DNA from: Blastocatellia bacterium
GTDB taxonomy: Bacteria > Acidobacteriota > Blastocatellia > UBA7656
Assembly (NCBI GenBank): GCA_035293105.1
Contig: DATDOV010000079.1
Span: forward strand, 101,574-165,573
DNA: 64,000 bases
Direction of reading: 5' to 3'
Part shown: positions 1 through 64,000 of the stretch, in pieces
Position numbering within the stretch: the stretch's first letter is position 1
Layout: each line of letters opens with the position of its first letter
Translations under genes and position numbers: made by a program
The notes under the pieces: model-generated
Seen by the model: only the letters and a program-made list of their open reading frames with translations
The model's database searches: none
What the model was told of the DNA's origin: nothing

Positions 1-548
1 TCGAGCGGTCCTGACGTGTCGATCTCGAAATCGGCGTATCGGCGCTTCTCGTCCGAAGACATCTGCGCGGCGATCCTCCGCTCGGCGTCGTCGCGAGTGA
101 TCCGGTTGCGCCGCATCAAGCGCCCAATCTGGGACTCCCGATCACAGTAGGCGACGATCAGCTTGTCGAACCGTTTGTAGCCGCCCGATTCGATCATCAG
201 CGCGGCGTCGATTATGGCGATGCCTTCGGGATTGGCGGCTTCAGCTTCCGAGAGCAAGCGGTTCTGCTCTTCGATGACTCGCGGATGGACGATCTCGTTG
301 AGCCGGTTGCGCCGCCCCTCATCGGCAAACACGATTGCTCCGAGCTTCACCCGGTCTATCGAGCCGTCTTCGGCGAGCACGTCCGGGCCGAACTCGCGCA
401 CGATATCTTGATGAGCGGGCCGGCCGGGTTCCATGACTGAATGCGCGATCTTGTCCGCGTCGAAGGTCACGCAGCCAAGCTCGGCCAGCACGGAAAGCAC
501 GAAGCTCTTGCCGACCGCGATGCTCCCCGTTAGCCCGACCTTGAGCAT
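1..548 (-). CDS. coaE: dephospho-CoA kinase (partial, runs off window start)
   Basis: Reverse-strand translation starts at ATG 546-548: MLKVGLTGSIAVGKSFV... with the P-loop GxxxxGKS and length and profile typical of CoaE; continues to the window edge. Confidence 0.85.
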   Translation of the reverse strand, partial: MLKVGLTGSIAVGKSFVLSVLAELGCVTFDADKIAHSVMEPGRPAHQDIVREFGPDVLAEDGSIDRVKLGAIVFADEGRRNRLNEIVHPRVIEEQNRLLSEAEAANPEGIAIIDAALMIESGGYKRFDKLIVAYCDRESQIGRLMRRNRITRDDAERRIAAQMSSDEKRRYADFEIDTSGPL

Positions 549-652
549 AACCAACAAACCAATCGCCTATGGGAAAACAACGAACGCAGTGGTTCGTTGC
601 CGTTCCTTCGCCGCTTTTCTGTGGCTTCTGAGCCTCTTTGCGGCTGCCCTCT

Positions 653-1141
653 TCACTCCCAGATTTCGTCAGCAGCCTGTTCACCCATCAGCTTGCCGAG
701 CGCCGTCTGGCCGCCGAACTTCGCCACCAACTGATCGTCGATCTCGTCGGCGACGCGCGCGATGGCCGAGACGCTCGCGTAGAGTTCCTCGCGCTCCATC
801 GAATCCCCGAGTATCGTGTGCGTGAGCATCACCGTCCCCTTGCCGTCCTCGCCGATCGATAATCCGAACCCGCCGAGAATCAGCCGCAGATTGTACGTCA
901 GCAGAAACCGCATCATCTCTTCTGTGACGTCGAGGTCGACTACGACGTAGGAGAAGATCTCGACGCCCGCGCGCTTGTCCCCTATGGGAAACACTCTGGC
1001 ATAGACGAAGGTCGAACCTTCCTGCATCACGAACGTATCGCCCAATGCTTTGACGTTGACCTCGCCGAAAAGCGTGTAAAGATGATCGCGGGTCTTCTCG
1101 TAGACTTTTTGCTGGGCGTCAGTCTTGAATTCCATCGGCAT
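653..1141 (-). CDS. YbjN-like (putative sensory transduction regulator / chaperone-like) protein
   Basis: 162-aa ORF; acidic C-terminus and overall pattern resemble the YbjN family; same strand, directly upstream of coaE. Confidence 0.55.
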   Translation of the reverse strand: MPMEFKTDAQQKVYEKTRDHLYTLFGEVNVKALGDTFVMQEGSTFVYARVFPIGDKRAGVEIFSYVVVDLDVTEEMMRFLLTYNLRLILGGFGLSIGEDGKGTVMLTHTILGDSMEREELYASVSAIARVADEIDDQLVAKFGGQTALGKLMGEQAADEIWE

Positions 1142-1149
1142 ATGGGAGG

Positions 1150-3447
1150 TCAGGCTGAACCGGCGCCCGGATCGACGGCGCTGACAGTCACCGCCCCGCC
1201 TTCGACGCGCACCGAGACGTTCGGACGCGCGCCGACGATTCGGCGATCGATCCGAAGGTTCGTGAACGGGATGACGATCGTCTCCTGCCAGATTCGCTCG
1301 AGTTGAGCGAGGCTCTTATGCTCGACGGCGAGTTGCTCCGTGAAAAAGCGAGGCAGGTTCGGGTCGACCGTAATCGCGACCGGTTGGGATGACTCGAGCC
1401 GCGCCACGAGTGAATCCAGCCGCTCCCTGATGATTCTTTCCGTGGCATCCCTGTCGAGGACCTGAAACTCGATTACTTCATCAATCGCTGCGGCGAGGGT
1501 CTCCGCCAAGCCCCAGCGCGAGGTTCGTTCGCGCGCAAGTCCTCCAGTGCCGGCCCGGCGGAGGTCGACCTCGCCCGTCGCGGAGAAGCCTATGTGAATC
1601 GGCTTGCTATTCTCGCTCACCCGCGACAGCGACATCGCGACCGTCGTGTTCGACAGCGAGATTCGGACGCCGCCGGCGTCGGTGAATCTACCCTGCTCGA
1701 ATGCTTCGCCGAGAAACTGCTGGACTACCGGGTGGGCGAGGTCGATGTTCTTGAAGTAGAGGACCGAGTGCGGGTTGTCTTCGGCGGCCTTCGACAGCAA
1801 TCCTCCGCGCTCGCCGTATCCGACGTAGCCGGGTTCGGCGCCGACGAGGCGTGAGATCGAGTGCGGCTCGGTGAACTGGGTCATATCGAATTCGATCATC
1901 TTCTGCGGCGAGCCGTACAGGAACTTGGCGAGCGCGGCAGCCATCTCGTGCTTGCCGACTCCTTCGGGTCCGACGAACAGGAACACGCCGTCGGGTTGTT
2001 CGGGTCTCAGCTCGAGTCCGAGCTTCGCGATGCGGACTACGCGGGCTACGTCGCGGACGGCGCGGGCCTGACCGGGCACTGCCGCGTTGAGAAAGTCTTC
2101 GAGGCGTTCGAGCCGCTGGGCGGGGTCTTCGTCCATGATCTCCAGTGGCAGGCCCGTAGTTTCAGACAAGGTCTCGGTCACGTCTTCGCGCGCAAGCCGG
2201 TCGCGGCCCGCGAGCGCAGCCTTCGCGGCTGCCTTGTCCATCAGGTCGAACGCCTTATCGGGAAAGCTGCGCGAAGACAGGAATCGGTCAGCCTTCTCGA
2301 TTATGAGCGAGATGACCTCCTCCTCGATTCTGACTCCGTGATAGCTCTCGAACGCCGCGCGTGACAGCGACACGATGCGGCGCGCCTCGTCGATTGAGGG
2401 CTCCTCGATGGTGATCGTGCTGAATCGCCGGGCGAGCGCCTCGTCGCGGGCGATGTACTTGTAGTATTCGGCGAGTGTGGTCGCTCCGATCACGGCGATC
2501 TCGCCTTTTGACAAAGATGACTTGAGCAGGTTGGCGACGTCGCCGGTTCCGCCCGCGCCCCCCGCGCCCAACAGGGTGTGGATTTCATCGAAGAACAGGA
2601 TGACGTCGCCCGCGCGACGCACTTCTTCCAGGAGCGACTTCAATCGCTCTTCGATGTCGCCGGAGAACTTTGCGTCCGCGAGCAGGCGCAGCCGCGACAC
2701 TTCAAGGATTCGTTTGCCGCGCAGCCGGAGCGGTACGCTGCCCTCGCCGAGCCGCCCGGAGACGGCGCTGACCAGCGCAGTCTTGCCGACGCCGGGCCTC
2801 CCGATCAGGAGCGGATTGTTTTTGAGCTTGCGGCAGAGAGTCTCCAGAACGGCGGTTATCTCGCGATCGCGGCCGACGAACGGATGGCTGGAGGCGGCTC
2901 TGGAAGCCTCTGACAGGTCGATGCAGAATTCGAGCAGCGCGCCGGAGAGAGGACGCATCGGAGTTGGCGCGGTGACGCCTTCTGTCGCCGCCTTGCCCTC
3001 CGCTTTTGCCGCCGTTGCGCTCTCCGGGGCGTACGTCGCGAGCAACTCGGCGACGACGCGCGTAGCGTCACCCTCATAGCCCAGCGCTTCTCTGATGCTG
3101 GACGTGGCCAGCACGGCGCCCAACAAATGAGCCGGCGCCACGAGTTGTCCCCTGATCGATTGTGCCATTCGCCCGGCTGCGGCGATGACCTCCTGGGTTT
3201 CCCTGGAGATAATGACCGACGGCGAGGGAGCGGCAGGAAGTTTCCCGAGCAGACCGCGTGCCTGTTCGAGCAGGCGCGCCAGTTCACTTTGCGCCGCCGG
3301 AGATTCCGCGCGGGTCCGCTCGAGAACGGTGACCAGAAGATGCAGCGGGGACAACGTACCGCCGCTCGATCGCGCGAGTTGTTTGGCCGCGTCGAACGCC
3401 TCGCGTGCGCCGGGCCCAAGTGAATTAAGCAGGTCTTGCTTGTGCAT
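1150..3447 (-). CDS. ClpA/ClpB-family AAA+ unfoldase, no long M-domain, second ATPase domain degenerate
   Basis: 765 aa. N-terminal double Clp_N repeat. D1 Walker A GRPGVGKTALV and Walker B LFFDEIH are intact. D2 Walker A is GPEGVGKHE (T->H) and the Walker B position reads VLYFKNIDLAH instead of hhhhDEIEKAH. An IGF tripeptide (HIGFSA) follows D2. Confidence 0.85.
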   Translation of the reverse strand: MHKQDLLNSLGPGAREAFDAAKQLARSSGGTLSPLHLLVTVLERTRAESPAAQSELARLLEQARGLLGKLPAAPSPSVIISRETQEVIAAAGRMAQSIRGQLVAPAHLLGAVLATSSIREALGYEGDATRVVAELLATYAPESATAAKAEGKAATEGVTAPTPMRPLSGALLEFCIDLSEASRAASSHPFVGRDREITAVLETLCRKLKNNPLLIGRPGVGKTALVSAVSGRLGEGSVPLRLRGKRILEVSRLRLLADAKFSGDIEERLKSLLEEVRRAGDVILFFDEIHTLLGAGGAGGTGDVANLLKSSLSKGEIAVIGATTLAEYYKYIARDEALARRFSTITIEEPSIDEARRIVSLSRAAFESYHGVRIEEEVISLIIEKADRFLSSRSFPDKAFDLMDKAAAKAALAGRDRLAREDVTETLSETTGLPLEIMDEDPAQRLERLEDFLNAAVPGQARAVRDVARVVRIAKLGLELRPEQPDGVFLFVGPEGVGKHEMAAALAKFLYGSPQKMIEFDMTQFTEPHSISRLVGAEPGYVGYGERGGLLSKAAEDNPHSVLYFKNIDLAHPVVQQFLGEAFEQGRFTDAGGVRISLSNTTVAMSLSRVSENSKPIHIGFSATGEVDLRRAGTGGLARERTSRWGLAETLAAAIDEVIEFQVLDRDATERIIRERLDSLVARLESSQPVAITVDPNLPRFFTEQLAVEHKSLAQLERIWQETIVIPFTNLRIDRRIVGARPNVSVRVEGGAVTVSAVDPGAGSA

Positions 3448-3531
3448 CTATTCGCGCCGCTTCAACGCCAGGGGACATTCGCTGCGTGGGAAGCCTATAT
3501 CGCCCGCCGATGGGGGTCAATGCTCGAGTTG

Positions 3532-3966
3532 CTACTGAATCGTTTCGGATGTGACGACAGCTTGGGGCTGGTTGAACTCGGTGACGCTGAGGAACTGCTC
3601 GGCGAAGACATTGGAGTTGATCAAGGTCTGGACGACGTAGTTGCCTGATGTTGGGAACCCGATGTTGGCGAAGATCGTGACGTTATCGGCGAACCCGCCC
3701 TCGGGAACCTGAAATGGAGAAGGCGGCGAGACTGCGATTGGCTGCGAGCGGTCCGGGCTGAGGATGCGAACTTCGGAGAGGTATTGTCCGTCGCCCGACC
3801 AGTGATTCAGGATGACTATCTTGAGCAAGGTGACGGGAAGCTGGGGCACCTGGATGGCGTGAAGCATGCCCATCAAGCTGAGTTTGTGATTGACTTCAAG
3901 CCGGATGTCTTCACACAGGATGGTGTAGTGCAGCCGCAGGTTAGGTTGATTCTCGGCCTCCGCCAT
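3532..3966 (-). CDS. hypothetical protein
   Basis: 144-aa ORF with coding-like composition; no motif recognised. Confidence 0.35.
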   Translation of the reverse strand: MAEAENQPNLRLHYTILCEDIRLEVNHKLSLMGMLHAIQVPQLPVTLLKIVILNHWSGDGQYLSEVRILSPDRSQPIAVSPPSPFQVPEGGFADNVTIFANIGFPTSGNYVVQTLINSNVFAEQFLSVTEFNQPQAVVTSETIQ

Positions 3967-4053
3967 TGCTTTCGCTCACTTCAAGAATCGCATGGAGACT
4001 ATCGCACACGGGAGAGAGCTAAACAAGCGCTTGACCCTGGAGAGGAGCCGGTT

Positions 4054-4153
4054 GGAATAAACGAGGCGCTTCAACGTAGTAACGAATTCATTCGTTCGGT
4101 TTGCTGAGAAACACGCGTCTCGCCAGCGTGGAAACGAATGAATTCGTTACTAC
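4054..4153. repeat. palindromic MITE/REP-like dispersed repeat (copy 1 of 3 loci)
   Basis: Leader ggaataaacgaggcgc, then inverted arms GTAGTAACGAATTCATTCGTTC ... GAACGAATGAATTCGTTACTAC around a ~40-nt loop. Near-identical copies at 53821-53919 and clustered half-copies at 26070-26245. Confidence 0.75.
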
Positions 4154-4326
4154 CAGGGATTACTGCGACAGGCTCCTAGCGGGGCGCGGCCTGCCTTTTG
4201 CGTCGCGCAAATGACCGCAGGCGGCAGTCACCGAAGCGACTTGCCGCCTGCATTCTTGAAGCCCCAGCGCCACAGATCGTTTGTCAGCGTTGCGCTTCAG
4301 GGTTCCTGCCTTGGATGTCACGAATT

Positions 4327-5079
4327 CTAGAACGGCCACTGGAACCCAGACCGGCCTCGATTGCCGTAGCCGCGATAGCCGTCGTCGTAGCCGCGGCGGT
4401 AGCCCTCACGGAAGCCCCGTTGATAGGTGTAGCGGTCGCCGAAGAACGGGTGGTAGCTGCCCAATCCGCTGCGGTAGCCATCCGAGTGCTCGTAGTTGTA
4501 TCGGCGCCGGTGTTTCCGGTCTTCTTCGCCGTGGTGGTGTCCGTCGCGGTAGCCGTTTCGAAGCGCTATCTGATAAGTTCGATTTCGATCGTCGCGTCCG
4601 TAGCCGCGATCCCGGTCGCCGTGATCGCCGCGTCCTCTGTTGTACCCCCCATCGTCCGGGTTGCCGCCTCGTCCATACACGTTGCCTCGATTGTCACCGA
4701 ATAGCCGGTCCACGTCGCGGCGGCTGTAGCGTCGCGAGCGGCGGTTCTGGCCATCGTTGAATCCTACGGTGAAGCCCCGGCGGTACGAGTCGCGGTAGTC
4801 GTCGCGGTAGCCCATCCAATCCCGCCAGCCTGAGGTGTCGTTTCGATAGCCCGGAGTGTCTTTGCAGTTTATGCGATAGCCGTTGCCGAGGGATCGCTCC
4901 CCGTCGGTGTACGCGTTATGGTAGGCGAAAACGTACCCGTACTCCCTGGTGTGTTCCTTGTCCCAGCGTCCGCCGTTCCGGTTGTCGTCGCGCGCATGGG
5001 TTGCGATTCCCGTCCCGAGCACGAGGGCGATTACCATCAGCCCGCTGCTCATCTTGTTCTTGAGTCCCGTCGTATTCAT
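4327..5079 (-). CDS. secreted low-complexity Arg/Gly/Tyr/Asp-rich protein
   Basis: Start at MNTTGLKNK preceded by GGGAGGA. Signal peptide MSSGLMVIALVLGTGIATHA. Remainder is repetitive (G)YR(D/N)G-type low complexity (RGYGRDDRNRTY, GYRRGYDDGYRGYGNRGR). Confidence 0.5.
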   Translation of the reverse strand: MNTTGLKNKMSSGLMVIALVLGTGIATHARDDNRNGGRWDKEHTREYGYVFAYHNAYTDGERSLGNGYRINCKDTPGYRNDTSGWRDWMGYRDDYRDSYRRGFTVGFNDGQNRRSRRYSRRDVDRLFGDNRGNVYGRGGNPDDGGYNRGRGDHGDRDRGYGRDDRNRTYQIALRNGYRDGHHHGEEDRKHRRRYNYEHSDGYRSGLGSYHPFFGDRYTYQRGFREGYRRGYDDGYRGYGNRGRSGFQWPF

Positions 5080-5331
5080 CTTCTTCCTCCCTCGAACCAC
5101 CATCGAACTCGATGATCGCTCGCGCCGATTGGATTACAACCCGAGTGCCAAAGGTGGCCCGCACCGGCGAACCGGTATTCCATTCAACGGCTAAGCTACA
5201 ACGGCGTGGCCCTCGGGCGGATTCAACTTCGGCTATGCGGACCCGAAATGCGAAGCGCGTTCGACGATATCGTGTAAGGCAGAAGCAACAATCGCGATAG
5301 GCGATGAGGACAAGTGACCGTGCCGCGTCGT

Positions 5332-5826
5332 CTACTCGACGACGGCGAGAATCTGGTTAGCGATGACTGTCGCGCCTTCCGTCACACGGACTTCGGCGAC
5401 GTGGCCGCGTTTGGGAGACTTGATCTCGTTCTGCATTTTCATAGCTTCTACGACGACCACGCCCTGGCCCGCCGCGACCTCATCGCCCGGCGCCAGCAAC
5501 ACGCGAACTACCTTACCCGGCATCGGCGCGATCAAATCGTGACGGCCTTCTCCGGCGTGTTCGGTTCCGGCGCGCCGGTGCTTGCGGTCGATGATGCTGG
5601 CGGTGAAGACGCGGTCCCGGAGCTTGACGCGCATGGAGTTCGCTTCGACTGAAGACACTCGCGCTTCGTACACATTATCGCCCGCGAAGATCAGGTAGAC
5701 ACCCTCCTCGGGGCGCTCTATTTCCACGTCGTAGTTTCGGCCGCCGATCGTCGCCGACAGGCGGCCGTTACGCTCCTCCATCTCTATGCTGACATGGTTG
5801 CCGTCGATTTCTGCTTCGTATTTCAT
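5332..5826 (-). CDS. biotin carboxyl carrier (biotin/lipoyl attachment) domain protein
   Basis: C-terminal VVVEAMKMQNEI biotinylation motif (AMKM); lies 13 nt downstream of accC. Confidence 0.8.
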   Translation of the reverse strand: MKYEAEIDGNHVSIEMEERNGRLSATIGGRNYDVEIERPEEGVYLIFAGDNVYEARVSSVEANSMRVKLRDRVFTASIIDRKHRRAGTEHAGEGRHDLIAPMPGKVVRVLLAPGDEVAAGQGVVVVEAMKMQNEIKSPKRGHVAEVRVTEGATVIANQILAVVE

Positions 5827-5839
5827 CGCGTGTCGAGGG

Positions 5840-7351
5840 TCAGGACTTCCTCCTCTGCGCGAGGCGGCCCGACAACTTCCACCGGCTGTTGCTCTCGTGG
5901 CGCGCTGAATCGTCGAGCTTCGGAGCTATCGTCTGTGCGTGAAGCGCCGCAGCCATCGCGGCCATATCGGCAAGCTCCCCGTCCGTTCTGCGCGCCGGGC
6001 TTTCCGGCGCCTGATCCAGGAAACGATCGATGAACCCTGTATCGAAGTCGCCTCGTTGAAACTGCTCGTCGCTTACGACGGCGCGGAAGAACGGCAGCGA
6101 CGTGCGAATGCCTTCGACGCTGAACTCATCAAGCGCGCGGGCGAGACGGCCGATTGCGCGCTCCCTAGTCTCCGCCCATACACATAGCTTCGCCAGAAGC
6201 GGATCGTAGTAGATCGGGACTTCCCATCCTTGATAGATGCCGCTGTCAACGCGCACTCCGGGACCCGAGGGCGCAACGAGTTTGCTGATGCGGCCGGGGC
6301 TGGGGAGGAAGTTATTATCGGGGTCCTCGGCGTAGATGCGGCACTCGATGGCGGCGCCCCGCATCACGATGTCGGCTTGCGAGAACGAAAGCCGCTCGCC
6401 CGCTGCAACTCTAATCTGTTCGTGAACGAGGTCGCGGCCCAAGACCATTTCGGTGACGGGATGCTCGACTTGAAGCCGCGTGTTCATTTCGAGGAAGTAG
6501 AAGTTCATCGCGGAATCGACGAGAAACTCGATCGTGCCGGCGTTGACGTAGCCGGCCGCGCGGGCGATGCCAATCGCAGCTTCACCCATCCGGCGCCGCA
6601 GCGGTTCATCGACGACCGGTGAGGGACACTCCTCCACAACCTTCTGGTGACGGCGTTGCAGCGAACACTCGCGTTCGCCCAGGTACACGAAGTTCCCGTG
6701 GCGGTCGGCAATCAACTGAATCTCTATGTGCCGCGGCCGGTCGATCAGCTTCTCGATGTAGAGGGCCGGGTCATTGAAGCTAGACGAGGCCTCCGATTGC
6801 GCCAGCGAGAAGGCGGTCGCGATCTCGTCGGGAGAACGCACCAGGCGCATGCCCTTCCCGCCTCCGCCCGCCGAAGCTTTCAACATCACGGGAAACCCTA
6901 TGTCTGATGCTATGCGCGTTGCCTCGTCAGGAGACTCGACCGGCGACGTAGTTCCGGGCACGACCGGGGCGCCGGCGGCGATGGCGGTCCGGCGGGCGCT
7001 TGTCTTCGAGCCCATCAATCTCATCGCCGATGCGGGTGGTCCGATCAGCACGAGGCCCGCGCGTTCGACTTCGGAGGCGAACTCGGCATTCTCCGACAAG
7101 AATCCATATCCGGGATGAATCGCGTCGGCGCCGGCGCGTTGGGCCGCGTCGATGATCTTGTCGATGCAGAGGTAACTCTCACTCGAAGGGGGAGGTCCGA
7201 TACGGATGGCCTGGTCGGCGACTCGGACGTGCAGCGACGTGCGGTCTGCATCGGAGTAGACGGCAACCGGCGATATGCCCAACTCGCGGCAGGCGCGCGC
7301 GATTCGCACCGCGATCTCACCCCGATTGGCGATAAGGACCCGCTTAAACAT
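5840..7351 (-). CDS. accC: acetyl-CoA/biotin carboxylase, biotin carboxylase subunit
   Basis: MFKRVLIANRGEIAVRIARA..., ATP-grasp motifs, HIEIQ and EMNTRLQVEHPVTE signatures. About 55-aa Ala/Arg-rich C-terminal extension. Confidence 0.9.
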   Translation of the reverse strand: MFKRVLIANRGEIAVRIARACRELGISPVAVYSDADRTSLHVRVADQAIRIGPPPSSESYLCIDKIIDAAQRAGADAIHPGYGFLSENAEFASEVERAGLVLIGPPASAMRLMGSKTSARRTAIAAGAPVVPGTTSPVESPDEATRIASDIGFPVMLKASAGGGGKGMRLVRSPDEIATAFSLAQSEASSSFNDPALYIEKLIDRPRHIEIQLIADRHGNFVYLGERECSLQRRHQKVVEECPSPVVDEPLRRRMGEAAIGIARAAGYVNAGTIEFLVDSAMNFYFLEMNTRLQVEHPVTEMVLGRDLVHEQIRVAAGERLSFSQADIVMRGAAIECRIYAEDPDNNFLPSPGRISKLVAPSGPGVRVDSGIYQGWEVPIYYDPLLAKLCVWAETRERAIGRLARALDEFSVEGIRTSLPFFRAVVSDEQFQRGDFDTGFIDRFLDQAPESPARRTDGELADMAAMAAALHAQTIAPKLDDSARHESNSRWKLSGRLAQRRKS

Positions 7352-7448
7352 ACTCGGAGAAAACAAATGGCAAGAAGCAAGGCGCCAAAGCCGGGTGTCT
7401 TGTCCGGCCCACTGGCTCTTGCTTCTTGCCTCTCGCCTTCACCAATCT

Positions 7449-8174
7449 TCAGCGGCCGGTTGAATCTTTCGCAATCGGTAGTTTGATCTCTGATGGATTG
7501 GTGACCAGGATGCCGTCGACCATGACCAGGTCGTCTTCGGTGCCCATTTCGCCGTCTGGCCCGGCCGATCGCAGCTCGAAGTTTCTGAAGGCCGCGAGCA
7601 TTTCGGGGGTGCGGCCGGCGATGGCCTCAGTGTAGCTCGTGTAGCGGACCGCGCGCCCCCAGTCGTCGGCAGGCAGCGATTCACCGGTGGCCCGCTTTAG
7701 CGTCTGGGCGTCTGACGGGTAAGACCCATCGTGTCTGCCCTTGTACTCTTCCAACGATACATAGACGTGATAAATATCGGCGACGGTCGCTGCCTTCTGC
7801 TGCGCTTCGCGGTTCTCGATGACTTCAGAGATCCTTGCGATGGCGAACCCGCTCGCTGCGGCGCCCGATACGAGAGCGACAACAAGCACGGCGGCCGCGC
7901 TTCGATAGCCCCCGTACCACTCAGGTTCCCGCCGCGCGAGCTTCATCGCGCGCCAGGCTGACCAGATGACGAGCACGGCGCCCAGCGCGAGCCACTTGGT
8001 GAAAAGCAGCGCCGAAGCGGCTATGACTAGAAGGAGAGATACGGCGGTGAATGCCGGTCCCAATCTCTGGACCTTTATCGGCGTCTCGTCCAGGGGGTTG
8101 CCGATAAAGCGGCCGCCGCAAGCGCACTCTAGCGCGGTGCGCTCGATCTTCCCACCACAACAAGGGCATAACAT
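7449..8174 (-). CDS. zinc-ribbon membrane protein
   Basis: Start MLCPCCGGKIERTALECACGG (CxxC...CxC) preceded by AGGAG about 8 nt upstream. One TM segment. C-terminal DGEMGTEDDLVMVDG region reminiscent of pseudopilin-like domains. Confidence 0.5.
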   Translation of the reverse strand: MLCPCCGGKIERTALECACGGRFIGNPLDETPIKVQRLGPAFTAVSLLLVIAASALLFTKWLALGAVLVIWSAWRAMKLARREPEWYGGYRSAAAVLVVALVSGAAASGFAIARISEVIENREAQQKAATVADIYHVYVSLEEYKGRHDGSYPSDAQTLKRATGESLPADDWGRAVRYTSYTEAIAGRTPEMLAAFRNFELRSAGPDGEMGTEDDLVMVDGILVTNPSEIKLPIAKDSTGR

Positions 8175-8196
8175 TGTTATCAGCTCCTGCGGCCCT

Positions 8197-8904
8197 TCAA
8201 CTACGTACCGAATAATCCGCTGCAACAAACTCTTCAATCTGCGGCTCGTCGCTTGATGCGCTCGCCGCTTCGATGGAGGCGCGATCGGTCTCGCGCAACT
8301 CGCGCCACGTGTGATAAATCCGATGAACCACCGTCCAGTGCGACAAAACCGCGAGCACCCAAAGCACCTGGGGCATCTTGTACAAGAACGGGTTCGTCAC
8401 CGGTCCGGTCTGGGTGAGCGAGCCTATAATCAACAGCACCAGTCGCTCAGGTCTTTCCAGGAACCCAACCTTGCACGCGATGTTAAGCGATTCCGCGCGC
8501 GCGCGCGAGTAGCTGATGAGCACGGACCCCACGAGGGCCAGTCCGGTCAGCGCAACCAGCAACGTCGACCGGGTTACGGCATCGCGCGCATAGAACACCA
8601 TGATCCCGACGTAGACGACGATGTCGGAATAACGATCTATCACTGAATCAAAGAACGCGCCGAACCGAGTGACTCGTCCGCGAAACCGAGCGACCTGCCC
8701 GTCCAGAATATCCACAAGCGCGGCGAGTATCAACAGCAGCCCGGCCATGAAAAACCGGCCATAGCCGTACAAGAACCCGCAGCCAATGTTGATCAGCAGT
8801 CCTACAAACGTGAGCGCGTTCGGGTTTATCCGGCTGCGTGCAAGCCCGCGTACTATCCAGTCGATGATTCGCTTAGCACCAGCCCCGATTGCATCACTAA
8901 TCAT
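8197..8904 (-). CDS. CDP-alcohol phosphatidyltransferase
   Basis: DG(x2)AR(x8)G(x3)D(x3)D motif present: DILDGQVARFRGRVTRFGAFFDSVIDRYSD. Multi-TM. GGAGG RBS. Confidence 0.8.
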   Translation of the reverse strand: MISDAIGAGAKRIIDWIVRGLARSRINPNALTFVGLLINIGCGFLYGYGRFFMAGLLLILAALVDILDGQVARFRGRVTRFGAFFDSVIDRYSDIVVYVGIMVFYARDAVTRSTLLVALTGLALVGSVLISYSRARAESLNIACKVGFLERPERLVLLIIGSLTQTGPVTNPFLYKMPQVLWVLAVLSHWTVVHRIYHTWRELRETDRASIEAASASSDEPQIEEFVAADYSVRS

Positions 8905-9017
8905 TAGGGCCTCCGCGCTTCGGCCGAACCCGCTCCACCGACGCGCTAATATGTCAAAGGGCTGAGCTTGTTGTCAAGATTCGTCCAGTGCGGGGTCCGG
9001 GATAGAAGAAGGCTAGC

Positions 9018-9491
9018 TCAATCCGTGACCTGGTGGATGGTGGTCAGCTTGACGATTTCGAACCGGCGCCTTCCGGTCGGCGTTTGAATCTCGACTTCGG
9101 CGCCTTCCGCCTTGCCCATCAGTCCGCGCCCGATGGGTGACGTAGTTGATATCTTTGATTGCGAAATGTCGGCGTCCTCTGCCATAACGAGCGTGTACTT
9201 AAGCTCATCGCCGCTATCCATGTCGTAGAGAGCTACGGTCGAACCATAGGCGACGCGATCGATCGGCAGCCGCGACGTATCTACCATCGAAAGGTCGGCC
9301 AGCCGCTTCCGAAGCCCTGCAATGCGCGCCCGAACGTATTCCTGGCGATGGCGCGCCGCGTCATACTCGGCGTTCTCGGTTAGGTCGCCCATCGCTGCGG
9401 CCTTCCTCAGCTCCTGAGGGATCTCGGTCCTCAACTCGGCTTCAAGCTGCCGAAGCTGCTCCCGTATTTTCCGTTTGATGTCGTCGGACAT
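9018..9491 (-). CDS. greA: transcription elongation factor GreA
   Basis: MSDDIKRKIREQL... coiled-coil N-domain and FKBP-like C-domain (EDADISQSKISTTSPIGRGLMGK). Confidence 0.85.
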   Translation of the reverse strand: MSDDIKRKIREQLRQLEAELRTEIPQELRKAAAMGDLTENAEYDAARHRQEYVRARIAGLRKRLADLSMVDTSRLPIDRVAYGSTVALYDMDSGDELKYTLVMAEDADISQSKISTTSPIGRGLMGKAEGAEVEIQTPTGRRRFEIVKLTTIHQVTD

Positions 9492-9602
9492 ATGTTTAAG
9501 ACCGTGGCCCGAGGTGATGCCCCACCCCGCGCGGAAGGGTCTCACTGGAGCGCGCCCCCATGCCCCCCCGACTGCGGCGGCACTTCACCCTGTATCCAAT
9601 CT

Positions 9603-10604
9603 TCACTTTCTCAGGTGCTCGCTGAAGAACCCGCACAGCCGCTCCGCGTACTTTCGCTTCGCCCGACGGAACGCCCTCGCGTGGGCGGCGTCTTCGACCA
9701 ACCAGAGATGCTTCTCGCCGGCGAGCGCGTCGTGGATGTTCTCGGTGTGCGCCGTCGCGATGAGCTGGTCGGCCGTGCCGTGTACCAGATAAACCGGGCA
9801 GGTGATCTGCGCCGCGAGGCGCAGCGGATCGACCGTTCTCATATCGAACTTGCCCCGGTAGTTTGCCACTTGAATCACGGTCCAGAAAACCGGGTTCAAA
9901 ACCGCCTGCGGCAAACCCGTCACCCGGCCTACGAACTCTCGCGCCACGCGCTGCAGCGACGCAAATGGGCTGTCGGCCCACACCGCGCGAACCCTTGAAT
10001 TGTGCGCCGAAACCTGAAGCGCAATCGCCGCTCCCATAGATTCCCCCGCGAGCCCGATCCGATCCGGGTCGACGTTCTTATCCGCGATCAGCCATCCGAT
10101 CGCCGACTCGACGTCGCGCCGCTCATAGAACCCGTAGGTGACGTAGCGCCCTTCGCTGTTGCCGTGACCTCGGCCGTCGAACACCAGCACATTGAAGCCG
10201 GCCCGCCTGAGCACCAATGACGCCCGCAGAACATCCGTGCGGTTCTTCTTCACGCCGTGCAGCACCACGATGGTCGGCGCGGCTTCCGCCACCGCCATCC
10301 ACCAGCCGTACAATCTCGTGCCGTCGAAAGAAGGGAAGACTATCTCTTCAAAGTAAACTCCCATGCGGCGCATCAGCGATTTCAGGTGCGGACTCTTGAG
10401 CTGTGACATCCGCTTCATGCGCGGACGAATCAGCAACCCCGACAACGGATAACTTGCGGCGGCGATCAGCACCGCAAGCGACCCGGCGGCGCCCAGCGCA
10501 ATCCAGCCGGCGCGCCGCAACCACTTCGGCAAGCCATTGCCGACCGGCGCCAACCCGAGGGCCGCCGCTTCTACGAACTCTTCACGAGGTGTGTTCGTCG
10601 GCAT
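9603..10604 (-). CDS. alpha/beta hydrolase
   Basis: N-terminal TM/signal segment. HG oxyanion region (VLHGVKKN). GESMG nucleophile elbow (GxSxG). Confidence 0.75.
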   Translation of the reverse strand: MPTNTPREEFVEAAALGLAPVGNGLPKWLRRAGWIALGAAGSLAVLIAAASYPLSGLLIRPRMKRMSQLKSPHLKSLMRRMGVYFEEIVFPSFDGTRLYGWWMAVAEAAPTIVVLHGVKKNRTDVLRASLVLRRAGFNVLVFDGRGHGNSEGRYVTYGFYERRDVESAIGWLIADKNVDPDRIGLAGESMGAAIALQVSAHNSRVRAVWADSPFASLQRVAREFVGRVTGLPQAVLNPVFWTVIQVANYRGKFDMRTVDPLRLAAQITCPVYLVHGTADQLIATAHTENIHDALAGEKHLWLVEDAAHARAFRRAKRKYAERLCGFFSEHLRK

Positions 10605-10889
10605 TACTCCTCCCTTCGCCGAACGCTTTGATTATATGATACGGCGCAACCCGATGCGCCAGCTTCAAAACTACCCTGGCCCCGTCGTCGCCTAATCTCT
10701 CCTGCTCGGTCGGCCAGGTATTCGATGCAGTTTCGCAGACTCCGGTGGCTGGGCATCAAGTCCAAACTCTCCTCCGCACGCTCGCGCGCCCCGACGCGTT
10801 CTTATCCGCCGCTTCGCCCCTGTGTTAGTATTCTGTCTTCGAGCGAGGCCTCGACAGACCGGGGATGAGAAGATCCAACAGGTAGGCTT

Positions 10890-11570
10890 ATGTTCTGCAA
10901 TCAGTGCGGCGGGGAGATTCCTCACGCCAGCCGTTTCTGCAACCACTGCGGCGCTCGAGTCGCGACCCACGCCGGCGACGTGATAGATCCGGTGGATGAA
11001 ACTGCGTGGCCCGCCCCGCCGCATCCCCGTCACCGCGAGCCCGGCTACTCGCCAAGGCGGCCCCACTACGCCGACATCGACCATCAGATGTCGCGCGACC
11101 TGTCACGCGCCGCCGAGGAAGAGACGATCTTCATTCTGCGGCCGACCATGATCTACGTCGTAGCGTGGTACCTGCTGGCGGCGTTGCTGGTCATCGCGGT
11201 CGCCGCCGTGATGGGCCTGTTGAGCGGCGTCGTAGCGGGCTTGACGGCCTTCTTGACCATCCTGGGCGTCGCGCTGATCGCGTTCGCGGTTCCACTCTAC
11301 AAGCATGTCCTTCGGCGGCGCGAGGTCTACACGCTGACGACTCACAAACTCGAGATGCGATACGGCCTGATCGCCAAGACCGTTCGCAACATCCCCTTGA
11401 ACAAGATTCAGGACGTCACGGTCACCGCGTCGGCCGGGGAACGGCTACTTGGGCTGGGCGACATCGTGATCGACAGCGCGTCGGAGTCGGGCAAGATCTT
11501 CCTGGAAGACATCCACCGGCCCGAACGATACGCCGACATGGTGCTGGCCGAGCTTCGCCGCCGGAACTGA
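10890..11570 (+). CDS. zinc-ribbon + membrane-anchored PH (bPH_2/YdbT-like) domain protein
   Basis: MFCNQCGGEIPHASRFCNHCG zinc ribbon, two TM helices, C-terminal bacterial PH-like region. Confidence 0.55.
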   Translation: MFCNQCGGEIPHASRFCNHCGARVATHAGDVIDPVDETAWPAPPHPRHREPGYSPRRPHYADIDHQMSRDLSRAAEEETIFILRPTMIYVVAWYLLAALLVIAVAAVMGLLSGVVAGLTAFLTILGVALIAFAVPLYKHVLRRREVYTLTTHKLEMRYGLIAKTVRNIPLNKIQDVTVTASAGERLLGLGDIVIDSASESGKIFLEDIHRPERYADMVLAELRRRN

Positions 11571-11598
11571 ACTGCTCCTCAAGGGGTCTAATGCCGAT

Positions 11599-12888
11599 AT
11601 GCGAATCCGAAAGACACTTCTGCGCTTGATCATCGCGTTCCTTCTCGTGGGGACGCCGGCGGGGCTGGCCGCCGCGCAATCAGGCGCTGACGAACGACCA
11701 AAAGTCGCCGGCGAGGTGATCGCCGTGGTGGCCGAACGCCCGCTGCCGGATTATCTGCCTGACAGGCTGGCGGGCGTACAGGCGACCTCTGAAGTCACCG
11801 TCTTCGAGGCCAACGACCTGTCGCGGTTGGTGGCTGGGCGGGTCGCCGCGTTTCGCGAGTATCTTGTCAAAAGGGCGGCCTCGCGAAGCTACGGCGCATA
11901 TCGTATCGACTTGTTCGAAGCCGAAACCGCGTTCGCAGCATTCGGGCTGTTCTCCTACGGCCTGACTGGAAACGCGAGCCGAGTCGGCACCGTTGCCGGA
12001 GCTGTCTGGAACGCCGGCGAGCTCTCATTTAGGCAAGGCAGGTACTTTGTTCGAGTCAGTCAGTCGAGCGGGCGCCCGGGCAAGGAACCCGCGGCGCCGC
12101 AGCTTCGGCTGGCTCGTGAAGTCTCATTAATGGTGCCTCCTGCCAGTCAGACCGAAGCCTTGCCGCCGCTTCTAGCCAGTCTGCCTGCGGGGTACATCCC
12201 GGGCAGCCGGCGGTACTTTCTGGGTCCTGAGGCGCTCGGTTCCCAGGTCGAGCGCGGCGGCGAACTGCTGGGCTTCGCGGGTGACGCCGAAGCGGTGACG
12301 GCGGAATACGCACAAACCGAAGGAGCGACGGGGGGACGGGGAGACGGGGGGACGGGGCGACGCGGAGACGCGGAGAACGACAGGGACGCTTCGCGGTCGC
12401 GCGAGGCCGCGCCGCCGTTGAAGCTCGTGATCGTCGAGTATCACACGCCTCAGTTTGCATTCGACAGCATGGCTCGAGCGAGCGAGTATCTGGAGTCGCT
12501 CAGCGATGACGAGCGCGATCGGATTATCATCAAGCGCCGCGGCAACTACATCGTTGAAGCTACGAACTTCGGCAGTCGCGAGCCGGCCGAACGTCTCGCC
12601 GATTCGGTCGAGTATCCCTACGTCGTGAAGTGGCTGCGCGATCCGCAGTGGCCGGCTGACGACGTGTTCCGCCAGGAAAAGGCGGCGAAGATGCTGTTGT
12701 CGATTTTTGGGATACTCGGTTTGATGGTCCTCGCGGTGCTGGTGATCGGGTCGGCGCTGGGGACGACGATATTCTTCAAGCGGCGCAAGCTCCAGCAAGA
12801 GATATTCTCCGACGCCGGCGGAATGTTGCGGCTGGGGATCAATCAGCTTGAAGCGAAGCTGATCGGGCTGCCACCCAAGAGGGAATAG
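11599..12888 (+). CDS. secreted hypothetical protein with C-terminal membrane anchor
   Basis: Signal peptide LIIAFLLVGTPAGLAAAQS. Gly/Arg/Asp-rich internal tract encoded by a GGAGACGCG-type repeat (12340-12380). C-terminal TM MLLSIFGILGLMVLAVLVIG. Confidence 0.5.
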   Translation: MRIRKTLLRLIIAFLLVGTPAGLAAAQSGADERPKVAGEVIAVVAERPLPDYLPDRLAGVQATSEVTVFEANDLSRLVAGRVAAFREYLVKRAASRSYGAYRIDLFEAETAFAAFGLFSYGLTGNASRVGTVAGAVWNAGELSFRQGRYFVRVSQSSGRPGKEPAAPQLRLAREVSLMVPPASQTEALPPLLASLPAGYIPGSRRYFLGPEALGSQVERGGELLGFAGDAEAVTAEYAQTEGATGGRGDGGTGRRGDAENDRDASRSREAAPPLKLVIVEYHTPQFAFDSMARASEYLESLSDDERDRIIIKRRGNYIVEATNFGSREPAERLADSVEYPYVVKWLRDPQWPADDVFRQEKAAKMLLSIFGILGLMVLAVLVIGSALGTTIFFKRRKLQQEIFSDAGGMLRLGINQLEAKLIGLPPKRE

Positions 12889-12892
12889 TTAT

Positions 12893-13022
12893 TGGTTCGT
12901 GGTCCGTTGTTCGGGGTTCGTGGTTAATGGTTTGTAGTTCGTGGTTAGGCCCAGACCGCGCGGACGTACCAACCACAAACGGACTATAGACCACTAACAA
13001 CGGACCACAAACCACAACCTGC
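12893..13022. repeat. symmetric array of GGTTCGTGG / CCACAAACC short repeats (iteron- or operator-like)
   Basis: Four direct GGTT(C/T)GTGG units, a GC-rich centre, then inverted CCAC(A/N)AACC units. Locally AT-richer. Sits between ORF 11599-12888 and the sigma-54 activator gene. Confidence 0.5.
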
Positions 13023-13025
13023 ATC

Positions 13026-14372
13026 ATGCCCAACTCGGTTCTCATCGTCGATGACGAAGAAGGAATACGCCGGGCGCTGACGGCCGTGCTCGAAGACGAA
13101 GGCATGTCGGCTGAGGCGGTCGGCTCGGGCGAAGACTGCCTCAAAGCGTTCGAGCGCCGCGTCTTCAGTTGCGTGCTGATGGACGTGTGGCTGCCCGGCA
13201 TCGACGGCATCGAAACACTCGAGCGCTTGAAGACGACCTACCCCGAAATCGCCATCATTATGATCAGCGGCCACGGCAACATCGAAACCGCCGTGCGGGC
13301 AACACGACTCGGAGCGCTCGACTTCATCGAAAAGCCGCTCCAGCTCGAGCGCACCGTGGTTGCGGTTCGCAACGCGCTGCGCCAGCGACAGCTCGAAGCC
13401 GACAACCGCCTGCTTCGCGAGCAGCTCGACGACGAGTACGTGATGGTAGGCGACAGCGTCCCGATGCGCGCGCTCCGCCAGCAGATTCAAGTCGCCGCTC
13501 CAACCAACGGGCGCATCCTGATCTACGGCGAATCGGGAACGGGCAAGGAACTCGCCGCGCGCGCCATTCATCGCGAGTCGGGCCGGGCCTCGATGCCCTT
13601 CGTCGAGCTCAACTGCGCCGCGATACCGGAAGAGCTGATCGAATCCGAATTGTTCGGCCACACCAAAGGCGCGTTCACCGGAGCCACCAAAGCCAAACGC
13701 GGCAAGTTCGAACAGGCCGACGGCGGGACCCTTCTGCTGGACGAGGTCGGCGACATGAGTTTGAAGGTGCAGGCTAAGGTGCTGCGTGTCCTGGAGGAGC
13801 AGCGATTCGAGCCGGTCGGCTCCAATTCGCCGATCAAAGTCGACGTTCGGATAATCGCCGCCACCAACAAGCGGTTGGATGACGAGATGGAGCGCGGCAC
13901 CTTTCGCGCCGACCTGTTCTATCGCCTGAACGTGATTCCGTTCGAAGTGCCGCCGCTGCGAGAGCACCGCGAAGACATCCCGCAGCTCATCGACTACTTC
14001 AACCGCCGGTATTCGGCCGCGTATGCCCGGCCGCCGAAAGTTTTCACCGACGACGGCGTCGAAAAGCTGAGCGCCTATGACTGGCCGGGCAACGTGCGCG
14101 AGCTCCGAAACACGATCGAGCGGGTTGTGATAATGCACGGGTCGGAGCGAATCGCGGCCGCCGATTTGCCGCAGCTTGGAACGGCGGACGCGGTGGCGGC
14201 GGCGCCGCGCTACAATTTTACTTCGTACCGCGAAGGGCGCGAGGCTTACGAGCGCGAGTACATCGTCAGCAAGCTCTCCGAGTGCGAAGGCAACATCACC
14301 CGCACCGCGGAAGCGATCGGCATAGACCGCTCATACCTGCACAGGCGGATGAAGGCGCTCGGGATCAAATAG
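13026..14372 (+). CDS. sigma-54-dependent Fis-family response regulator (NtrC-like)
   Basis: Receiver domain (VLIVDDEEGIRR...D), AAA+ sigma-54 interaction domain (GESGTGKELAARAIH, ESELFGH, GAFTGA), C-terminal Fis-type HTH. Confidence 0.9.
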   Translation: MPNSVLIVDDEEGIRRALTAVLEDEGMSAEAVGSGEDCLKAFERRVFSCVLMDVWLPGIDGIETLERLKTTYPEIAIIMISGHGNIETAVRATRLGALDFIEKPLQLERTVVAVRNALRQRQLEADNRLLREQLDDEYVMVGDSVPMRALRQQIQVAAPTNGRILIYGESGTGKELAARAIHRESGRASMPFVELNCAAIPEELIESELFGHTKGAFTGATKAKRGKFEQADGGTLLLDEVGDMSLKVQAKVLRVLEEQRFEPVGSNSPIKVDVRIIAATNKRLDDEMERGTFRADLFYRLNVIPFEVPPLREHREDIPQLIDYFNRRYSAAYARPPKVFTDDGVEKLSAYDWPGNVRELRNTIERVVIMHGSERIAAADLPQLGTADAVAAAPRYNFTSYREGREAYEREYIVSKLSECEGNITRTAEAIGIDRSYLHRRMKALGIK

Positions 14373-14411
14373 TGCGCGTGGCTTTTAGTGGTTCGAATCG
14401 GAGGGTTAACA

Positions 14412-14864
14412 ATGAAGGGACTCGCTGCAGCGTTTGTGTTGATCGTTCTGGCGGCCGGCTCGCAAGTTCACGCCGGGGTCGGCAGCAAAAAGACTATGTA
14501 CGTCGCCGGCTCCATATCCAGCGTGCCCGAGGAAACAGAAGGCGAATCCTCGACGAAGGACGACAAGGTGTTCACATTCGATTACAAGGGCGGCAGGCTG
14601 ACGATTCCTTACGACAAGGTGACGAGTCTCGTCTACGGGCAGACAACCGGCCGGCGAATCATGAGTCCCGTCGTCGTCTTCAACAAGAAGCGAAAGCACT
14701 ACCTGACGATCAACTTCCGGGACGAGAACGGCAAGGAACAGGGCGCCGTGTTTGAACTGGGCAAGGACATTATTCAGACGACGCTCGCCGCCCTCGAGTC
14801 TCGAACCGGGCGCAAGATCGAGTACATCGGCGCCGAGGCTCGCAAGAGCGCCAAGGGGAACTGA
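14412..14864 (+). CDS. small secreted protein
   Basis: GGAGGG RBS 8 nt before ATG. Signal peptide MKGLAAAFVLIVLAAGSQVHA. Confidence 0.5.
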   Translation: MKGLAAAFVLIVLAAGSQVHAGVGSKKTMYVAGSISSVPEETEGESSTKDDKVFTFDYKGGRLTIPYDKVTSLVYGQTTGRRIMSPVVVFNKKRKHYLTINFRDENGKEQGAVFELGKDIIQTTLAALESRTGRKIEYIGAEARKSAKGN

Positions 14865-14919
14865 AAGAGAGTCACTTCGTTGCCACGCACGCATGCATCG
14901 GCAGCCGACGTTCGACTCC

Positions 14920-17796
14920 TCAACCGGAACGGCCGGAAACACCCGGTTCAACCTCCGTCTGTTCGTCACCGGATAAAGCCGCGCGGCGGCGATAACGCTG
15001 ATACAAGAACGACACCGCGAGCAGGATGACTCCCAACACGATCAGGGAAATGACCCGGTAGACCTTCTCCAGCGATGCCAGGTCCAGGATGAACACCTTC
15101 AGGATCGTCACTCCGAGCAGCAGCATGCCCATCACACGCAACAACCCACTTCGTCGCGACAGACCAATCGCCAGCATCGCTCCGCCGTAGAGAGTCCAAA
15201 CCAATGAGAGCGACAGCCGCTGAGCCAGGCCCAAATCGAAACGTCCTTCCGCAAGGCCCGTGGCGGCGTGCATCCTGGCCGCGTAGTAGCCCGTCGCTTC
15301 CGCGCTCAGCGCGATGATCGCCAGCACGTTCGCCACGCACACGATGACGCCGGAGACCCACCGGCGTTCCCATTCATCGACGCGTTCGGCCCGCGTGTAG
15401 AACCACACCGCCGCTGAAAGCGCCCCCACCAGCAGCGCAAACGCGGCGAAGGTCTGGTTCACCAGAGGCCGGTGCCACTCGGCGTCGTAGTATCTGAGGT
15501 CAATCGCAACGACTTTGACCGCCGCAAGCGCGAGCAGCCCCAGCGCCCCCCATCGAAGCGGCGTCACCCCCCGCCTTATGCCGATTATCAACGCCACCGC
15601 GCCGTAGACCGTCCACACCGCGGACAACGCCAGCCACTGCCAGTTATCGAGCACCGACAACTCAAGCGTGTCCCCGCCGCCGGCCAGTGCGAGGCCCCGC
15701 GCACGATTGAAGTAACCAATCGCCTCGCTGCTCAGCGCGATCACCGCCAGCACGTTCGCCGCCCCCGCCATCACGCGAGGCACGACCATTCGCTCGTCCT
15801 CGCCCGCGCCTTCGGCCTTCGAGTACGCGCGCGCGCCAACGGCAAGCGCGATGACGAGCAGACCGAACGCCGCGAAGCTGTCGTTCATAAACAGCGCGTG
15901 CCACGGTGCGTCTGAGTAAGCCAGATCGAGCACCATGACCTTCAGCGTCGCGACCGCGAGAAGAGCCAGGGCGGCCCACCTGAGCGGTGTGATCCGGCGC
16001 CTGATTCCGATCACCAGCGCGCTCGCTCCGTAGATCGTCCAGAGCGCCGAAAAGGTGAACTGTTTCATGTGGCTCAAGCGTTCCAAGCCGGCGGCGCCCC
16101 CAGTCGCATCGTCTGAGGCCGGTTTCATCTGCTCGAAGTAGTCGCCGGCATCCAGGCTCAGTAGCGTCACCGACAGCGCGTTTGCCGCAAGCATGAGCAA
16201 CCCGCCCATCGCCGCGCGATCGCCCTCACTGATTTCCGCGCCCCGGCGTTTGTAGAACGAGGCGGATGCCGCTAGCGACGCGACCAGGACCCCGCACGAC
16301 AAACCTCGGCGGTTCAGAACGGGCAGAAACGTCGCGCCTGTGTTCCACGCGACGTAGGCAAAGTCGCGCACGTCGACGTTGAACCAGTGAATCACGGCGA
16401 TCGCGAATACTCCGAGCGCGGCATAGCGAGAAATCCGGTCCTTGACCTTGAGGCCGATCCAGGTCATCACCGCGCCCTCGACGGCCCACGCCATCGTCAC
16501 CCAGTCCTGGTCGAGCTGGATCGGCACCGCGATCACGACGAACAGAAACGCGAGGCCCATGAAGGTGAGAACCAGCAAGCGGTCTTCGCGGTCGCGCCGC
16601 CACGTGAAGTATCCGAGCCCGAAGTAAAACGCCGACATGAAAATCGCGAACAATCCGAGGCGGCTATGGTGTCCTTCGTCCAGCAATTTGTAGCTGGTCG
16701 CGAAATAGAGCAGCGCGTTTGAGAAGACCAGGATCAGGTCAAGCCACTTCGTCGGCCGCCGGTTTACGACGTTGTAAAGCACCGCCAGCAACGCGAAGAT
16801 CGCGAAGAACAGCGTCAGAAAGACGATGGTCGGCTCCAGCTTTTCCGGCTCGTACCACGCTTCCATCCACCCCGCTACCATCGCCACCGTCGAGCCGAAC
16901 GCCAGGTAGTTGAGGCTTCGCCATTGCTTACCGTATGCGAGCGCCAGAACCCCGGCATCCAGCAGCGCGATGTACCCGAACAGGGCGACTTCGTTGTCCG
17001 TGCCCGTCGACAGCAGTATCGGGGTGAGGAACCCGCCTATAAGTCCCAGAATCGCGATGGGCAATGCGCTGGAGCGCGCCGACAGCAGCGCCGCCGTCGC
17101 CGTCACCAGCGCCATGAACGCGAACGCGACCGGCTGCGCAATCAGTTGATACAGATTGAACGCGGCGTAGATCGACATGTACAAGATCAGGATGCCGCCG
17201 CCCGACAATCCGAACGCGTAGTTGCGATAGCGCGCGCGCAGAAGCTCGCCTCCAATCACGAAGGAGACGCCGATCGCCGCGACCAACAGCACCAGCCCGC
17301 CGTGTCCGATCCACTGATTGTCGTAGGCCAGCTTGAGGAAGAAGGCAACGCCGAAGCAGATCGCTACTACGCCGATCCGGTTGAACCAGCTTCCGCCGAT
17401 GCGGAGCTCGAGGTCGCCTCGGCCTTCCGCGCGAGGCTGCGGCTTGGGAACCTGCTGCCATTCAGCGACGGTCTGGCGCGGCGTGGAGCCGACAGTCTGG
17501 GCGGACTCGCCACGTACGCCCGGCAGAGCCTGTCGTTCGGTAGTCAGCGGAGGCGAGGGCGGCCGCGTCGGGAGTCTCGGAGTTTCTCTGGTGAAGGGCT
17601 GTGGCGGTTCATGCTTCTCAGCGGCCGGCGGTTTATCTGTCGGGTCGGGCAGCCCAGGGGACGGCGGCCTCACGATTCCCATTCGCATCTCGACCTGATA
17701 CAGGCGGGCGACGGCGTCACGAAGCACGGATTCGATGTACTCGAGGCGATCTTTGAGTTCAGTTTGCTGATCGGGCGAGGGCTTGTCCTCAGGCAT
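14920..17796 (-). CDS. DUF2339-like polytopic membrane protein with internal tandem repeats
   Basis: 958 aa. N-terminal coiled-coil/Pro-rich cytoplasmic region then more than 20 TM helices. About 450-bp internal DNA duplication (e.g. ctcagcgcgatgatcgccagcacgttcgcc near 15310 and near 15730). Confidence 0.65.
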   Translation of the reverse strand: MPEDKPSPDQQTELKDRLEYIESVLRDAVARLYQVEMRMGIVRPPSPGLPDPTDKPPAAEKHEPPQPFTRETPRLPTRPPSPPLTTERQALPGVRGESAQTVGSTPRQTVAEWQQVPKPQPRAEGRGDLELRIGGSWFNRIGVVAICFGVAFFLKLAYDNQWIGHGGLVLLVAAIGVSFVIGGELLRARYRNYAFGLSGGGILILYMSIYAAFNLYQLIAQPVAFAFMALVTATAALLSARSSALPIAILGLIGGFLTPILLSTGTDNEVALFGYIALLDAGVLALAYGKQWRSLNYLAFGSTVAMVAGWMEAWYEPEKLEPTIVFLTLFFAIFALLAVLYNVVNRRPTKWLDLILVFSNALLYFATSYKLLDEGHHSRLGLFAIFMSAFYFGLGYFTWRRDREDRLLVLTFMGLAFLFVVIAVPIQLDQDWVTMAWAVEGAVMTWIGLKVKDRISRYAALGVFAIAVIHWFNVDVRDFAYVAWNTGATFLPVLNRRGLSCGVLVASLAASASFYKRRGAEISEGDRAAMGGLLMLAANALSVTLLSLDAGDYFEQMKPASDDATGGAAGLERLSHMKQFTFSALWTIYGASALVIGIRRRITPLRWAALALLAVATLKVMVLDLAYSDAPWHALFMNDSFAAFGLLVIALAVGARAYSKAEGAGEDERMVVPRVMAGAANVLAVIALSSEAIGYFNRARGLALAGGGDTLELSVLDNWQWLALSAVWTVYGAVALIIGIRRGVTPLRWGALGLLALAAVKVVAIDLRYYDAEWHRPLVNQTFAAFALLVGALSAAVWFYTRAERVDEWERRWVSGVIVCVANVLAIIALSAEATGYYAARMHAATGLAEGRFDLGLAQRLSLSLVWTLYGGAMLAIGLSRRSGLLRVMGMLLLGVTILKVFILDLASLEKVYRVISLIVLGVILLAVSFLYQRYRRRAALSGDEQTEVEPGVSGRSG

Positions 17797-18139
17797 TCAG
17801 CCTCCATCCGCTATTGGGCGAGGGAACAATATAATACGGTCGGCGCCCGAACAAGCGGGTTGAATGAGATAACGAGGTGAGAGACGAGGTCTAAGCGCGC
17901 GATGAATCGCGGCTATAGATGAGCAGCGTCCCACATTGGTTGCCGTCTGAAAATACTAGGCGAAAAGATGGCCCAAAAAGATTACCGTTGCCTTGATTGA
18001 CGCCTTCACTTATACTCCACGCATTCTTTGCCTCTCTGTGTTGCCCCTCCAATAGACGAACCCTGACGGGCTCAGCGATTAGCGAAAACCGCAGAAACAA
18101 CAACATGCCCAGGCCCCAGGCTTAAAGGAATGCCGGACC

Positions 18140-20353
18140 ATGCACACGCACAAACTTCCGAATCTGATGCTGGCGCTGCTGCTGGCCGCCGCGCAATCGG
18201 CTCCGATGGCGGCGCAGACACAACCCATAGCCAGGCGCACAAGCGCGGACGACACGAGTTCCAAGGACAAGGATCAACCCAAGCCGAACACCGCCGGCGG
18301 CGGCGCCACAAAAGCCGACGACGCGGCGGTGGAACTGCGGCAAGCACTGCCGCTCTTACCGGCGCTGACTCGCGGCCGTGACGGTCTGTTGAACGTCAGC
18401 GGCCAACGAGCGACCCAGAACTTGATGGTCACCAGCACGAACATGAAAGACCCGGTGTCGGACACCTTCGTCTTCGCCGGAACGCTGCCACTCGAGGCCG
18501 CCGAGGCCGTGCTGATACCGAGCGAGCAGTTCACTGTGACCCTGCCGAAGTTTTATTCGACCGTGCCCGCACTCGACCAGCTCAGCAGGAGCGCGTGGCG
18601 CTTCTCGCTAGAAAACCCGCTGCTCGCGCTGGTGCATAGGTCCAATGGCGTGCGCGGCGTGCGTTCGGCGACCCCGACCGTGACCGCAACCGGTCCGCTG
18701 GCCGGAGGAGCGATTCTGTTGTTTGAGTCCTTCGGTTACCGCCTCAACAAATCAACCATCGCCAGCGCGCTCGGAGGAAAGAACGACACGCGTTATCAGA
18801 GCTACGACTGGAACCAGCACGCCGAGCTTCGGACCTGGCGGGGGCACAACTTTTCGGCGCGGCTGGCGCTGTATTCACAGGACATCGACTTCGCGACGCT
18901 GTCGGCGATGATTCAGCCCGAAGCGACGCCGGATTTCCTCGCCAGAGGCGGACAAATCTACTTCGGCGACTCCTACACGAGCAGCGGCGGCAACATCGTC
19001 GACAGTTCGCTCAGCACTAGAAAGCTGAAGCTTCGCGTTCTGCCGCGCGGAGCAAACCCGATGGTGCTGGTCGAACAAGGGCTGGTCGAAGGGAATTACT
19101 TCGACACGGTTCGCCAGTCGGCGAGCCGAACCGAATGGAGAGAATCACTCCGGCTGAGGCAGCGAAGCGCGTGGGGCCAGCACCAGTTGAGCTTCGGGGG
19201 CGGGTTCACCAGGTCGGCGTTTGCTCTGACCCGCTTTGGCAACCGCGTCATCCTCACCGGCGAAGAAGAGGACGAGCTCGCGTCGACGACCGACTTTACC
19301 GGCTCGCCGTTCGAATCGCTGTCGATGCATGAGTTGACGGGATGGGCCGAAGATAAGTGGACCCCGGCGCGGCGTGTGGCGTTGACTCTTGGCGTCAAGT
19401 ACGACTGGGGCAGCGTCTCTCGCAGTAATCAGTGGGCGCCGCGGTTTGGCTTCGCGGTGCTGGCAGGCGAGAACACCGTCGTCCGCGGCGGCGCGGGGGT
19501 TTTCTACGACGTTATGCCGATGACGGTTGGGACATTCACTCGCAGCCGCCGGCGCGTGGTCCAGTTTTTCGACGAGGGTGTGCCTGAAACCGAGCCGACC
19601 GCGCTTGCCAACATACTCTCGAGTCCGCACCTGAAGACGCCTCACGTGCGCGGGTGGAATCTGGAAGTCGACCACCGCGTGTCGAAGGACTTGTTGCTTC
19701 GCGTGAGGGCCGAAGAACGGCGCGGAACTGACCTGTTGCTGATCAATCCAAACCACCCGGGGAGGGACATGGCGGCGCTGATTTTGTCCAATGGCGCCAC
19801 GTCGCGTTATCGCGAGCTTGAAGCGACGGCGTCGTACCGAACCACGCGCTGGGCCAACCTGAATGCGTCCTACGTTAGGTCTTCGGGCGCGGGCGACCTG
19901 AACACCTTCACGACGACGGCGGGCACGTTCGAAAAGATGTTCATCACCGGGAACCGCTACGCGCGCTCGCGTTCGGATGCGCCGAACCGGTTTCTGTTTT
20001 GGGGCGACGTGCGGGCGCCGGGCGGGGTGATGGTAATGCCGGCGGTTGACTGGCACACAGGCTTCCCGTTTGCGTTCGTGGACGCAGACGGCAACGTTCC
20101 TTCTGAGGCGGATTTTGGGCGCCTTCCCTCGACGTTCACTCTAGACTTGGGGTTGTATCGGGACTTCAGCTTCAGAGCGCTCGATCGCGCGGCGAGGCTT
20201 CGGTTAGGCGTGAAGGTGTTCAACGTGACCAACCACTTCAACCCGCGCGAGGCCAGGCTTGGAGAGAACGCGGCGCAGACCGGAGCCGAGGTCAAGGGGT
20301 TTCTCGACGCCCCGCCGCGAAGCTATCGAGTCAGCGCGACGTTCACGTTCTGA
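18140..20353 (+). CDS. outer-membrane beta-barrel protein (TonB-dependent-receptor-like C-terminus)
   Basis: Signal peptide. Alternating beta-strand pattern. C-terminal ...VKVFNVTNHFNP...RVSATFTF ending in an aromatic residue. Confidence 0.5.
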   Translation: MHTHKLPNLMLALLLAAAQSAPMAAQTQPIARRTSADDTSSKDKDQPKPNTAGGGATKADDAAVELRQALPLLPALTRGRDGLLNVSGQRATQNLMVTSTNMKDPVSDTFVFAGTLPLEAAEAVLIPSEQFTVTLPKFYSTVPALDQLSRSAWRFSLENPLLALVHRSNGVRGVRSATPTVTATGPLAGGAILLFESFGYRLNKSTIASALGGKNDTRYQSYDWNQHAELRTWRGHNFSARLALYSQDIDFATLSAMIQPEATPDFLARGGQIYFGDSYTSSGGNIVDSSLSTRKLKLRVLPRGANPMVLVEQGLVEGNYFDTVRQSASRTEWRESLRLRQRSAWGQHQLSFGGGFTRSAFALTRFGNRVILTGEEEDELASTTDFTGSPFESLSMHELTGWAEDKWTPARRVALTLGVKYDWGSVSRSNQWAPRFGFAVLAGENTVVRGGAGVFYDVMPMTVGTFTRSRRRVVQFFDEGVPETEPTALANILSSPHLKTPHVRGWNLEVDHRVSKDLLLRVRAEERRGTDLLLINPNHPGRDMAALILSNGATSRYRELEATASYRTTRWANLNASYVRSSGAGDLNTFTTTAGTFEKMFITGNRYARSRSDAPNRFLFWGDVRAPGGVMVMPAVDWHTGFPFAFVDADGNVPSEADFGRLPSTFTLDLGLYRDFSFRALDRAARLRLGVKVFNVTNHFNPREARLGENAAQTGAEVKGFLDAPPRSYRVSATFTF

Positions 20354-20378
20354 ACCTTGGTTGTTGGGAGTCCAGGCG

Positions 20379-21275
20379 TCACACAATCGGCCGGCGGGTG
20401 ATGAAGTCGGCGGTCTGTCGGGCGATCTCTTCGCCCTTCTCTTCCTGCAGAAAGTGGCCGGCATCCTTGATGGTGATTTCGGGCTCGCGGCTCGCCGCCG
20501 GGATGAGCTTGCGGAAGAAGCGGTCGCCGCCTCGCGTCACCGGATCGCCGTCGGAGAACGTCACGAGCGTGGGCTTGTCCCAGTGCGTCAGCGCGTCGCG
20601 AGTCTCTCGCATCTCGCGTGCGCCCGGCTGATCGAATTCGGTCGGCACCAGCAGCGGAAACATCTGCGGGCCGGACTTATACGAAACATCGGGGAACGGC
20701 GCGTCATAAGCTGCAACCACGTCGTCTGAAATCGACTCGGGATGCACGGCGCTGCGCTTGACGATCTGGCCGCATGGCAGATCAAACGTCTTCGTCGCAT
20801 AGGCGCGCCATCTCAGAAACCCCTCTGTTGGGGGAACGTCGCCCGTCGGCAAGCCCGTGTTCATAATGACGAGCCGCGCAAAGCGATCGGCCATCTCGGT
20901 CGCCACGCGCAGTCCCAGTATTCCACCCCAGTCTTGCAGGACGGCGGTTATGCCACTCAAGTCGAGCGCTTCGACGAACGACGCGATCGTGCTGCGGTGC
21001 ATCTCGAACGTGTAGGCTTCTCGCTCGGCGAACTTGTCCGAGCGACCGAACCCGATGAAGTCCATCGCGATCACTCGATGCCGCGCGGCAAGAATCGGGA
21101 TCATCTTGCGGTACAGGTAAGACCAGGTCGGCTCGCCGTGAAGGCACAGGATCACTTCACCGTCGCCCTCGTCCATGTAGTGAACCCGCGCGCCGTTGAT
21201 CTCGATGTAGCGGGGCGCGAACGGAAAGTCAGCCAGATTGGCGAATCTCTCATCAGGAGTTCGTAAGATCGTCAT
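20379..21275 (-). CDS. haloalkane dehalogenase-like alpha/beta hydrolase
   Basis: [14 protein letters not shown]...[31 protein letters not shown]...VLQDWGG (nucleophile D in DWGG). Confidence 0.85.
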
Positions 21276-21295
21276 GCGAACCTGCTCATCACACT

Positions 21296-22126
21296 CTACA
21301 ATCCGCCGGTTACTTCAAGCACCTGTCCCGACACGTAATTCGACAGCGGCGATGCGAAGTAGAATATGGCGCCCGCGGCCTCCTCGGGCGTGCCCCCTCT
21401 GCCCATCGGTATCAGCGGAACCGTGCGCTCGAGGCGCTCGGCAGGGATTCCGATGGCGACTTCCTTATCGCCGCGGCGAATCGTCTCGCCCTTCTCTTTG
21501 GCTTGCGTGAGCCGCGTGTCGATGCGCCCGAAGGCTACGGCGTTCACCTGGATGTTGAACTGGCCCCACTCTTTTGCCAGCGTCTTCGTCAATCCGAGCA
21601 CGCCCGCCTTGCCCGACGAGTAATTGGCCTGGCCCGCGTTGCCGCGCGTGCCCGAGGTCGAGCTGATGTTGATGATCTTGCGCGCGCGCGCCTCGCCCAG
21701 TTCCGCCTTTTCCCGTTTGGCCGTTTCGCGCAGGAACGTCGAAGCGGCGCGGATGATCCGGAACGGCGCGGTCAGGTGAATCGCCAGAATCGCTTCCCAC
21801 TGCTCGTCGGTCATCTTATGAATCACCGCGTCCCACGTGTAGCCCGCGTTGTTGACGATGATGTCGAGTCCGCCCAGTTTTTCGATCGCCGAGCTGACGA
21901 TCAAATCGGGAAACGCGCGATCGGTCGCATCACCCGGCACGCTTATCGCTTCGCCGCCCGCCGCCCGAATCGCTGCGGCGACTTCGCCGGCAGGGCCGGC
22001 GTCGATGTCGCTCACGACAACGCGAGCCCCATGTCTTGCGAACAACTCGGCCGCCGCGCGTCCGATGCCGCGGCCCGAGCCGGTGATGATTGCGATCTTA
22101 TCTTCGAGTAGCTTTTCCACTTTCAT
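21296..22126 (-). CDS. short-chain dehydrogenase/reductase (SDR)
   Basis: TGSGRGIGR cofactor motif, NNAG, catalytic YSSGK. Confidence 0.85.
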
Positions 22127-22140
22127 CCTCCGAATAAGCA

Positions 22141-22275
22141 ACCACGGATGAACACAGATAAACACGGATGACGACGAGCCGGATATGACCCTCAACCCAA
22201 ACGCGCAACAGGCGACGCTAGTAGAGTCGCCCCGTCGTGTTTGTTTTATCTGCGTTCATCTGTATCCATCCGTGG
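22141..22275. terminator. long imperfect inverted repeat between formamidase and SDR genes (terminator or operator)
   Basis: Arms accacggatgaacacagataaacacggatgacgacg and cgtcgtgtttgttttatctgcgttcatctgtatccatccgtgg, separated by ~55 nt. Confidence 0.45.
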
Positions 22276-22278
22276 CTC

Positions 22279-23367
22279 CTACTTTCTGAATATCGACTTC
22301 GGTATCATCGCGTGCACGCCCTTATTCCCATCCACAAGCTGAGTGATTCGCAAATCGACGGCGGTGCTGGTGAGCATATAAGCCTCGTCGCGGCTCAGAT
22401 GTTTCTCCGAAACCAGATAGTCGACCGCCTCGCGAATGGCCATCTTGGTCGCCTCACTCAAATCTTCGTGGACACCCATCGCGATCACGTGAGTCGGCGT
22501 CTCAGCTCGCGGCCACTTCAACCGGATATCCTTGCGGACGACAAACTGAAGCGTCCCGGCGAGCGAGGTTTCGAGCGCGGTGATGCACACTTCGCCGTCT
22601 CCCTGAGCCGCGTGCCCGTCGCCTACTTGAAACAGCGCGCCCGCCACGTGAACCGGAATGAACAGGGTCGTCCCGGCGACGAGTTCTTTATTGTCGAGAT
22701 TGCCCGCGTGCATCCACGGCGGCGCGCTCGAGATTCGGCCCGAGGCTTCGGGGGGCGCGACGCCCATGCTCCCAAAGAACGGCCGCAGCGGAATCTCGAT
22801 CCCGTCCGTGAAGCGCCCAACCATTCTCTTTTCGTCGAGTGGGATGATCTTCATCCGCGAATAAGGGAAGTCCTCGGGGAGGAAGCCGGCGCCCGGCCGA
22901 AACGCGGTGTACGCATATGGAATCGCGAGCTTGATCGACTTGATGCGGACTTCGAGCACGTCGCCCGGCGCGGCGCCTTCGATGTAAATAGGTCCGGTCA
23001 GAATATGCCCGCCCGGCCCTTTGTTGGTCACTTCCTTGGTGATGTCTCGGAGCGCCTGCTCGACCTGATCTGCGGGAACGCCTGCGCCTTCGAGCCTCGA
23101 CGGACTTGACGTGATCAGCGTCCCTACTTCAACCGTGTCGCCCGACTTGATCCGCAAGACCGGCGGCGTGCTGGCGTCGTAGTAACCCCACGCGACGGTT
23201 TTCGGCGTCGGCTTCAAGGAGAAAGACGCAGGTGAGGCCGCCTTGTCCTTGCCGGCTCCGTAGGCGATTCGCGGCGCGGGTGCTGGAGGCGGTTTCGGTT
23301 GTTGACCCCGGACCTCGCCGGGCGCAATCGCCAAGACGCAGAGGGCTAACAGCAACAGATGCTTCAT
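22279..23367 (-). CDS. acetamidase/formamidase (FmdA/AmdA) family protein, secreted
   Basis: Signal peptide. Family-typical GPIYIEGAAPGDVLEV and ...VGDGHAAQGDGEVCITALETS segments. Confidence 0.8.
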   Translation of the reverse strand: MKHLLLLALCVLAIAPGEVRGQQPKPPPAPAPRIAYGAGKDKAASPASFSLKPTPKTVAWGYYDASTPPVLRIKSGDTVEVGTLITSSPSRLEGAGVPADQVEQALRDITKEVTNKGPGGHILTGPIYIEGAAPGDVLEVRIKSIKLAIPYAYTAFRPGAGFLPEDFPYSRMKIIPLDEKRMVGRFTDGIEIPLRPFFGSMGVAPPEASGRISSAPPWMHAGNLDNKELVAGTTLFIPVHVAGALFQVGDGHAAQGDGEVCITALETSLAGTLQFVVRKDIRLKWPRAETPTHVIAMGVHEDLSEATKMAIREAVDYLVSEKHLSRDEAYMLTSTAVDLRITQLVDGNKGVHAMIPKSIFRK

Positions 23368-23436
23368 GTTCTTCTTCCTCCTACGCGGTCACGATGAAAC
23401 GGGCGTGATCGACTCCGGTGTTTGCGCGCCGGCGGA

Positions 23437-25203
<1,767 letters not shown>

Positions 25204-25432
25204 GTCTCCGAGACTGAGCAGCAAAGATGATCGGTGAACTGTTCCGGCACCGGCTAACGAAAAGTGCAGCGGCGAGTCTACCCACAACCACCATAGGGCG
25301 CAAGGCAGCAACGAACTCACCGAACTCACCCCCGTTCCCGTGTTGCGCGATTTGAAGCGACGGAGTATGATCACTGAAATTTTCGGGCTTACAGAATGGT
25401 CGTTTGGTAGCTTGATTCTGAGGAGTGGTGCA

Positions 25433-26023
25433 ATGCGCGTGAATAAGACTCTCTCTCGCGGCTGGGCTGCGGGCGCGATTCTCGCGGTCAGTCTCGCCGT
25501 TTTAGCCTCCGGGCAATCGCCTCAATCCGGCGCTTCGAGCCGAATCCGAATCAAGAACTTCGGCTGCCTCAACGAGAATTACTATCGCGGCGCGCAACCG
25601 AAAGGACAGGACTACGCCGACCTTGCGGCGCTCGGGATCAAAACCGTCATCGACCTCCAACGCGATGGTCGCAAGGATGAGCAGCAGATGGTCGAGTCGC
25701 ACGGCATGAAGTTCTATCGCATCGGGCTGACCACTTCATCGGCGCCGGACAAGGAGCAGGTTGCGCTTTTCTTGAAGCTGGTCGACGATCCCGCGAATCA
25801 GCCGGTCTTCATTCACTGTCACGGCGGACGACACCGGACGGGGATCATGACCGCGGTCTACAGATTCACCCACGACAGTTGGACCGCCGACCGCGCGTTG
25901 ACAGAAATGAAACAGTACGACTTCGGCAACGGCCATTCGACTCTGAAGGAATACGTCTTCGACTACTACTCCAACATGGACCGCGGAGATCAGGCGGCGA
26001 GGGCGGCTACAAGCAGTCACTGA
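25433..26023 (+). CDS. secreted protein tyrosine/dual-specificity phosphatase
   Basis: RBS AGGAG. Signal peptide. CX5R P-loop [10 protein letters not shown]. Confidence 0.7.
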
Positions 26024-26069
26024 GGAGCCGGTCAATCCGATCGGGCATCTTGCCTGACCTGTTTTTCCC

Positions 26070-26245
26070 GGACCACCCGGTAGTAACGAATTCATTCGTT
26101 CCGATTGGCGAGAGAATGCCCGCGTAGTAACGAAATTCAATCGTTCCGATTGGTGAGAGAATGCCCGCGTAGTAACGAATTCATTCGTTCTGATTGCCGA
26201 GAGACTGCCCGCTCGTCAACGTGGAACGAATGAATTCGATTACTA
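26070..26245. repeat. cluster of MITE/REP-like half-elements (same family as 4054-4153)
   Basis: Three tandem GTAGTAACGAA(T/A)TCA(T/A)TCGTTC left arms, each followed by cgattggcgagag..., then one right arm GAACGAATGAATTCGATTACTAC. Confidence 0.7.
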
Positions 26246-26294
26246 CGGAGGACCATTCCGAGAGGCTCGTGGCGGCGACGTTGCCGACATCCTT

Positions 26295-27260
26295 ATGACA
26301 CTCCTGCTCAGAGAAGAACACGTAACCGAGCTGTTGGACATGCCGACTGCGATCGCCGCAGTCGAGGAAGTCCTGCGGGATCAGGCTGAAGGGCAAGCTA
26401 CGAACAAGCCGCGCTACAGGGTTGCAACGCCCGTTTCGCAACTGCACGTGATGGCGGCGGGCGACCGGCGATTGGGCGTCTTCGGGATCAAGGTCTACAC
26501 CGCGTCGCGCAAGGGCACCCGCTTTCTGGTTCTGCTCTACGACTCCGAGAGCGGAGACATGCTCGCGATGATAGAGGCCGACCGGCTTGGCCAGATGCGA
26601 ACGGGCGCGGCATCGGGCGTGGCTACGAAGTACATGGCTCGCGAGGACGCTGACAAGGTCGGCATCTTCGGCGCGGGATGGCAGGCGGAAAGCCAGTTGA
26701 TGGCGGTCTGCGCGGTGAGGCCGGTCAGGTCGGTGAAGGTCTTCAGCCGCAAGCCGGATCGCCGTGAGGCATTCGCGAGAAAGATGACCGCGCTGCTTCG
26801 CGTCGAAGTCACCCCCGCCGAGACTCCGGAAGAAACCGTGCGAGGCCAGTCAATTATCATTACGGCGACAACATCGCGCGAGCCGGTCTTGAACGGCGAG
26901 TGGATCGAGCCGGGCGCTCACGTGAACGCCGCGGGGTCGAACTTCCTGATGAAAGCCGAGACCGACGTCGAGACTATTCGGCGCGCTTCGGTGATCGCGG
27001 TCGATTCGATAGATCAATCGCGCGTCGAGTCAGGCGACTTGTTGCCGGCGATCGAGCGCGGGGTGATCAGCTGGGAATCGGTGACTGAGTTAGGCCGTAT
27101 CGTCGCGGGTCAGGTCGCGGGCCGGAAGAACCTCGATGACATCACGATCTTCAAGTCGAATGGCATCGCGCTTGAGGACATCTCGACGGCGCTGCGCGTT
27201 TACAACCTCGCGCGCGAACGAGGGGTTGGTGAGACGATAGACCTGTGGCCCAAGGAATGA
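26295..27260 (+). CDS. ornithine cyclodeaminase / mu-crystallin family protein
   Basis: 321 aa. Rossmann GAGWQAESQ, family length and pattern. Confidence 0.8.
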   Translation: MTLLLREEHVTELLDMPTAIAAVEEVLRDQAEGQATNKPRYRVATPVSQLHVMAAGDRRLGVFGIKVYTASRKGTRFLVLLYDSESGDMLAMIEADRLGQMRTGAASGVATKYMAREDADKVGIFGAGWQAESQLMAVCAVRPVRSVKVFSRKPDRREAFARKMTALLRVEVTPAETPEETVRGQSIIITATTSREPVLNGEWIEPGAHVNAAGSNFLMKAETDVETIRRASVIAVDSIDQSRVESGDLLPAIERGVISWESVTELGRIVAGQVAGRKNLDDITIFKSNGIALEDISTALRVYNLARERGVGETIDLWPKE

Positions 27261-27455
27261 CGCCCATCGCAACGCGGGATCGGGGAGACGATGGAGTTGT
27301 GGCCGGGCGAATAACGAACTCAGGACACCAGTAGTCAGTCACGGTGATTGTGATCGAGCCCGCGCAAGATCGGCTAGTGAATCGCGTAGGGATCACCTGT
27401 ATCACGTGTCTATAGTCACCGGCTTCTTGTACAATACAAAGTCACGGAGGCAGAG

Positions 27456-27686
27456 ATGAGCATGAACCTCGAGGAACTAGAAACCGAGGCGCTACGCCTA
27501 GACCCGCAATCGCGCGCAAAACTAGCCGAACGGCTGTTGCACAGTCTGGACGATCTCTCGGATGAGGAGAACGAACGGCTGTGGGCCGAGGAGGCCCTGC
27601 GCCGCGAGGAGGAGATCGAGGCTGGCTTAGTCACGACGCGGCCAGCAGAGGAAGTGTACCGCGACGCACGGTCCAGGCTCAGATGA
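27456..27686 (+). CDS. addiction-module antitoxin (putative addiction module component family)
   Basis: MSMNLEELETEALRLDPQSRAKLAERLLHSLDD... typical of the small antitoxins paired with RelE/ParE-like toxins. Confidence 0.65.
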   Translation: MSMNLEELETEALRLDPQSRAKLAERLLHSLDDLSDEENERLWAEEALRREEEIEAGLVTTRPAEEVYRDARSRLR

Positions 27687-27907
27687 ACCGCCTACTGTCG
27701 TTCCATCCGGTGGCCGAGTACGAGCTATGCGAAGCGGCAGATTACTATGACCTTGAACGCCCAGGGCCAGGGAGAATCTTCCTTGATCAGGTAGAAAGTG
27801 CCACGAGCCAGATACTGCAATTTCCAGAAGCTGCGCTGGTTAATCGAGTCGGTCGCCGAGAGTTTCAGAGTGGGCGTTCGGATTTCCAAGAGCGAGGGCG
27901 TGACTAG
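27683..27907 (+). pseudogene. RelE/ParE-like toxin, C-terminally truncated remnant
   Basis: ATG overlaps the antitoxin stop (ATGA). N-terminal half (HPVAEYELCEAADYYDLERPGPGRIFLDQVESATSQILQFPEA) matches the toxin family. The C-terminal core (RRFPYGIIY...HGARD) is missing and the ORF ends early. Confidence 0.5.
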
Positions 27908-27930
27908 CTTTGGCTCTGTGAGGAGATGTC

Positions 27931-28192
27931 ATGCCGGAAATCAGCCGCTTTCTTGGCATCATCATCACGATGTATTTTAACGAGCACAACCCGCCGCATT
28001 TTCATGCACGCTACGGAGAACACAGGGCGGAGATCGCTATTCAAACCCTATCGATCATCGGCGGGAGGTTACCTCCCCGAGTGCTGGGGCTGGTTATGGA
28101 ATGGGCCGCTTTCGCATCGCGACGAACTAATGGAAGACTGGGAATTGGCCCGTCAGCAAACCGAGCTTAGACGGATTGCCCCACTGGAGTAA
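27931..28192 (+). pseudogene. DUF4160 protein with apparent frameshift
   Basis: N-terminus MPEISRFLGIIITMYFNEHNPPHFHARYGEH in one frame; family C-terminus ...HRDELMEDWELARQQTELRRIAPLE is in the +1 frame from about 28105. Confidence 0.55.
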
Positions 28193-28196
28193 ACCA

Positions 28197-28481
28197 ATGT
28201 TCCTTATCGACGTAGTAGATGTTAGGCCACTGGATGGTCATCAGCTTGAGCTAACGTTCAAGGACGGGCTGAAGGCCGTCGTGGATTTAGATCGGGTCAT
28301 TCGATCTTTCGAGGGAGTCTTCGCTCCGCTCAAAGATCCGGAGTATTTTCGACTGGTTCGTGTTGACACGGAGATTGGCACGATTGTCTGGCCCAACGGC
28401 GCTGACTTGTGCCCGGATGTGCTTTATTCCTATGCGTCCGGCAAGCCGATTATCGTGAACGGCGAGCGCGTCCTCAACTGA
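28197..28481 (+). CDS. DUF2442 protein (usual partner of DUF4160)
   Basis: MFLIDVVDVRPLDGHQLELTFKDG... about 95 aa. Confidence 0.6.
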   Translation: MFLIDVVDVRPLDGHQLELTFKDGLKAVVDLDRVIRSFEGVFAPLKDPEYFRLVRVDTEIGTIVWPNGADLCPDVLYSYASGKPIIVNGERVLN

Positions 28482-28874
28482 ATGAATCTGGGGACCTTTC
28501 GAGTGGGTTCGCCTCGCAAACCGGGCGACGGCTTGCGAGTCGGCACAGTGCGCTTTCTGCCGCGCGGAGTGAAGAAAGAAGACTACGCGCGACTGGACTA
28601 CTTCGACGTCTGGTTTCCGTTGCTGGCTCCAAGCTCGGAGCTGCTCAAGTGGCTGAAGAGCCGTGAGTGGCCAAGCGAGCAAGTGCGCTGGTCGAAGTTC
28701 AGAGAGCGCTACGTTGCCGAGATGAACAAGACCGACGCGCGTCAGGCTATCAAGCTTCTGGCAGAGCTAGCCAGAGCTACTTCGGTGAGCATAGGGTGTT
28801 ACTGTGAGGATGAGTCAGCCTGCCATCGCTCGACACTGCGGGCGTTGATAGAACGAGCCGCCATCTTGCCTTGA
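28482..28874 (+). CDS. DUF488 / YeaO-family protein (copy 1 of 3)
   Basis: ...RVGTVRFLPRGVKKEDYARLDYFDVWFPLLAPSSELLKW...GCYCEDESACHR aligns with E. coli YeaO ([36 protein letters not shown]). Confidence 0.75.
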   Translation: MNLGTFRVGSPRKPGDGLRVGTVRFLPRGVKKEDYARLDYFDVWFPLLAPSSELLKWLKSREWPSEQVRWSKFRERYVAEMNKTDARQAIKLLAELARATSVSIGCYCEDESACHRSTLRALIERAAILP

Positions 28875-28917
28875 GGAAGCTGGCCGCATGTCCTCAGCGG
28901 TGTATAATGAGCGAGCT

Positions 28918-29256
28918 ATGACAACCCTAGAGAATACTCAAGCCGTGCCCCTGACAGTCTGGGAAGACGGTTCGATTCGTGTCGCCGGCTCGCGGGTAAC
29001 GCTCGACTCGATTGTATATGAATTCAAGCTCGGCGCCACCGCGGAGCAGATCCTTCACAGCTTTCCGTCAGTTTCGTTGCGCGATATCTACGGCGCGATT
29101 TTCTATTACCTCAACAACACCGAGGTTGTCGAAGAGTACCTTGGTCACCGCGAACGGGGGGCGGAAGAGACGCGGTTGTTCATTGAGAGCCGCTTGGACA
29201 CGAGGTCCCTTCGCGAACGGATCCTGGCCAGGCGTGACCAGATGGTTGGCAGATAA
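28918..29256 (+). CDS. DUF433 protein (antitoxin-like partner of DUF5615)
   Basis: MTTLENTQAVPLTVWEDGSIRVAGSRVTLDSIVYEFKLGATAEQILHSFPSVSLRDIYGAIFYYL. Confidence 0.6.
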   Translation: MTTLENTQAVPLTVWEDGSIRVAGSRVTLDSIVYEFKLGATAEQILHSFPSVSLRDIYGAIFYYLNNTEVVEEYLGHRERGAEETRLFIESRLDTRSLRERILARRDQMVGR

Positions 29257-29286
29257 CGCGCGAGTCCGGCTACGCTTCGTGGCCTT

Positions 29287-29625
29287 CTGTTTGACGAAAA
29301 CTTCAATCATAGAATCGTACATGGGTTGCAATTGCGCCTGCCGGGTCTCGATTTCGTGATTGCTCAGGAAATAGAACTGAAGGGCGCCAAAGACCCGGAG
29401 TTGTTGGAGTGGGCCGCGACGCAGAACCGGGTCGTCGTCACGCATGACGTCGACACATTGTTGAAGTTCGCATACGAACGCATAGTTGGCGGCCAACTGA
29501 TGCCGGGCGTGATAGCCGTCCCACAGATCCTCCCGATAGGGCAAGCGATAGACGATCTGGCAACCGCCATCGAGTGCTCGGAGGCAAGCGATTTGGAGAA
29601 CTCAGTCTTGCACCTGCCTTTGTAA
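29287..29625 (+). CDS. DUF5615 (PIN-like) protein; start codon uncertain or non-canonical
   Basis: In-frame LLFDENFNHRIVHGLQLRLPGLDFVIAQE... begins right after the DUF433 stop. No ATG/GTG upstream; CTG at 29287 or TTG at 29326. Confidence 0.5.
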   Translation: MFDENFNHRIVHGLQLRLPGLDFVIAQEIELKGAKDPELLEWAATQNRVVVTHDVDTLLKFAYERIVGGQLMPGVIAVPQILPIGQAIDDLATAIECSEASDLENSVLHLPL

Positions 29626-29669
29626 CTGAAAGACGCGGGGACTGACTCGGGGCCGGCCTTGGATAAGAT

Positions 29670-29921
29670 ATGAAATACGAACTGTTCACCCGAGTCGCGC
29701 TGAATACCGATCTGCCGCGATACGGACTCCGCAGCGGGGACGTGGCAACGGTCATCGAGCACCATCCCGGACGGCCAGGCCAAGAGCCCGGCTACAGCCT
29801 TGAAGTGTCTAACGCGGTCGGGGAAACGGTCGCCGTGGTCACCGTCCGCGAGTCTCAGATCGTGCCGCTCAATGCCAACGAACCTTTGCATGTCCGCCTG
29901 CTGGCGGAAACGTCCCGCTGA
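29670..29921 (+). CDS. DUF4926 protein
   Basis: MKYELFTRVALNTDLPRYGLRSGDVATVIEHHP... 83 aa. Confidence 0.55.
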   Translation: MKYELFTRVALNTDLPRYGLRSGDVATVIEHHPGRPGQEPGYSLEVSNAVGETVAVVTVRESQIVPLNANEPLHVRLLAETSR

Positions 29922-29977
29922 TCGCTACCCGACGCGAATAGAACAGATGGACCGCGCCCGTCGGGGATCTGTTTAGG

Positions 29978-30382
29978 ATGCCGAGCTCCACGATAAATCT
30001 GGGAACGTTTCGAGTGGGCTCGCCTCGCAAGCGGGGCGAGGGCTTGCGAGTCGGCACAGTGCGCTTTCTGCCGCGCGGAGTGAAGAAAGAAGACTACGCG
30101 CGACTGGACTACTTCGACGTCTGGTTTCCGCTGCTGGCCCCAAGCTCGGAGTTGCTCCGATGGATGAAGAGCCGCGAGTGGCCAACCGAGCAAGTCAGGT
30201 GGTCGAAGTTCAGAGAGCGCTACACTGCCGAGATGAACAAGACCGCCGCCCGCCAGGCGATCAAGCTTCTGGCAGAGTTAGCCAGAGCGACGCCGTTGAG
30301 CATAGGGTGCTACTGCGAGACCGAGTCAGCCTGTCATCGCTCGATACTGCGTGAGTTGATTGAAAACGCGGCAGGCGAGTAG
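29978..30382 (+). CDS. DUF488 / YeaO-family protein (copy 2 of 3)
   Basis: About 90% nt identity to 28482-28874 over the whole gene. Confidence 0.75.
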   Translation: MPSSTINLGTFRVGSPRKRGEGLRVGTVRFLPRGVKKEDYARLDYFDVWFPLLAPSSELLRWMKSREWPTEQVRWSKFRERYTAEMNKTAARQAIKLLAELARATPLSIGCYCETESACHRSILRELIENAAGE

Positions 30383-30452
30383 GAGGGCTAGCCGTGCCGA
30401 TGAAGTCGCGGTTCAAGCGATGATATATCTGGACCATAACGAAGCAACTCGA

Positions 30453-30896
30453 TCATTTCACGTCGGCCGGAGAGACGGCAGTGATTCCTGGATAGCGCTT
30501 GAAGTCGGCTACGTTGAATGTAAGCAGATGCGTGATGCCATACACATTCATCGAAGCGACAAGCTTGGCATCGTGAACCTCAACGCCCATCACCGAGTGA
30601 GTTACAACAAGCCGCCGCCATTCCTGGAAGGTCGCTAGACTGTCCGGGAGCAAACGAAAGTAGCGTTCAATCAGACGCGCTTTTCGTTCTGTTTGAGTCA
30701 ATGAAAGGCTGAGCCCGCCGCGCGCCGAAGCCGGACGAGTACCGACGTTCCAGAACTCGCTCAGGACCTGTGGAGTGAAACAAAGAACTTCATTTCGCGA
30801 GCGGAGCCTTCGCAGAGCATCAAGAGCCATTTGGCGCTGCGGATCGTTGCGGTGGGCCAGCCGGAGAAACAGATTCGTATCGAAAAGATAGGCCAT
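30453..30896 (-). CDS. vapC: PIN-domain toxin (VapC-like)
   Basis: MAYLFDTNLFLRLAHRNDP... acidic PIN residues (D5, E, D, N/D). Confidence 0.75.
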   Translation of the reverse strand: MAYLFDTNLFLRLAHRNDPQRQMALDALRRLRSRNEVLCFTPQVLSEFWNVGTRPASARGGLSLSLTQTERKARLIERYFRLLPDSLATFQEWRRLVVTHSVMGVEVHDAKLVASMNVYGITHLLTFNVADFKRYPGITAVSPADVK

Positions 30897-31159
30897 CAGT
30901 CGTGGTCGAAGTAGATGTCGGCGCGCGAATAGCTCCCGGAGTAAGCTGGCAGATGCTCCGTTCCTTCGGCAAACGCTTGCATGTCCGCTTCAAACTCAGC
31001 GTCGTTCGCGGGAGCGGGCGCTGATAATTCATCAACTGATCGGGTTGCGCTGGCTTGCACAAGGCTCTCGACAAAGGACTTCACATCCAGGCCATACGCC
31101 TTAGCCCTTTGTTCCAAAATGTGTCTCACGTCTTCGGGAACTGAAATCGTTAATTCCAT
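30896..31159 (-). CDS. VapB-like antitoxin
   Basis: 87-aa ORF whose stop overlaps the vapC start. MELTISVPEDVRHILEQRAKAYGLDVKSFVESLV. Confidence 0.55.
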   Translation of the reverse strand: MELTISVPEDVRHILEQRAKAYGLDVKSFVESLVQASATRSVDELSAPAPANDAEFEADMQAFAEGTEHLPAYSGSYSRADIYFDHD

Positions 31160-31398
31160 TCGCGACTCTCTATCCGTTTCTCGATCCAGATTCCAAGTCC
31201 ACGTCTGTATCTATGAGTAGCGCATTGCTGTCGCGCCAGGATCTCCTTACTCATACAACGCGCCTCTTAGATTGGCAGCAGTATAGCACTCCGGTGACTA
31301 GCTGATAAGAGAGTACGATCAGACGCGTGCGCGTCACGATTTTGCGCGAGAAGGGAGGGACTGCTTGACCGTCGCAAAAAGTGCGTCACCCCAGAGTA

Positions 31399-31588
31399 TC
31401 TCATTAACACCTCACTTCAGTGAGGTGCCCTCGACCGAGCGGATCCCCCAACCGTTTCAACGGTTTCCTCTCTCGCAGTCGTCTTTCAAACTCGAAGTCT
31501 TCGGATTCCATGAGCGCAAACCGTTAAAACGGTTCAGGGGATCCGCCGAGCCAAGAGCACCTCACTGAAGTGAGGTGTTAATGAGAAC
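31399..31588. mobile_element. ~190-bp near-perfect palindromic MITE-like element
   Basis: Left end tctcattaacacctcacttcagtgaggtg and right end cacctcactgaagtgaggtgttaatgaga are reverse complements. Each end is itself a hairpin. Inner nested inverted repeats (gatcccccaaccgtttcaacggtt / aaccgttaaaacggttcaggggatcc). Confidence 0.6.
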
Positions 31589-31733
31589 CGATGTTCCCGC
31601 GAGCCTTGACGTCCCAGTTTTGATCACATCCCCAAACCGTGACGCGCACCCCGATCAGACGGCTCGGCCACGCAACCAAGTAGATGTTCGTAGTACCGGC
31701 TTCAGATGAAATCATGGCCTTGGCGTCGGCATA

Positions 31734-32048
31734 GTGCGCTTTCTGCCGCGCGGAGTGAAGAAAGAAGACTACGCGCGACTGGACTACTTCGACGTCTGGT
31801 TTCCGCTGCTGGCCCCAAGCGCTGAGTTGCTCACTTGGCTGAAGAGCCGCGAGTGGCCGAGCGAGCAAGTCAGATGGTCGAAGTTCAAAGAGCGCTACGT
31901 TGCCGAGATGAACAAGACCGACGCGCGGCAGGCTATCAAGCTTCTGGCCGAGTTAGCCAGAGCTACTCCGTTGAGCATAGGGTGTTACTGCGAGAACGAG
32001 TCAGCCTGTCATCGCTCTATGCTGCGTGAGTTGATCGAAGAGCCCTGA
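31734..32048 (+). pseudogene. DUF488 / YeaO-family protein (copy 3), 5'-truncated
   Basis: Homology to copies 1 and 2 starts at codon ~25 (RFLPRGVKKEDYARLDYFDVWFPLL...). First ~25 codons are replaced by unrelated sequence next to the palindromic element. Confidence 0.6.
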
Positions 32049-32136
32049 AGCTTTAGTGGGTCGTAGGATTGGTCCGACGCTTTCGCGATAATCTGCGATT
32101 TGAAGCAATCGAAAACTTGGGATAGGCTTACGTCCC

Positions 32137-33057
32137 ATGAAAAGCCTTGGTTCAGCCGGCAGCCTACCTTTGTTTGATGAATCTGCAGACGGCAACCCTC
32201 TTGAACATCAATCCGAGAAGCCCGAAAAGACTTCGCCCTTTAGCGACCTTGATCTGAATCGCTGGCGCGAATATGAAGACATCGTTACCGACTCGCTGTG
32301 GCTCATACCAGAACGGGACCGGACTGGCGCGCATCTCGCGGACTATCACGGAAACTTTGTTCCTCAAATCCCCTATCAGGCGATGCGGCGGTTTACGAAA
32401 CGCGGAGATGTTGTGCTCGACGCATTCTTGGGTTCCGGCACGACCCTCATCGAATGTCGCAGACTAGGGCGACACGGAATCGGCGTTGAGCTTAAGCCAG
32501 AGCTTGCAAAGCAAGCAGCCGACCGTATCGCGAGCCAAGGCAATCGCTACCAGGTCAAGACAGAGGTGCTGACGTCAGATAGTTGTGATCCCGTAAAGAC
32601 TCCTGGAGTCATTTCGCAGAGTCTTGAAACCATCGGCAAGGATTCAGTGCAGCTTGCAATACTTCATCCTCCGTATCATTCAATAATTAGGTTCTCTGAT
32701 CGTGCGGATGATCTGTCTAATTGCCCTACGGTTGACGTGTTTCAAAAAACGTTTGGCCGAGCGGTTGATGTAGTGACTCCATTCCTCGACATAGGCCGCT
32801 ATCTGGTCTTGGTCATCGGTGATATGTATGCTGGCAGCGAATGGATTCCTCTTGGATTTCGGTGCATGAACGAGATAATGGAGCGCGGGTACACTCTGAA
32901 GAGCATCGTCGTTAAAGATATGCAAGGAAATCGGGCTAAACGAAATCTGGAGAACATCTGGCGCTATCGCGCGCTAGTCGGCGGCTTCTACATCTTCAAG
33001 CACGAGTACGTCATGTTTTTCAGGAAGGGCAGAACGAATGGCCGAACTGCCATTTAG
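32137..33057 (+). CDS. N6-adenine or N4-cytosine DNA methyltransferase (R-M)
   Basis: Motif I VVLDAFLGSGTT; motif IV LHPPY (D/N/S-PP-Y variant). Confidence 0.8.
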   Translation: MKSLGSAGSLPLFDESADGNPLEHQSEKPEKTSPFSDLDLNRWREYEDIVTDSLWLIPERDRTGAHLADYHGNFVPQIPYQAMRRFTKRGDVVLDAFLGSGTTLIECRRLGRHGIGVELKPELAKQAADRIASQGNRYQVKTEVLTSDSCDPVKTPGVISQSLETIGKDSVQLAILHPPYHSIIRFSDRADDLSNCPTVDVFQKTFGRAVDVVTPFLDIGRYLVLVIGDMYAGSEWIPLGFRCMNEIMERGYTLKSIVVKDMQGNRAKRNLENIWRYRALVGGFYIFKHEYVMFFRKGRTNGRTAI

Positions 33058-33685
33058 TCAAGGCTCAAAGCTCCGTCAGACCTTTCAAATCCTCGCAGAT
33101 GGTAACTGGCATTGCGGCAAACATGAGTTGCCAGGAACGCAGCCTGCGAAGGCGATTCAGATCATCAGGCAGACCGGATACGAAGTAGAGAACAGGACGC
33201 AGCATTGCAATCGTTGCGACGAACGGACTGTCCACCGACGACTCGTTTCGACCAGCCCGTCGGCGAGCTCAGTGGCCCGGTCGGCGTTGCCGGAAAAGCT
33301 CAAGGGGCGTGTGAAGACGCTGTTCAAGAACATCGAGGCCATCACACAAAGAACCTACGAACCGAATCAGCTGGAGGTGGACCACCGTTTTCCGCAAGTA
33401 AGGTGGTCGAGCCCGGAGGCGATGAATGATCCGAACATGTCGGATGCTGATATCACTGCAAAGTTCCAGCTCCTTACACGGCAGCACAATCTATGGAAGA
33501 GTCGGTATTGTGAGGCATGTTTGAAAACTGGGCGTCGTGGGACCTATATCGGGATTGAGTACTTCTACGAAGGCGGCTTGATGTGGCCAGAGGACATTCA
33601 TCCAGACGACGAACGCGGCTGCATTGGTTGCTTTTGGTATGACCCTGAGAAATGGCGCCAGAGCCTGAACCAGCTTGTAAGCTAA
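33038..33685 (+). CDS. putative type II restriction endonuclease partner
   Basis: Overlaps MTase 3' end by 20 nt. Cys-rich (CGKH...CNRCDE...CEAC...CIGC) with an EVDHRFP HNH-like element. Confidence 0.45.
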   Translation: MAELPFSQGSKLRQTFQILADGNWHCGKHELPGTQPAKAIQIIRQTGYEVENRTQHCNRCDERTVHRRLVSTSPSASSVARSALPEKLKGRVKTLFKNIEAITQRTYEPNQLEVDHRFPQVRWSSPEAMNDPNMSDADITAKFQLLTRQHNLWKSRYCEACLKTGRRGTYIGIEYFYEGGLMWPEDIHPDDERGCIGCFWYDPEKWRQSLNQLVS

Positions 33686-33727
33686 CCTGCGCGGCCATCG
33701 GTGAAAGAGTACGAAACCCAAACCTGG

Positions 33728-34510
33728 TTATCCGAGGTCGCCGGGACGTACAGTCACTATAGTGAGAACGCGGTTGTAGTATGGCAATAGTATGGAGTCT
33801 TCCCACACCTTCCCAAAAACGTGTCCGGCTAGCCATGCCTCTGCACGTACGGCTCCGTCTTGCTCGCGCTCTTCCGTCGGGCGGAAGAGGTTGCTCGCGA
33901 GGGACTCGACGCTGACTTCAGTACCTTTGCGCTTGATGTAATGCTGGAATTGAGGGCCGGGTCTCCACCATTCAATTATCCCGCTGTCACTAACCACCAA
34001 AGCGCATTGTTCCTCAGTGACGTCGACGCACTTGACAGTAGCTGCGGTTAGCGAGGTCTGAAATTTCGCACTTATCTTTTTCGCGACCACCACGGTTGCT
34101 GACTCTTGTCGAACGATAGTGGCTGCTTGTGCCGATGGAATTAGCAATTCTGACGCGAACCGATTCGCGTCAATCTCGTGTTCTGGTGCGCCGCGGCTCC
34201 ACGATTCGACGTCGCGACTCTTACAAACGCAATCTAGCTCTCCGTGCCCCGGTAGAATGTAATGGCCGAGTTCGTGAGCGATCGTGAATCTCTTCCGGCC
34301 AGGCTCACGTATGGTCGCCTTAACAGCGACGATACCTGTCGGTTTGTTAGGAATACGAACCAACGCGCCTTCGAAACCCTCTGACTCGACCTCGCAAATC
34401 TCCAACCCGATTCTGTCCGCAAGCTCAGATAGATCGGGCGTCGTCGATATCTTGAATCGCCTTAAGAGCGCGCGAGCGAAGTCTTCAGGTTGTGCTGGTG
34501 TCCGATTCAC
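33728..34510 (-). CDS. ImmA/IrrE-family metallo-endopeptidase (COG2856, CapP-like)
   Basis: HEXXH (IAHELGHYIL) followed by EIDANRFASELLIP, the family signature E-x-N-x-F-A-x-x-L-L. Confidence 0.75.
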   Translation of the reverse strand: MNRTPAQPEDFARALLRRFKISTTPDLSELADRIGLEICEVESEGFEGALVRIPNKPTGIVAVKATIREPGRKRFTIAHELGHYILPGHGELDCVCKSRDVESWSRGAPEHEIDANRFASELLIPSAQAATIVRQESATVVVAKKISAKFQTSLTAATVKCVDVTEEQCALVVSDSGIIEWWRPGPQFQHYIKRKGTEVSVESLASNLFRPTEEREQDGAVRAEAWLAGHVFGKVWEDSILLPYYNRVLTIVTVRPGDLG

Positions 34511-34959
34511 TCTGACCCCGTATCGCCCTCGTCAAGCTTGCTTTTCAGCGAATCGAGGATTTCTTTGTCCTTGGAGGAGACCTTCTCGCCAAGCTTACGA
34601 CCGCGTAGCGAGGATACGGCCTCAGCGCCGGCAGAGGGCAGAGTCCCGCTCAACAGGTTAGCTAAGTAGCAGTCGGGGTCAACACCAGCAGACTCCGACT
34701 TCTTCTCTTCTGCACGCCGCAGATTCCTCAGAGCGTTCTCCACTGGGACCGGCACACTTTTGCTTTTCGACCTGAGTTCACGCACTCCAGCTTCGACTCT
34801 TGACATCAGCTTGGAAACCAGATCAGATGAATCAACACCACAAGCCTTAAGCACATCCTTGGCAGTTTCAAGATCAATCTCTTCGTCAGGCCCTAGTAAC
34901 GCCTCGAAGAGTTCATCTTCTTCGGTCTTTGGAAGTGGCTGGGTTCTTTTGTTAGGCAT
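34507..34959 (-). CDS. acidic low-complexity protein (candidate anti-sigma / peptidase substrate)
   Basis: 150 aa, highly charged. Translationally coupled on both sides: 14-nt gap to the upstream gene, 4-nt overlap with ImmA. Confidence 0.4.
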   Translation of the reverse strand: MPNKRTQPLPKTEEDELFEALLGPDEEIDLETAKDVLKACGVDSSDLVSKLMSRVEAGVRELRSKSKSVPVPVENALRNLRRAEEKKSESAGVDPDCYLANLLSGTLPSAGAEAVSSLRGRKLGEKVSSKDKEILDSLKSKLDEGDTGSE

Positions 34960-34973
34960 ACGCGGCCACCTTT

Positions 34974-35561
34974 CTAGTTACCCTTCTGCCGATACTTCAT
35001 CGATCCGGCACGGCGCCAGCCGGTAAGTCTCGTTCTCACTCTCCGCTGGCGGCCCCTCAGTTGCTGAGCGGTTATACCGAGGAACTCTGCAATTTCCTTT
35101 GGCTTTGCTGGCCACAACTCCAGAACCGCCTCAACATAATCCTCCAGTTCTTTCTCCCCTTTTACAAGAGCGTAGATTCTCGCCTTTGTGAGGGCATCGT
35201 GCTCAGCGTTCCCAAGGTCGTCCTCAAAGGCGTCGATTACCCTGAGAGCCTTCTCATGCTTTAGCGAGTCCAGAACGGTACTCCTCTTATACCCGCTGTG
35301 TTTCGTCACTATGTCCAGGAAATCACGCGTCATGACAGTCAGGAGCAACGGATATGGGTCTTCATCGTGTGTCTTGGGCCGCCATTCTACGCCTCTTTGG
35401 AATATGAAGGCTTCAACTGTCTCAACAGCAAAGTCTTCAGCGGATTTCCCAGACCCCGGTAGAACTGATAGCCCTTGACGGACGAATAGCCCTTCGGCAG
35501 CGGCATACAACCGACTTAGCAGGCCTTCCAGATCGACATTCGCGAAGCGTGAATCGTCCAT
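34974..35561 (-). CDS. divergent sigma-70-family (ECF-like) protein
   Basis: Region-2-like SAEDFAVETVEAFIFQR...DPYPLLLTVMTRDFLDIV and region-4-like HTH EIAEFLGITAQQLRGRQRRVRTRL. Confidence 0.45.
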   Translation of the reverse strand: MDDSRFANVDLEGLLSRLYAAAEGLFVRQGLSVLPGSGKSAEDFAVETVEAFIFQRGVEWRPKTHDEDPYPLLLTVMTRDFLDIVTKHSGYKRSTVLDSLKHEKALRVIDAFEDDLGNAEHDALTKARIYALVKGEKELEDYVEAVLELWPAKPKEIAEFLGITAQQLRGRQRRVRTRLTGWRRAGSMKYRQKGN

Positions 35562-35820
35562 TCCGGGACCTCTTCATTCTTAAAGCGAGTCAGGGTCTAG
35601 GAACTGGCAAGAAATCTGTCATCAAGAAATTTTTCTGCCAGTTTTAGCCGACACAGTCGCTTAGACAGTGGAGGTTGGCACCGGCCGATTAGCCGTCATC
35701 TAACAAGAGGCATGCTAACCCACGGAAAGGGCTAAGAGGAAGATCAACCAGACACGGACGATCTGCTTGGACGATCTGCTTGGCCACGACAGCAACCGAA
35801 CCTGAAGGGAGTTATCAACA
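35562..35820. promoter_or_regulatory. divergent control region between sigma/ImmA operon and Ubl operon
   Basis: Inverted repeat AACTGGCAAGAAAT-N13-ATTTTTCTGCCAGTT. GGAACT -35-like element. Tandem 14-mer gacgatctgcttgg x2. Confidence 0.45.
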
Positions 35821-36852
35821 ATGAGCAACAAAACCGATTCAACGGCTGTTGACGATCTCGTCGACGGCCAGTGGCTTGAAGATATCGATGCGGCGCTGCC
35901 TCAGGCGGTCGCCGAGGCCACAGTAGATGGACGGCTGCCCGCGAAAGCTCAACACCTGAAAGTTCAGGTTGGGTTTCGCGAATTGCCGGACGGGCACGAG
36001 GTCAAGTTCAAGGCCTCACTTACGAATACACTGCTGGAAGTGTTCGAATGGGCAGCGCAGGAACTCGGGAAACCTCTACTACCTCCCGCCAGCAACCAGC
36101 CGCTCGATCTATTGCGCTGTCGGGAGCGACACGGCGACGGCTGGAGCGAGCCTATCACAGGCCTCGACCGGCCGCTCTGGCTCGTGTTGGTTGAAAGCTG
36201 CTCTCGACATTTCGGAATCGAATATGTGCTGGCTGTTAAGATCAACACGAAGTGGGCCGTAGCACCGTCCGCAAAAATGACGCCGCGCGAGCTGCTCACT
36301 AGCTTTGGGTTTGATCCCTCTCAATTCAGCCTGTACAAGCCCGATAGCACGGAGCCGCTGCCGGCGGACACGCCGATCCCTCTTCATCGAGGAGAGAGGT
36401 TTGAAGCGCAGAAGGACGGGAAGTATGGAGCGTCGGTGATGGCAGAGCGTCCGGCGCGCGGCTCACAGACGATCGACGATGATCTGGAAGGAATAAGGGA
36501 GGCGGGTATCGACGCCCGCCTCCTCGACTCCAACGGACAAAAGTACGCCGAGGTGAAGGGAATAGCGGTACCGTCGCCTCCTTGGTCTCTGGACAGGCTC
36601 ACACTGCTGTTCGCTATTCCGGCTACGTACCCGACAGGCGGGCTCGACGCGTTCTACATCGAGTTGCCCGTTAGCCACGCTAGCGGTTCCGTTCCGTACC
36701 AATCTCAGACCGCGCAGATCGATGGCAGATCGTGGGGGCTGATCTCATGGCACTATCCGACCGGGCGGCCCTGGAACCCGTCGCATGACGATCTTTCTAC
36801 TCATATCGAGCATTGTCGTGGAGCATTGATGAGGCGTGGGGTGACGCAGTGA
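35821..36852 (+). CDS. multi-ubiquitin (tandem beta-grasp) domains fused to prokaryotic E2-like (UBC-fold) domain
   Basis: Two Ub-like repeats (HLKVQVGFRELPDGHEVKFKASLTNTLLEVFEWAAQELG; LAVKINTKWAVAPSAKMTPRELLTSFGFDPSQFSLYKPDS...IPLHRGERFEA). C-terminal E2-like region (...LLFAIPATYPTGGLDAFYIELPV...ISWHYPTGRPWNPSHDDL...). Confidence 0.55.
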   Translation: MSNKTDSTAVDDLVDGQWLEDIDAALPQAVAEATVDGRLPAKAQHLKVQVGFRELPDGHEVKFKASLTNTLLEVFEWAAQELGKPLLPPASNQPLDLLRCRERHGDGWSEPITGLDRPLWLVLVESCSRHFGIEYVLAVKINTKWAVAPSAKMTPRELLTSFGFDPSQFSLYKPDSTEPLPADTPIPLHRGERFEAQKDGKYGASVMAERPARGSQTIDDDLEGIREAGIDARLLDSNGQKYAEVKGIAVPSPPWSLDRLTLLFAIPATYPTGGLDAFYIELPVSHASGSVPYQSQTAQIDGRSWGLISWHYPTGRPWNPSHDDLSTHIEHCRGALMRRGVTQ

Positions 36853-36854
36853 AA

Positions 36855-38246
36855 ATGCGAATGACCGAACACCACTACCATGAGGTAAAGCGACTTACGT
36901 CTCCTTCCTTCTTGGATGGCATCCGGTTTCCTCCCGAGACAGGTTGCATCGTTTTAGTCGGGCGGAATAATCATCCAACGTATCCGTCAGTCGTAGTGGC
37001 CGATGTGCTGGCGCCCGAGGACGGAGAGTTGATTGAGCGAGAGAGTGATGGTCTCGTCTTCGCGAGCAAGTATTTGCGGCGCGCTCTGTTTCGATTGCGT
37101 GAGAAAGGGCTGGCGGGCTTCCTCACAGTCCACACCCACCCGTTCTCGGACACGCGTGTGAACTTTTCTCCCTATGATGACGCGAATGATCCCTCGCTGA
37201 TGGCAAATCTGTACGAGCTTGAGCCCCACGGCATTTTCGGCAGCATCGTGATGGGCAAAAGATCGGCGAGAGCTCGATTGTGGAATCCGGACGGAGATGG
37301 CTACCGCACACTCGAACCGATGATCATCGTCGGTGAGCGACTGCAATTCTTCAACGCTAATGGTGCCGAGGCCGAGGCGGAACCACAGGCAGCGGAGATC
37401 TTCGACCGCGGCTTGTCGATCACAGGTAGCGGCGCGTTAGCGCGACTCGCCTGCATGCGTGTTGGTCTGATCGGCAGCAGCGGAACCGGCTCTATTATGG
37501 CCGAATTGCTGATGCGCGCCGGTGTTGGCGAGATACTGCTTTTTGAGCCTGACTATGTGGAAGAACCCAACCTGAACCGGATGCTCCATTCCCGGCAGCG
37601 CGACGCGGAAGCTCGTGTAGGAAAGGCGTCCCGGCTGGCTGAAGCTCTTGCCGAGGCTGGTATGCCCACTCAGATCACGGTCGCCTCGGGCGGTGACATA
37701 CGCCGCGAGGAGGTAGCACTTGAGCTACGAGGTTGCGATTTGGTGATTGGTTGTGTTGATCGAGACTGGCCGCGCCTAATACTTTGCGAACTAGCTTATC
37801 AATACTTGATTCCGTACATAGACCTGGGAACAGAGATCGGTTTCGATGGGATTGAGATTCAGAGCCTCGATTCTCGCGTTTCGTATGTTGCGCCTGGTCG
37901 TCCTTGTCTTCTGTGTTCTGGCGTGGTGTCAACCGAGCGCCTTAGGCTGGAAGCACTAGAAGACAGCGAGCGAGACAGAGTTATCGCAATGGGTTACTCG
38001 GAAGACATTAGGCTCATCGCGCCTGCGGTCATGGATCTAAACATGCGCGCTGCCTCTTATGCGATGCTCGTTGTACGTCATCTCCTCCAGCCGTTCCTCG
38101 ATAGGCCGCTGCCGACTCATATCAAAGAATCAATCACTAACTTCAGTGTTCGACGAGTGACCAGTACCCAGAATTCGGACTGTCACGTCTGTGATGGTTC
38201 GAGGCTTGGAGTCGGAGACGCGCGCCGTTTGTCCACGGCTCGTTGA
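36855..38246 (+). CDS. JAB/MPN metalloprotease domain fused to E1-like ThiF/MoeB adenylyltransferase
   Basis: N-terminal JAMM-like motif LAGFLTVHTHPFSD...S..D. C-terminal Rossmann GLIGSSGTGSIMAELLMRAGVGEILLFEPDYVEEPNLNRM with CLLCSG and CHVCDG zinc pairs. Start immediately after the upstream stop. Confidence 0.7.
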   Translation: MRMTEHHYHEVKRLTSPSFLDGIRFPPETGCIVLVGRNNHPTYPSVVVADVLAPEDGELIERESDGLVFASKYLRRALFRLREKGLAGFLTVHTHPFSDTRVNFSPYDDANDPSLMANLYELEPHGIFGSIVMGKRSARARLWNPDGDGYRTLEPMIIVGERLQFFNANGAEAEAEPQAAEIFDRGLSITGSGALARLACMRVGLIGSSGTGSIMAELLMRAGVGEILLFEPDYVEEPNLNRMLHSRQRDAEARVGKASRLAEALAEAGMPTQITVASGGDIRREEVALELRGCDLVIGCVDRDWPRLILCELAYQYLIPYIDLGTEIGFDGIEIQSLDSRVSYVAPGRPCLLCSGVVSTERLRLEALEDSERDRVIAMGYSEDIRLIAPAVMDLNMRAASYAMLVVRHLLQPFLDRPLPTHIKESITNFSVRRVTSTQNSDCHVCDGSRLGVGDARRLSTAR

Positions 38247-38719
38247 TCGTTCTGACTGACTGGAACGCCAATCTTGGGCACGCAGACACGCCGCCGCCAT
38301 ACCCTTTGATCATCCTAATCCAGAACCCAGACGCCGCTTTCGCGAATTGCATCGTACATCGCGTCTGGTGCAAGATCACCACCGTTCGGCCACTGCACCA
38401 CACCCATAACCACTCGCGCTCCGGCAAATACGGCGGCTCGCGTAGCGGCTCGAACACTGTGCCGTCGATCTCAGAGCTGCTGAGAAACGCTCGCATATCT
38501 ACGTTCCCCGGCGTGCCATCGCCGAATCTTACGTGCAATTCCGGGAACGCAAAGACGCGAGAATCTCTAAGATCGCCAAGTGTGCTACCGCTTCAGTCCG
38601 TCACTAGAGGCTCGCGGCGGATTGTTCAGACATAGCCTACAACCAGAGAGACATCTCTCTTCGATTCGCGCTTCTATTCCTACCTTTGTGTTACAATCTC
38701 GCGAAAGGAGCGGAGCCAA

Positions 38720-38953
38720 ATCATTTCCGAGCAAGCCGAGAAAATCCTCGAACAGGCTTTGCAGTTGCCTTCCTCGCAACGCGCAGACCTGGTCGAGCGT
38801 TTGTTGGACAGTCTTGCGTTCGAAACTGACGAACGCATCGATGCGCTGTGGGCTGCCGAGGCCGAGAGTCGCATAGCTGCTTTTCGCCGGGGCGAGTTGT
38901 CGGCGGTACCGTCAGAAGACGTCTTTGCTGAGATCGAAGCGGAGGCTAATTGA
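38720..38953 (+). CDS. addiction-module antitoxin; probable non-ATG (ATC/ATT) start
   Basis: IISEQAEKILEQALQLPSSQRADLVERLLDSLAFETDERIDALWAAE... AAGGAG sits 9 nt upstream of ATC at 38720. First canonical start is an internal TTG at 38759. Confidence 0.5.
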   Translation: MISEQAEKILEQALQLPSSQRADLVERLLDSLAFETDERIDALWAAEAESRIAAFRRGELSAVPSEDVFAEIEAEAN

Positions 38954-39240
38954 AGGTTCAATTCCTCGAACCGGCCAAAGCCGAGTTGAAGGAAGCAGTC
39001 CGCTACTACAACCACCAGAGAGAAGGTCTCGGGCTCGAATTCGCCGCTGAAGTCAGAAAGGCAACTCAGCGAATCGCGAAGCTGCCGAAGGCCTCGCCAC
39101 CAATCTCAGGTGGCGCTAGAAGGTTTCTTCTTCGCAGGTTCCCTTACGGAATCATTTTATCTGGTCGAAGACAAAACGGTGCTTATTGTTGCTGTAATGC
39201 ATCTAGCGCGCGATCCTGTAGTCTGGCAGGAACGGCTGAA
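38950..39240 (+). pseudogene. RelE/ParE-family toxin with +1 frameshift
   Basis: KVQFLEPAKAELKEAVRYYNHQ...RRFLLRRFPYGI, then the conserved tail IYLVEDKTVLIVAVMHLARDPVVWQERLK is in another frame (shift at a T-run near 39160). Confidence 0.6.
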
Positions 39241-39412
39241 GTGACTCGATTATCGTGGCTAGGCTCCGCACCCGCCTCACGATCGAGCTTCCAGTCAAGG
39301 CTAGCGCTCAAAGGCACGGTCGTGGGCCGACTGCTTTGGTTCATGTGGTTCGTCCAACTCCGTGTAGCCACACAGAGCCGAGTCGAGTATACTCGCCAGC
39401 AAGGAGTAGGTC

Positions 39413-39664
39413 ATGACAACGATGTTTCCCATACCTCCGCCGGGGTTTGACCAGCTTTCAGTAGACGAGCAGATCCACTTCGTCGAGTCGCTGTGGGACC
39501 GAATCGCAGTGCATGCCGAACGGGTGCCGGTTCCCGACTGGCATCGCCACGTGCTCGCCGAAAGACTCGCCGCGTATGAGAGCGATCCCGACGCAGGTAA
39601 GCCGTGGGAGGAGGTCCGGGACGAACTCCAGCGAGAACTCCGAGACATTGATCGCCGGAAATGA
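39413..39664 (+). CDS. addiction-module antitoxin
   Basis: MTTMFPIPPPGFDQLSVDEQIHFVESLWDRIAV...DWHRHVLAERLAAYESDP. Confidence 0.6.
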   Translation: MTTMFPIPPPGFDQLSVDEQIHFVESLWDRIAVHAERVPVPDWHRHVLAERLAAYESDPDAGKPWEEVRDELQRELRDIDRRK

Positions 39665-39946
39665 CCAAACAGCGCGTGATCATCCGGCCCGAGGCGCAGC
39701 AGGACCTCCGCGAGGCGGCGCTGTGGTATGAGACTCCCAGGCCGGGCCTCGGAGAGCGTTTCGCAACCAAGATCGAGGGGTTGATCGAGCGAATAGCCGA
39801 CAAAGCCTCGCCAATTCCCTGAGATCGCCCACGGAGTCCGCCGGGCTTGGCTACAGGCATTTCCGTATTCGGTTTACTTCGTCGAATCTCCCGGCACCGT
39901 TTCGCTCATCGCCATTCTTCACCAGCATCGCCACCCCGATACCTGA
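39661..39946 (+). pseudogene. RelE/ParE-family toxin with frameshift
   Basis: MTKQRVIIRPEAQQDLREAALWYE... stops after ...ASPIP. Conserved tail QFPEIAHGVRRAWLQAFPYSVYFVESPGTVSLIAILHQHRHP continues in another frame. Confidence 0.55.
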
Positions 39947-40074
39947 AGCAAATAGACGATCATTATTCACTGGTTGAAACTGGTTGATTATCCACTGACC
40001 CTGGCAGATAATCCGCCACTTGACCGGTGCATGAGAAGCTAGAGGCAGACCGACGTTGCTCTAAACTAGGGGAT

Positions 40075-41088
40075 ATGGAAAACGAACCGCTGGGGCATTC
40101 TGAGATCATCCTCTACCAAACCGAGGACAAGCGTACTCGGATCGAGGTCAGGCTTGAGGACGAGACTGTCTGGCTCAGTCAAAGCCAGATGGCCGAGTTG
40201 TTCCAGACCACCAAACAAAACATCAGCCTCCACGTTAGGAACATCTTCGCTGAGCACGAATTGCAGGAGGACCAAGTTGTCAAGGAATACTTGACGACTG
40301 CAGCCGACGGCAAGAAATACGCAACCGGCCACTACAACCTCGATGTCATCATCTCCGTAGGTTATCGCGTCAAGTCCCACCGCGGCACTCAGTTCCGCAT
40401 CTGGGCGACTCAACGCCTGAGGGAGTACCTGATCAAAGGCTTCGCGCTGGACGATGAGCGGCTCAAAGAAGGCGGCACGAAGAACACTTACTTCGATGAA
40501 CTGCTGGCCCGGATCAGGGACATCCGCGCCTCCGAGAAGAACTTCTACCGCAAGGTCCTGGACATCTACGCGACAAGCATCGACTACGACCTACACTCGG
40601 ATGTCTCTTACGACTTCTTTGCGATCGTTCAAAACAAGATGCACTGGGCGGCGCACGGCCACACCGCAGCCGAGTTGATCGCCGAACGGGCCGACGCCGA
40701 TAAGCCCAATATGGGATTAACCTCCTGGAAAGACCCGAAGGTGCGAAAGTCGGACGTGACCGTCGCAAAGAACTACCTCAACGCCGACGAGATCGAAATC
40801 CTGAATCTGATCGTGAGTCAGTACCTGGACTTCGCCGAGCTTCAGGCCAGAATGAAGAAGGCGATGTACATGCGCGACTGGGTGCGCAAGCTGGACGATT
40901 TTCTGAGAGTGAATGAGCGGGAAATATTGAAGGACGCAGGTAAGATCTCGCATCAGCTTGCTCAGCAGTTGGCCGAAGCTGAGTACGACAAGTTCGAAAA
41001 GAAGCGGTTGGCGGCGGAATCCGAAGCCCCTAACAAGGACTTCGAGGAAGCGGTGAAGACACTCACCTCGCGAAAGCGGAAGAGGTAG
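40075..41088 (+). CDS. RhuM-family (Fic/DOC-related) virulence/defence-associated protein
   Basis: MENEPLGHSEIILYQTEDKRTRIEVRLEDETVWLSQSQMAELFQTTKQNISLHVRNIF... characteristic RhuM N-terminus. Confidence 0.8.
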   Translation: MENEPLGHSEIILYQTEDKRTRIEVRLEDETVWLSQSQMAELFQTTKQNISLHVRNIFAEHELQEDQVVKEYLTTAADGKKYATGHYNLDVIISVGYRVKSHRGTQFRIWATQRLREYLIKGFALDDERLKEGGTKNTYFDELLARIRDIRASEKNFYRKVLDIYATSIDYDLHSDVSYDFFAIVQNKMHWAAHGHTAAELIAERADADKPNMGLTSWKDPKVRKSDVTVAKNYLNADEIEILNLIVSQYLDFAELQARMKKAMYMRDWVRKLDDFLRVNEREILKDAGKISHQLAQQLAEAEYDKFEKKRLAAESEAPNKDFEEAVKTLTSRKRKR

Positions 41089-41384
41089 GCGACACACGCA
41101 CCGATCCGTGCGGCTGCCGGAGTTTGCTGTGAGCTCGCGTGCGGCTGTTTGTTGTCCAATCACTGGTCGCGTCCCGGTCGAGACTGCAACAAGAATGGAT
41201 AGAATTGCGATTGCCCCGGCGCGTCGATGAATTCTGACCGCGCTCGATGTCTTACGCAAAGTTGCGGTTGTTGCGCCAGCCATTCCCGGCCTCCTTAGGT
41301 GGCTACCCTGCCACACTATACACGGACGCAAAACCGGGGCATTTCAATGCATATTCTTTTCGAATCGTACGCGAGAGGGCTTAG

Positions 41385-41717
41385 TTATGAAGTCAAACCG
41401 CGAGGACTCATAGTAGTCCTCGATAGTCTCGTGCGCCGTGAATGATCCGATGAACGAAGATCGTTTGCTCCTCGCAAGTGTAAAAAGATCAGGTAATCCT
41501 GAACGACCAAATAGCGATAACCGAGATCAACCAGCGACGCATCACCAGATACGCGTCCCAGGTATGGGTTCAACGCCAACAGCCTCAGGTTCTTCTCGAT
41601 TCTCTGCGCAAGTGCTTCGGCGGCTTCCGGTCTTTGAGCCGCAATGTAGGTGACGATCTCAGTGAAGTCGTCCTCCGCTGCCCTCAAGAGCCGGACCGTG
41701 TGCTTACGCCGCTTCAC
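41385..41717 (-). pseudogene. RelE/ParE-family toxin with frameshift at a T5 run
   Basis: ...LGYRYLVVQDYLIF then the frame drifts. The +1 frame gives the canonical YTCEEQTIFVHRIIHGARDY tail. Confidence 0.6.
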
Positions 41718-41976
41718 GGATTCTCTTTCGCAGATCTTTCATCACTTGTGAGACCGTCCGGCCTCGGTCGCCACATGCTCGCTGAGCTTGCGCCACCGCT
41801 AGCTTGCTGAAGAGTTCGACTTTGAGTTGAAGCTTGCTGTAATGAGCCATCGACATAACAACCATGTCGCCCTCACCGTTCCTCGTGATGAAGATCGGCT
41901 CATCGATAGTCTCGGCTAGATCAGAGATCTGGTTCGCTTTGTTCCGCAAGTCGGAAATGGGTTTTATGACGGGCAT
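41704..41976 (-). CDS. Phd/YefM-family antitoxin
   Basis: MPVIKPISDLRNKANQISDLAETIDEPIFITRNGEGDMVVMSMAHYSKL. Confidence 0.7.
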   Translation of the reverse strand: MPVIKPISDLRNKANQISDLAETIDEPIFITRNGEGDMVVMSMAHYSKLQLKVELFSKLAVAQAQRACGDRGRTVSQVMKDLRKRIREAA

Positions 41977-42045
41977 CTTCAATCTCCTTCTACCGCGCTG
42001 CAAAATTATATCACTTAAAGATAAAGGAAAGGGGCCAAGGCGATT

Positions 42046-43554
42046 TTATAGATACTCGCGTTCGGCCTTGCGAATCTTCCGGAAGCGCTCAAACGCTGCG
42101 CGCTCGTCCTCAAGCCCAATAAACGTCTTCAGCGTCGAGCCCCGGAACGTGTGCGCGAACATCCTCCCCGCGTTCCTTAACACAAACAGCGGATCGTGAG
42201 CGAAAGCGGCCGGCATGTGATGAAGCTTCATCCACCGCTCTTCCTTCCATCGCATGAATTCCGCTTCTTCGGCTGAGACGTGCTCGGTCCTGACCACGGC
42301 GGTCGTGCCGTCGTACTCCTGGAGGTTCTCGTTGATGATCAAGCCGCGGTCGCGGAAGTCCTTCGTCATCGGCGTGCGTGGATAAGGCGTCGGGTGCTGT
42401 ATGTAAGGCCAGTCGATGTAGCGGCGGGCGAAATCCAGATTAGCCGTGATCGACTCGCGCGTGTCGTCGGGGTTGCCTACGATCAAGCCGCCTACGACGT
42501 ACATCTTGTTGCGATGCAGGTAGTCGATTGCTTTCATGGTCGCGTTGCCCGCCCGCCCCCCATCGCCATTGCCGCGGGCGAGGTTCTTCGATTTGGCTTT
42601 CAGGAATTGCAGATCGTCTTCGAGGATGTTCTCGATGCCCAGAAACACGTAACGGAATCCGGCACGGCGCATCAGCGGCGCGAGCGTCTCCCCATGATTG
42701 GCTATCGCCGAGGTCATCCCCTGCACGAAATAGTCGAGATCGTTCAGGCCCGCGTCGATGATCGCCTGGCAGAGCGCTTCGAACCGCCGCACGTTGAGCG
42801 TGATGTTGTCGTCGACGATGAAGATCGTGCGCGCGCCGTGATCACGAGCGTCTCGAATGTCGGCCAGCACGCGGTCGAACGAGTAAGTGAAGAAGTTGCG
42901 GCCGCGCATCTCGATTATCGAGCAGAAGCTGCAATCGAACGTGCAGCCGCGCGAGGTTTCGATAACATCGACCTGTCTCCCAAGCAGCGTGTAGCCTGTG
43001 AGCACGCGTGCGCTGCGGTTTTGCAGCTTGATCTCGCCGTTGTCGAGCCCGTTCACGCCGCGGTCGGGGTTGTGATAGAAGCGGTCGCCGCTCCGGTACG
43101 ATAAGCCGGGAATATGATCGAAGCCGCTCTCGTTTTCGATCGCCTGCAGCAGTTCGCGGAACGTGATCTCGCCTTCGCCGCGCACGATGAAGTCCACCAC
43201 GCCCGAGGAATTGTCGGCGTAGGCTTCGATATCGAGGCTCGGGTCGTAGCCGCCTACGGCGACTCGCACCGATGGACGAAGCCGGCGGACGAGATCGATT
43301 GCCTTCTTTGCCGTTTTGCGCTGGAAGCTCATCACTGACAGGCCGACGACATCGGGTTCCATCTCACGCACCAATCGCTCGACGGTCGCTCGCACGTGTC
43401 GTTGGACCAGCACGAGATCGGCGACCGAGACCTTGTGATGTGAATCGACGTTGCCAGCGAGCGACGTGAGCGCGCCATTAGGCATTCTGATGGCGAGCGA
43501 TGGCATGTGCTCGAATGAATCGGGCATCGAGAGGAGCAGAATGTTCAATGGCAC
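42046..43554 (-). CDS. B12-binding domain radical SAM protein
   Basis: N-terminal B12-binding Rossmann-like region. CTFDCSFC (CxxxCxxC) radical SAM cluster motif. Confidence 0.8.
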   Translation of the reverse strand: MPLNILLLSMPDSFEHMPSLAIRMPNGALTSLAGNVDSHHKVSVADLVLVQRHVRATVERLVREMEPDVVGLSVMSFQRKTAKKAIDLVRRLRPSVRVAVGGYDPSLDIEAYADNSSGVVDFIVRGEGEITFRELLQAIENESGFDHIPGLSYRSGDRFYHNPDRGVNGLDNGEIKLQNRSARVLTGYTLLGRQVDVIETSRGCTFDCSFCSIIEMRGRNFFTYSFDRVLADIRDARDHGARTIFIVDDNITLNVRRFEALCQAIIDAGLNDLDYFVQGMTSAIANHGETLAPLMRRAGFRYVFLGIENILEDDLQFLKAKSKNLARGNGDGGRAGNATMKAIDYLHRNKMYVVGGLIVGNPDDTRESITANLDFARRYIDWPYIQHPTPYPRTPMTKDFRDRGLIINENLQEYDGTTAVVRTEHVSAEEAEFMRWKEERWMKLHHMPAAFAHDPLFVLRNAGRMFAHTFRGSTLKTFIGLEDERAAFERFRKIRKAEREYL

Positions 43555-43724
43555 CTCCTTCCGTGGGGCCGTCCCCGCTTGAAAGCGAATCGCGATGCAA
43601 AGCGCGTCGATGTTAGTTCAAGAATACTCGCCAGGCAAGCAGCAGAGCGATCGGCGCGATCGGCGATCGGTCTACCGGACTCGGCCGAGCCGAGTCGGAT
43701 GCGAGACCGACCGAGAGTTCCCTC

Positions 43725-43756
43725 TTGACATTGAAGTTGGGTACAGGGTGTAGCAT
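43725..43756 (+). promoter_or_regulatory. MerR-type promoter (TTGACA, 20-bp spacer, TAGCAT)
   Basis: TTGACA at 43725-30 and TAGCAT at 43751-56 with an over-long 20-bp spacer containing GGGTACAGGG, immediately upstream of the merR-like gene. Confidence 0.5.
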
Positions 43757-43778
43757 CTTATTGCGGAAGGACCTGCGG

Positions 43779-44213
43779 ATGAATGCAATGACCATCGGCG
43801 AGCTGGCCAGGCGCGGCGGGGTTAACCCGGAAACCATACGTTACTACGAACGTGAAGGGTTGCTGCCAAAGCCGCGCCGCCTGCCGTCGGGTTATCGCGT
43901 CTTCTCTCGGGATGACGCGCGGCGCGTGCGCTTCATCAAGCAAGCGCAGGAGCTGGGCTTCTCGCTCAAGGAGATCAAGGAACTGCTCGCCTTGCGCATC
44001 CATCCGGGTACGACTTGCGCCGACGTGCGGGAGCGTACGACAGCCAAGATTGCCGACATTGACGAAAGGCTGCGTCGGCTTCGCGCCATGAAAAAGGCCC
44101 TGGTGCGACTGACTGCGGCTTGCTCCGGACAGGGGGTAGTGAGTGACTGCCCGATATTGGAGAGCCTTGATTCGGAAAAGGAGCGTTGTGGTGAAGAAGA
44201 AACGCAAGATTGA
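43779..44213 (+). CDS. merR: MerR-family metal-responsive regulator with Hg-MerR-like Cys triad
   Basis: HTH MTIGELARRGGVNPETIRYYEREGLL. Cys at positions 80, 115 and 124 (spacing 35/9, as in Tn501 MerR C82/C117/C126). Confidence 0.7.
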   Translation: MNAMTIGELARRGGVNPETIRYYEREGLLPKPRRLPSGYRVFSRDDARRVRFIKQAQELGFSLKEIKELLALRIHPGTTCADVRERTTAKIADIDERLRRLRAMKKALVRLTAACSGQGVVSDCPILESLDSEKERCGEEETQD

Positions 44214-44460
44214 GATCTTCAGCGCGGGATGCGCGGTGTGCGAGAAGACTATTGAACTGGTCAAGAAGCTCGCCTGCAAGTCCTGTGACATTGCCGTGCT
44301 GGATATGCGGCAGAAGCGTGTCGCAACAAAAGCCAAAAAGTACGGGGTACAAAGCCTACCGGCTATAGCCATTAACGGGAAGCTGGCCGGCTGCTGCGCC
44401 GGGAGGGGTGTGGACGAGAACGTCTTAAGGACCGCCGGTATCGGGGTGCGCATGACATAG
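44188..44460 (+). CDS. small thioredoxin-fold protein (CxxC)
   Basis: AGGAG + GTG start. KIEIFSAGCAVCEKTIELVKK...YGVQSLPAIAINGKL. Confidence 0.55.
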   Translation: MVKKKRKIEIFSAGCAVCEKTIELVKKLACKSCDIAVLDMRQKRVATKAKKYGVQSLPAIAINGKLAGCCAGRGVDENVLRTAGIGVRMT

Positions 44461-44474
44461 TGACGCGGGAGCCA

Positions 44475-45191
44475 ATGGACCCATTTGACTACTTCGAGAG
44501 CGTCTCGGCTTCCATCGAGCATTACCCGCTGGTGGCGCTGTTGGTGGCGGCGGTCGGAGGTTTTCTCTCGACCACGACCTGACCTTGTACACTCCCTGCG
44601 GGCGTAGGGGTTGTCGGATACGTCGGGTCACAAGTTGAAGGCGCACCCTCCGAGCGGCGTCAGCGGCGCGGAGTACTCATCTCCTTCTCATTCTTCGCCG
44701 GCGTTGTGTTGAGCCTCGTCGTGCTCGGCATCATGGCAACGCTCCTTGGCCGGCTGCTGACGCGGTGGAGCGCGGCATTCGCCATCGGCGCAGCGAGCTT
44801 CTCGTTCGCGGCGGGAATGGCTGCGATCCTCGGCCCGTGGATTCGCCGCCGCGTTCCCAATCCCGTGATCAGAAAGCGTGGTGGCATAGCCGGCTCGTTC
44901 TTCTACGGCCTCTGCTTCAGCGTCGCGACCGTCACCACATCCGCCGGACCTCTGTTGTTGTTGCTCACCATAGCTGCGGCAATCGGGCGCCCGGCTTACG
45001 GCGCGGCGCTCTCGCTTTCTTACGCGATCGGGCGAGGATTGCCGTTTCTGTTGCTTGGATTGTTCGCCGGGACGATCGGGGCTTGGCTCGCGCGTGTGGA
45101 CCGCGCCCGGCGCATTGCGGAGGTCGTGAGCGGCCTCGCACTCCTCGGGCTGGGAGTCTACTTCTTTCGACTCGCGCTGACTGTCGTGTGA
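44475..45191 (+). pseudogene. ccdA: CcdA/DsbD-family thiol-disulfide transporter with in-frame TGA
   Basis: MDPFDYFESVSASIEHYPLVALLVAAVGGFLSTTT-[TGA 44580-82]-PCTLPAGVGVVGY... The stop sits where the family has Ser (LSPC). The rest of the protein continues in the same frame. Confidence 0.6.
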
Positions 45192-45212
45192 GCTTCTGGC
45201 GGGAGGCCGCCG

Positions 45213-45569
45213 CTATTCTTTCAGAGTTGCCTTATAACCCAGGTTGGTGATCGCCTCGACGATTTTGTCGGTTGACGTACGGGACGGATCGTACTCGACG
45301 CTTGCTTCGCGTCGCTCGTAGCTCACCTCGGCAGAAACCACGCCGGGCGTCCGCTTCAGCATGGCCTTAATGCCTTTCGCGCAGCTCGTGCAGGACATTC
45401 CTTCGACCGCGATCAACACGCGCTCATTTTTTGCGGCGGCGGCGTGCGAACTGGGTGGGCTGCCGTTAGGAACAGGGCGCTCGACGGCCAGAGGCGCAGT
45501 CGCGACCAGGACCACACACAGTGTGGTTAGAACAGCCGGGATTCCGACCCGCTGACGCAGCCGCATCAT
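45213..45569 (-). CDS. periplasmic heavy-metal-associated (MerP-like) protein
   Basis: Signal peptide. HMA motif VEGMSCTSCAKGIKAML. Confidence 0.7.
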   Translation of the reverse strand: MMRLRQRVGIPAVLTTLCVVLVATAPLAVERPVPNGSPPSSHAAAAKNERVLIAVEGMSCTSCAKGIKAMLKRTPGVVSAEVSYERREASVEYDPSRTSTDKIVEAITNLGYKATLKE

Positions 45570-45719
45570 TCTCGCATCCTCCCATGCCGGAATACGCCCA
45601 GAGCTGGCGACATCAAGCTGCACACTAACTCCGGGCCGATGATCGGTCAAGCGACTACAGGCTCTGAGGTGCGCGTCAGGTTTTCGCGGTGAGCCGCTCA
45701 AACGGAACTCCATAACCAC

Positions 45720-45990
45720 CTCATCAGAGGTGGGCTGCCTGATGTTCTAGCCTACAACGCACCACGACTGCTCATACCCCCTCGCAGGGGTGGGTTCTTG
45801 ATGCTGCGGCCCTAGCGGCCCTTGCGCACGCGCCTCTCTGGTCGGAGTCGCTCATGGATGCCTCGAACATCAGGGGACCCACCTCTCACACGAGGTGGGT
45901 ATGGGACAAAAGCAGAGGTAAGATCGCGATCTTCTTCGTGTAGGCTGGAGCATCACCGACCCACCTCTCACGAGGTGGGTATGCGCGAAA
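45720..45990. repeat. cluster of four GGTGGG-containing hairpins (REP-like)
   Basis: catcagAGGTGGGctgcctgatg; cgcagGGGTGGGttcttgatgctgcg; gacccacctctcacacgaggtgggtatg; gacccacctctcacgaggtgggtatg. Confidence 0.4.
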
Positions 45991-46077
45991 ACGTGACGCG
46001 CACCTCAGGCTCTGACTCGCTGGCCATCTGCATCGTAGCACCTCCTTGAAGCGGACCGGCGCAATTGCTCGAATGCC

Positions 46078-47157
46078 TTGGATGTGATAGTAAGAGACTT
46101 CAATGACTATCACCGCGAGGTTGAAGTGGTAAAGAGGATTGTCGGCACGCTCGTTGTTGTAGCGCTTCTGTCTGTGTGCAGCTTGTCGCAGACATCGTCG
46201 CAGGCGCCGAATGCCCCGCCCCCCGAAACGCTCGACCAGAAGCTCGGCCCGGACGACGGCGCGGCGCTCGCCATACTGTTCGGCGCCAATCTGCGAGGTA
46301 ACCTCTTCCCCTGCGACTGAAATCATCCCCGCGGGGGGCTGGCGCGGCGCGTCGGCTACGTCGATGGTTTCAAAGCGAAGTTCAAACAGACGCCCGTCCT
46401 GCAAGTCGAGGCCGGAAACTTCTGGTATGACAACACCGGCTACATGGCCGACGTGATGCTCCAGAACGAGCAAGTCGCGATCGCTTACAGCCAGTGGCCG
46501 ATTGATGTCATCAACCTCGGCCGGTTCGACTTGATCTTCGCCCGCAAGCTCCTCACCCGCCAGGGACTCGAGCAGCGAACGGCCGCCGTTCCAATGATCA
46601 AGAACTTGATATCGGCAAACGGTACATTCGAAACTCCCTCGGCCGCGCCGCCCGCGTTCATCATCAAAGAAATCACCGGGCCGCGAATCAAAGGCAAGCT
46701 CGACAAGGTCCGCGTAGGCTTCATCGGCGTGACTGCTCCCGCCAAGATCTCGGGCGGCGTCGATGCAACGGTGACCGACATGTTCGAAGCGGTGCGCAAG
46801 GTCGCCCCCGACGTGCGTAAGCAGTGCGACATACTGGTGATCCTCGCTCACTCGGAGTATGAGCCGGCGCTGCGGCTCGCGCGAGAGAATCCCGAAGCCG
46901 ACATCGTCATTTCCGGCAACGCCGAAGGAAACTACGGGCCGCAACGGATCGGGAAGACCTTGGTGCTGGTTGCCGCGCCCGGAAACACCCAGGAAGGCGA
47001 CCTTCGTGTGTACATCGGCGAGGATGGAAGCTTCAGCTATAAGTTCCGCTCGCCCGACCTGGACGCCGAGGTACCCTCCGATCCCGAGGCGATGGCTTAT
47101 GCGGAGGCCGCTCGCAATGAGCTTCATCGCTTCCGTTCGAGCGGGATGCGCCGCTGA
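46078..47157 (+). pseudogene. secreted metallophosphoesterase (5'-nucleotidase N-domain)-like protein with in-frame TGA
   Basis: Signal peptide. LAILFGANLRGNLFPCD-[TGA 46318-20]-NHPRGGLARR... continues in frame to 47157. The stop sits at the Gly of the GNH[DE] motif. Motif I is degenerate. Confidence 0.5.
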
Positions 47158-47247
47158 CGCCGCTGAGGGTCGCGTTGATAGACGGCAGCGCGTGGGCTAT
47201 CATTAGCGCGAATAATCCGAACGAATCTGCATTCATGGGGGGCTGAT

Positions 47248-48798
47248 ATGAGTAAACCTTCACCGGTCGAGCCTAAGCGCGTCATCCTGAACCCGCCGCC
47301 CGCCCAGCTTCGCGGGATGACCGAAGAGATGCCCAATACCCGCGTCACGGTCCACGACAACACCAACACCCAGACTCGGGTCGATTCACGGTCCAAGCTC
47401 TCGACCTACATCGTCAGCAACACACCCGACCGACACGATTCGCAGACGATCACTCGCGAGGAGTATGGCCGGGTGTCGAGGATTCAGGAGGAATACAACC
47501 ACGGATGCGAGATGATCGCGATTGATGGATGGATCGGCAATGATCCGGAGTTTCGCGTGCCGGCGCGATTGCTGATTGAGAGGTCCAACGCCAACGTCGC
47601 GGGGATGCAGCAGCACCTTTACTACCCGGCTAGTGAAGGCGAGCTGCGAAGCTTCGAGCCGCGGCTAACGGTCATCTACACGCCGAACCTCAAGATGCCC
47701 GGCTATCCGGCGGATCGTTTGATCGCGGTCGATCTGGATAACGGCGTCACCAGAGTGTTCAATAGCGACTACTTCGGCGAATCGAAAAAAGGCGGCCTGC
47801 GAATGTGGAATCAGATCGTCTACGAGCGCGGCGGCCTGGCTCTTCATGCGGGATGTAAAGTCATACCGGTCGAGGGCGGGAGTCGGGTCGGGTTGATCAT
47901 AGGGTTGTCGGGCACGGGCAAGACGACGACGACTTTCACCAAGCAGAACAACTCCTCGCCGGTCCAGGATGATTTCGTCGCGCTGATGCCCGGTGGAAAG
48001 ATCTACGCCACGGAGAACGGGTGCTTCGCGAAGACGTTCGCGCTCAACGAGAAGGACGAGCCGACGATTTATCGCGCGGTCACGAGCCGGCCGGCTTATC
48101 TGGAGAACGTATCGCAGAACGAAGCCGGCCATCTGGATTTCTACGACAGCAGCTACACTCAGAACGGACGCGCGGTGGTTCGAATGCACGACATCGCCGG
48201 CGCCATGGACGCGCGCGGGATCAAGTCGGCCGATTTTCTTCTCGTCCTAAACCGCAACGACAACATCATTCCTGGAGTCGCCAAACTCGACCGCCATCGG
48301 GCGGCGGCGTACTTCATGCTCGGCGAGACTCGCGGCACGTCGGCGGGCGGCGCGGCCGAAGCCGGCAAGTTCCTGCGCGTGCCCGGCACCAATCCGTTCT
48401 TCCCGCTCAAGCACGCCCAGCAAGGCAATCGTTTCTGGGAGTTGCTCGAGTCTTCGCCGATGGAGGTGTTCCTGTTGAACACGGGACGGGTCGGCGGGCG
48501 CGACGAAGACGAGCGCTCCAGGAAAGTCCGGATTCATCATTCGTCGGCGATCGTTAAGGGCATCGCTGAAGGGACGATCGCGTGGGACGAGGACCCTGAC
48601 TTCGGGTATCAGGTCGCGACTTCGATTCCGGGCATCGAACCGGAGGACGATTACATCTTGCAGCCTCGCCGGTTGTACGAGCGACAAGGCCGAATGGACG
48701 ACTACCACCAGATAGTCGAGCGCTTGAAGGGCGAACGCCGCGAGTACATGGGCAAGTGGCAGGGGCTGAACCAGGAGATCGCGCGCTCCGTGGAATGA
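47248..48798 (+). CDS. pckA: phosphoenolpyruvate carboxykinase (ATP)
   Basis: Kinase-1a GLSGTGKTTTT, NTGRVGG, 516 aa. Confidence 0.9.
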   Translation: MSKPSPVEPKRVILNPPPAQLRGMTEEMPNTRVTVHDNTNTQTRVDSRSKLSTYIVSNTPDRHDSQTITREEYGRVSRIQEEYNHGCEMIAIDGWIGNDPEFRVPARLLIERSNANVAGMQQHLYYPASEGELRSFEPRLTVIYTPNLKMPGYPADRLIAVDLDNGVTRVFNSDYFGESKKGGLRMWNQIVYERGGLALHAGCKVIPVEGGSRVGLIIGLSGTGKTTTTFTKQNNSSPVQDDFVALMPGGKIYATENGCFAKTFALNEKDEPTIYRAVTSRPAYLENVSQNEAGHLDFYDSSYTQNGRAVVRMHDIAGAMDARGIKSADFLLVLNRNDNIIPGVAKLDRHRAAAYFMLGETRGTSAGGAAEAGKFLRVPGTNPFFPLKHAQQGNRFWELLESSPMEVFLLNTGRVGGRDEDERSRKVRIHHSSAIVKGIAEGTIAWDEDPDFGYQVATSIPGIEPEDDYILQPRRLYERQGRMDDYHQIVERLKGERREYMGKWQGLNQEIARSVE

Positions 48799-48934
48799 GC
48801 CGTGGGTAGGCAGCCGTCCTGGCTGCTCTCTCGGGTACTCGCGCGTCAGGCTTGAACCTCGAAACTGGGAAGGGGCGACGGATGCGAATGCCTGTCGCCC
48901 CTTTCGTGTTTGTTCCGAGCAGGACTCTCGGCGT

Positions 48935-49513
48935 ATGGCCGAAGCAAACCCGCAGTTGATCGTAATCGCCGGTCCGAACGGGGCCGGGAAGACTACACTT
49001 GCTCCGGTATTACTGCGCGACACTTTAGGGCTGATGGAGTACGTCAACGCGGATCCCATCGCATTGGGGCTCTCAGCTTTTCAGCCGGAGAAGGTGGCAT
49101 TCGAGGCTCGCCGCGTTATGCTCAGGAGGTTGCGCGATCTAGCGGAACAACGGATTTCATTCGCATTCGAGAGCACTCTCTCGTATGCGTCCTGGATCGA
49201 GCAGCTCCGGCGGCAGGGCTACGACTTCCACTTGATGTTCTTGTGGCTCCGTAGTCCTGACGTCGCTGTCGAGCGTGTCAAAGAGCGTGTGCGACGAGGC
49301 GGCCACGATGTTCCAGAGGGCGTAATTCGGAGGCGCTACGTGGCGGGCGTCATGAACTTCTTTCAGCTTTATAGGCCGCTGGCACAGACCTGGGCGGTGT
49401 ATGATAATTCCGACTCGGGCGGGCCGCTTTTAGTTGCGGATGGCGCGGCCGGAGGAGAACAGATCGTATACAACGGAGAGTCGTGGTCACGTATTTGTGG
49501 GGACACAGAATGA
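48935..49513 (+). CDS. zeta-toxin-like P-loop kinase (COG4185)
   Basis: LIVIAGPNGAGKTTLAP Walker A; about 190 aa. Confidence 0.6.
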   Translation: MAEANPQLIVIAGPNGAGKTTLAPVLLRDTLGLMEYVNADPIALGLSAFQPEKVAFEARRVMLRRLRDLAEQRISFAFESTLSYASWIEQLRRQGYDFHLMFLWLRSPDVAVERVKERVRRGGHDVPEGVIRRRYVAGVMNFFQLYRPLAQTWAVYDNSDSGGPLLVADGAAGGEQIVYNGESWSRICGDTE

Positions 49514-49710
49514 ACGCAAGGATCAGAATCTCGAAAGACCTCTTCAGAGTCCACGGCAAGGAGATCGAGGGAATCCTCCGTCGCGCAGTTCGTCACGCGC
49601 TGCTCGATCACAAGCGAGCCGGCAACCCGGTTGCCTCCTGGAAGGATGGTAAGGTCGTCCTGATCCAACCGGAAGATATACCGGTTGAGGACCCCCTGGA
49701 CGACAACTGA
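49510..49710 (+). CDS. small hypothetical protein overlapping the zeta-like gene stop
   Basis: MNARIRISKDLFRVHGKEIEGILRRAVRHALLDHKRAGNPVASWKDGKVVLIQPEDI. Confidence 0.35.
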   Translation: MNARIRISKDLFRVHGKEIEGILRRAVRHALLDHKRAGNPVASWKDGKVVLIQPEDIPVEDPLDDN

Positions 49711-49754
49711 CGACGGACAAGTGACTCCGGGCAACTGAACAGCTTGCCCTCTCC

Positions 49755-51272
49755 TCACCACAACCCAAGTACCTTCCACCACGCGAACCCGACACTCACC
49801 CAGATCAGAATGTTGGGCACGGATGCGACCAGTCCCATCCCCCACCATGTTCTCTGCTTGACGTAGCCCGCGCCGAAATAGATCGGCGCCGGCGTCGTTC
49901 CATAGTGTGTCAGCCCCGCCATCAGATTCGAACAGTAGGCCAGCAGCAACACCGCGACCAGAGGCGGCGCGCCTGCCGCAAGTATGACGACGAGAAAGGG
50001 TGTGTACATCGCGGTCGCATGGGCGGTGATGCTCGCGAAGCCGTAGTGTGCGTAGAAGTACACGAGCAGCAAGACCGCAAGCGCCGCGAACCACGCCCAG
50101 CCGCTCGTGAAGCCGGCCGCCCCATCCGCAAAGCGTTTTGTGATCCCCGTGTCGCCCAGCGCCTCCGCCATCCGAACCAGCCCCCCGTACCAGATGAACA
50201 CGTCCCACGCGCCCCGCTCGGCCAGCGCATCTTCCCACGTCAGAACCCCGCTCAAGAGCAGCACGCTGATTCCAACCAGCGCAACCACCGCGTAGTGGAT
50301 GTTGTGCAGCGAAGACGTCATCCATAGCGAAGCAACCAGCGCGAACACCAGCAGCATAAGGCGCTCGTCTCGCTTCATCGGTCCCAGCCGCTGGAGTTCT
50401 TTCGATGCGAACTCAGCGGCCTCGGGCGTGTGCTTGATCTCGGGCGGGAATATTCGGTAGAGCAGAAGCGGCACCACCAAAAGCGAAACAAGGCCGGGAA
50501 TGAGCGCGGCGAGCGCCCAGCGGCTGTAACTGAGCTCGAAGGTGATCCCGCGTTCGGCCAGCGTTTTCTCGGCGAACCGCGCGATGATTGGGTTCGACGC
50601 CTGGCCCGTCAGGAACATCGCACAGATGATGACTTCGCACTGGTACATCATCGTCATCAAAAACGCGCCGAGCCGCGCCGCCGTCTGGCCGGGCTTCGAG
50701 TCGTATGCTTCGGCGAGGCTCTTGGCGATCGGGAAGATGATCCCGCCGCTTCTCGCCGCGTTCGAGGGGACGAACGTCGCAAGCAGTATGTCCGTTGAGA
50801 CCAGCGCGTATCCCAACCCCAGCGAACGACGCCCAATCGCGCGAATGAACAAGAAGGCGATTCGCCGGCCCAGGCCCGTCTTGATCATCCCGCGCGACAT
50901 GAAGAACGCCGCCAGGACAAGCCACACCACCGGGTCCGCATATCCGGCGAGCGCTTCTTTAACCGGCATGACCTGAAAGATCGCGAGCGCCGATACGCCA
51001 AGCAGCACCATCGCGCCGCCGGGAAGCGGTTGAACGATCAACCCGACGACGGTTCCGACGAAGATCGCAAGCAGCCGCCACGACTGGACCGTTATGCCTT
51101 CGGGCGCCGGTATGAGGAGGAGCCCGAAGACACAGTTGAGAACAACCACCCATTTGAGCAGCGTGATTAGGAGCTGTCGTTTCGTTGATGTCGGCCGCTG
51201 ATCGTTCGGCAAGTTGGCCCCGGGTACGTTGGGCCTTGAGGCGTCAGCGCCGGGCTCGGGAGGGAATTGCAT
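49755..51272 (-). CDS. DASS/SLC13-family anion (di/tricarboxylate or sulfate) transporter
   Basis: About 500 aa, many TMs, repeated hairpin-loop architecture. GGAAGG RBS before ATG at 51272. Confidence 0.7.
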   Translation of the reverse strand: MQFPPEPGADASRPNVPGANLPNDQRPTSTKRQLLITLLKWVVVLNCVFGLLLIPAPEGITVQSWRLLAIFVGTVVGLIVQPLPGGAMVLLGVSALAIFQVMPVKEALAGYADPVVWLVLAAFFMSRGMIKTGLGRRIAFLFIRAIGRRSLGLGYALVSTDILLATFVPSNAARSGGIIFPIAKSLAEAYDSKPGQTAARLGAFLMTMMYQCEVIICAMFLTGQASNPIIARFAEKTLAERGITFELSYSRWALAALIPGLVSLLVVPLLLYRIFPPEIKHTPEAAEFASKELQRLGPMKRDERLMLLVFALVASLWMTSSLHNIHYAVVALVGISVLLLSGVLTWEDALAERGAWDVFIWYGGLVRMAEALGDTGITKRFADGAAGFTSGWAWFAALAVLLLVYFYAHYGFASITAHATAMYTPFLVVILAAGAPPLVAVLLLAYCSNLMAGLTHYGTTPAPIYFGAGYVKQRTWWGMGLVASVPNILIWVSVGFAWWKVLGLW

Positions 51273-51438
51273 CGTGATGATTGGCCTTCCAGGATCGAAG
51301 AACAACGCGCGGGATACTACCATCGCGGGCACTGCGGCTCAAGCGCGCGAGCGATCATGATTAAGGGCACGGGCGGGGACGATTTATGGGATCTTCGTGG
51401 GACGACGATGTGACGGCGACGCGCGGATCGTCGCAGTA

Positions 51439-51906
51439 TCAGAATGGGAGCGAATCTTCGTCGTCCTCGTCTGCGCTGCCGTACTCAGTCTCCCTGGAAA
51501 GCGAGTCGCCCTCGCCCCCCGCCGACCACTCTTCCCACGTGATTCCGAACGGCGCTCCTCCGGAGGTGTAACCCGCGATGTAGGCGAAGGTCGCGTCCTG
51601 ATCAACCGGCCCTGTGGTCTCATCGCTTCGATGTGCGGTTTTCCCGGCCTTGTTGCGCCTGCGCGCGGCCGCTCGCTCAACCGATCTCAACGTCCGCGCG
51701 ACGCAATCGCTTGCCAGCTTGACACCGAGCATGTCGAGTTCCTTGAACGCGCACGCCCAATCGACGCCGAAGTGCTTACGGTAGCCCTTGGCGACGTTCT
51801 TTCCGTGGTAGCTCGTCAACCACGCGCGCGCCGACTGAAGGCGCGCGGAACGAGTCATCCTCAGGCGCCGGGGGGCCGAAGGCTGTTTCCGTTTCCTTCG
51901 CGGCAT
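51439..51906 (-). CDS. hypothetical protein with basic N-terminus and acidic C-terminus
   Basis: MPRRKRKQPSAPRR...YHGKNVAKGYRKHFGVDWACAFKEL...EDDEDSLPF; downstream of the porin on the same strand. Confidence 0.35.
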   Translation of the reverse strand: MPRRKRKQPSAPRRLRMTRSARLQSARAWLTSYHGKNVAKGYRKHFGVDWACAFKELDMLGVKLASDCVARTLRSVERAAARRRNKAGKTAHRSDETTGPVDQDATFAYIAGYTSGGAPFGITWEEWSAGGEGDSLSRETEYGSADEDDEDSLPF

Positions 51907-51959
51907 CGACCGGAAGATAGCACAAGGTCTCCGCGATGTCTTTCCCTCCACCTCCAGCC

Positions 51960-53588
51960 TCAGAACGAATACAGGAACGCGAGGCTCGCCCAGTTGAGCT
52001 TCCGAGTCGCGGCCGGCTGTTTGAACCACTCGGTCAGCAATCGGCGATACTCGAGAGCGACGGTGAAACTCGGAGCGAATCTGTACTGGCCGTTGATCAT
52101 GAAAGTCTGATTGCGCTTGCGAAGCCCCGCCAGCAGGTCCTGGTCTCGATTGGCCTCGATCCCGTATCCGGCATTCGTGCTCAGCTTCTTCCACCCGCCC
52201 TCATAACCAGCGGGCGCTTCCGCGTGGACTTCAAACCACCCGCCGGTCGAGTTGATCCCGCGCGCGTGGCCATTGATCACGACTGACGATTGGGCGATGT
52301 TGCCCGACAGAATACCGAGAGCGCGGCCGTGGAACAACTCGCCGGTCACCCGCACACCCGAGCTCAGCCATGCGTTCAAGTCTCCGCTCACGCCGTACGA
52401 GTCGATCGGGCTGTGCTCGAGCGTGCCGCTGGGGTTTCCCGGTACGCCGAGCAACCGCGAATAATGGCCGCTCACCCCGAACGAAGATTCCCTGCCGCGT
52501 GAAGGCGTTGCCAGTCCGATGCGAGCTTCGAAGGCCGGCAGCGATCCGCGTTCACCCAACCCGGGCGCTCTGAACGCCGGATTGCCTGAGCTGTCGCCGG
52601 CGTTCGGGTCGAGCATCGCAGCGGTCAGTATCAGCTTCGACTGCCCCCCGATTCTCTCGCGGTGCTCGTAGCGGATCTGTGGGATTCGATTGAACAGGTT
52701 TCCCGAAGCCGAAAACCCCGCGGTCGCATAAGAGGCCAGCGTCGTCGGATTGAGCGGCGCGAAGACCGTCCAGTCCTGACCGGCTTCGATTGAGTCCTCG
52801 GCCCAGTCGATCCTCCCGTACGCGAGCCGCACGCGGAACAGGTCGAAGTCGATGCCGCTCGGAACAGCCGGCTTTCCGCCGAACAGGTCGAATTCGAACA
52901 CGCCGGTCAGCTTCGCTCCGTCAAGTACGTTTCCTTCGTAGCGCAGGCCGAATCGCGTCTGCCGCGCCGTCATGTTGAAGTTCTGATGATTCTGGTCCGG
53001 CGAGCTTCCCGACTTCTGCGCGAATAGCGGAATGTCGGAATTGTTCGACCCGCGATCAACGTAGTTCGTGTTCAGCAGGACGCTGCCGTAGATCTTCACC
53101 GGTACTTTAGACAGCGAAGTCACATCACCCGAGCTCTGCTTGTCCGGCGCGCCGGTTTGCTTCGCGCTGGCTGCTGTTTCCAATGCGGCCGACGTGACTC
53201 CGGGAGCGGGACCTTCATCGGTCTTCTTCAAAGCCGCGAGGACTTCGACCGTGTGCGCGCTGGTCTGTTCGAGACGAGCGAGCGACGCCTGCAACTCGGT
53301 GATTGCATCATTGGCGCGGCGGGCGGTTTCAAGCGCCTGAGCTGCCTGACTCTGGGCGGCTTTTGCGTCGCGGGCGGCGTTACCTGCGGCGGTCTCCGCG
53401 ATTTGCGCGCGAGCTTCGGCAGCCCTGGCCCGCTCCTCAGCCGTCGCGAGGCGAGCGGCGACCCGTCGAAGCACGGGCCTCCTCGTTGCGCGGGCTCGCG
53501 GCTTCTCTTGGGCGAGCGCCTGACCTGACTGAACCCCGATGAACGCGGCGACGGCTAACGACACCAGTATTAACGGCTTGTTGTTCAT
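51960..53588 (-). CDS. outer-membrane porin with N-terminal coiled coil
   Basis: Signal peptide, Ala/Gln-rich coiled coil, beta-barrel region ending ...WASLAFLYSF. Confidence 0.6.
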   Translation of the reverse strand: MNNKPLILVSLAVAAFIGVQSGQALAQEKPRARATRRPVLRRVAARLATAEERARAAEARAQIAETAAGNAARDAKAAQSQAAQALETARRANDAITELQASLARLEQTSAHTVEVLAALKKTDEGPAPGVTSAALETAASAKQTGAPDKQSSGDVTSLSKVPVKIYGSVLLNTNYVDRGSNNSDIPLFAQKSGSSPDQNHQNFNMTARQTRFGLRYEGNVLDGAKLTGVFEFDLFGGKPAVPSGIDFDLFRVRLAYGRIDWAEDSIEAGQDWTVFAPLNPTTLASYATAGFSASGNLFNRIPQIRYEHRERIGGQSKLILTAAMLDPNAGDSSGNPAFRAPGLGERGSLPAFEARIGLATPSRGRESSFGVSGHYSRLLGVPGNPSGTLEHSPIDSYGVSGDLNAWLSSGVRVTGELFHGRALGILSGNIAQSSVVINGHARGINSTGGWFEVHAEAPAGYEGGWKKLSTNAGYGIEANRDQDLLAGLRKRNQTFMINGQYRFAPSFTVALEYRRLLTEWFKQPAATRKLNWASLAFLYSF

Positions 53589-53820
53589 GAGTGCTCCTCG
53601 TGTTGATGTTTTGCTCAGAGAATATAGAGCCGGATCTCAGCCGGATATATGACTGGCATCACGCGCGATTGTGACGGCCGAACGAGCGAACCGAAGATTA
53701 GCGGAGTTGCATTGGAGGGTCGTGTGAGCGGGTGACGTTCTATCCGGAGAGGCGCGGCGCGCGCGAACCGATAATGCCGGAGTGGTGAAGCCGACGGCTC
53801 GTTCTACGCAGGAGGCTGTC

Positions 53821-53919
53821 GGAATAACGAGGCGCCTCTTCGTAGTAACGAATTCATTCGTTCTGTTCGTTGAGAAATGCGCGTCTCGCCAACGTGGGAA
53901 CGAATGAATTCGTTACTAC
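53821..53919. repeat. palindromic MITE/REP-like dispersed repeat (copy 3)
   Basis: ggaataacgaggcgcctcttcGTAGTAACGAATTCATTCGTTC...GAACGAATGAATTCGTTACTAC; about 90% identical to 4054-4153 including the leader. Confidence 0.75.
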
Positions 53920-53930
53920 GAAGAATCTCG

Positions 53931-55175
53931 TCAGGGTTTCCACTCTCCGCGAGCGACGGCCGGGACGAACGTATCAAGGTCTGCGGGGCGATACTCGATT
54001 TCGCGCTTCTGTTCCGCGCTCATGTAAGCCGTCATCAACAACTCAGTCACCGCAAGGCCGTCGTGGAAATTCTCCTCAGGCTGGCGGTCGTCGATGAAGC
54101 ACTCTATGAAGTAACGATTCTCCGCTTCGTAGCCGTAATCCGCGCCTTCGTCGCCAACGACCGGCATCAAGCCCTGCTCGGCGTTCTGTTTTTCCACTAG
54201 GTCTTCGCCCGCTTCGCCTTTCACGTTGCGGCTGAAGAAGAGCTTGAGCCCGCTGTCCAAGGTGTTGATCGAAAGCGAATACTCTGGGCCGAGCAGTTCC
54301 ATGCTCAAGCGCAAACCCGCGCCGACGTAGCTCCACGAGGTTGTCGCCTCGACGATCAGCGGCGCGCCGTGCTCGTCGACGTAGTTGACCGTCGCGCGCG
54401 CGAAGTCCTCGGCCGGCGCAGTGGCGTAATCCACCGATCTGCCCATCATCTCCTTCAGCCTTTCGATGTATTCGGGCCTGGACCACTTGAGCGATGCGAT
54501 CTGCGCCGATACTGAAACCGGACGGATGCTCGACCGGGGCTTGCCGGGCTCGGTGAGCATGAAACGGGCGACCTCGACGCTGTGACACATCATGTCGTTG
54601 AGTACGCCGCCGCCTTGAAGCTCTCCTTGCCAGAACCACGGCATGTGCGGGCCGCTGTGTTCTTCGGCCGCGCGCGCCAGATAAGGCCTGCCGGCGATTG
54701 CCGCTCCACGCGCCCAGATGATCTGACGGCCGCGGGTGACCGCCGGCGTGAATATCTGATTCTCGAGATATCCGTGAAGTACGCCGGCCTCTTCGACCAA
54801 CTCGACCATGCGTTTGGCTTCCGCGACGTTGCGAGCGAGCGGCTTCTCGCAAGCGATCGCGGCAACCGACCCCTTGCCCGAGCGGAGGGGGGCGGTGATC
54901 GCTTCCATGTTCTCGATGCGGTGATGATTAGGCCCGCACAGCCATATGAAGTCGATCTCGGGCGCGGCGACCATCTCTTCGATCGAAGCGAACACCCTCG
55001 CGTCGCCCACTCGCAGAGACCGCGCGAGCGCCGCCGCTTCTTCGGCGCGGCGGAGGTTCGGGCTCCAAACACCGCGTACGTCCGCGTCGCGCACGCCTAC
55101 CCACGACCTGATATGAAAGCGAGCGTTGAACCCGCTGCCGATGAAGCCAACACCTGGTCTTGTATTCAAAGCCAT
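53931..55175 (-). CDS. Gfo/Idh/MocA-family oxidoreductase
   Basis: N-terminal Rossmann VGFIGSGFNARFHI; about 410 aa. Confidence 0.85.
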   Translation of the reverse strand: MALNTRPGVGFIGSGFNARFHIRSWVGVRDADVRGVWSPNLRRAEEAAALARSLRVGDARVFASIEEMVAAPEIDFIWLCGPNHHRIENMEAITAPLRSGKGSVAAIACEKPLARNVAEAKRMVELVEEAGVLHGYLENQIFTPAVTRGRQIIWARGAAIAGRPYLARAAEEHSGPHMPWFWQGELQGGGVLNDMMCHSVEVARFMLTEPGKPRSSIRPVSVSAQIASLKWSRPEYIERLKEMMGRSVDYATAPAEDFARATVNYVDEHGAPLIVEATTSWSYVGAGLRLSMELLGPEYSLSINTLDSGLKLFFSRNVKGEAGEDLVEKQNAEQGLMPVVGDEGADYGYEAENRYFIECFIDDRQPEENFHDGLAVTELLMTAYMSAEQKREIEYRPADLDTFVPAVARGEWKP

Positions 55176-55255
55176 CCGTCACATGCCTCCAGATTCGCCG
55201 GTGCGGCGCTGTCAAAGCCAGTCACTAGTTTAGCCGCGCGCTATCGCGCCGCCGC

Positions 55256-56275
55256 TCACGCGCCTTCATTCGAGGACCTCATATTGCCGCCGAGTGTCTT
55301 ATACAACAAGTCCGCGGAGGCAACCACCGCAACCGCAAGCACGACGCCCGCGATCACGTCCACGACGTAATGGTAGCGCAGGTAGACGGTCGATATTATC
55401 AGCGCGCTCGCGGCCGGCAGCGCCCACCAGAACGTCGGCCGGTGAAACTTCCTCGCGTAGTAGACGACAACCAGCGTCAACATCACGTGTCCGCTCGGGA
55501 AGCAGTCGCGCGTTATTCCTTCCGCGCGGTCGAGCGTCGCCCGTATCCAGTCGACCAGGAGAAGGCCCTTGAGCGGAAACGACTGATCGCCGGCTAGGAT
55601 GAAACGCGGCCCGATCGCCGGCACGGCTATGTAGCCCAGATACGAAATGTAGAACGAAAGAACGATGACGAAGACGAGGAAGTGGAACTTGTCGAACCAG
55701 CCCTTGCGCCAGACCACGACCCCAAGCGCAAGCGGAAGAACGTAATACGTGATATAAGAAAGTTGAAACAGCTCGGTCAGCAGCGGCCAGGTCGCTCGTT
55801 CGAGCCACACAGTAGGATCAACGCCGAAGATCCATCGGTCGATCGCCGCAAGCTCCCAATCGAAGTCGCGCGGATGAATGCGCGGGATCAGGTACTCGAG
55901 TTCTTTGTAGGTGAACGGTATCAGTGCGACCGGATACCAGGCGCGGAGGAACGAGACTGGGAGACGGGGGGACGCGGAGACGCGGAGACGCGGAGACGTG
56001 CCTCCGAGTTTTGCGATAAGGACGACGCATAGGATTGCGAGCGCGTGGGCGAGCACGAACCACAACCAGCCGCTGATTCGCTCGTTCGAGATGACGACCA
56101 GCGCGGCGATGATCGAAATGTACGCGACGACGACCTTATCGGCGGGACTGAGCGATCCGTAGTAGTCCGCTCCCGTCTCCGCGTCCCCGCGTCTCCGCGT
56201 CTCCGTGTCGCCCCCTCTCCCCCTCTCCCCGTCCCCCCCTCCCCGTCTCACAGCCAGCCCTCGCTCTTGTACCAC
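55256..56275 (-). CDS. PAP2-family phosphatase with in-frame GC-rich 8-bp tandem repeats
   Basis: PAP2 motifs PSGHVMLT and RYHYVVDVIAG. Repeat tracts at 55961-56000 and 56170-56250 encode SPRLRVSASPRLPV and RRGGGDGERGRGGDTETRRRGDAETG. Confidence 0.7.
   Translation of the reverse strand: MVQERGLAVRRGGGDGERGRGGDTETRRRGDAETGADYYGSLSPADKVVVAYISIIAALVVISNERISGWLWFVLAHALAILCVVLIAKLGGTSPRLRVSASPRLPVSFLRAWYPVALIPFTYKELEYLIPRIHPRDFDWELAAIDRWIFGVDPTVWLERATWPLLTELFQLSYITYYVLPLALGVVVWRKGWFDKFHFLVFVIVLSFYISYLGYIAVPAIGPRFILAGDQSFPLKGLLLVDWIRATLDRAEGITRDCFPSGHVMLTLVVVYYARKFHRPTFWWALPAASALIISTVYLRYHYVVDVIAGVVLAVAVVASADLLYKTLGGNMRSSNEGA
56170..56250. repeat. tandem (CGTCTCCG)n / (CCCTCTCC)n octamer repeats at the 5' end of the PAP2 gene
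   Basis: ccgtctccgcgtccccgcgtctccgcgtctccgtgtcgccccctctccccctctccc. Related tracts at 55961-56000 and 12340-12380. Confidence 0.6.
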
Positions 56276-57243
56276 TCGGCCGTTTCGCGAAGGCCCTCTT
56301 CAAGCGGTACACGTTGCCGGTAGCCGAGGTCGCGCCTGGCACGCTCGATCGAACATCCCCAACATACCTGGGAGAGATCGGTGACCTTGTCGCGATTGAT
56401 GACTGGGGGCTTTCGGATCAACGCCGCTCCGGCTTCGGCGACGAGCGCGATGGCGTAGGCGATTGGGCGCGGTATGGCAATCATGCGCGGCCGCCGGTCC
56501 AGAATCTCCGCAAGCAACGTGGCGACCTCACGCATAGAGTAGACATCTTCGCTCGATATGAAATACTCTCTTCCGGTGGCGGCGGGACTGTCGCCGGCGA
56601 GCGTGATCCCTTCGACGAGATCGCGGACATGAACGAGGCTGACGAGCTTGTCGTAGCGGCCGATCATGGGGAACATCCCGCCCTTGATCGCCTTGAAGAA
56701 CTCGAAGACTCCGTAATCGCGCGGCCCATAGACGGCGGGCGGCCGGACAATCGTCACCGGCAGCAAATCGATTGCCGCGCGCACGGCTTCTTCAGCCATC
56801 AACTTGCTTCTACCGTAAGGGGTGATCGGCGCTGGAGGGGTGTCTTCGTTGACCGGCAGTCCGTCGCGGCCCGGACCTACCGCAGCGAGCGAGCTGATGT
56901 AGACGAATCGCTTGATTTGTTTGCGGTGCTTGAGGGCCGCCGCCAGGATCGCTTCGGTTCCGCGATGGTTGACCTCGAAGTAGTCCCGCCGCCGCCGTGC
57001 GAACGTCAACCCGGCGACGTGATAGATGGTATCGACGCCGGCGAGCGCCGCGTTCCAGTCAGTCCGATCGTCGAGCCCTCCGTATGCGAATTCAATCTCG
57101 CGGTGTTTGACGTATCGCAGGTTGGAGCTTGGGCGGACCAGGCAGCGAACCGAGCGGTGTTGTTCGACGAGGCGGTCGACAAGGTGGCTCCCGACGAAAC
57201 CGGTCGCCCCGGTCACCAGCGATCGTCCCTCAGAGTCGGCCAT
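56248..57243 (-). CDS. NAD-dependent epimerase/dehydratase (HpnA-like)
   Basis: VTGATGFVGSHLVDRL Rossmann motif; YxxxK. Confidence 0.85.
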   Translation of the reverse strand: MADSEGRSLVTGATGFVGSHLVDRLVEQHRSVRCLVRPSSNLRYVKHREIEFAYGGLDDRTDWNAALAGVDTIYHVAGLTFARRRRDYFEVNHRGTEAILAAALKHRKQIKRFVYISSLAAVGPGRDGLPVNEDTPPAPITPYGRSKLMAEEAVRAAIDLLPVTIVRPPAVYGPRDYGVFEFFKAIKGGMFPMIGRYDKLVSLVHVRDLVEGITLAGDSPAATGREYFISSEDVYSMREVATLLAEILDRRPRMIAIPRPIAYAIALVAEAGAALIRKPPVINRDKVTDLSQVCWGCSIERARRDLGYRQRVPLEEGLRETAEWYKSEGWL

Positions 57244-57390
57244 CGAGTTGCAGGCTCCCGAACAAGATTGGTCCAGACGAATCGCGAGTGATGATAGCAA
57301 GGATTCAACCGTGCGCGCACGCTGTTCTGAGTTCAAGCTTCAGCTTGCCCGTCGGGAACAGCAACCTAAAGGTCGAACTCAGAACAAGTG

Positions 57391-57828
57391 TCACGAGCCG
57401 CCTTCGCCTTTCGTCTTGCGGCGCCGCGCCCACTCGTCGATGCTCTCGCGGATGAACTCGCCCAGGTCCTCGATCTCGCGGGACGACTTCTCCCAGATGT
57501 CCCTCCAGGAATCCTTGATCGACTCGGCGTCGATATTCACCGCGTAGGCGCGGCCCGAGCCTGCGGAACAGGTCTCGTCCTCGTAGTAAGCCGCAAGCTG
57601 CCGGCACGCCATCGCCGCGACGGTCAGTGAGCTTCCCGCCGGGAGAGGATCGCAGATCGTCGCAACGCTCGGGTCCAACTCCTTTAGCCTCGCGAGCACC
57701 CGGTTGTATTGGTCGACGCAGTAGACGGCCGCGTCCTGAGCGCCGCCGGTCCATTCCGACTGCAAGGCCATACGCGATGTCCGGCGCAGCACATTTACCA
57801 GCTTTCCTATCTCTTTCTCTCTTTCCAT
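57391..57828 (-). CDS. small cytoplasmic protein, paralog B (candidate anti-sigma)
   Basis: MEREKEIGKLVNVLRRTSRMALQSEW...QYNRVLARLKELDP...AAYYEDE; GAAGGGAGG RBS. Confidence 0.45.
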   Translation of the reverse strand: MEREKEIGKLVNVLRRTSRMALQSEWTGGAQDAAVYCVDQYNRVLARLKELDPSVATICDPLPAGSSLTVAAMACRQLAAYYEDETCSAGSGRAYAVNIDAESIKDSWRDIWEKSSREIEDLGEFIRESIDEWARRRKTKGEGGS

Positions 57829-57839
57829 AAGCCTCCCTT

Positions 57840-58196
57840 CTACCAGCACCGGCCAGTGCGACCCACAACCCAAACGTGCTTCCCTCCGCGTCTGCGGCCG
57901 CGACCAATCCCCACGCCGATATGGGGCGCGGCGCACCCGGCCTCGTCTTCGAAGTAGGCAGCAAGCTCGCGAGCGGCCATCCGCACGACCTCTGCGGAAA
58001 CACTTTCGGACAGCGGTCCGAACGCCTGAGCCACTGCCGGCTCAAGCTCGGCCAGCCGCGCGCGCACCTTGTTGTACTGCGCGACGAGGAACGCGGCCGC
58101 GTCGGGCTCGACTCGGTTCCAGGCAGCGTAGACGGCGGAACGCGCGATCCGCCGCAATACGTTCACCAGTTTCGCTAGTTCTTTATCTCTTTCCAT
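57840..58196 (-). CDS. small cytoplasmic protein, paralog A (candidate anti-sigma)
   Basis: MERDKELAKLVNVLRRIARSAVYAAW...QYNKVRARLAELEP...AAYFEDE; start overlaps the ECF sigma gene end. Confidence 0.45.
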   Translation of the reverse strand: MERDKELAKLVNVLRRIARSAVYAAWNRVEPDAAAFLVAQYNKVRARLAELEPAVAQAFGPLSESVSAEVVRMAARELAAYFEDEAGCAAPHIGVGIGRGRRRGGKHVWVVGRTGRCW

Positions 58197-58765
58197 CTTT
58201 CACCTCGATCACCCAAAAGTTCCATTCGCTGTCTGAGCAGCTCTTTCCCACGATGCACGCGCCATTTGATGGTCGACACCGGCACGCCTAGAAACGCCGC
58301 GATCCGTTTGAGCGGCATCTCGTCCAGGAATCGGAGCCGTATGACCAGCGCGTAATCCGCCGGGATGCTTTCAATCGCGAGGTGCAGCTCACGGCTCGCG
58401 CCGGTTTCCTCGACGAGCGGCCGGCCGAGCGCCGCGACTCGTTCGAGCAGGACTTCATCGAGCTCGATTCGCCCGGTCTGATGCGCGCGCTCGCGCTTGC
58501 TGAAGCGAAGCGCACGGTTTCGCGTGATGGCCGAAAGCCATGCGGCGAACCGGCGCGGGTCTTCAATCGACGGCAGCGCTTTGAACGCGAGCAGCAGCGC
58601 GTCCTGAACCACGTCTTCGGCGTCCTCCCGACCTACCACCGCCTGAGCCGTGCGTACGACCGCGGCTCGATAGCGTCCCGCAAGCTCACCGAAGGCCTCG
58701 AGGTCGCCCACAATCGCCGCCAGCACGAGCACTTCATCGGGCGGTTCTCTGCGCACCTTCGCCAT
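58175..58765 (-). CDS. ECF-family RNA polymerase sigma factor
   Basis: Region 2 VVQDALLLAFKAL...FAAWLSAITRNRALRF; region 4 RLRFLDEMPLKRIAAFLGVPVSTIKWRVHRGKELL. Confidence 0.8.
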   Translation of the reverse strand: MAKVRREPPDEVLVLAAIVGDLEAFGELAGRYRAAVVRTAQAVVGREDAEDVVQDALLLAFKALPSIEDPRRFAAWLSAITRNRALRFSKRERAHQTGRIELDEVLLERVAALGRPLVEETGASRELHLAIESIPADYALVIRLRFLDEMPLKRIAAFLGVPVSTIKWRVHRGKELLRQRMELLGDRGERWKEIKN

Positions 58766-58950
58766 CCTACTCCAGGGCCGATCATGGCCCCTCATGAATA
58801 ATAGAGACATGATAGGCGGAAAAGGTCAGTTCGGAGACACGGCTTTTTCAACTCGAGTAACAAGAAAGAGCAAAGAGAGCAAAGAAGCAAAGAGAGCAGG
58901 TTTGATCTTTGTCTTGCGGGTGTGCTAGATTACGCGCCTCGGTGAGAGCG

Positions 58951-59346
58951 ATGACGCCAGCGTTGCGAAAGGACCCGACATGGTTTAGCTGCCTGCGAAG
59001 CGGGTTTGTGCTCGTATTCATGCTATTCCCGCTGGCCGACGTCGGATTCCCTCAGTCCTGCTGCGATGAAGTCGCCGGGGTCCCTATTGCGGGCACGATT
59101 ATGTTGGCCGCTACGCTCGCTGATCAGGCGAATACTCTCATACGCCCAGGCGACTCTGGAAACGATCAACCTTCGCGTTCGCCCCTGACCGATGACGACT
59201 GCTTTTGCTGCTGTTCTCACATCCTTCCGAGTCCCGCCCTCAGCGTTGGCGTATCGGGAGTGAAGCCGCCGGCAGCACGTCCGTCAGACTCGTCGTTGCC
59301 CTCTGCTCCCCCTCGCAGCACCTTTCATCCTCCCCGCCTCGCCTAG
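58951..59346 (+). CDS. Cys-rich small membrane protein (candidate metal-binding)
   Basis: One TM (GFVLVFMLFPLADVGF) then QSCCDEV and DDDCFCCCSH motifs. Upstream AT-rich region has GCAAAGAGA repeats. Divergent from the ECF sigma, upstream of the RND efflux operon. Confidence 0.35.
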   Translation: MTPALRKDPTWFSCLRSGFVLVFMLFPLADVGFPQSCCDEVAGVPIAGTIMLAATLADQANTLIRPGDSGNDQPSRSPLTDDDCFCCCSHILPSPALSVGVSGVKPPAARPSDSSLPSAPPRSTFHPPRLA

Positions 59347-59548
59347 AGTCCGTCGACTCTCCATTTCATGAATGACTGCGCCCGTGGGTACGACTTCGTT
59401 GGGGTGCTCGCAGTAGCAAACGGCGCGTGTCCGAAACAATCGCTCGAAGCCCCGTGCGGTCCCGGGTGCAACTGGTCGCCGTAGTGACGTGTGGACTTCT
59501 CCCGGCAGAAAGACGCGTAGACACGCTTCGAGGAAAGGAAGTTTAGCA

Positions 59549-60979
59549 ATGGCTTCACAACCCAGGCCCGCTCTCAGGCGAGCCTCGATGGCTCCCTTCG
59601 CAATACTAGCGCTATGTGGCGCTGCCCTTGGGCAAAGCGATTCGGTCCCCTCCGGCGTCGTTCGTCGGGATGAGCCACGCATGTCTTTTGCTCGTGTTCG
59701 GTTGCCCGACTATCCCGGCTCGGAAGGCGCCGCCCCAGCCACCGCAACCGCCCGTTATTTCGACGCCGCGCAAGGCGCAAACTCAAACGATCTTGTTCGC
59801 CGCGCGCTCGCCGGGAATGTCGAACTCGCCGCAGCCCGGCTCGACATCGAGCGAGCCCGCGCGCGATTGCGGCAAGCGGGGCTCAGACCGAACCCGGCGA
59901 TCGAGTTCGAGCAGACGACGGGCCGTCTGACGGGTTCGGCCGGCGAGCGCGACACGACGATAGGATTCGCCCTGCCTCTCGAACTCGGCGGCAAGAGGCA
60001 GCGGCGAATCGATGTGGCGCGCGCGGAGTTGGAAGCCGCCGAGGCCGAAGTCGCCGACCGGGAACGCAGACTCGCCGCCGAAGTTCGCACGGCATACGCC
60101 GTGGCGACGGCCGCGCTTCGTGAGCTTGAAACAACTGAGAGTCTCAACAACGTGGACCTGCAAACCGCGCGCGTCATCGAGGCTCGCGTGATCGAAGGCG
60201 AGTCCGCGCCGTTGGAGCTGAACCTGTTGCGGGTGGAGGTCGACCGGTTGAGGTCGCGGCGGGCGCTTGTGGAAGGCCGGCTGCAAACCGCGCTGCTACG
60301 CTTGAAAACACTCGCTGGCATCCCTCCTGCCGAGCCGCTCCGGCTGAGCGAAGATCTCGCGGCGCCGCTCATCCCCGAGCCCCCGCCTTCTCTGGACGCC
60401 GCAGTAGACATTGCTCTGCGTACAAGGCCCGATCTGCGGCTCGCGCGCCTGACCGAGGAGGTCGCACAGGCAGGGCTGCGGCTTGCGCACTCGCAAGCCC
60501 TTCCCGACGTGACCGCAATCGGAAGGTACTCCTTGAGTCACTCGGTCACGGACCTGCCTCCCCCGCTGGCGCCGTTCCCCGACCGCGACCACTTGCTGAC
60601 GTTCGGCGTCTCCATCGGAATCCCGGTCTTCAATCGCAATCAGGGCGCGAGGGCCGACGCAGCGGCGGCAATAGCTCAGACGCGAAAACGGCGAGAGTTT
60701 CTCGAGACGGTCGTCAGGTCTGAGGTTGCGAGCGCGTTCGCGCGCTACGAGGCAGCCGGGTCGGCTCTGGCTACTTTCGAGCAGGGCGTCCTCGCGCGCT
60801 CGATGCAGAACATCATCTCGATTCGCGGCGCTTACGAGATAGGTGCGTTCCGAGTGACCGATCTGCTTGTTGAGCAGCGCCGATTCGTAGACTCGCAGCG
60901 CGAGTTCATCGAGGCGCTTGCAGAAAGATACCAGGCGCTGGCCGATCTTCAGGCGGCGATAGGCGCCCCCGTTCAATGA
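59549..60979 (+). CDS. TolC-family outer membrane efflux protein
   Basis: Signal peptide, tandem OEP repeats; about 475 aa. Confidence 0.8.
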   Translation: MASQPRPALRRASMAPFAILALCGAALGQSDSVPSGVVRRDEPRMSFARVRLPDYPGSEGAAPATATARYFDAAQGANSNDLVRRALAGNVELAAARLDIERARARLRQAGLRPNPAIEFEQTTGRLTGSAGERDTTIGFALPLELGGKRQRRIDVARAELEAAEAEVADRERRLAAEVRTAYAVATAALRELETTESLNNVDLQTARVIEARVIEGESAPLELNLLRVEVDRLRSRRALVEGRLQTALLRLKTLAGIPPAEPLRLSEDLAAPLIPEPPPSLDAAVDIALRTRPDLRLARLTEEVAQAGLRLAHSQALPDVTAIGRYSLSHSVTDLPPPLAPFPDRDHLLTFGVSIGIPVFNRNQGARADAAAAIAQTRKRREFLETVVRSEVASAFARYEAAGSALATFEQGVLARSMQNIISIRGAYEIGAFRVTDLLVEQRRFVDSQREFIEALAERYQALADLQAAIGAPVQ

Positions 60980-60989
60980 GGAGGAAATC

Positions 60990-62315
60990 ATGGCAGAAGA
61001 CACCGCAGGCGAACACCGGAACAGCGCCGCCGGCGAGGACTCAATCTCGCGCCGCCCTATGACCCATTCCGGCAAGCGCGCGATGGTCGTCGTCCTCATC
61101 GTGACCGCGCTCGTGGCTTCGGGTGCCGCCGCGCTCTGGCTGAGCGCGAAGGGCTCAGGCCAGATCAGCGACAGCGCACCGGAAGAGAGGTCCGACGCCG
61201 GAGACATCGTAACGCTCAGCGAGGAGATTCAGCGCAACATCGGCCTATCGCTCGAAGCCGCGCAGGTGAGGACTCTTGTGCGAACGGTTCAAGCGACCGG
61301 CATCGTCGGCCCAAACGAGACGCGGGTCGCGCACATTCGGCCGCTGGCCAGGGGCCGCATTGAGAAAGTCCACGTGCGGCTCGGCGACCGCGTGCGCGCC
61401 GGCCAGCCGCTCGCCGACTACGACAATATCGAACTCGGCGAGTTGATCGGCCAATACCTCAGCGCCGCCGCCGCACTCGAAAAGGCAAACGCGGAGGCTG
61501 AAGTAACCAGGCAGTCCCTCGAGCGCGCACAGCGTCTGATAGACCTCGGCGCGGTGGCGAAGGCTGAGTATGAGAAACGAAACGCCGAGTACAAGAATGC
61601 GCTTGCGTCCATCAACAGCGAGAAGGCGGAGCTCGAAAACGTCGAGGAGAAAATCCACCGGTTCGGGCTGACCGACGCGGATCTCGAGAGACTCAAGGCA
61701 CGCACGCATGCCGACCACCATCGCGAAGCTTCGCACAGCACGCTTCGCGCGCCATTCGGCGGGATCGTGATCAAGTCGGAAATAGCTGAAGGCGAGGCCG
61801 TCGATACCGAACGCGAGATGTTCACCGTGGCCGATATCTCGACGGTGTGGGTGCAAGCGGATGTTTATGAGAAGGACATCGCCCTCATCCGACAGGGGCA
61901 GGAAGTCCAGGTCCGTCTTGATTCCTACCCCGGTGAAGTCTTCAGAGGAAAGATCACCTACGTGAGCGATTTTCTCGATCCGAAGACCCGCACGGCCAAG
62001 GTCCGCTGCGAAGTCCCGAATCCCGGGAGCCGCCTGAAACTCGAGATGTTCGCCAGGATTGATATCCCCACTTCTACGGGCCGCGACGCCGTGATGATTC
62101 CGTCATCGGCAATCCAGCACATCGAAGACAAGCCGGTTGTGTTCATCAAGACCGGCGATGGCCAGTTTCAGAAGCGCGAGGTCCAGCTTGGCGCCGAGAG
62201 CGATGGCTGGGTCGAAGTCACGAGCGGCCTGAACGCCGGCGAAGTGGTGGTGGCGCTAGGGAGCTTTCAACTGAAGTCCGCTCTGCTGAAAGATCAGATC
62301 AGCGGAGAAGATTGA
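60990..62315 (+). CDS. efflux RND transporter periplasmic adaptor subunit (CusB/CzcB-like)
   Basis: N-terminal TM, coiled-coil hairpin, C-terminal beta-barrel; ...RIDIPTSTGRDAVMIPSSAI... Confidence 0.85.
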   Translation: MAEDTAGEHRNSAAGEDSISRRPMTHSGKRAMVVVLIVTALVASGAAALWLSAKGSGQISDSAPEERSDAGDIVTLSEEIQRNIGLSLEAAQVRTLVRTVQATGIVGPNETRVAHIRPLARGRIEKVHVRLGDRVRAGQPLADYDNIELGELIGQYLSAAAALEKANAEAEVTRQSLERAQRLIDLGAVAKAEYEKRNAEYKNALASINSEKAELENVEEKIHRFGLTDADLERLKARTHADHHREASHSTLRAPFGGIVIKSEIAEGEAVDTEREMFTVADISTVWVQADVYEKDIALIRQGQEVQVRLDSYPGEVFRGKITYVSDFLDPKTRTAKVRCEVPNPGSRLKLEMFARIDIPTSTGRDAVMIPSSAIQHIEDKPVVFIKTGDGQFQKREVQLGAESDGWVEVTSGLNAGEVVVALGSFQLKSALLKDQISGED

Positions 62316-62331
62316 GAGGGTGTCAAAGGAT

Positions 62332-64000
62332 GCATCGGATTATCGAGCTCTCCCTTAAGTATCGCTTCCTTGTCGCCGTCCTCACGCTGCTAACGGTCGG
62401 CACGGGAATCTACAGCCTGCGCAGACTCACAATCGACGCGGTGCCGGACGTGACGCCGGTCCAGGTGCAGATACTCACGAAGTCTCCCGCGCTCGGGCCG
62501 CCGGAGGTTGAACAGTTCATTACCTACCCGATTGAGACGGCGATGAGTGGTCTGCCCGGACTGGAGGAGATTCGTTCAGTCTCCCGCTACGGACTGTCGG
62601 CGGTGACCGTGACTTTTGACGAGAGCGTCAGCCGCTACTTCGCGCGGCAACAGGTAAATGAGCGGCTGCAACAGGCCATCGAGCAGATCCCGCAGCAGTA
62701 CGGGCGGCCGGAGATGGGACCGCTCACAACCGGGCTCGGCGAAGTCTACCACTTCACCGTCGAGGGCGACGGCTACAGCCCGATGGACTTGCGCACGATA
62801 CTGGACTGGCAAATTGCATTTCGCCTGCGATCGGTCCCGGGCGTGGTCGAGGTCAACACGTGGGGCGGACTCGCGAAGCAGTATCACGTAGTGGTCGATC
62901 CGCAGAAGCTGGTCGCCTACCGCGTTCCGATCAACAAGGTTTTCGAGGCTCTCGAGCGCAACAACGCCAACGCCGGCGGCGGCTACATCGAACACAACCA
63001 GGAGCAGTACATCATACGGGCTGAAGCGTTGGTCAGCAGCCCGCGCGATCTGGAGAACGTAGTCGTGAACGCCGGACCGGATGGCACTCCGGTGTACGTC
63101 CGACAGCTCGGCGAGGTACGCGAGGGCGCAATGCTTCGGATCGGCGCGGCCACTGCCGAGGGGAAGGGCGAGACTGTGATCGGCATGGCGCAGATGCTGG
63201 CCGGTGAAAACGCGAGCGAGGTCGCCGAGCGTGTCAAACAGAAGATCGAACAGATCAAACCGTCGCTCCCGCCCGGCGTCCGTATCGTCCCCTTCTATGA
63301 CCGCGCCGACTTCGTGAATCGCGTGATTCACACGGTGCGGAACAATCTCCTCGAAGGCGGGTTGCTGGTCGTCGCCGTGTTGTTTCTTTTTCTCGGAAAC
63401 CTGCGCGGCGGGTTGATCGTGGCTTCGGCGATTCCGCTGTCGATGCTCGTGGCTTTCACGGGAATGGTGGCGGCGGGAATCTCGGGCAATTTGATGAGCC
63501 TTGGCGCAATAGACTTCGGGCTGCTGGTTGACGGCTCGGTGGTCATGATCGAGAGCATCGTACGCAAGCTGTCGGGGCGAAAGAAGGATGAGGCGGGCAG
63601 TCCGATGCTCGCGATCCTGGAGGCCGGCCGCGAGGTGGCCCGGCCCGTCTTTTTCGCCGTCACCATCATCATTCTCGTCTACATTCCAATACTCACGCTG
63701 ACGGGGATCGAAGGAAAGATGTTCAAGCCGATGGCTTACACGGTGGTGTTTGCGCTCGCGGGCTCGCTGGTCATTGCGCTGACGCTCATGCCGGTGCTGG
63801 CCTCGTTCTTCCTTGCAAGGCGGGTAAGCCACAAGGAACCCGCCGTCGTGCGGGCGGCTCATCGTGTTTATGCGCCGGTGCTGAGCTGGGTCCTGTCGCA
63901 TCGGTTGGTAACGGCTGCGGCAGCCGTCACGATCTTCACTGCCAGTTTGGCCATGTTCCCGTTCCTCGGCCGCGAGTTCATTCCGCGCCTCGACGAGGGC
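62332..64000 (+). CDS. CusA/CzcA-family heavy-metal efflux RND permease (partial, continues past window end)
   Basis: MHRIIELSLKYRFLVAVLTLLTVGTGIYSLRRLTIDAVPDVTPVQVQILTKSPALGPPEVEQFITYPIE... canonical HME-RND N-terminus. Confidence 0.85.

What the first reader, a model, noticed from the sequence alone, without database searches (positions are those of the whole stretch)
27683..41717. Toxin genes selectively inactivated while cognate antitoxins stay intact
All four RelE/ParE-like toxin genes in the island are disrupted. 27683-27907 lacks its C-terminal core. 38950-39240, 39661-39946 and 41385-41717 each need a 1-nt frameshift to restore the conserved ...IFY..E..TI.V.RI.HGARD tail, and two of those shifts lie in T-runs. 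The adjacent antitoxin ORFs are full-length. DUF4160 is also frameshifted. Large core genes in the window (765-aa Clp, 958-aa DUF2339, 737-aa OMP, pckA and others) show no such lesions. That argues against random homopolymer sequencing error. It favours genuine toxin decay with retained antitoxins (anti-addiction), or slippage-based on/off switching.
Basis: seen in the sequence. Interest (0 to 1): 0.55.

Follow-up and report, generated by a model that had tools for sequence, protein, structure and literature searches.

The report
Decaying toxin-antitoxin genes in island
Four ParE-type toxin genes in a 14.8-kb genomic island of a soil Blastocatellia bacterium are truly broken rather than mis-sequenced, but this is the ordinary "toxin dies first" decay of toxin-antitoxin modules, and one antitoxin and several neighbouring small genes are damaged too.

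Summary
The window has exactly four ParE-like toxin loci, and all are disrupted. T1 lacks its core. T2, T3 and T4 each carry a 1-nt insertion, and removing it restores a full-length PF05016 match. DUF4160 is also frameshifted.

The lesions are real. Nineteen contigs from at least 10 independent short-read metagenome assemblies match the window at 99.5-100% identity with no gaps across every lesion site. Intact relatives of T2 and T4 (~83-85% nt identity) pin those lesions to T insertions. More than 100 homologues of T4 are full-length 102-aa proteins.

"Selective inactivation with intact antitoxins" is only partly right:
- Antitoxin A2 has ATT where its intact relative has ATG.
- T2 stops four codons before its closest intact relative, and T3 has a nonsense codon at a conserved Trp.
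- A DUF2442 gene is split by a 2.86-kb insertion and frameshifted.
- One DUF488 copy is 5'-truncated, and DUF5615 lacks a canonical start.
- The VapC toxin is intact.

Phase variation and programmed frameshifting are not supported. The runs are short, no intact allele exists in any assembly, and the shift is not conserved in homologues.

The island sits between two genes that are adjacent in related species. Stepwise, toxin-first erosion is already documented (Belot et al. 2026). The finding is real but ordinary.

The parts
27456..27686 (+). A1, antitoxin (Unstab_antitox, PF09720), intact, 76 aa
   Evidence: Pfam 2-54/54. The identical protein occurs on 12 contigs.
27683..27907 (+). T1, ParE-like toxin remnant of 74 aa. 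Only residues 1-61 are homologous. The beta-sheet core (about 23-27 codons) is missing, possibly through an in-frame internal deletion.
   Evidence: BLASTP to T2 and T3, E 3e-8 and 8e-8. phmmer hits align to residues 1-61 of 92-98-aa proteins. HMM 1-61/99 only. No Pfam hit.
27931..28192 (+). DUF4160 gene with a +1-nt frameshift at about 28110-28115. The native ORF ends at 28170.
   Evidence: Native 66.9 bits over profile 1-54/65; repaired 89 bits over 1-65/65. Three-frame translation.
29272..29625 (+). DUF5615 (PIN-like) gene after DUF433. The conserved N-terminus has no ATG/GTG/TTG in front of it; ACG sits at 29272. Possible start-codon loss (tentative).
   Evidence: The version extended upstream hits profile 3-57 at 44.2 bits. 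The ORF from the first canonical start hits 16-57 at 32.1 bits. Sequence.
30453..31159 (-). VapC (PIN, 147 aa) and its upstream partner (87 aa), both intact. This is a counter-example to 'toxins are selectively lost'.
   Evidence: ORFs. Gene calls with PF01850.
31734..32048 (+). Third DUF488 paralogue, 5'-truncated
   Evidence: Pfam profile covered only from position 21. Homology to copies 1 and 2 starts at 31716.
38315..38532 (-). 3' part of a DUF2442 gene that in relatives directly follows ParE. Here it is separated from its 5' end and frameshifted.
   Evidence: blastn of L021, L022 and L023 against the window. Three-frame translation.
38533..41388 (.). 2.86-kb segment (A2-T2, A3-T3, rhuM) inserted inside that DUF2442 gene
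   Evidence: In L021-L023, Phd-ParE-DUF2442 is contiguous. In the window the matches are 41389-41952 and 38311-38532.
38723..38953 (+). A2, antitoxin (PF09720). Its start codon is ATT where the 88%-related intact module has ATG. The first canonical start (TTG, 38759) lies 12 codons downstream of that ATT.
   Evidence: DNA alignment with L020. Pfam. The L020 antitoxin is 76 aa.
38950..39244 (+). T2, ParE toxin pseudogene. One T is inserted at the T run 39155-39158. Its stop codon also lies 4 codons earlier than in the closest intact relative.
39413..39664 (+). A3, antitoxin (PF09720), intact, 83 aa
   Evidence: Pfam 1-54/54. Orthologues are 81 and 84 aa.
39661..39946 (+). T3, ParE toxin pseudogene. 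One base is inserted within 39802-39812, so the 0-frame stops at 39820-39822. TGA also replaces the conserved Trp codon at 39944-39946.
41408..41717 (-). T4, ParE toxin pseudogene with a single lesion: T4 became T5 at 41482-41486. The native 110-aa ORF runs on to 41385.
41704..41976 (-). A4, Phd/YefM antitoxin, intact, 90 aa, with its upstream region conserved
   Evidence: Pfam. Alignment with L023 and L022.
27261..42045 (.). The whole low-GC island, lying between an OCD/mu-crystallin gene and a B12-binding radical-SAM gene
   Evidence: GC 0.51-0.58 against about 0.61-0.63 in the flanks. The two flanking genes are adjacent, or separated by other cargo, in related Blastocatellia genomes.

Best explanation
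This is a lineage-specific mosaic island inserted at a recombination hot spot of a Blastocatellia genome. Its small toxin-antitoxin-type cassettes are eroding by ordinary mutation: 1-nt insertions, a deletion, nonsense and start-codon changes, and a nested 2.86-kb insertion.

In each ParE module the toxin was hit first. While a toxin is active, losing its antitoxin is lethal, so only toxin-first paths survive. After the toxin dies, the antitoxin drifts neutrally.

The four modules sit at different stages:
- T4/A4 is the freshest, with one T insertion.
- T3/A3 has a frameshift plus a nonsense codon.
- T2/A2 has a frameshift and an early stop, and the antitoxin's ATG is now ATT.
- T1/A1 has lost the toxin core.

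The two T-run lesions fall where the conserved I-(I/F)-Y motif is encoded (ATY-TTY-TAY or ATY-ATY-TAY). That stretch holds the only T run of 4 or more in each of those two genes.

Shown: the lesions, their reality, their lineage specificity and the island context. Inferred: the order of events, neutrality of the antitoxins, and loss of toxicity.
For: - Lesions defined by frame-split profile hits and native-versus-repaired Pfam scores.
- Nucleotide-level comparison with intact relatives.
- The same sequence, with no gaps, in 19 contigs from ENA, Logan and JGI assemblies of at least 10 samples.
- Homologues of T4 (119 of the 120 listed) and of T2 are full length, and only this lineage's copies deviate.
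- Damage beyond the toxins: A2 ATG to ATT; DUF2442 split and frameshifted; DUF488 copy 3 truncated, DUF5615 without a start, DUF4160 frameshifted.
- After the first hits, 2 secondary lesions lie in about 1.2 kb of toxin DNA and 1 in about 1.0 kb of antitoxin DNA. This shows no detectable protection of antitoxins (my count).
- The island is absent from the orthologous site in 36 related genomes. There the flanking genes are adjacent or hold other cargo.
- Published precedent: toxin only pseudogenised N=185, both N=186, antitoxin only N=8, described as 'toxin inactivation precedes antitoxin loss' (PMC13617665).
Against: - No expression or toxicity data exist.
- All contigs are essentially one clonal population, so selection on the antitoxins (dN/dS) cannot be measured.
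- The large island genes (methylase, M78 peptidase, E2/E1 pair, RhuM) and VapBC are intact. Decay is therefore concentrated in the small cassettes rather than uniform, which neutral decay alone does not fully explain.
- All four 1-nt lesions are insertions, which is mildly odd. Under a symmetric chance model that is about 1 in 8.
Confidence: 0.85

Rival explanations
1. Retained antitoxins are kept by selection as anti-addiction or anti-defence immunity. They would neutralise cognate ParE toxins arriving on plasmids or phages, so the toxin loss with antitoxin retention would be adaptive rather than a transient stage of decay.
For: - A1, A3 and A4 are full length with complete Pfam domains.
- The upstream regions of A2 and A4 are conserved with intact relatives.
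- A promoter-like site precedes A3.
- The concept is established in the literature (cited in PMC13617665).
Against: - A2 has lost its ATG.
- The antitoxin lesion density is not lower than the post-inactivation density in the toxins, although the numbers are small.
- The toxin-first order is expected without any selection for antitoxins.
- No cognate intact ParE above 88% identity was found anywhere that they could protect against.
Confidence: 0.12
2. Sequencing or consensus artefact: homopolymer indel errors in one assembly create false frameshifts.
For: Two of the lesions lie in T runs.
Against: - An identical sequence with no gaps is seen in MEGAHIT (ENA), Logan and JGI assemblies of at least 10 samples, covering every lesion site.
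- 26 kb of core coding sequence holds 158 runs of 4 or more and 12 runs of 6 or more with no break.
- T1 is a deletion, and T3's lesion is not in a T run.
Confidence: 0.01
3. Slipped-strand phase variation: the T tracts switch the toxins on and off reversibly.
For: The T2 and T4 lesions are single-T length changes in T tracts.
Against: - The tracts are only 4-5 nt. By my own knowledge, known contingency loci use about 7 or more.
- T1 and T3 do not involve T tracts.
- T3 has a second lesion and T2 ends four codons early.
- No length variant appears in any of the 19 contigs.
- No ON allele exists in the protein database.
Confidence: 0.01
4. Programmed +1 ribosomal frameshifting keeps toxin output very low. 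All four 1-nt lesions require a +1 shift. T4's site C-UUU-UUA-C would allow tRNA-Phe to re-pair in the +1 frame ahead of the rare UUA codon. T3's 0-frame ends in CCC-UGA.
For: - All four shifts have the same polarity.
- UUA is the rarest Leu codon, at 1.27 per 1000.
Against: - The shift is not conserved. More than 100 T4 homologues and all close T2 and T3 homologues are single-frame.
- The conserved QFPE motif of T3 lies in the +1 frame upstream of the CCC-UGA.
- The T2 and DUF4160 sites offer no good re-pairing.
- TTA after the run follows simply from F/I-Y coding.
Confidence: 0.01

Closest known systems
Two-step erosion of chromosomal type II toxin-antitoxin systems (Belot et al., Mol Biol Evol 2026, PMC13617665)
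   Same: TA modules are clustered in a high-turnover spot between conserved genes. The toxin is pseudogenised by truncation or frameshift while the antitoxin ORF persists, and later both decay. RelE/ParE modules are included.
   Different: The host here is an uncultured Blastocatellia (Acidobacteriota) population known only from metagenomes. There is no functional validation. All four ParE modules in one island are dead at once.
ParE/RelE-superfamily toxins (PF05016) paired with Unstab_antitox (PF09720) or Phd/YefM (PF02604) antitoxins
   Same: The gene order is antitoxin then toxin, with overlapping stop and start codons. The repaired toxins give full-length PF05016 matches, and the antitoxins give full-length domain matches.
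   Different: As encoded, none of the four toxins contains the complete domain.
Anti-addiction modules / orphan antitoxins (Saavedra De Bast et al. 2008, as cited in PMC13617665)
   Same: Chromosomal antitoxin genes are present without a working cognate toxin.
   Different: No evidence was found that these antitoxins are selected or expressed. One has lost its ATG. No matching incoming toxin was identified.
Phase-variable contingency loci (homopolymer slipped-strand mispairing)
   Same: The reading frame depends on the length of a homopolymer in two of the genes.
   Different: The tracts are far shorter, no length polymorphism is seen, and additional lesions are present.

Membership tests
ParE/RelE toxin family (PF05016) | Full-length match to the ParE_toxin profile (about 89 positions) in one reading frame | tested here: not met
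   Native ORFs: T1 and T2 give no hit, T3 covers 1-42/89 below the cut-off, and T4 covers 1-72/89. After a 1-nt repair, T2, T3 and T4 cover 1-88/89 or 1-89/89. They are pseudogenes of family members.
ParE/RelE toxin family (PF05016) | Located immediately downstream of, and overlapping, a small antitoxin gene | tested here: met
   Each toxin ORF overlaps its antitoxin ORF: A1/T1, A2/T2 and A3/T3 by 4 nt, and A4/T4 by 14 nt.
Eroding chromosomal TA system (toxin-first, two-step decay) | Inactivating lesion in the toxin, relative to intact close homologues, with the antitoxin ORF retained | tested here: met
   T2 against L020, T4 against L022 and L023, T3 against L028 and L029, T1 against P0181 and P0186. 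A1, A3 and A4 are intact.
Eroding chromosomal TA system (toxin-first, two-step decay) | Later-stage lesions also appear in the antitoxin or in neighbouring genes | tested here: met
   A2 ATG to ATT. DUF2442 split and frameshifted. DUF4160, DUF488 copy 3 and DUF5615 damaged.
Eroding chromosomal TA system (toxin-first, two-step decay) | Location in a variable spot between conserved core genes | tested here: met
   OCD and the radical-SAM gene are adjacent or hold different cargo in related genomes. The island has low GC.
Anti-addiction / orphan antitoxin | The antitoxin is expressed and neutralises a cognate toxin carried by an incoming element | not testable with these tools
   This needs transcriptomics and kill/rescue assays.
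Anti-addiction / orphan antitoxin | Purifying selection on the antitoxin after toxin loss | tested here: inconclusive
   All 19 contigs are 99.5-100% identical, so no divergence is available. One of four antitoxins has lost its ATG.
Phase-variable contingency gene | Long simple-sequence tract whose length varies within the population | tested here: not met
   The tracts are T4 and T5. No gaps occur among the 19 contigs. No intact allele exists in the database.
Programmed ribosomal frameshift gene | Frameshift site conserved among homologues | tested here: not met
   Homologues are single-frame and of normal length.

The most novel reading that the evidence does not exclude
The dead-toxin modules might not be junk. 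The intact antitoxins A1, A3 and A4 could be maintained as immunity (anti-addiction or anti-defence) against ParE-bearing mobile elements that repeatedly land in this hot spot. They might act together with the retained 53-78-residue N-terminal toxin stubs as co-repressors. A rarer variant of this reading is that the uniformly +1 lesions permit trace recoding that yields sub-lethal toxin.
Probability: 0.1. Interest if true: 0.45.

Novelty: already known. Interest (0 to 1): 0.2.

Why it matters
The finding gives a clean snapshot of toxin-antitoxin erosion in an uncultured Acidobacteriota lineage, confirmed across independent assemblies. Four modules sit at four stages of decay inside one hot-spot island. 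That matches the acquisition-then-erosion model recently derived from Photorhabdus.

It has practical value for annotation. The source's own names (NCBI) given in the database for the 110-aa and 53-aa fragments read "RelE/ParE family toxin", with no pseudogene note in the name. TA counts taken from metagenome-assembled genomes may therefore overstate the number of functional toxins.

It does not reveal a new mechanism.

Tried and rejected
- Sequencing error. Rejected by 19 identical contigs from at least 10 assemblies and by the clean core homopolymers.
- Phase variation and programmed +1 frameshifting. Considered because two lesions are in T runs and all four need a +1 shift. Rejected for lack of conservation, short tracts, second lesions and no alternative alleles.
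- T1's missing C-terminus elsewhere in the window. Searched with family HMMs on all six frames; not found.
- Orthologous copies of the island in other species. The 36 related loci contain no ParE-like sequence and no island protein at E below 1e-5. Hence no orthologue-based dating or dN/dS was possible.
- A first phmmer run on those loci timed out and was replaced by tblastn and hmmsearch.
- A simple GC3 frame survey was too noisy to use for frameshift detection in the core. I relied instead on gene calls from independent assemblies.
- An Rfam scan of the window found nothing.
- Consensus promoter scans gave a site only before A3 and are not informative for this phylum.
- The count of 116 of 149 T1-like cluster representatives lacking the core was not used as a frequency. 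Clustering at 50% identity and the N-terminal query both inflate fragments.


Full report
**What is there**

The window's GC content falls from about 0.61-0.63 to 0.51-0.58 between roughly 27.3 and 42.0 kb. That stretch is packed with small cassette genes. In order they are:
- Unstab_antitox with a ParE-like gene (A1/T1)
- DUF4160 with DUF2442
- three DUF488 paralogues
- DUF433 with DUF5615
- DUF4926
- VapB with VapC
- a methylase with an ICEA-like endonuclease
- an M78 peptidase operon
- a Prok-E2_E gene with a JAB-ThiF (E1) gene
- a DUF2442 remnant
- two more Unstab_antitox/ParE pairs (A2/T2 and A3/T3)
- rhuM
- a Phd/ParE pair (A4/T4)

**Checking the observation**

They find exactly four ParE-like loci in the 64 kb, and each is broken.
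- T4 has profile positions 1-81 in one frame and 78-102 in another.
- T2 has 2-71 and 69-96 in two frames.
- T3 has 2-45 and 45-90 in two frames.
- T1 has only 1-61 of 99, and the rest is nowhere in the window.

Pfam gives the same picture.
- Native T2 has no hit. Repaired, it scores 35.6 bits over 1-88/89.
- Native T3 scores 19.5 bits over 1-42/89. Repaired, it scores 28.9 bits over 1-88/89.
- Native T4 scores 42.8 bits over 1-72/89. Repaired, it scores 63.3 bits over 1-89/89.
- DUF4160 rises from 66.9 bits (1-54/65) to 89 bits (1-65/65) after repair.
- T1 aligns to T2 and T3 over its first ~50-60 residues only.
- T1 also aligns to 92-98-aa relatives over residues 1-61 only.
- T1's last ten residues (RSDFQERGRD) weakly resemble the family's C-terminal RRPFYWRGRR. 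An in-frame internal deletion of the core is therefore plausible but not proven.

**The exact lesions, from intact relatives**

- T2: an 88%-identical intact T2 (P0124, locus L020) reads GGA-ATC-ATC-TAT-CTA where the window reads GGA-ATC-ATT-T-TAT-CTG. That is one inserted T at 39155-39158.
- T4: two intact relatives (L022, L023; ~84-85% nt identity) have ATC-TTTT-AC where the window has ATC-TTTTT-AC, at 41482-41486.
- T3: relatives at 53-55% identity place one extra base within 39802-39812. They also show that the window has TGA where they have the conserved Trp codon, at 39944-39946.
- All four single-base lesions, counting DUF4160, are insertions.

**Are they real?**

An exact-protein look-up of A3 and A1 returned 19 contigs. 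They come from five ENA MEGAHIT assemblies, four Logan assemblies of SRA runs and two JGI metagenomes. All are 99.5-100% identical to the window with no gaps. Between them they cover:
- the T1/DUF4160 sites in at least 9 samples,
- T2 in 8 contigs,
- T3 in 9 samples,
- T4 in 4 samples.

A 26-kb sample of core coding sequence contains 158 homopolymer runs of 4 or more and 12 runs of 6 or more, with no broken ORF. Gene calls on the flanks show no split genes. The frameshifts are genuine.

**Are they programmed or switchable?**

They are not.
- Of the 120 best T4 homologues, 119 are single-frame proteins, almost all exactly 102 aa. The only exception is this lineage's own 110-aa product, named by NCBI as a Blastocatellia MAG protein.
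- T2's homologues are 82-103 aa.
- No intact allele above 88% identity to any of the three toxins exists in the 5.8-billion-cluster database.
- The tracts are only T4 and T5. T3 has a second lesion and T2 ends four codons early.
- The 19 contigs show no length variants.
- T3's 0-frame does end in CCC-TGA, a motif I know to be prone to +1 slippage. However, the conserved QFPE motif already lies in the +1 frame upstream of it.
- TTA following the T runs is a by-product of the way the conserved I-(I/F)-Y motif is encoded.

**Is the damage selective for toxins?**

Only partly.
- The intact relative L020 starts its antitoxin with ATG seven bases after GGAG. The window has ATT at that position (38723). 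The first canonical start (TTG, 38759) lies 12 codons further on.
- T2 also stops four codons earlier than its closest intact relative.
- In relatives, Phd-ParE-DUF2442 is one overlapping operon. In the window only about 25 nt of the DUF2442 gene follow T4.
- The rest of that DUF2442 gene lies 2.86 kb away, at 38532-38311. It carries an extra frameshift. The segment holding A2/T2, A3/T3 and rhuM sits in between.
- DUF488 copy 3 lacks profile positions 1-20.
- DUF5615, a PIN-like gene, has its conserved N-terminus upstream of any ATG/GTG/TTG.
- VapC is intact. So are A1, A3 (orthologues are 81 and 84 aa) and A4.

After each toxin's first hit I count two further lesions in about 1.2 kb of toxin DNA and one in about 1.0 kb of antitoxin DNA. 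That gives no sign that antitoxins are protected, although the numbers are small.

**Context**

Thirty-six loci from other genomes in the collection, mostly Blastocatellia MAGs, carry a relative of the OCD gene (35-81% identity). In about ten of them the OCD and radical-SAM genes are directly adjacent. In others the two genes are separated by 1-7 kb of unrelated cargo: nucleotidyltransferase-like pairs, or TIR-like ~1000-1100-aa proteins with SEC-C-motif proteins. None contains ParE-like sequence or any island protein. The 14.8-kb island is therefore a lineage-specific mosaic at a hot spot.

**Explanation**

This is ordinary stepwise erosion of TA cassettes. While a toxin is active, losing the antitoxin is lethal. 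Only toxin-first paths survive, and the antitoxin then drifts. The four modules are at different stages:
- T4/A4 has one lesion.
- T3/A3 has two toxin lesions.
- T2/A2 has two toxin lesions plus a lost antitoxin start.
- T1/A1 has lost the toxin core.

This is the pattern reported for Photorhabdus: toxin only pseudogenised in 185 copies, both genes in 186, antitoxin only in 8. Those authors describe it as "toxin inactivation precedes antitoxin loss", in spots of high turnover (PMC13617665).

Anti-addiction selection on the surviving antitoxins cannot be excluded, but nothing requires it.

**Verdict**

The phenomenon is already known, and interest is low (0.2).

Noticed in passing
window 41976-41389 (-) and 38532-38315 (-); L021, L022, L023: In three related contigs, Phd-ParE is followed by a DUF2442 gene whose ATG overlaps the ParE stop codon (ATGA), giving a conserved three-gene operon. 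In the window this third gene is split by a 2.86-kb insertion. A DUF4160-DUF2442 pair also sits right after A1/T1. The role of DUF2442 next to ParE is unknown.
   Followed up: partly
window 27261-42045; L030-L064: The intergenic site between the OCD/mu-crystallin gene and the B12 radical-SAM gene is a cargo hot spot in Blastocatellia. The two genes are adjacent in about 10 species. Elsewhere they hold 1-7 kb of different cargo, for example TIR-like ~1000-1100-aa proteins with a SEC-C-motif protein, or 188-aa plus 86-aa nucleotidyltransferase-like pairs.
   Followed up: partly
window 35821-38246 (+), with 33728-35561 (-): A Prok-E2_E protein (343 aa) is followed by a JAB-motif plus ThiF/E1 protein (about 461-477 aa). 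Nearby are an M78 peptidase (260 aa) and two unannotated proteins (150 and 195 aa). This looks like a ubiquitin-like conjugation (E1/E2/JAB) cassette of the kind linked to defence. All genes appear intact.
   Followed up: no
window 28482-28874, 29978-30382, 31734-32048: There are three DUF488 paralogues at 89-91% nucleotide identity, spaced about 1.5-1.7 kb apart. The third is 5'-truncated. Related contigs (L020-L022) also carry a DUF488 gene next to ParE modules.
   Followed up: partly
window 31399-31586; also 45862-46004: An inverted repeat with 50-nt arms (88% complementary, 88-nt spacer) lies in the gap between vapB and DUF488 copy 3. A second palindromic element near 45.9 kb matches, in both orientations, a region of the unrelated contig L020. 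Both look like MITE-like elements or structured repeats. Rfam has no match.
   Followed up: no
L015 (ERZ27254860), window 27768-27799: The only notable variation among the 19 contigs is a cluster of 7 substitutions within 32 nt. It lies inside the T1 remnant, with none in A1 or the flanks. This could be a gene-conversion patch or relaxed constraint.
   Followed up: no
P0035 (110 aa), P0121 (53 aa): The source's own names (NCBI) listed for the frameshifted T4 and T3 products read 'type II toxin-antitoxin system RelE/ParE family toxin', with no pseudogene note in the name.
   Followed up: no
P0180-P0328: Of 149 cluster representatives matched by T1's N-terminal 60 residues, 116 lack the ParE core and carry unrelated tails or are short. 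Only 23 are full length. Clustering and the query inflate this figure, but it hints that decayed copies of this ParE subfamily are very common in metagenomes.
   Followed up: partly
window 32137-33685 (+): An N6/N4 DNA methylase (306 aa) overlaps a 215-aa protein that has a weak ICEA (restriction endonuclease) match. This is probably a type II restriction-modification pair.
   Followed up: no
window 29257-29330: The conserved N-terminus of DUF5615 (LLFDENFNHRIV) is preceded by no ATG/GTG/TTG after the DUF433 stop codon. ACG sits where a start would fit. This is either start-codon loss in another toxin-like gene or a non-canonical start.
   Followed up: partly

What the first reader, a model, noticed from the sequence alone, without database searches (positions are those of the whole stretch)
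28482..32048. Three near-identical DUF488/YeaO paralogs, each the 3' member of a different small module
DUF488 copies at 28482-28874 and 29978-30382 are about 90% identical at the DNA level. A 5'-truncated third copy lies at 31734-32048. Each follows a different upstream unit: antitoxin/ParE + DUF4160/DUF2442; DUF433/DUF5615/DUF4926; and (inverted) VapBC + palindromic MITE. The repeated, recently duplicated gene acting as a module boundary resembles a cassette array or recombination hotspot. It also hints that DUF488, whose function is unknown, is functionally linked to TA-like modules. The identical stretch cttgcgagtcggcacagtgcgctttctgccgcgcggagtgaagaaagaagactacgcgcgactggactacttcgacgtctggtttcc is shared by all three copies.
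Basis: seen in the sequence. Interest (0 to 1): 0.65.

Follow-up and report, generated by a model that had tools for sequence, protein, structure and literature searches.

The report
DUF488 repeats mark toxin-antitoxin hotspot
Three diverged copies of a small conserved enzyme gene (DUF488) lie between toxin-antitoxin modules in a soil acidobacterium; relatives show they are different alleles brought together by recombination at an ordinary gene-insertion hotspot, not a recent duplication, a cassette system or a new toxin partner.

Summary
The three DUF488 copies are real and lie at the stated coordinates. The same array was assembled independently in two other samples.

They are not near-identical. 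They share 87-91% of nucleotides, with dS 0.23-0.37. Downstream of one conserved 73-nt stretch, each copy is closer to DUF488 genes of other Blastocatellia genomes than to its neighbours. Bootstrap support for the three forming one group is 1%.

In about 140 related loci DUF488 is a single-copy gene. In the closest clade it sits between an acyl-CoA dehydrogenase and an amidohydrolase near dnaA. There it is surrounded by a changing set of toxin-antitoxin (TA) modules, including the same DUF4160-DUF2442 and DUF433-DUF5615 units, on either side and in either orientation. Outside that clade it has no TA neighbours.

In the window the array lies in a low-GC TA/defence island (27.3-42.0 kb) with no recombinase and no attC-like sites.

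Two other genomes repeat the pattern 'full DUF488, inverted TA pair, 5'-truncated DUF488', again with 86-90% identical copies.

Best reading: a hypervariable TA hotspot where the conserved DUF488 sequence serves as a homology patch for recombinational gain and loss of modules. This resembles the 'insertion with long target duplication' described for restriction-modification genes. A functional DUF488-TA link is unsupported but not excluded.

The parts
27300..42003 (.). Low-GC accessory island of toxin-antitoxin (TA) modules and defence genes that holds the DUF488 array. It lies between the ornithine cyclodeaminase gene (26295-27260) and the B12-radical-SAM gene (42046-43554, minus strand).
   Evidence: GC is 0.56 against 0.618 in the flanks. 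No integrase and no flanking direct repeats were found.
27456..27686 (+). Antitoxin-like gene (Unstab_antitox / TIGR02574).
   Evidence: Pfam 43.7 bits; NCBIfam.
27683..27907 (+). It is probably a truncated toxin remnant.
   Evidence: No hit in Pfam or NCBIfam.
27931..28170 (+). DUF4160, the toxin half of a dhiTA-type pair.
   Evidence: Pfam 66.9 bits. 90% aa identity to the gene at the same position in L004. The pair was shown to be a TA system in Dickeya (PMC8198452).
28176..28481 (+). DUF2442, the antitoxin half. Its stop codon abuts the ATG of DUF488 copy A.
   Evidence: Pfam 59.7 bits. The unit 27917-28862 is 82-83% identical in nt to L004, L072 and L076.
28482..28874 (+). DUF488 copy A, full length (130 aa). 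Its last ~18 nt plus the 12-nt spacer are an alternative native DUF488 3' end. The same sequence survives as a relic upstream of DUF433 in L008 and L015.
28888..29256 (+). DUF433 antitoxin-like gene. The likely true start is the ATG at 28918, preceded by a TATAAT box.
   Evidence: Pfam. 28859-29922 is 88% identical to L015.
29272..29625 (+). DUF5615 (PIN-like / Mut7-C) toxin gene whose ATG is mutated to ACG. It is probably inactive.
29670..29921 (+). DUF4926, a small gene that moves on its own in other genomes.
   Evidence: Pfam 58.4 bits. Its position varies in L019, L067, L072 and L148.
29978..30382 (+). DUF488 copy B, full length (134 aa), with the typical N-terminal extension and the typical 3' end.
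30453..31159 (-). VapC (PIN, 30453-30896) and a small VapB-like ORF (30896-31159), convergent with copy B.
   Evidence: Pfam PIN and TIGR00028. The VapB-like ORF has no family hit.
31399..31586 (.). 188-nt hairpin-forming palindrome. Outer 16-nt inverted arms lie at 31327-31342 and 31634-31649.
   Evidence: It is single copy.
31652..31715 (.). Junction sequence joined to the truncated copy. It is shared with locus L092.
   Evidence: Window 31652-32039 matches L092 532-930 at 88%.
31716..32048 (+). DUF488 copy C, 5'-truncated. The only available start is the GTG at 31734. It lacks the invariant residues R12, G17, R19 and G21.
28547..28619 (+). 73-nt stretch identical in all three copies (also 30058-30130 and 31733-31805). 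It is the most conserved segment of the gene family and the likeliest crossover or gene-conversion tract.
32137..33685 (+). Type II restriction-modification pair directly downstream of copy C: an N6/N4 methyltransferase and a weakly ICEA-like nuclease.
38299..38557 (-). Remnant of a DUF2442 gene. In relatives this gene lies just downstream of DUF488.
   Evidence: blastn matches to L005, L067, L071, L072, L078 and L103.
41385..42003 (-). ParE-Phd TA pair. In L013, L064, L065 and L070 its homologue starts 20-30 nt after the DUF488 stop.

Best explanation
The three genes are three diverged alleles of one conserved gene. That gene, DUF488-N3a, encodes a small enzyme with a protein-tyrosine-phosphatase (PTP)-like fold and a cysteine/arginine motif.

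In this Blastocatellia clade the gene normally exists once. It sits in the middle of a hypervariable stretch where selfish toxin-antitoxin (TA) and defence modules accumulate and decay.

The gene stays 85-92% identical between lineages while everything around it changes. It also contains a ~70-90-nt run that is the longest perfectly matching segment between alleles. It therefore acts as a portable homology patch.

Under this model, DNA from relatives that carries 'module + DUF488' recombines through that patch. The route would be single-crossover (Campbell-type) or homology-anchored illegitimate integration. The result adds the module and leaves an extra full or 5'-truncated DUF488 copy as a long direct repeat.

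Later deletions, gene conversion and mutational decay would give the present mosaic: a truncated copy C, a tail junction in A, a start-less DUF5615 and a stub of ParE.

Shown here: the copies are heteroallelic; the units exist as alternative states in other genomes; the locus is a TA hotspot; the architecture recurs; no recombinase is present.

Inferred: the recombination route itself, and that DUF488 is a bystander rather than a working partner of the modules.
For: Divergence of the copies. They are 87-91% identical with dS 0.23-0.37 and dN/dS 0.15-0.29. Over the 236 nt downstream of the shared stretch, each copy's nearest relatives are in other genomes. Copy C is 92.4% identical to L008 against 89.4% to B. 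Copy A is 88.6% identical to L015 and L008 against 85-87% to its paralogues. Monophyly of A+B+C has 1.3% bootstrap support. All three fall in one 90%-identity cluster of 177 proteins.

Copy number elsewhere. DUF488 is single copy within +-10 kb in 57 genome loci and in 78 of 79 metagenome loci.

Canonical locus. In the close clade the order is ACAD, variable region, DUF488, variable region, amidohydrolase, ParBA, atpDC, dnaA.

The window's upstream units exist elsewhere as alternative states in front of a single DUF488:
- DUF4160-DUF2442-DUF488 in L004, L072 and L076, with partial versions in L093 and L095.
- DUF433-DUF5615 (with or without DUF4926) in L015, L067, L078 and L008.

Hotspot content. 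Within 1.5 kb of DUF488 in 41 clade loci there are at least 8 TA families: DUF2442 7, DUF433 5, RHH 5, MNT 5, PIN at least 5, HepT/HEPN 4, PSK_trans_fac 4, DUF5615 3.

Relics of DUF488. A ~20-nt 3'-tail relic lies upstream of DUF433 in L008 and L015 (alignment score 47 against a shuffle maximum of 30). 5'-truncated copies occur in L092, L093 and L144.

Recurring architecture. 'Full DUF488, inverted TA operon, 5'-truncated DUF488' recurs in L093 and L144 with different TA genes and 86-90% identical copies.

The 73-nt stretch. It holds the longest identical run in 61 of 105 allele pairs although it is 19% of the gene. It is 100% identical among the window copies, against 92% among close external alleles. 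L092, the counterpart of copy C, differs from C at 6 of 73 positions there.

No dedicated machinery. There is no integrase, transposase or attC-like structure.

Island composition. Island GC (0.56) matches the relatives' loci (0.52-0.60), not the window's flanks (0.618).
Against: - No recombination intermediate or empty site in a near-isogenic strain was seen, so the route is inferred.
- The window array is not at the canonical ACAD/amidohydrolase locus. The rest of this genome could not be read.
- Three independent 5' junctions fall within about 20 nt, at codons 15, 17 and 21-22. That could point to a site-specific process.
- In-situ duplication followed by allelic replacement of each copy would give the same non-monophyly.
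- The DUF2442 stop abuts the DUF488 A start. The trio DUF4160-DUF2442-DUF488 is conserved as a block at 82-83% nt identity in at least 3 genomes. A DUF488-DUF4160-DUF2442 arrangement also occurs in distant relatives with 53% identity (L042, L126). All of this fits co-transcription as well.
Confidence: 0.55

Rival explanations
1. In-situ tandem duplication. DUF488 was duplicated twice within this lineage, for example as a long target duplication made when the modules inserted. The copies then diverged or were overwritten piecemeal by recombination with DNA from relatives.
For: The copies form a direct-repeat array with regular 1.5-1.7 kb spacing. A perfect 73-nt tract is shared by all three. 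Restriction-modification insertions flanked by 46-423-bp target duplications without mobility genes are documented (PMC2853133).
Against: dS is 0.23-0.37. There is no flank homology. Each copy is closer to alleles in other genomes, and monophyly has 1.3% support. Copy C has dN/dS 0.15-0.29, not about 1 as expected for a pseudogene diverging in place. The two other arrays also have 86-90% identical copies, and none is young.
Confidence: 0.15
2. Functional link. DUF488-N3a is a working third component of the adjacent TA-like modules. For example, it could be a phosphatase that processes RNA or DNA ends made by the RNase toxins, or it could modulate toxin activity. On this reading each copy serves its own module.
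For: DUF488 is on the same strand as the upstream module with tight spacing, and the DUF2442 stop abuts the ATG of copy A. The trio is conserved as a block in L004, L072 and L076. DUF488 adjoins DUF4160-DUF2442 in distant relatives L042 and L126. The fold is PTP-like with an invariant C..C..CHR motif. From memory, Burroughs & Aravind 2023 (NAR Genom Bioinform lqad029; not held in the library) predict that this clade acts on RNA or DNA termini in conflict systems.
Against: There is no conserved neighbour across 57 loci of many phyla, and TA families are rare there. Within the clade several loci have ACAD directly followed by DUF488 (L001, L009, L012). Modules of at least 8 unrelated families lie upstream or downstream in either orientation. 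DUF488 alleles do not cluster by upstream module: A is closer to the DUF433-linked L015 and L008 than to the DUF2442-linked L004. There is no real PADLOC hit.
Confidence: 0.1
3. Site-specific mobile element. A recombinase encoded elsewhere inserts TA cassettes at an attachment site in the 5' part of DUF488, around codons 15-22. The element carries the rest of the gene, much as elements that target tRNA genes do.
For: Three independent 5' junctions lie within about 20 nt, just upstream of the most conserved stretch. The layout 'full copy, insert, displaced 5'-truncated copy' is what such integration produces.
Against: No integrase, transposase or relaxase lies in or beside any of the three arrays. 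There are no inverted repeats or conserved sequence at the element ends. The A/DUF433 junction lies in the 3' tail, not at that site. The clustering of junctions is also expected if only fragments that retain the 73-nt high-identity patch can recombine.
Confidence: 0.07
4. Assembly artefact. The repeats were collapsed or mis-joined in a metagenome-assembled genome.
For: The source is a MAG contig, and repeats invite mis-assembly.
Against: Identical order and junctions occur in two further, independently assembled samples (L141, L142). The copies differ at about 10% of sites, and the longest identical run (87-90 nt) is shorter than the k-mer suggested by the contig names (k141).
Confidence: 0.02

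Closest known systems
Insertion with long target duplication of restriction-modification gene complexes (Nobusato et al. 2000, from memory; Furuta, Abe & Kobayashi 2010, PMC2853133, read)
   Same: A selfish, addiction-type gene complex sits between long direct repeats (here 321-372 nt; there 46-423 bp). The repeated sequence is single copy in related genomes. No transposase or integrase is present. A restriction-modification pair directly follows copy C here, and Vsr/Dcm genes follow the truncated copy in L144.
   Different: The inserts between the repeats are TA modules, not restriction-modification genes. The repeats are only 86-91% identical, and each is closer to alleles in other genomes. 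In the published cases left and right repeats are 93-99% identical and closer to each other than to the empty target.
Chromosomal hotspots of horizontal gene transfer flanked by core genes, and TA/defence islands (general concept, e.g. Oliveira et al. 2017, from memory)
   Same: There is a fixed chromosomal interval (ACAD to amidohydrolase, near dnaA) whose content differs in nearly every genome and is dominated by TA and defence genes. GC is deviant. Modules are decaying.
   Different: A conserved gene lies inside the variable interval and is itself duplicated, truncated and left as relics. In the window the whole block sits at a different chromosomal position.
Integron gene-cassette arrays
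   Same: There is a series of small modules, mostly in one orientation, separated by a recurring sequence.
   Different: There is no IntI integrase and no attC hairpins. The recurring sequence is a protein-coding gene under purifying selection. The junctions are not at a fixed site. One module is inverted.
[quoted passage not shown]
   Same: Strong profile match. Invariant Cys/His/Arg motif. The predicted fold is closest to PTP and dual-specificity phosphatases and to RapZ-C.
   Different: No biochemical activity is known for any member. Copy C lacks the first strand and four invariant residues.
dhiTA (DUF4160/DUF2442) type II TA of Dickeya dadantii (PMC8198452; PMC12065111)
   Same: Same two Pfam families, same order, small adjacent genes.
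   Different: In Dickeya it is a two-gene system with no DUF488. Toxicity of the window pair is untested.

Membership tests
DUF488-N3a (Pfam PF22751 / PF04343) | Profile match above the curated cut-off | tested here: met
   A 127.8 bits, B 126.8 bits and C 103.9 bits, against a cut-off of 27.
DUF488-N3a (Pfam PF22751 / PF04343) | Conserved 'active' motif (G-C-x-C-x2-E-x2-C-H-R) and N-terminal R/G residues | tested here: met
   G105 C106 C108 E111 C114 H115 R116 and R12 G17 R19 G21 are invariant in 38 sequences. A and B have all of them. C lacks the N-terminal four.
DUF488-N3a (Pfam PF22751 / PF04343) | Rhodanese/PTP-type Rossmannoid fold | tested here: met
DUF488-N3a (Pfam PF22751 / PF04343) | Enzymatic activity or substrate | not testable with these tools
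   No characterised member was found in the library.
Integron cassette array | IntI tyrosine recombinase next to the array | tested here: not met
   No recombinase family appears among the genes of 22-48 kb.
Integron cassette array | attC imperfect inverted repeat at each cassette boundary | tested here: not met
   The only inverted repeat is the 188-nt palindrome at 31399-31586. Nothing lies at the A/DUF433, DUF4926/B or B/VapC boundaries.
Insertion with long target duplication (Furuta et al. 2010) | Insert flanked by direct repeats longer than 30 bp of a sequence that is single copy in genomes without the insert | tested here: met
   The repeats are 321-372 nt. DUF488 is single copy in about 135 other loci.
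Insertion with long target duplication (Furuta et al. 2010) | No mobility genes in or beside the insert | tested here: met
Insertion with long target duplication (Furuta et al. 2010) | The two repeats are nearly identical and closer to each other than to the empty target | tested here: not met
   The repeats are 87-91% identical, and each is closer to alleles in other genomes.
Insertion with long target duplication (Furuta et al. 2010) | Insert contains restriction and modification genes | tested here: not met
   The inserts between the repeats are TA modules. The restriction-modification pair lies outside, after copy C.
Type II toxin-antitoxin modules | Adjacent small genes of a known toxin family and a known antitoxin family | tested here: met
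   DUF4160/DUF2442, DUF433/DUF5615 and PIN plus a small upstream ORF. The Unstab_antitox gene has no recognisable toxin partner.
Type II toxin-antitoxin modules | Toxicity and neutralisation | not testable with these tools
   Shown experimentally only for a Dickeya DUF4160/DUF2442 homologue (PMC8198452). In the window, DUF5615 has lost its start codon.
MITE | Terminal inverted repeats, small size, non-coding | tested here: met
   50-nt arms that are 88% complementary, 188 nt in total.
MITE | Multiple dispersed copies | tested here: not met
   Single copy in the 64 kb window and in about 2 Mb of related loci. The whole genome was not available.

The most novel reading that the evidence does not exclude
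DUF488-N3a is not a bystander. On this reading it is a nucleic-acid-end phosphatase that works with whichever RNase-type toxin module sits beside it (PIN, DUF5615, HepT, DUF4160), for example by healing or marking the RNA ends they produce. That would explain why TA modules of many families collect around it and why module-plus-DUF488 units travel together. A related version is that DUF488 is the target and homology arm of a recombinase-free way for TA cassettes to spread.
Probability: 0.1. Interest if true: 0.65.

Novelty: new variant of a known kind. Interest (0 to 1): 0.3.

Why it matters
If the recombinational reading holds, a conserved gene inside a variable region can act as the 'handle' by which addiction modules are added to a chromosome without any recombinase. 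The trace it leaves is a pair or series of long direct repeats that are different alleles rather than identical copies. That would extend the 'long target duplication' idea from restriction-modification genes to toxin-antitoxin modules.

It also carries a warning. Repeated co-location of an uncharacterised gene with toxin-antitoxin modules in one clade can reflect a hotspot rather than a shared function.

For DUF488 itself, the result narrows its role only slightly. It has a PTP-like fold and a conserved Cys/Arg motif, and it is a core-like single-copy gene near the origin in this clade.

Tried and rejected
- Integron or attC reading: no integrase, no boundary hairpins.
- Integrase at 42046-43554: it is a B12-binding radical SAM enzyme.
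- tRNA-linked island: no tRNA genes in the window.
- DUF488 fragment at the far end of the island as an attR: none found.
- Promoter and terminator scan of 27.2-32.3 kb: no more hits than in shuffles.
- Rfam on 25.9-32.3 kb: only spurious microRNA-hairpin hits on the palindrome, below gathering score.
- PDB sequence search with DUF488: no hit. Foldseek against PDB: nothing below E 0.4.
- PADLOC: only a sub-threshold hit for DUF488.
- Literature: 'DUF488' and 'YeaO' papers give no function. Hits in the SGNH review were for DUF4886. The key classification paper (lqad029 / PMC10034599) is not held.
- Short DUF488 ORFs (99-112 aa) in the protein database looked like many more 5' truncations. DNA of L145-L148 shows full-length homology, so they are start-calling or frameshift artefacts. 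Only three junction classes are real.
- Gene conversion as the sole cause of the identical stretch: the stretch is also the most conserved part family-wide, so both factors contribute.
- My simple ORF pickers often chose the wrong strand in these GC-rich loci. Neighbour counts are therefore minimum counts from redundant candidate sets.

Full report
**1. What is there**

ORF listing, repeat finding and alignment confirm three DUF488 genes in direct orientation.
- Copy A is 28482-28874 (130 aa).
- Copy B is 29978-30382 (134 aa).
- Copy C is 5'-truncated. DNA homology begins at about 31716, just after an in-frame TGA at 31707-31709. The only possible start is the GTG at 31734 (104 aa).

All three match Pfam PF22751 'DUF488-N3a' far above its cut-off. 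No fourth copy or fragment exists in the 64 kb window.

Homology is confined to the coding sequence. It starts at A's ATG and ends a few codons before the stops, and the flanks do not align.

By blastn, A-B is 89.2% identical, B-C 91.4% and A-C 90.7%. On codon alignments dS is 0.37, 0.23 and 0.35, and dN/dS is 0.22, 0.29 and 0.15. The copies are therefore similar but not near-identical.

Copy C has 5 mismatches. What all three share is 73 nt: 28547-28619, 30058-30130 and 31733-31805.

The window comes from a Blastocatellia MAG contig of 222,906 nt, where all three genes are annotated 'DUF488 family protein'. Independent assemblies from two other samples show the same order and junctions. L141 is identical apart from a 45-nt gap, and L142 has 8 mismatches in 6.2 kb. 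The array is therefore not an assembly artefact.

**2. The modules**

The DUF2442 stop abuts A's ATG.
- Between A and B lie DUF433, DUF5615 (PIN-like) and DUF4926. The DUF5615 gene has lost its ATG (ATG to ACG relative to L015).
- Between B and C, on the other strand, lie a PIN/VapC gene and a small VapB-like ORF. They are followed by a 188-nt hairpin-forming palindrome that is single copy wherever I could look.
- DUF4160/DUF2442 is an experimentally supported toxin-antitoxin (TA) pair in Dickeya (dhiTA; PMC8198452; PMC12065111).
- DUF433 with a PIN-like partner is a predicted TA pair (Makarova et al. 2009, from memory).

**3. The surroundings in the window**

GC falls from 0.618 to about 0.56 between 27.3 and 42.0 kb. 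Besides the array, that stretch holds:
- a type II methyltransferase/nuclease pair (32137-33685);
- an ImmA/IrrE peptidase and two unknown ORFs;
- a Prok-E2_E gene and a JAB/ThiF-E1 fusion;
- a DUF2442 remnant and another Unstab_antitox gene;
- RhuM and a ParE-Phd pair.

There is no integrase, transposase, tRNA gene or flanking direct repeat. It is an accessory island of TA modules and defence genes between an ornithine cyclodeaminase gene and a B12-radical-SAM gene.

**4. Are the copies recent duplicates? No.**

A protein search found 533 homologues. The best, from Blastocatellia MAGs and soil metagenomes, are 83-91% identical to A, which is the same range as B and C.

I compared the nucleotide sequences of 13 genome loci. 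Over the 236 nt downstream of the shared stretch, each window copy is as close or closer to genes in other genomes than to its neighbours:
- C: L008 92.4% and L015 91.9%, against B 89.4% and A 87.3%.
- A: L015 and L008 88.6%, against C 87.3% and B 85.2%.
- B: L007 89.4%, equal to C at 89.4%.

A clade of A+B+C appears in 1.3% of bootstrap trees. The low dN/dS of the truncated copy also fits divergence as a working gene in another lineage rather than decay in place.

**5. What DUF488 looks like elsewhere**

In 57 genome loci and 79 metagenome loci, DUF488 is single copy within +-10 kb, with one exception among those sets (L093). A further array (L144) turned up through a protein hit.

In the close clade (at least 75% aa identity) the gene has a fixed address: acyl-CoA dehydrogenase, variable region, DUF488, variable region, amidohydrolase, ParB, ParA, atpD, atpC, dnaA. 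Some genomes have nothing between ACAD and DUF488 (L001, L009, L012).

Others have exactly the units seen in the window:
- DUF4160-DUF2442-DUF488 in L004, L072 and L076, at 82-83% nt identity to window 27917-28862. L093 and L095 are partial versions.
- DUF433-DUF5615 with or without DUF4926 in L015 (88% over 1065 nt), L067, L078 and, partially, L008.

The same families also occur downstream of DUF488 and on the opposite strand (L005, L011, L019, L065, L148). Other neighbours include RHH-PIN, HepT/HEPN-MNT, ParE-Phd, a HigB-like ORF (by eye, L093), PemK, Rv0623-like and FRP-like genes.

Sequences that in relatives lie right after DUF488 are found in the window at 38.3-38.6 kb (DUF2442, minus strand) and at 41.6-41.8 kb (ParE-Phd). 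The whole 28.4-42 kb stretch therefore looks like an expanded version of the same variable neighbourhood.

Outside the clade no neighbour is conserved and TA families are rare: RHH 2, HEPN 3 and HTH_3 3 among about 200 candidate ORFs. The TA association is thus a property of this locus in this clade, not of the DUF488 family.

**6. Junctions and relics**

- A's last ~18 nt and the next 12 nt (GCCGCCATCTTGCCTTGAGGAAGCTGG) are a natural alternative DUF488 3' end, seen in L143 and L062 at the canonical locus. The same sequence survives as a ~20-nt relic in front of DUF433 in L008 and L015, which have no DUF488 there. So the DUF433 unit once sat behind a DUF488 gene in their ancestors too.
- Copy C and the 64 nt before it (31652-31715) are shared with L092 (88%), where a 10-nt difference gives the truncated gene a new ATG.
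- L093 and L144 each have a full DUF488, then an inverted TA operon, then a 5'-truncated DUF488. In L093 the operon is HEPN-MNT plus PIN. In L144 it is HepT-MNT, and Vsr/Dcm genes follow the truncated copy. This is the layout of B, VapCB, C and the restriction-modification pair in the window.
- The three junction classes lie at about codons 15, 17 and 21-22. The paired copies are 86-90% identical.
- Many shorter DUF488 ORFs in the protein database are gene-calling artefacts, not truncations.

**7. The 73-nt stretch**

Family-wide, this is the most conserved part of the gene: 92.2% pairwise identity among ten close alleles, against 85.9% downstream. It is not invariant, since 15 of 24 third-codon positions vary among those alleles.

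It contains the longest perfectly identical run in 61 of 105 allele pairs while making up 19% of the gene. The median longest run is 27 nt.

Perfect identity among all three window copies is more than this background predicts: roughly 10^-3 to 10^-5 by my estimate. L092, the counterpart of copy C, differs from C at 6 of 73 positions there. In L093 and L144 the paired copies are only 85-90% identical in the stretch.

I read this as the preferred crossover or conversion tract, homogenised within this genome. The junction clustering just upstream of it is expected if only fragments that keep this patch can recombine. That removes the need for a site-specific enzyme, though it does not exclude one.

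**8. What the protein is**

The invariant residues are R12, G17, R19, G21 and the motif G105-C106-x-C108-x2-E111-x2-C114-H115-R116, which follows a strand and precedes a helix as in a phosphatase P-loop.

[quoted passage not shown] That clade has predicted activities on sugar phosphates of nucleotides and nucleic-acid ends (Burroughs & Aravind 2023). The paper could not be read here. A sister family, DUF4326, is described that way in PMC9503650.

Copy C lacks the first strand and four invariant residues and is probably inactive.

**9. Most likely explanation and rivals**

- Best (0.55): three heteroallelic copies assembled by recombination at a TA hotspot, with DUF488 as the homology patch. 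The route would be Campbell-type integration of fragments carrying a whole or 5'-truncated DUF488, or homology-anchored illegitimate joining. An example of the latter is the 6-nt GCCGCC overlap at the A/DUF433 junction. Conversion, deletion and decay would follow.
- In-situ duplication with later overwriting (0.15).
- A true functional partnership of DUF488 with the modules (0.10).
- A site-specific element whose recombinase lies elsewhere (0.07).
- Mis-assembly (0.02).

**10. Comparison with known systems**

The nearest described phenomenon is the 'insertion with long target duplication' of restriction-modification genes (PMC2853133). It shares the long direct repeats of a single-copy target, the selfish cargo and the absence of mobility genes. 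It differs in cargo (TA modules) and in that the repeats here are diverged alleles. Two of its four defining features are not met, so I do not file the array as a member.

It is not an integron. More generally, it is an instance of a horizontal-transfer hotspot and TA/defence island.

**11. Verdict**

It is worth a note but is not a surprise.

Noticed in passing
window 26089-26222; also 4075-4182 and 53841-53923: A 45-nt unit is repeated three times in tandem between the phosphatase and ornithine cyclodeaminase genes. The same population in another sample (L141) has one unit fewer. Related copies are dispersed in the window. It looks like a REP-like intergenic repeat with copy-number variation.
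   Followed up: partly
window 31399-31586 (outer arms 31327-31342 and 31634-31649): A 188-nt near-perfect palindrome (DNA fold -64.7 kcal/mol, z -12) lies between the VapB promoter side and the truncated DUF488. It is single copy in the window and in about 2 Mb of related loci, so it is not demonstrably a MITE. Its only Rfam hits are spurious microRNA models.
   Followed up: partly
window 33728-38246: The block holds an ImmA/IrrE peptidase, two ORFs with no family (34507-34959 and 34974-35561, minus strand), a 343-aa Prok-E2_E protein and a 477-aa JAB/ThiF-E1 fusion. It is a possible ubiquitin-like conjugation defence module. PADLOC gives only weak E1-E2 hits.
   Followed up: partly
window 32137-33685: An N6/N4 DNA methyltransferase overlaps by 20 nt a 215-aa ORF with only a weak ICEA-like match. 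This is probably a type II restriction-modification pair, placed directly after the truncated DUF488. In L144, Vsr/Dcm genes follow the truncated copy in the same way.
   Followed up: partly
window 29272-29325 against L015 8286: The DUF5615 (PIN-like) toxin gene has ACG where relatives have the ATG start. The ORF called 'ParE' (27683-27907) is a 74-aa stub with no family hit. Several modules in the array appear to be decaying.
   Followed up: yes
related loci, e.g. L144 4491-4832, L015 9226-9549, L013 9553-9870: A small gene matching Pfam FRP (fluorescence recovery protein, PF18032) is the most frequent neighbour of DUF488 in the Blastocatellia clade (13 hits among 41 loci), usually directly upstream. 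It is absent from the window.
   Followed up: no
L015 about 10120-10150; L019 about 400; L101 about 10230-10270: The DUF488 genes of these MAGs carry single-base frameshifts. They are either pseudogenes or consensus errors.
   Followed up: no
window 38950-39664 and 41385-42003: There are further TA-like pairs in the island. One is a ParE/RelE-like ORF that runs on into unrelated sequence, next to a second Unstab_antitox gene. The other is an intact ParE-Phd pair next to the island's right edge.
   Followed up: partly
window 31578-31715 minus strand; L092 489-623 minus strand: A conserved minus-strand peptide start (MISS.A.T.N.Y.VAWPS) begins exactly at the junction with the truncated DUF488 in both genomes. 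It is probably the stub of the first gene of the original insert.
   Followed up: no

Follow-up and report, generated by a model that had tools for sequence, protein, structure and literature searches.

The palindrome at positions 31399–31586 of the window (the whole 64-kb stretch of Blastocatellia DNA analysed here) is one copy of a hairpin repeat that is common in soil Acidobacteria. Quite probably, it is a gene-less, REPIN-like derivative of a unit built around a Y1 transposase gene and was spread by the Y1 enzyme, the copy in the window having arrived inside a 327-bp element moved by a DDE-type transposase. There is about an even chance that these palindromes and the Y1 genes represent an undescribed REPIN/RAYT-like partnership on a class-1 IS200-like enzyme (subclass 1.2), with a two-hairpin module that carries a TCTCATT tag and occurs in at least five phyla.

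Structure of the Palindrome

The first-pass annotation had placed a near-perfect palindrome of 190 bp at 31399–31588; the location holds, but the length is 188 nt, ending at 31586. This REPIN-like palindrome comprises a pair of modules in inverted orientation. Each module has a tag, a first hairpin (hp1), a spacer of 22–23 nt, and a second hairpin (hp2), which gives two terminal and two inner hairpins. Read along the + strand, it begins with the tag TCTCATTAA (31399–31407; family consensus TCTCATTnn), followed by hp1-L, the 20-nt terminal hairpin CACCTCAC-TTCA-GTGAGGTG (31408–31427), and by hp2-L, the inner hairpin AACCGTTTCAACGGTT (31450–31465), which has a 6-bp stem and a TTCA loop; covariation is seen for both hairpins. 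The right half holds the inner hairpin hp2-R, AACCGTTAAAACGGTT (31519–31534), then hp1-R, CACCTCAC-TGAA-GTGAGGTG (31558–31577), which is the TGAA-loop counterpart of hp1-L, and finally the tag TTAATGAGA (31578–31586), shared with family members. Both inner hairpins are of the AACCGTTnnAACGGTT type and flank Y1 genes elsewhere; when hp2 is taken as a 6-bp stem, its loop is TTCA/TGAA, as in hp1.

At the level of whole arms, the outer pair (31399–31448 and 31537–31586) measures 50 nt on each side with 88% complementarity, and a nested pair of 28 nt (31445–31472 and 31512–31539) is 82% complementary. That each end of the palindrome is itself a stem-loop, and that further inverted repeats are nested within it, had been noticed before, and both observations are confirmed, the former by the two 20-nt hairpins and the latter by the 28-nt pair together with hp2-L and hp2-R. 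At the centre, ~39 nt between the nested arms (31473–31511) are non-palindromic, and the entire stretch between the two hp2 hairpins (31466–31518), of 53 nt, is non-conserved.

The terminal 20-mer hairpin had zero matches in shuffles of the window, and no second palindrome copy was found in the 64 kb besides self-matches. Independent contigs from ENA, JGI, and Logan carry the palindrome with 100% identity, so that it is no assembly artefact. Folding in both orientations, proposed earlier as a check, gave −111.5 kcal/mol for the + strand (z = −13.7) and −135.2 kcal/mol for the − strand (z = −17.6). The window copy folds better on the − strand, by 22 kcal/mol, and on this strand all five transition mismatches of the palindrome arms turn into G-U pairs.

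A Dispersed Family of Gene-Less Repeats

A family scan with the exact pattern CACCTCACTNNAGTGAGGTG, taking one genome per species, matched at least 120 loci in public genomes, and the search for further copies suggested by the first-pass annotation thus shows that the palindrome is not unique. Among the matches listed, most loci come from Blastocatellia/Pyrinomonadaceae MAGs, with at least 19 loci in JTS-RE45, at least 11 in SMAG_U4671, at least 9 in both SMAG_U4525 and BPF2, and at least 8 in each of the next two MAGs; a few are from Verrucomicrobiota, Bacteroidota, Ignavibacteriae, Nitrospirota, and Binatia. Many of the hairpin loci among these matches are located at contig ends.

Pairing of left and right ends resulted in at least 54 pairs, with the termini TCTCATTAACAC...GTGTTAATGAGA throughout and element ends of the form TCTCATTnn...nnAATGAGA. 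Among the matches listed, 53 of the 54 pairs are gene-less and span 91–345 nt, their lengths peaking at about 150, 175, and 211 nt, and the remaining pair, of 659 nt (locus L066), encloses a Y1 gene. Solo forms (L039 and L052) and a minimal doublet (L023) were also found. Among the matches listed, 70 of 100 flanks are unique, which makes the palindrome itself the dispersed unit, and about 30% of the flanks lie within larger shared arms. A target-site duplication at the palindrome ends is absent in 45 of 52 copies, a proportion equal to that of shuffled partners, and beside the ends of the palindromes in this set no conserved target sequence or flanking base was found. The earlier proposal of a MITE is therefore right in that the palindrome belongs to a dispersed non-coding family, but its ends are free of a target-site duplication and match the flanks of an IS200-like Y1 gene, and for these reasons the palindrome is REPIN-like rather than a classical MITE.

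What the family conserves is the 9-nt tag, two hairpins per half, and a spacing of 20–26 nt between the hairpins. Spacer and centre sequences vary freely, and the centres, 6 to 79 nt in length, show no relation to one another. The complementarity of the two spacers reaches 0.74 in the window copy versus 0.28–0.65 in most other copies. A long cruciform formed by the whole element, as initially envisaged, is not a property of the family, since long-range pairing is absent from most copies; it is particular to the lineage of the window copy, which L006 resembles with 82% identity across the whole 327-bp unit.

In hp1, the basal CACC/GGTG is without any change and 94.3% of cells are paired. The upper four pairs vary on both sides (CACCCAAC/GTTGGGTG, CACCTGGC/GCCAGGTG, CACCTCGA/TCGAGGTG, and others), with upper-stem variants that include CACCTCAC, CACCTGGC, and CACCCGGC, and double-sided changes amount to 30, compared to 7.5 in shuffles (none of 500 shuffles reaches 30). 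For hp2, the pair counts are 246 for CC/GG and 47 for CT/AG, with only three one-sided intermediates. This pattern of substitutions indicates that the local hairpins hp1 and hp2 are under structural selection.

The very stable fold, together with the conversion of mismatches into G-U pairs on the − strand, could also point to a structured non-coding RNA gene, either a long-hairpin regulator or the guide RNA of a transposon nuclease. We consider this very improbable. The better-folding strand is consistent in only 8 of 12 oriented copies, which also makes the fold energies no guide to the substrate strand, and the long-range pairing is not conserved. A comparison of 30000–33000 with Rfam (E ≤ 1) returned only sub-threshold matches to plant miRNA precursors, which are generic long hairpins, and no TnpB or IscB gene lies beside the Y1 units, whose length is only about 600–700 nt.

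Association with a Y1 Transposase Gene

Clustering of the ORFs around the hairpins led to one transposase family of ~147 aa, which is matched by the Pfam profile Y1_Tnp ("Transposase IS200 like") at 5.5e-20 to 7.2e-24. Its arrangement is exemplified by L066, from Bacteroidota, where a tag and hp1 (664–692), a second hp1-type hairpin, and hp2 (757–774) precede the gene (803–1249), which is followed by hp2 (1252–1267) and by hp1 and the tag (1294–1322). The same plan is repeated in L009, L067, L104, L002, and L007, and in L104 the Y1 unit is wedged among unrelated genes, with no outer arms.

Because these first loci had been picked by their hairpins, a reverse, protein-first test was run on 80 metagenome loci picked solely for a Y1 homologue (63–72% identity). 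An hp2 hairpin was present upstream of the Y1 gene in 63 of 69 eligible flanks and downstream of it, 2–12 nt past the stop codon, in 71 of 76, and a TYTYAYTnn tag followed by an 8-bp hairpin was found in 51/69 left and 58/76 right flanks. The stem variants around the Y1 genes are lineage-specific, and the two hp2 copies around a gene are always inverted, with TTCA/TTTA loops upstream and TGAA/TAAA loops downstream. The protein-first test confirms the link between the hairpin module and the Y1 gene.

Compared with these units, the window palindrome reads as exactly the two ends of a Y1 gene unit minus the gene. No Y1 gene was found in the 64-kb window by tblastn, and no similarity to a Y1 gene or UTR remnant was detected in the centre of the element. 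The gene-less form would have arisen by gene loss, which we infer only because its ends are shared with Y1 units.

In the alignment of the Y1 proteins, which are 147–149 aa long, H-V-H and the tyrosine are invariant, the latter within the motif YI[AK].Q[ED]EHH. The IS200 equivalog of NCBIfam (NF033573) is marginally missed, with 53.4 bits against a cut-off of 55, and the nearest solved structures are the TnpA proteins of IS608 (2a6m) and ISDra2 (2xm3), at 3.7e-9 and 4.7e-9, respectively; E. coli TnpA-REP is not among the PDB matches at E ≤ 0.01. Only three distant Y1 matches were obtained from 72,556 plasmids, and one downstream gene family recurs at the Y1 genes in 26 of the 80 loci. This near-absence from plasmids, along with the recurring neighbour, hints at a resident gene rather than an active IS. 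In JTS-RE45, one Y1 gene is found among the at least 19 hairpin loci.

Quentin et al. (2018; PMC6006769) characterized subclass 1.2 by the motifs DH[IV]H and Y---Q--HH and a median length of 148 aa, placed it as the sister of the true IS200 transposases, and reported it as "REP: no", i.e., without a REP partner. When assigned by motifs and length against Table 1 of that study, and not by its authors' profiles, the hairpin-linked Y1 proteins fit this subclass, and the narrowly missed IS200 equivalog, IS608 and ISDra2 as nearest structures, the scarcity on plasmids, and the recurring neighbour all agree with this placement. Shared features are the HUH motif D/E-H-V/T-H, the motif YI[AK][LNG]Q[ED]EHH, a short core, and the length of 147–149 aa. 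Unlike the subclass as described, however, essentially every member examined here is bracketed by two hairpins per side, and Blastocatellia are rich in gene-less copies.

The Outer Element and Its Insertion Site

In the window, the palindrome is carried by a MITE-like outer element of 327 bp (31325–31651), 82% identical to L006 (1733–2049), with the same alignment identity for 31327–31651. Its terminal inverted repeats, GCGTGCGCGTCACGATTTTGC on the left (31325–31345) and ...CAAACCGTGACGCGCACCC on the right (31631–31651; both given on the + strand), start G[C/G]GTGCGCGTCACG... and form a pair of 16 nt at 94%, the ends of the outer element reading GGGTGCGCGTCA... They are enclosed by a 9-bp target-site duplication, CGATCAGAC, on the left (31316–31324) and on the right (31652–31660; both + strand). 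A second element of the outer type (45667–46005) has a 25-nt terminal inverted repeat at 96% and the 9-bp duplication CAGGCTCTG (45658–45666 and 46006–46014), and inside it are four hairpins of another REP-like type, CCACCTC-loop-GAGGTGG. Both outer arms also align with L039, which has a solo 38-nt hairpin (TCTCATTAA-hp1-TTAATGAGA) instead of the palindrome. L006 is flanked by CCTGACGAT and L039 by GACTGTCAG, so that four outer copies, counting the two in the window with CGATCAGAC and CAGGCTCTG, bear in-register 9-bp duplications of different sequence. In several other Blastocatellia MAGs, the palindrome is surrounded by related outer arms with approximate 9-bp duplications, which means that the composite itself has spread as one unit.

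A 9-bp duplication is the mark of a DDE-type transposase. Judging from its borders, the unit inserted here is the 327-bp element and not the palindrome alone, and a separate DDE enzyme would have moved this outer composite to the site. A search of the window and of loci L001–L200 for a parent IS, taken as an inverted pair of the outer terminal repeats 0.7–4 kb apart with a credible ORF, yielded none. No empty insertion site was found either; every public contig that spans the site has the element, with 100% identity. Variant public contigs include a DUF488 recombinant (L211) and others that end or switch inside the palindrome.

The outer element resembles a classical TIR/TSD MITE in its terminal inverted repeats of ~14–20 nt, its 9-bp duplication, the lack of an ORF, and its presence in several copies (two in the window, L006, and L039), but at its core lies a REPIN-like palindrome, where the second window element has hairpins of another REP-like type. 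The palindrome could accordingly be regarded as nothing but part of a classical MITE whose mobility depends on a DDE transposase, with the hairpins being incidental and the Y1 gene a passenger between inverted repeats. The terminal inverted repeats and duplication around the window copy, the roughly 30% of palindrome flanks in larger shared arms, and the resemblance of the two 60-nt modules to long terminal inverted repeats all fit this explanation, which is nevertheless unlikely. The palindrome ends are free of a duplication and 70% of the flanks are unique; the stems covary while their bases and loops are fixed, which points to folded single-strand recognition as by Y1/HUH enzymes; among solved structures, the Y1 protein is closest to the TnpA proteins of IS608 and ISDra2; and the Y1 unit of L104 stands without any outer arms.

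The insertion site is intergenic, with an RHH-PIN operon on one side and a truncated DUF488 copy on the other, and it neighbours a cluster of toxin–antitoxin and defence genes. This intergenic position, between divergent transcription units and 17 nt from a promoter-like site (31308–31280 on the − strand; the predicted RHH-PIN promoter), would suit a host-serving extragenic palindrome that is no longer mobile, acting as mRNA stabiliser, terminator, protein-binding site, or supercoiling site. Such functions have been described for E. coli REPs (PMC5317091, PMC6006769), and the recurring neighbours of the Y1 genes and their near-absence from plasmids are as expected of domesticated genes. A host role is nonetheless improbable as an explanation of the palindrome, which has a single copy in 64 kb and belongs to a family whose spacers and centres vary freely. 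The terminator reading was rejected, since no terminator-like T tract or site exists in 31100–31800. Moreover, a host role concerns present function only, and it would be compatible with a mobile-element origin.

Being an imperfect palindrome that has AAC...GTT close to either end and lies in a region rich in small toxin–antitoxin-like genes, which together with the DUF488 genes resembles a cassette array, the element also brings to mind an integron attC or another recombination site marking gene cassettes, to which we attach almost no credence. The attC reading was rejected on account of the core-site mismatch, as the ends CATTAAC/GTTAATG misfit RYYYAAC/GTTRRRY, and of the lack of an array, there being one such element among many small genes. 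The usual length of attC sites is 57–141 nt, and 188 nt is too long. The palindrome is, in addition, nested in terminal inverted repeats and a duplication, and its family is tied to Y1 genes and not to integrases.

The truncation of the neighbouring DUF488 copy, already reported in the first-pass annotation, is real: this third DUF488-N3a copy (31734–32048, + strand), which lies outside the element, matches the Pfam profile only from position 21 of 118, compared to position 3 for the copies at 28482–28874 and 29978–30382. The palindrome had also been placed immediately upstream of it and suspected of having caused the truncation through its insertion, and neither suggestion survives. The gap between the palindrome end and the GTG start is 147 nt, which makes the two nearby rather than adjacent. 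Comparison with the intact copies, an analysis proposed at the time, sets the breakpoint at ~31716, separate from the element ends; homology begins there, about 55 nt past the right duplication and 130 nt past the palindrome, just after an in-frame TGA (31707–31709). Since the intact duplication means that contiguous DNA was rejoined and nothing deleted, the insertion cannot have made the truncation. Recombination between DUF488 paralogues offers a likelier explanation for rearrangements at this place: in the public contig L211, a single full-length DUF488 hybrid, copy-2-like in its 5′ part and copy-3-like in its 3′ part, directly precedes the methylase gene, indicating that the paralogues recombine with each other.

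Comparison with Known Systems

REPIN/RAYT (TnpA-REP) systems have been described in Proteobacteria (Nunvar 2010; Bertels & Rainey 2011, PMC3116915; Ton-Hoang 2012; Quentin 2018, PMC6006769). As in these systems, an inverted pair of hairpins gives a larger hairpin (53 gene-less doublets among the matches listed), gene-less extragenic copies are dispersed in solo and doublet forms, target-site duplications are lacking, and inverted repeats bracket a Y1/HUH gene in a REPtron-like manner. Despite these similarities, the tag is TCTCATT followed by AA, AG, CA, or CT and not GT[AG]G (or CGTC), each half holds two hairpins at a fixed spacing of 20–26 nt, and the hosts are Acidobacteriota, Verrucomicrobiota, Bacteroidota, and others. 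The enzyme, furthermore, belongs to class 1 (Y---Q--HH) and not to the class-2 TnpA-REP proteins (Y---NP; PMC6006769).

With the IS200/IS605 elements and their gene-less PATEs, the family shares a small Y1 HUH enzyme (Pfam Y1_Tnp; the gene being in other loci), hairpins near both ends, and the absence of a duplication. IS608-type ends show hairpins on one strand. In the family described here, by contrast, the two ends, together with their tags and loops, are inverted relative to each other, with hairpins on opposite strands, and neither a conserved target tetranucleotide nor tnpB was found. Having neither a GT[AG]G tag nor a class-2 enzyme, the family falls outside the described REPIN/RAYT systems, and the lack of same-strand ends sets it outside IS200/IS605.

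The inner hairpin hp2 has a precedent in Caldithrix abyssi, where an 18-nt palindrome, nAACCGTTnnAACGGTTn, was found in 38 exact copies with an intergenic preference and described as REP-like (Kublanov et al. 2017, PMC5317091). Its loop orientation (GA vs. TC) switches with the direction of replication, and it was reported as a stand-alone repeat with no conservation outside and no link to a transposase (PMC5317091). This 18-mer is identical to hp2; in the family described here, however, hp2 accompanies hp1 in a module linked to a Y1 gene. Among the papers searched, the Caldithrix paper (PMC5317091) was the sole match for the hp2 sequence, and none was found on the hp1 sequence or on REPINs in Acidobacteria.

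Proposed Mechanism of Spread

The module consists of a TCTCATTnn tag, an 8-bp hairpin whose base is always CACC/GGTG and whose loop is TTCA, a spacer of ~22 nt, and an AACCGT-TTCA-ACGGTT hairpin. Two inverted modules make up the palindrome, and in many bacteria the module brackets a gene for an IS200-like Y1 (HUH/tyrosine) enzyme of ~147 aa. This enzyme, encoded elsewhere in the genome, would recognise the hairpins of the module on single-stranded DNA and cut and rejoin beside them, so that gene-less copies spread with no target-site duplication. The copy in the window came by another route, as the core of the 327-bp element (31325–31651), which left the 9-bp duplication.

The TnpA proteins of IS608 and ISDra2 and E. 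coli TnpA-REP recognise hairpins on single strands, cleave next to the hairpin, and leave no duplication. By analogy, the Y1 enzyme is expected to mobilise the gene-less copies in trans, and the presence of the same tag and hairpin on opposite strands at the two ends corresponds to the geometry of REPINs and not to that of IS608. In REPIN/RAYT systems, such enzymes have been proposed to spread gene-less copies that are without target-site duplications.

Biological Significance

The tag and two hairpins offer a short, defined substrate for biochemistry. Hairpin repeats of this type break metagenome assemblies, whose contigs stop there, and they also mark recent insertions such as that of the window. 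In Blastocatellia, the repeats appear to have also been taken up into a DDE-type MITE, where they form the core, and this would provide them with a second route of spread. The family would also offer a candidate origin for the orphan, replication-strand-biased AACCGTTnnAACGGTT palindrome of Caldithrix abyssi.

REPINs and RAYTs are the best-studied case of the persistence of a transposase and its hairpin repeats in bacterial lineages, so far with class-2 enzymes, GTAG tags, and mostly proteobacterial hosts. If true, a comparable arrangement around an IS200-like enzyme of class 1, abundant in soil phyla that have been little studied, would broaden this picture and lend support to the proposal that REPINs derive from IS200-type elements, and the family may then stand as a living intermediate, with IS200 insertion sequences on one side and domesticated RAYT/REPIN systems on the other.

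Apparent recombination among the DUF488 paralogues

A 3.6-kb stretch of the window (28482–32048) holds three DUF488-N3a paralogues, approximately 90% identical over the part that they share, with small toxin–antitoxin-like genes (DUF4160/DUF2442, DUF433 with DUF5615, DUF4926, and RHH-PIN) interleaved between them. The mutual homology of the copies ends near the gene borders. A public variant contig (L211, JGI 3300025160) holds, at its positions 999–1394, one full-length hybrid DUF488 of 131 residues directly before the methylase gene, and carries neither the PIN-RHH pair nor the MITE. Compared with window positions 29978–32048, its 5' part is of the type of copy 2 (29978–30382), and its 3' part is of the type of the 5'-truncated copy 3 (31734–32048); the hybrid looks like the product of recombination between these two paralogues.

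Downstream of the copies, the region 32137–36852 holds a gene set resembling a defence island, comprising an N6/N4 DNA methylase gene that overlaps a weak ICEA-like ORF, an IrrE/Peptidase_M78 gene, and a Prok-E2_E (ubiquitin-conjugating-like) gene.

The inserted element and a second one of its outer type

The sole sigma-70-like promoter match of the region (31280–31308, minus strand; TTATCA-17-TATACT, with TG) is separated by 17 nt from the left boundary of the inserted element (31325–31651) and is directed toward the RHH-PIN operon. Given this proximity and orientation, the insertion may have changed the upstream context of the operon.

A second element (45667–46005) holds terminal inverted repeats (25 nt, 96%) like those of the 327-bp inserted unit, and is flanked by a 9-bp target-site duplication, CAGGCTCTG (45658–45666 and 46006–46014). 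Its interior contains four hairpins of a REP-like type other than that of the palindrome, with the sequences CATAA-CCACCTC-ATCA-GAGGTGG and CCCACCTC-TCAC-GAGGTGGG-TATG, and on the right the element overlaps the 3' end of a minus-strand ORF (45886..47127).

The palindrome and its hairpins in other sequences

Three public contigs terminate or switch partner within the palindrome (compared with window 31537–31602): L204 ends at window position 31596, L212 starts at 31602, and L205 departs from the window sequence directly after the right inner hairpin, entering another REP-like module (CCCACGAC-TTCA-GTCGTGGG and AGTCGTTTTAACGACT). This represents either an assembly switch at the repeat or a real recombinant.

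In a Limisphaerales MAG (L017, 4808–5020), the terminal hairpin, together with its TTAATGAAA tag, makes up a 63-nt tandem array with three to four units, and no such array was seen among the Blastocatellia copies. In three metagenome loci on unrelated contigs (L144, L161, and L163), the unit formed by the IS200-like Y1 transposase gene and its bracketing hairpins begins a few tens of bases past the 3' end of an ORF, whose product probably resembles the zinc-finger C-terminus of Fpg/MutM (...TYWCPKCQ..*). The recurrence of this ORF end ahead of the unit, on contigs that are otherwise unrelated, gives a hint that the Y1 gene may occupy a conserved place in the chromosome.

Follow-up and report, generated by a model that had tools for sequence, protein, structure and literature searches.

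We suggest that a divergent three-gene switch, made up of an ECF-type sigma factor, a cleavable anti-sigma protein and the peptidase CapP, controls transcription of a Bub operon in the 64 kb stretch of DNA analysed here (the window), and we put the probability of this reading at roughly 0.55. What is established here is which genes are present and what they are homologous to, and that both the cassette and its promoter-like layout are conserved. The initial annotation had a sigma factor and a cleavable anti-sigma-like protein taking the place of an HTH repressor, so that CapP would activate rather than de-repress; this fits all computed results and is partly supported by them. The five open reading frames lie where they had been annotated, and the locus is laid out as follows:

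33728..34510, minus strand: capP, ImmA/IrrE (M78) metallopeptidase with a C-terminal GAF-type region
34507..34959, minus strand: gene of a 150-aa acidic helical protein, a putative CapP-cleavable anti-sigma
34974..35561, minus strand: gene of a 195-aa predicted divergent ECF-type sigma factor with sigma2-like and sigma4-like regions
35582..35610, minus strand: promoter-like element towards the sigma operon, TTGCCAG-N16-CGCTTT
35635..35663, plus strand: promoter-like element towards bubAB, CTGCCAG-N16-CGCTTA
35756..35781, plus strand: 13-nt tandem duplication, GGACGATCTGCTT x2, within the bubAB leader
35821..36852, plus strand: bubAB, putative Ubl (BubA) and E2 (BubB)
36849..38246, plus strand: bubCD, JAB/JAMM peptidase fused to a ThiF-type E1

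The 259-bp control region contains the annotated inverted repeat (arms 35602-35614 and 35631-35643), and the island setting was also recovered, with R-M, TA and RhuM genes around the locus and a dip in GC. The tandem repeat, described earlier as a 14-mer, has a unit of 13 nt; it is missing from every orthologous locus and is probably lineage-specific and incidental. The triad and the Ubl pair were found together in other genomes as a cassette conserved with differing flanks. Distant triads adjoin a Type II Bub operon (L018) and an unfused Type I Bub operon with BubE (L024), and also flank other defence-like operons.

The Bub operon and the CapP peptidase

The locus holds a Type I Bub operon of two genes, bubAB-bubCD, and lacks BubE. 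Its fused architecture had been called poorly characterised but belongs to the Type I Bub pathway, for which structures have been solved and biochemistry has been reported (10.1101/2024.11.21.623953). The predicted E2-like domain was recognised in BubAB (Prok-E2_E, 3.4e-11, residues 220-336) and aligned with Citrobacter BubB 9eae at E = 0.0013-0.005. As in Type I Bub, Ser-x-His and an Asp replace the Cys in the E2 part of BubAB, and these residues (Asp276 and Ser309-Trp-His311) are invariant in the orthologues. The multi-ubiquitin assignment found no HMM support, as Multi_ubiq was matched neither by residues 1-203 of BubAB nor in 91 relatives; residues 142-195 gave a weak hhalign match to Multi_ubiq proteins (E=0.21). 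Residues 1-203 make up the BubA region, a putative Ubl with the conserved boundary KDG[KR]YG203|AS; in Type I Bub, BubA comprises 1-3 beta-grasp (Multi_ubiq) domains up to a terminal Gly where JAB cuts.

Both domains assigned to BubCD were confirmed, the E1 by ThiF (2.9e-18) and the JAB domain by alignment of the whole protein to Citrobacter BubCD (PDB 9ea4; 4.6e-37, residues 54-420), with Pfam Prok-JAB remaining sub-threshold (0.006). In the alignment to 9ea4, HTHP...SPYD is conserved and SRVSYV aligns to GRIDYV. Glu30, His95/His97, Asp110, the GSSGTGS loop (209-215) and Tyr346 within the crossover-loop motif SRVSYV are the key positions. As in Type I Bub, an N-terminal JAB/JAMM domain is joined to a ThiF-type E1 that has a crossover-loop Tyr and lacks a catalytic Cys. 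Judging from the orthologues, bubCD most likely starts at GTG 36849 (465 aa) and not at TTG 36813. A custom HMM for the serine protease BubE, run against all six reading frames of the window, gave no match at E<=10, and no Pfam match was obtained for the ORFs downstream of bubCD. No PF20137 annotation for BubE (DUF6527) is present in the five orthologous loci (L001, L005, L010, L013 and L015); PF20137 is annotated in L018 and L024.

The ImmA/IrrE (CapP-like) HEXXH peptidase was recognised by PADLOC capP over its full length (1.6e-55; residues 7-253 on profile positions 4-240/242) and by Pfam Peptidase_M78 (4.9e-15), and it has the CapP arrangement of M78 domain, linker and C-terminal GAF-type domain. 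Its HExxH motif is HELGH (residues 79-83). Cys96 lies 17 residues past the first His, the same offset as Cys113 in Thauera CapP, and is a putative cysteine switch. The GTG start of capP overlaps the stop of the 150-aa gene by 4 nt.

The sigma-like protein and the promoter-like elements

The 195-aa protein consists of a sigma2-like region (~40-92), a variable linker without a conserved motif and a sigma4-like HTH (~126-190). Its earlier description as sigma-70/ECF-like held at the level of the family, while the window protein itself reached no sigma HMM. The family profile aligns with SigH, RpoE, SigL, SigE, CnrH and SigJ across sigma2-sigma4, and family members match Pfam Sigma70_r2, Sigma70_r4_2 and Sigma70_ECF as well as TIGR02937. 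Homologous sigma2 and sigma4 domains, which characterise ECF (group 4) sigmas, are thus present at family level, and the sequence comparisons support placing the protein in a divergent ECF-sigma family. The close-family profile searched against PDB found no sigma factor, and the sigma4 half was modelled at pLDDT <50. The charge of the sigma4 region is +9, against a net charge of -8 in the N-domain (~residues 13-65) of the 150-aa protein.

The two YTGCCAG-N16-CGCTWW sites are the sole matches in the window even when one mismatch is allowed, and each orthologous locus likewise has only two; the pattern was derived from the same sequences in which the matches were then counted. The spacing within each site is always 16 nt, and the gap that separates the two ranges over 20 to 30 nt. 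The element towards the sigma operon is conserved in all orthologous loci, with the end of its -10 box at a sensible promoter distance of 20-22 nt upstream of the start codon (20 nt ahead of the ATG in the window), and the element towards bubAB leaves a leader of ~155 nt. Distant clades have the same divergent layout with another -35 box (ACGTAAA in L016, TCG[TG][AC]AA in L023 and CGGCAAG in L024) and keep the -10 box ATCGC[TA]; for these elements the observed match was reached in 0 to 22 of 5000 shuffles, which preserved mononucleotide content alone. A clear second site was not shown in L018 and L022. No housekeeping (sigma-70-type) promoter match was found in the intergenic region. As palindromes, the sites could also be operators of a dimeric repressor.

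The 150-aa protein and the proposed switch

The 150-aa protein is highly charged as annotated (36% charged residues, pI 4.95), and its gene always lies between the sigma and peptidase genes, translationally coupled. Its relatives form eight close clusters. No match was obtained in Pfam, PADLOC or NCBIfam, nor among PDB sequences at E<=0.1, and no DNA-binding domain was detected in these searches. An N-terminal XRE HTH of the CapH type was rejected, as neither a family nor a PDB-sequence match was found. A class I anti-sigma domain (a four-helix ASD, often with the Zn motif HxxxCxxC) was not recognisable either. The AF2 model is all-helical with pLDDT 56. A conserved SL-RGRK (117-122), followed by the conserved helix DKEILDSLKSKL, ends a predicted helix (112-118) and precedes another (129-145). 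The motif resembles EL|RGKR of DdrO (PMC4374696) and F82|R83 of CapH, and a helix lies C-terminal of it as in CapH, with no significant sequence match between the 150-aa protein and the C-terminal domain of CapH or DdrO. Conservation of the motif is not strict, being AF-HNL in L023 and FL-KAAR in L024. L016, L017, L019 and L022 have M78 peptidases with an N-domain of this type fused to them. In L026 a similar N-domain, recognised by eye, adjoins a sigma-like gene without an M78 peptidase.

We infer that the 195-aa protein acts as a sigma factor, that the 150-aa protein binds it and is cleaved by CapP, and that ssDNA is the trigger; any anti-phage role of Bub is likewise inferred. The 195-aa protein would be a dedicated ECF-type sigma recognising two near-identical divergent promoters, YTGCCAG-N16-CGCTWW, of which one would drive its own operon and the other bubAB. 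In unstressed cells the 150-aa protein would keep the sigma inactive, with the acidic N-terminal helical domain as the anti-sigma module. CapP, sensing DNA damage with ssDNA as trigger, would cleave the 150-aa partner close to or exactly at Leu118|Arg119 (SL|RGRK), and the freed sigma would increase transcription of bubAB-bubCD and, in a positive feedback, of its own operon. BubAB may then be cut after Gly203 by the JAB domain of BubCD, and the E1 may adenylate BubA and relay it via oxyesters of Tyr346 and BubB Ser309 onto target lysines.

It is possible, though unlikely, that the 150-aa protein is a non-HTH DNA-binding repressor (a CapH analogue, e.g. ribbon-helix-helix) that binds the palindromic sites and that CapP cleaves, de-repressing transcription as in classical CapH+CapP, with the sigma-like protein as an extra activator supplying promoter specificity. 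The 150-aa gene occupies the exact position of capH, Lau et al. list 'capH' in systems marked 'Sigma-70 present', the sites are laid out as inverted repeats, and the C-terminal cleavage motif and helix are like the C-terminal domains of CapH and DdrO. Residues 29-69 also weakly, non-significantly resemble the ribbon-helix-helix antitoxin CcdA (E=0.83), but the protein has no DNA-binding family at any threshold and the region of the putative strand and first helix is strongly acidic (net charge -8). The CTGCCAG arms are 20 to 30 nt apart, yet each stands at a fixed 16 nt from its CGCTWW box, and the N-domain persists when fused to the peptidase, a setting in which it is less easy to imagine it binding an operator as a dimer.

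A still more doubtful explanation is that CapP acts on the sigma-like protein, activating or destroying it, with the 150-aa protein serving as an adaptor or as a peptidase inhibitor and not as an anti-sigma. Against this speak the lack of a conserved motif in the sigma linker and the location of the only conserved [LF]-[RKH] motif like IrrE/CapP sites in the 150-aa protein, as well as L026, where the N-domain-like protein (by eye) is paired with a sigma-like gene and an M78 peptidase is absent. However, the fusion of the N-domain to M78 peptidases indicates an intimate link of the 150-aa protein with the peptidase, and the sigma2-sigma4 linker, being variable and poorly modelled, could be exposed to the protease. 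We give just as little credence to the sigma-like protein being a DNA-binding repressor through its sigma4 HTH, or a PhyR-like decoy, with host holoenzyme transcribing the Bub operon: at family level both sigma2 and sigma4 can be aligned with genuine ECF sigmas, the sites have two boxes at a promoter-like spacing of 16 nt and lie at a sensible start-codon distance, the -35-like box differs between clades as the -10-like box is kept, and a housekeeping-type promoter match is absent from the intergenic region.

The switch of sigma, anti-sigma and CapP might also extend beyond this locus. More tentatively, at somewhat under even odds, a family of ~200 clusters of highly divergent ECF-like sigmas would serve mobile defence or stress operons gated by a cytosolic anti-sigma and a CapP/IrrE-type peptidase. 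If so, these operons include Bub Types I and II, caspase-helicase and PurA-like/DUF7002 systems, and in each small cytosolic anti-sigma a sigma-binding domain has replaced the HTH of CapH. An ssDNA-activated peptidase would release a private sigma at matched divergent promoters and switch the immunity genes on. Such a circuit, being positive, self-amplifying and orthogonal, has yet to be described for peptidases of the ImmA/IrrE type. The sensor module appears interchangeable, being a stand-alone peptidase, a fused peptidase or a non-peptidase partner.

Relation to known systems

CapH+CapP, CapW and CapK+CapS all act through removal of a repressor. The present triad shares with CapH+CapP (10.1101/2022.04.27.489752; PMC13228613) the M78 domain, the GAF-type C-terminus and the Cys at the cysteine-switch offset, a peptidase gene beside and divergent from a defence-type operon, and a translationally coupled partner gene immediately upstream. 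In addition, the partner has a hydrophobic|basic motif with a helix after it that resembles the arrangement in the C-terminal domain of CapH, and fusions of a known or putative substrate to the peptidase occur in both. Unlike CapH, the partner here is without an HTH or other detectable DNA-binding domain, a third gene (ECF-type sigma) is always present in the triad, the cis elements resemble two sigma-dependent promoters instead of one operator, and the proposed logic is activation by sigma release and not de-repression. In IrrE(PprI)/DdrO of Deinococcus (PMC4374696, PMC10904395) the peptidase is likewise of the M78/COG2856 type and ssDNA-activated, as predicted here, and the DdrO motif EL|RGKR is close to the conserved SL-RGRK. 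DdrO, however, is an XRE-family HTH repressor of a chromosomal regulon, whereas no HTH is present here and the apparent regulon is two local operons alone. A sigma-70-family gene beside capH/capP was noted, but not analysed, for 24 CBASS systems (Lau et al. 2022, 10.1101/2022.04.27.489752, Table S1), and the proposed switch, if true, would explain these unexamined 'Sigma-70 present' systems of the CBASS catalogue.

A CapP-gated sigma/anti-sigma pair would, if true, be a different wiring of DNA-damage or phage sensing to immune-gene expression, and the substrates of ImmA/IrrE-type peptidases would extend beyond HTH repressors. The circuit would be self-feeding and orthogonal to the host, and leakage would be very low because the target operon is silent without its private sigma. 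It would also offer synthetic biology a compact set of parts: sigma, anti-sigma, protease and promoter.

Cleavage of an anti-sigma by a protease frees the sigma in RseA, RsiW and RsiV, and the sigma operon is auto-regulated. Sigma release by anti-sigma cleavage and an auto-regulated sigma operon are proposed here as well, but by a single cut of a cytosolic M78 peptidase in contrast to membrane site-1/site-2 proteases, and the 150-aa partner has no similarity to the class I anti-sigma domains of those systems. A CBASS-CRISPR island of Myxococcus is under the control of DdvS/DdvA, an ECF sigma with a transmembrane anti-sigma (PMC11506125). Common to both would be transcription of defence operons under a dedicated ECF sigma/anti-sigma pair, whereas the candidate anti-sigma here is small and cytosolic, unlike the transmembrane DdvA, and would act with a soluble ssDNA-responsive metallopeptidase.

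Citrobacter Type I Bub (6E.1; BubAB/BubCD/BubE) and the window operon have in common the Ubl-E2 and JAB-E1 fusions, homology of BubCD across both domains (E=4.6e-37) and conservation of the BubB Ser-x-His and Asp, the crossover-loop Tyr and the JAMM residues (10.1101/2024.11.21.623953). Type I Bub is also associated with CapP, and 31% of catalogued Bub operons carry CapH+CapP (10.1101/2024.11.21.623953). The window operon differs in that its regulator is a sigma-containing triad and not CapH+CapP, CapW or CapK+CapS, in that the Multi_ubiq HMM does not pick up the N-terminal part of BubAB, and in that BubE/DUF6527 is absent from the window and the five orthologous loci. BubE has been described as universal in Bub operons, and a BubE-less two-gene variant bears on the minimal Bub pathway.

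The Bub pair and its surroundings

The five ORFs of the initial annotation were present as described, and the observation as a whole was largely confirmed. The stretch around them has a GC content of 0.53-0.57 vs 0.61-0.63 in the flanks.

Features of the locus (window positions, strand in brackets)
28000-42000: low-GC island with several DUF488 genes, Unstab_antitox/ParE-like pairs and RhuM
32137-33685 (+): R-M pair, N6_N4_Mtase and ICEA-like endonuclease
33728-34510 (-): CapP-type peptidase; PADLOC capP 1.6e-55 over the full length, Peptidase_M78 4.9e-15
34507-34959 (-): 150-aa protein, pI 4.95, no match in any library
34974-35561 (-): 195-aa sigma-like protein, no direct match in any library
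35582-35610 (-): promoter-like element facing the sigma operon, ending 20 nt before the sigma ATG
35635-35663 (+): promoter-like element facing bubAB, ~155 nt before it
35664-35820: predicted bubAB leader, ~155 nt, with blocks conserved in orthologues
35756-35781: tandem duplication of GGACGATCTGCTT, a 13-nt unit, absent from all orthologues
35821-36852 (+): bubAB, Prok-E2_E at residues 220-336
from GTG 36849 (+): bubCD, ThiF and sub-threshold Prok-JAB
38759-39664: Unstab_antitox/ParE-like pairs
40027-41088: RhuM

By homology, the two plus-strand genes belong to a known system, Type I Bub (formerly 6E.1), which consists of BubAB (a Ubl-E2 fusion), BubCD (a JAB-E1 fusion) and BubE (DUF6527) (Ye et al., 10.1101/2024.11.21.623953). 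The E2 and JAB-E1 assignments were borne out by the Prok-E2_E and ThiF matches and by the Citrobacter proteins: BubCD, whose GTG start was set by comparison with orthologues, matches Citrobacter BubCD (PDB 9ea4) at 4.6e-37 across both domains, and this alignment preserves the histidines and aspartate of the JAMM motif as well as the tyrosine of the crossover loop. The C-terminal part of BubAB aligns with Citrobacter BubB at 0.0013-0.005. Asp276 and Ser309-Trp-His311 of BubAB do not vary, and the boundary ...KDG[KR]YG203|AS, which is conserved, fits a JAB processing site. The multi-ubiquitin part of the original claim did not hold up in the same way. Pfam Multi_ubiq did not match residues 1-203 of BubAB in the window or in 91 relatives, and hhalign of this region to Multi_ubiq proteins reached only E=0.21, so the multi-ubiquitin label stays putative. 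In one of the orthologous loci (L013, 4364-5416) the last ~30 BubAB residues diverge completely from the orthologues, which points to a frameshift or to an error in the assembly.

The window pair thus differs from canonical Type I Bub in the N-terminal 203 residues that Multi_ubiq does not recognise and in having no BubE. The downstream ORFs (38247-38760) gave no Pfam match, a custom BubE HMM had no match in any of the six translated frames of the whole window, and PF20137 was absent from all five orthologous loci searched. According to the Bub papers, every Bub operon has BubE; the Bub catalogue was seeded on DUF6527, and therefore variants lacking BubE would have been missed. On the other side of the triad, the R-M pair converges on capP (stop 33728) with a gap of 43 nt, and in the related locus L010 a homologous methyltransferase likewise follows capP. 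This arrangement recalls CapK+CapS, for which adjacency to R-M has been reported (PMC13373217).

The sigma-like protein, its acidic partner and CapP

Pfam, PADLOC and NCBIfam scans returned nothing for the 195-aa or the 150-aa protein. The close clusters of the 195-aa protein number only 12, some of them labelled 'sigma24 family' by JGI. A first genome-collection scan found no relatives, and tblastn of the window protein against plasmids found nothing; an exhaustive HMMER search yielded 186 representatives of the family. Single members matched Sigma70_r2 (n=15), Sigma70_r4_2 (n=7) and Sigma70_ECF (n=4), and relatives matched TIGR02937, one of them above the cut-off. A 103-member profile aligned with solved ECF sigmas over profile positions ~44-193, scoring 5.4e-6 for RpoE and 1.4e-5 for SigH, followed by SigL, SigE, CnrH and SigJ. 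Significance against the PDB ECF sigmas was reached by this profile only: the close-family profile gave noise against PDB sequences, and an hhalign comparison with one E. coli RpoE sequence gave a weak match confined to region 4.2 (E=0.056). The sigma-70/ECF-like claim is carried by the family and not by any HMM match of the window protein itself, which by this family relationship is a divergent ECF-type sigma factor.

The assignment of the third gene to the ImmA/IrrE (CapP-like) HEXXH metallopeptidases was upheld by both profile matches and by HELGH at residues 79-83; Cys96 lies at the cysteine-switch offset. Between these genes, the 150-aa protein, identical to one on record from a Blastocatellia (Acidobacteriota) MAG, is predicted at low confidence to be all-helical. 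Its conserved, acidic N-terminal helical domain has a net charge of -8 vs +9 for the sigma4 region. The protein also carries a conserved SL-RGRK (SF-RNRS in the distant locus L018), and the amphipathic helix that comes after this motif is conserved too. DdrO is cut by IrrE at EL|RGKR (PMC4374696). The C-terminal domain of CapH has two helices: CapP cuts within the first, at F82|R83, and the second docks on CapP. Searches of Pfam, PADLOC, NCBIfam and PDB sequences detected no DNA-binding domain, and a likeness to the ribbon-helix-helix protein CcdA was not significant (E=0.83) and served as a rival lead only. The sequence features of the 150-aa protein suggest a substrate rather than a repressor.

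All five genes of the cassette recur together, between unrelated flanks, in other genomes (loci L001-L004, L005/L006, L010, L013/L014 and L015), in keeping with the co-occurrence that the initial annotation had set as a test. This conservation rules out that the triad and the Bub pair are neighbours by chance, and the triad is, by comparison of gene order, a conserved and portable module.

Divergent promoter-like elements

Alignment of the orthologous intergenic regions and pattern extraction gave [CT]TGCCAG-N16-CGCT[AT][AT] on each strand. The 64 kb window holds no match beyond the two sites, even at one mismatch (expected 0.54), and in each fetched locus the pair is likewise the sole match. 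The spacing within the element is fixed at 16 nt, whereas the two sites lie 20 to 30 nt apart, a variation that speaks against one operator bound by a dimer. Distant clades have the same layout with another -35 box (ACGTAAA in L016/L017, TCG[TG][AC]AA in L023, CGGCAAG in L024) and a conserved -10 box, ATCGC[TA]; the observed match was reached by 0 to 22 of 5000 mononucleotide shuffles. No sigma-70-type promoter match was found in the intergenic region. The inverted repeat noticed earlier is there, but it is best read as two putative divergent promoters.

In the leader, the blocks ATGTTAGC and GGAAGGTTAC (Bub direction) are conserved across orthologues and the 33-39 kb region has no Rfam match, so the leader may add another level of control. 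The tandem repeat is also present, although with a unit of 13 nt instead of 14. Every orthologous intergenic region shows a 16-nt gap at its position, and thus the repeat is probably a recent slippage event; as a lineage-specific feature, it was rejected as a regulatory element.

Proposed regulation and distant relatives

We propose that the sigma factor would be held inactive by the anti-sigma-like 150-aa protein, that CapP activated by ssDNA would cut this protein near L118|R119, and that the released sigma would transcribe its own operon and bubAB-bubCD, with Bub conjugation following by the published oxyester route. The mechanism is grounded in gene content, homology and cis-element conservation, from which we infer all later steps, and as a whole we give it a probability of about 0.55. 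The earlier interpretation, in which the peptidase would cleave an anti-sigma and the sigma would transcribe the Ubl operon, is partly supported.

Three rival readings compete with it. The 150-aa protein could be a non-HTH repressor, for which the CcdA likeness is a lead; the negative searches for DNA-binding domains speak against it. The sigma factor itself could be the CapP target; the DdrO-like SL-RGRK is found in the 150-aa protein. Finally, the sigma-like protein could act as a repressor or decoy; the ECF profile matches and the fixed internal spacing of the sites favour a working sigma factor.

The Bub pair and CapP are already known, and CapH+CapP is carried by 31% of catalogued Bub operons (10.1101/2024.11.21.623953). 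In 24 CBASS systems capH and capP occur alongside a sigma-70-family sigma factor (Lau et al. 2022, 10.1101/2022.04.27.489752; Table S1, 'Sigma-70 present', order CD-NTase, x, capH, capP), and the sigma was not analysed. Control of a defence island by an ECF sigma/anti-sigma pair has been described for DdvS/DdvA (PMC11506125). Our literature search found no paper linking an ImmA/IrrE/CapP peptidase to anti-sigma cleavage. New in this locus are the predicted sigma/anti-sigma-like wiring with its putative matched divergent promoters, and the absence of BubE. Gaps in IMG gene numbers (Bub Table S1) were considered as a sign of hidden sigma genes and then dropped, since in Rhizobium phaseoli the additional gene encodes a DUF2188 protein, with co-directional capH-capP.

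In L018, L024 and L023, distant sigma-like genes have a 150-aa homologue and then an M78 peptidase gene downstream, and their partner operons vary.

Partners of distant sigma-like genes (locus positions)
L018: canonical Type II Bub (Multi_ubiq, DUF6791-ThiF, DUF6527)
L024: unfused Type I Bub with BubE
L023, 2636-12505: Peptidase_C14 (caspase)-DEAD helicase fusion and HNH, divergent from the triad
L026, 2544-3763 (Abditibacteriota plasmid AP024153.1): 204-aa protein, PcrA helicase
L028, 1613-4119 (Mesorhizobium plasmid NZ_AP023255.1): 131-aa protein, 478-aa protein of no known family

In L023 a 1539-aa protein with no Pfam match follows the caspase-helicase and HNH genes. On the plasmids L026 and L028 the sigma-like gene, labelled 'hypothetical protein' by PGAP in L028, lies beside Bub without an M78 peptidase; the second gene resembles, by eye, both ends of the 150-aa protein, and the partner genes may be alternative sensor modules. 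Loci L016, L017, L019-L021 and L022 encode a fusion of the 150-aa protein's N-terminal domain with an M78 peptidase, and downstream of this fusion lie a kinase/adenylosuccinate-synthetase-like gene and DUF7002. This fusion operon is conserved in L016 (6974-11655), L019 (4394-10524) and L022 (6001-10645), with a sigma-like gene, the fusion with a Macro-like C-terminus, a P-loop kinase/adenylosuccinate-synthetase-like gene, DUF7002 and sometimes Metallophos, and it resembles a defence or stress system that has yet to be characterised. Its counterpart in L019-L021 is transcribed divergently from a DUF1508/YegP gene.
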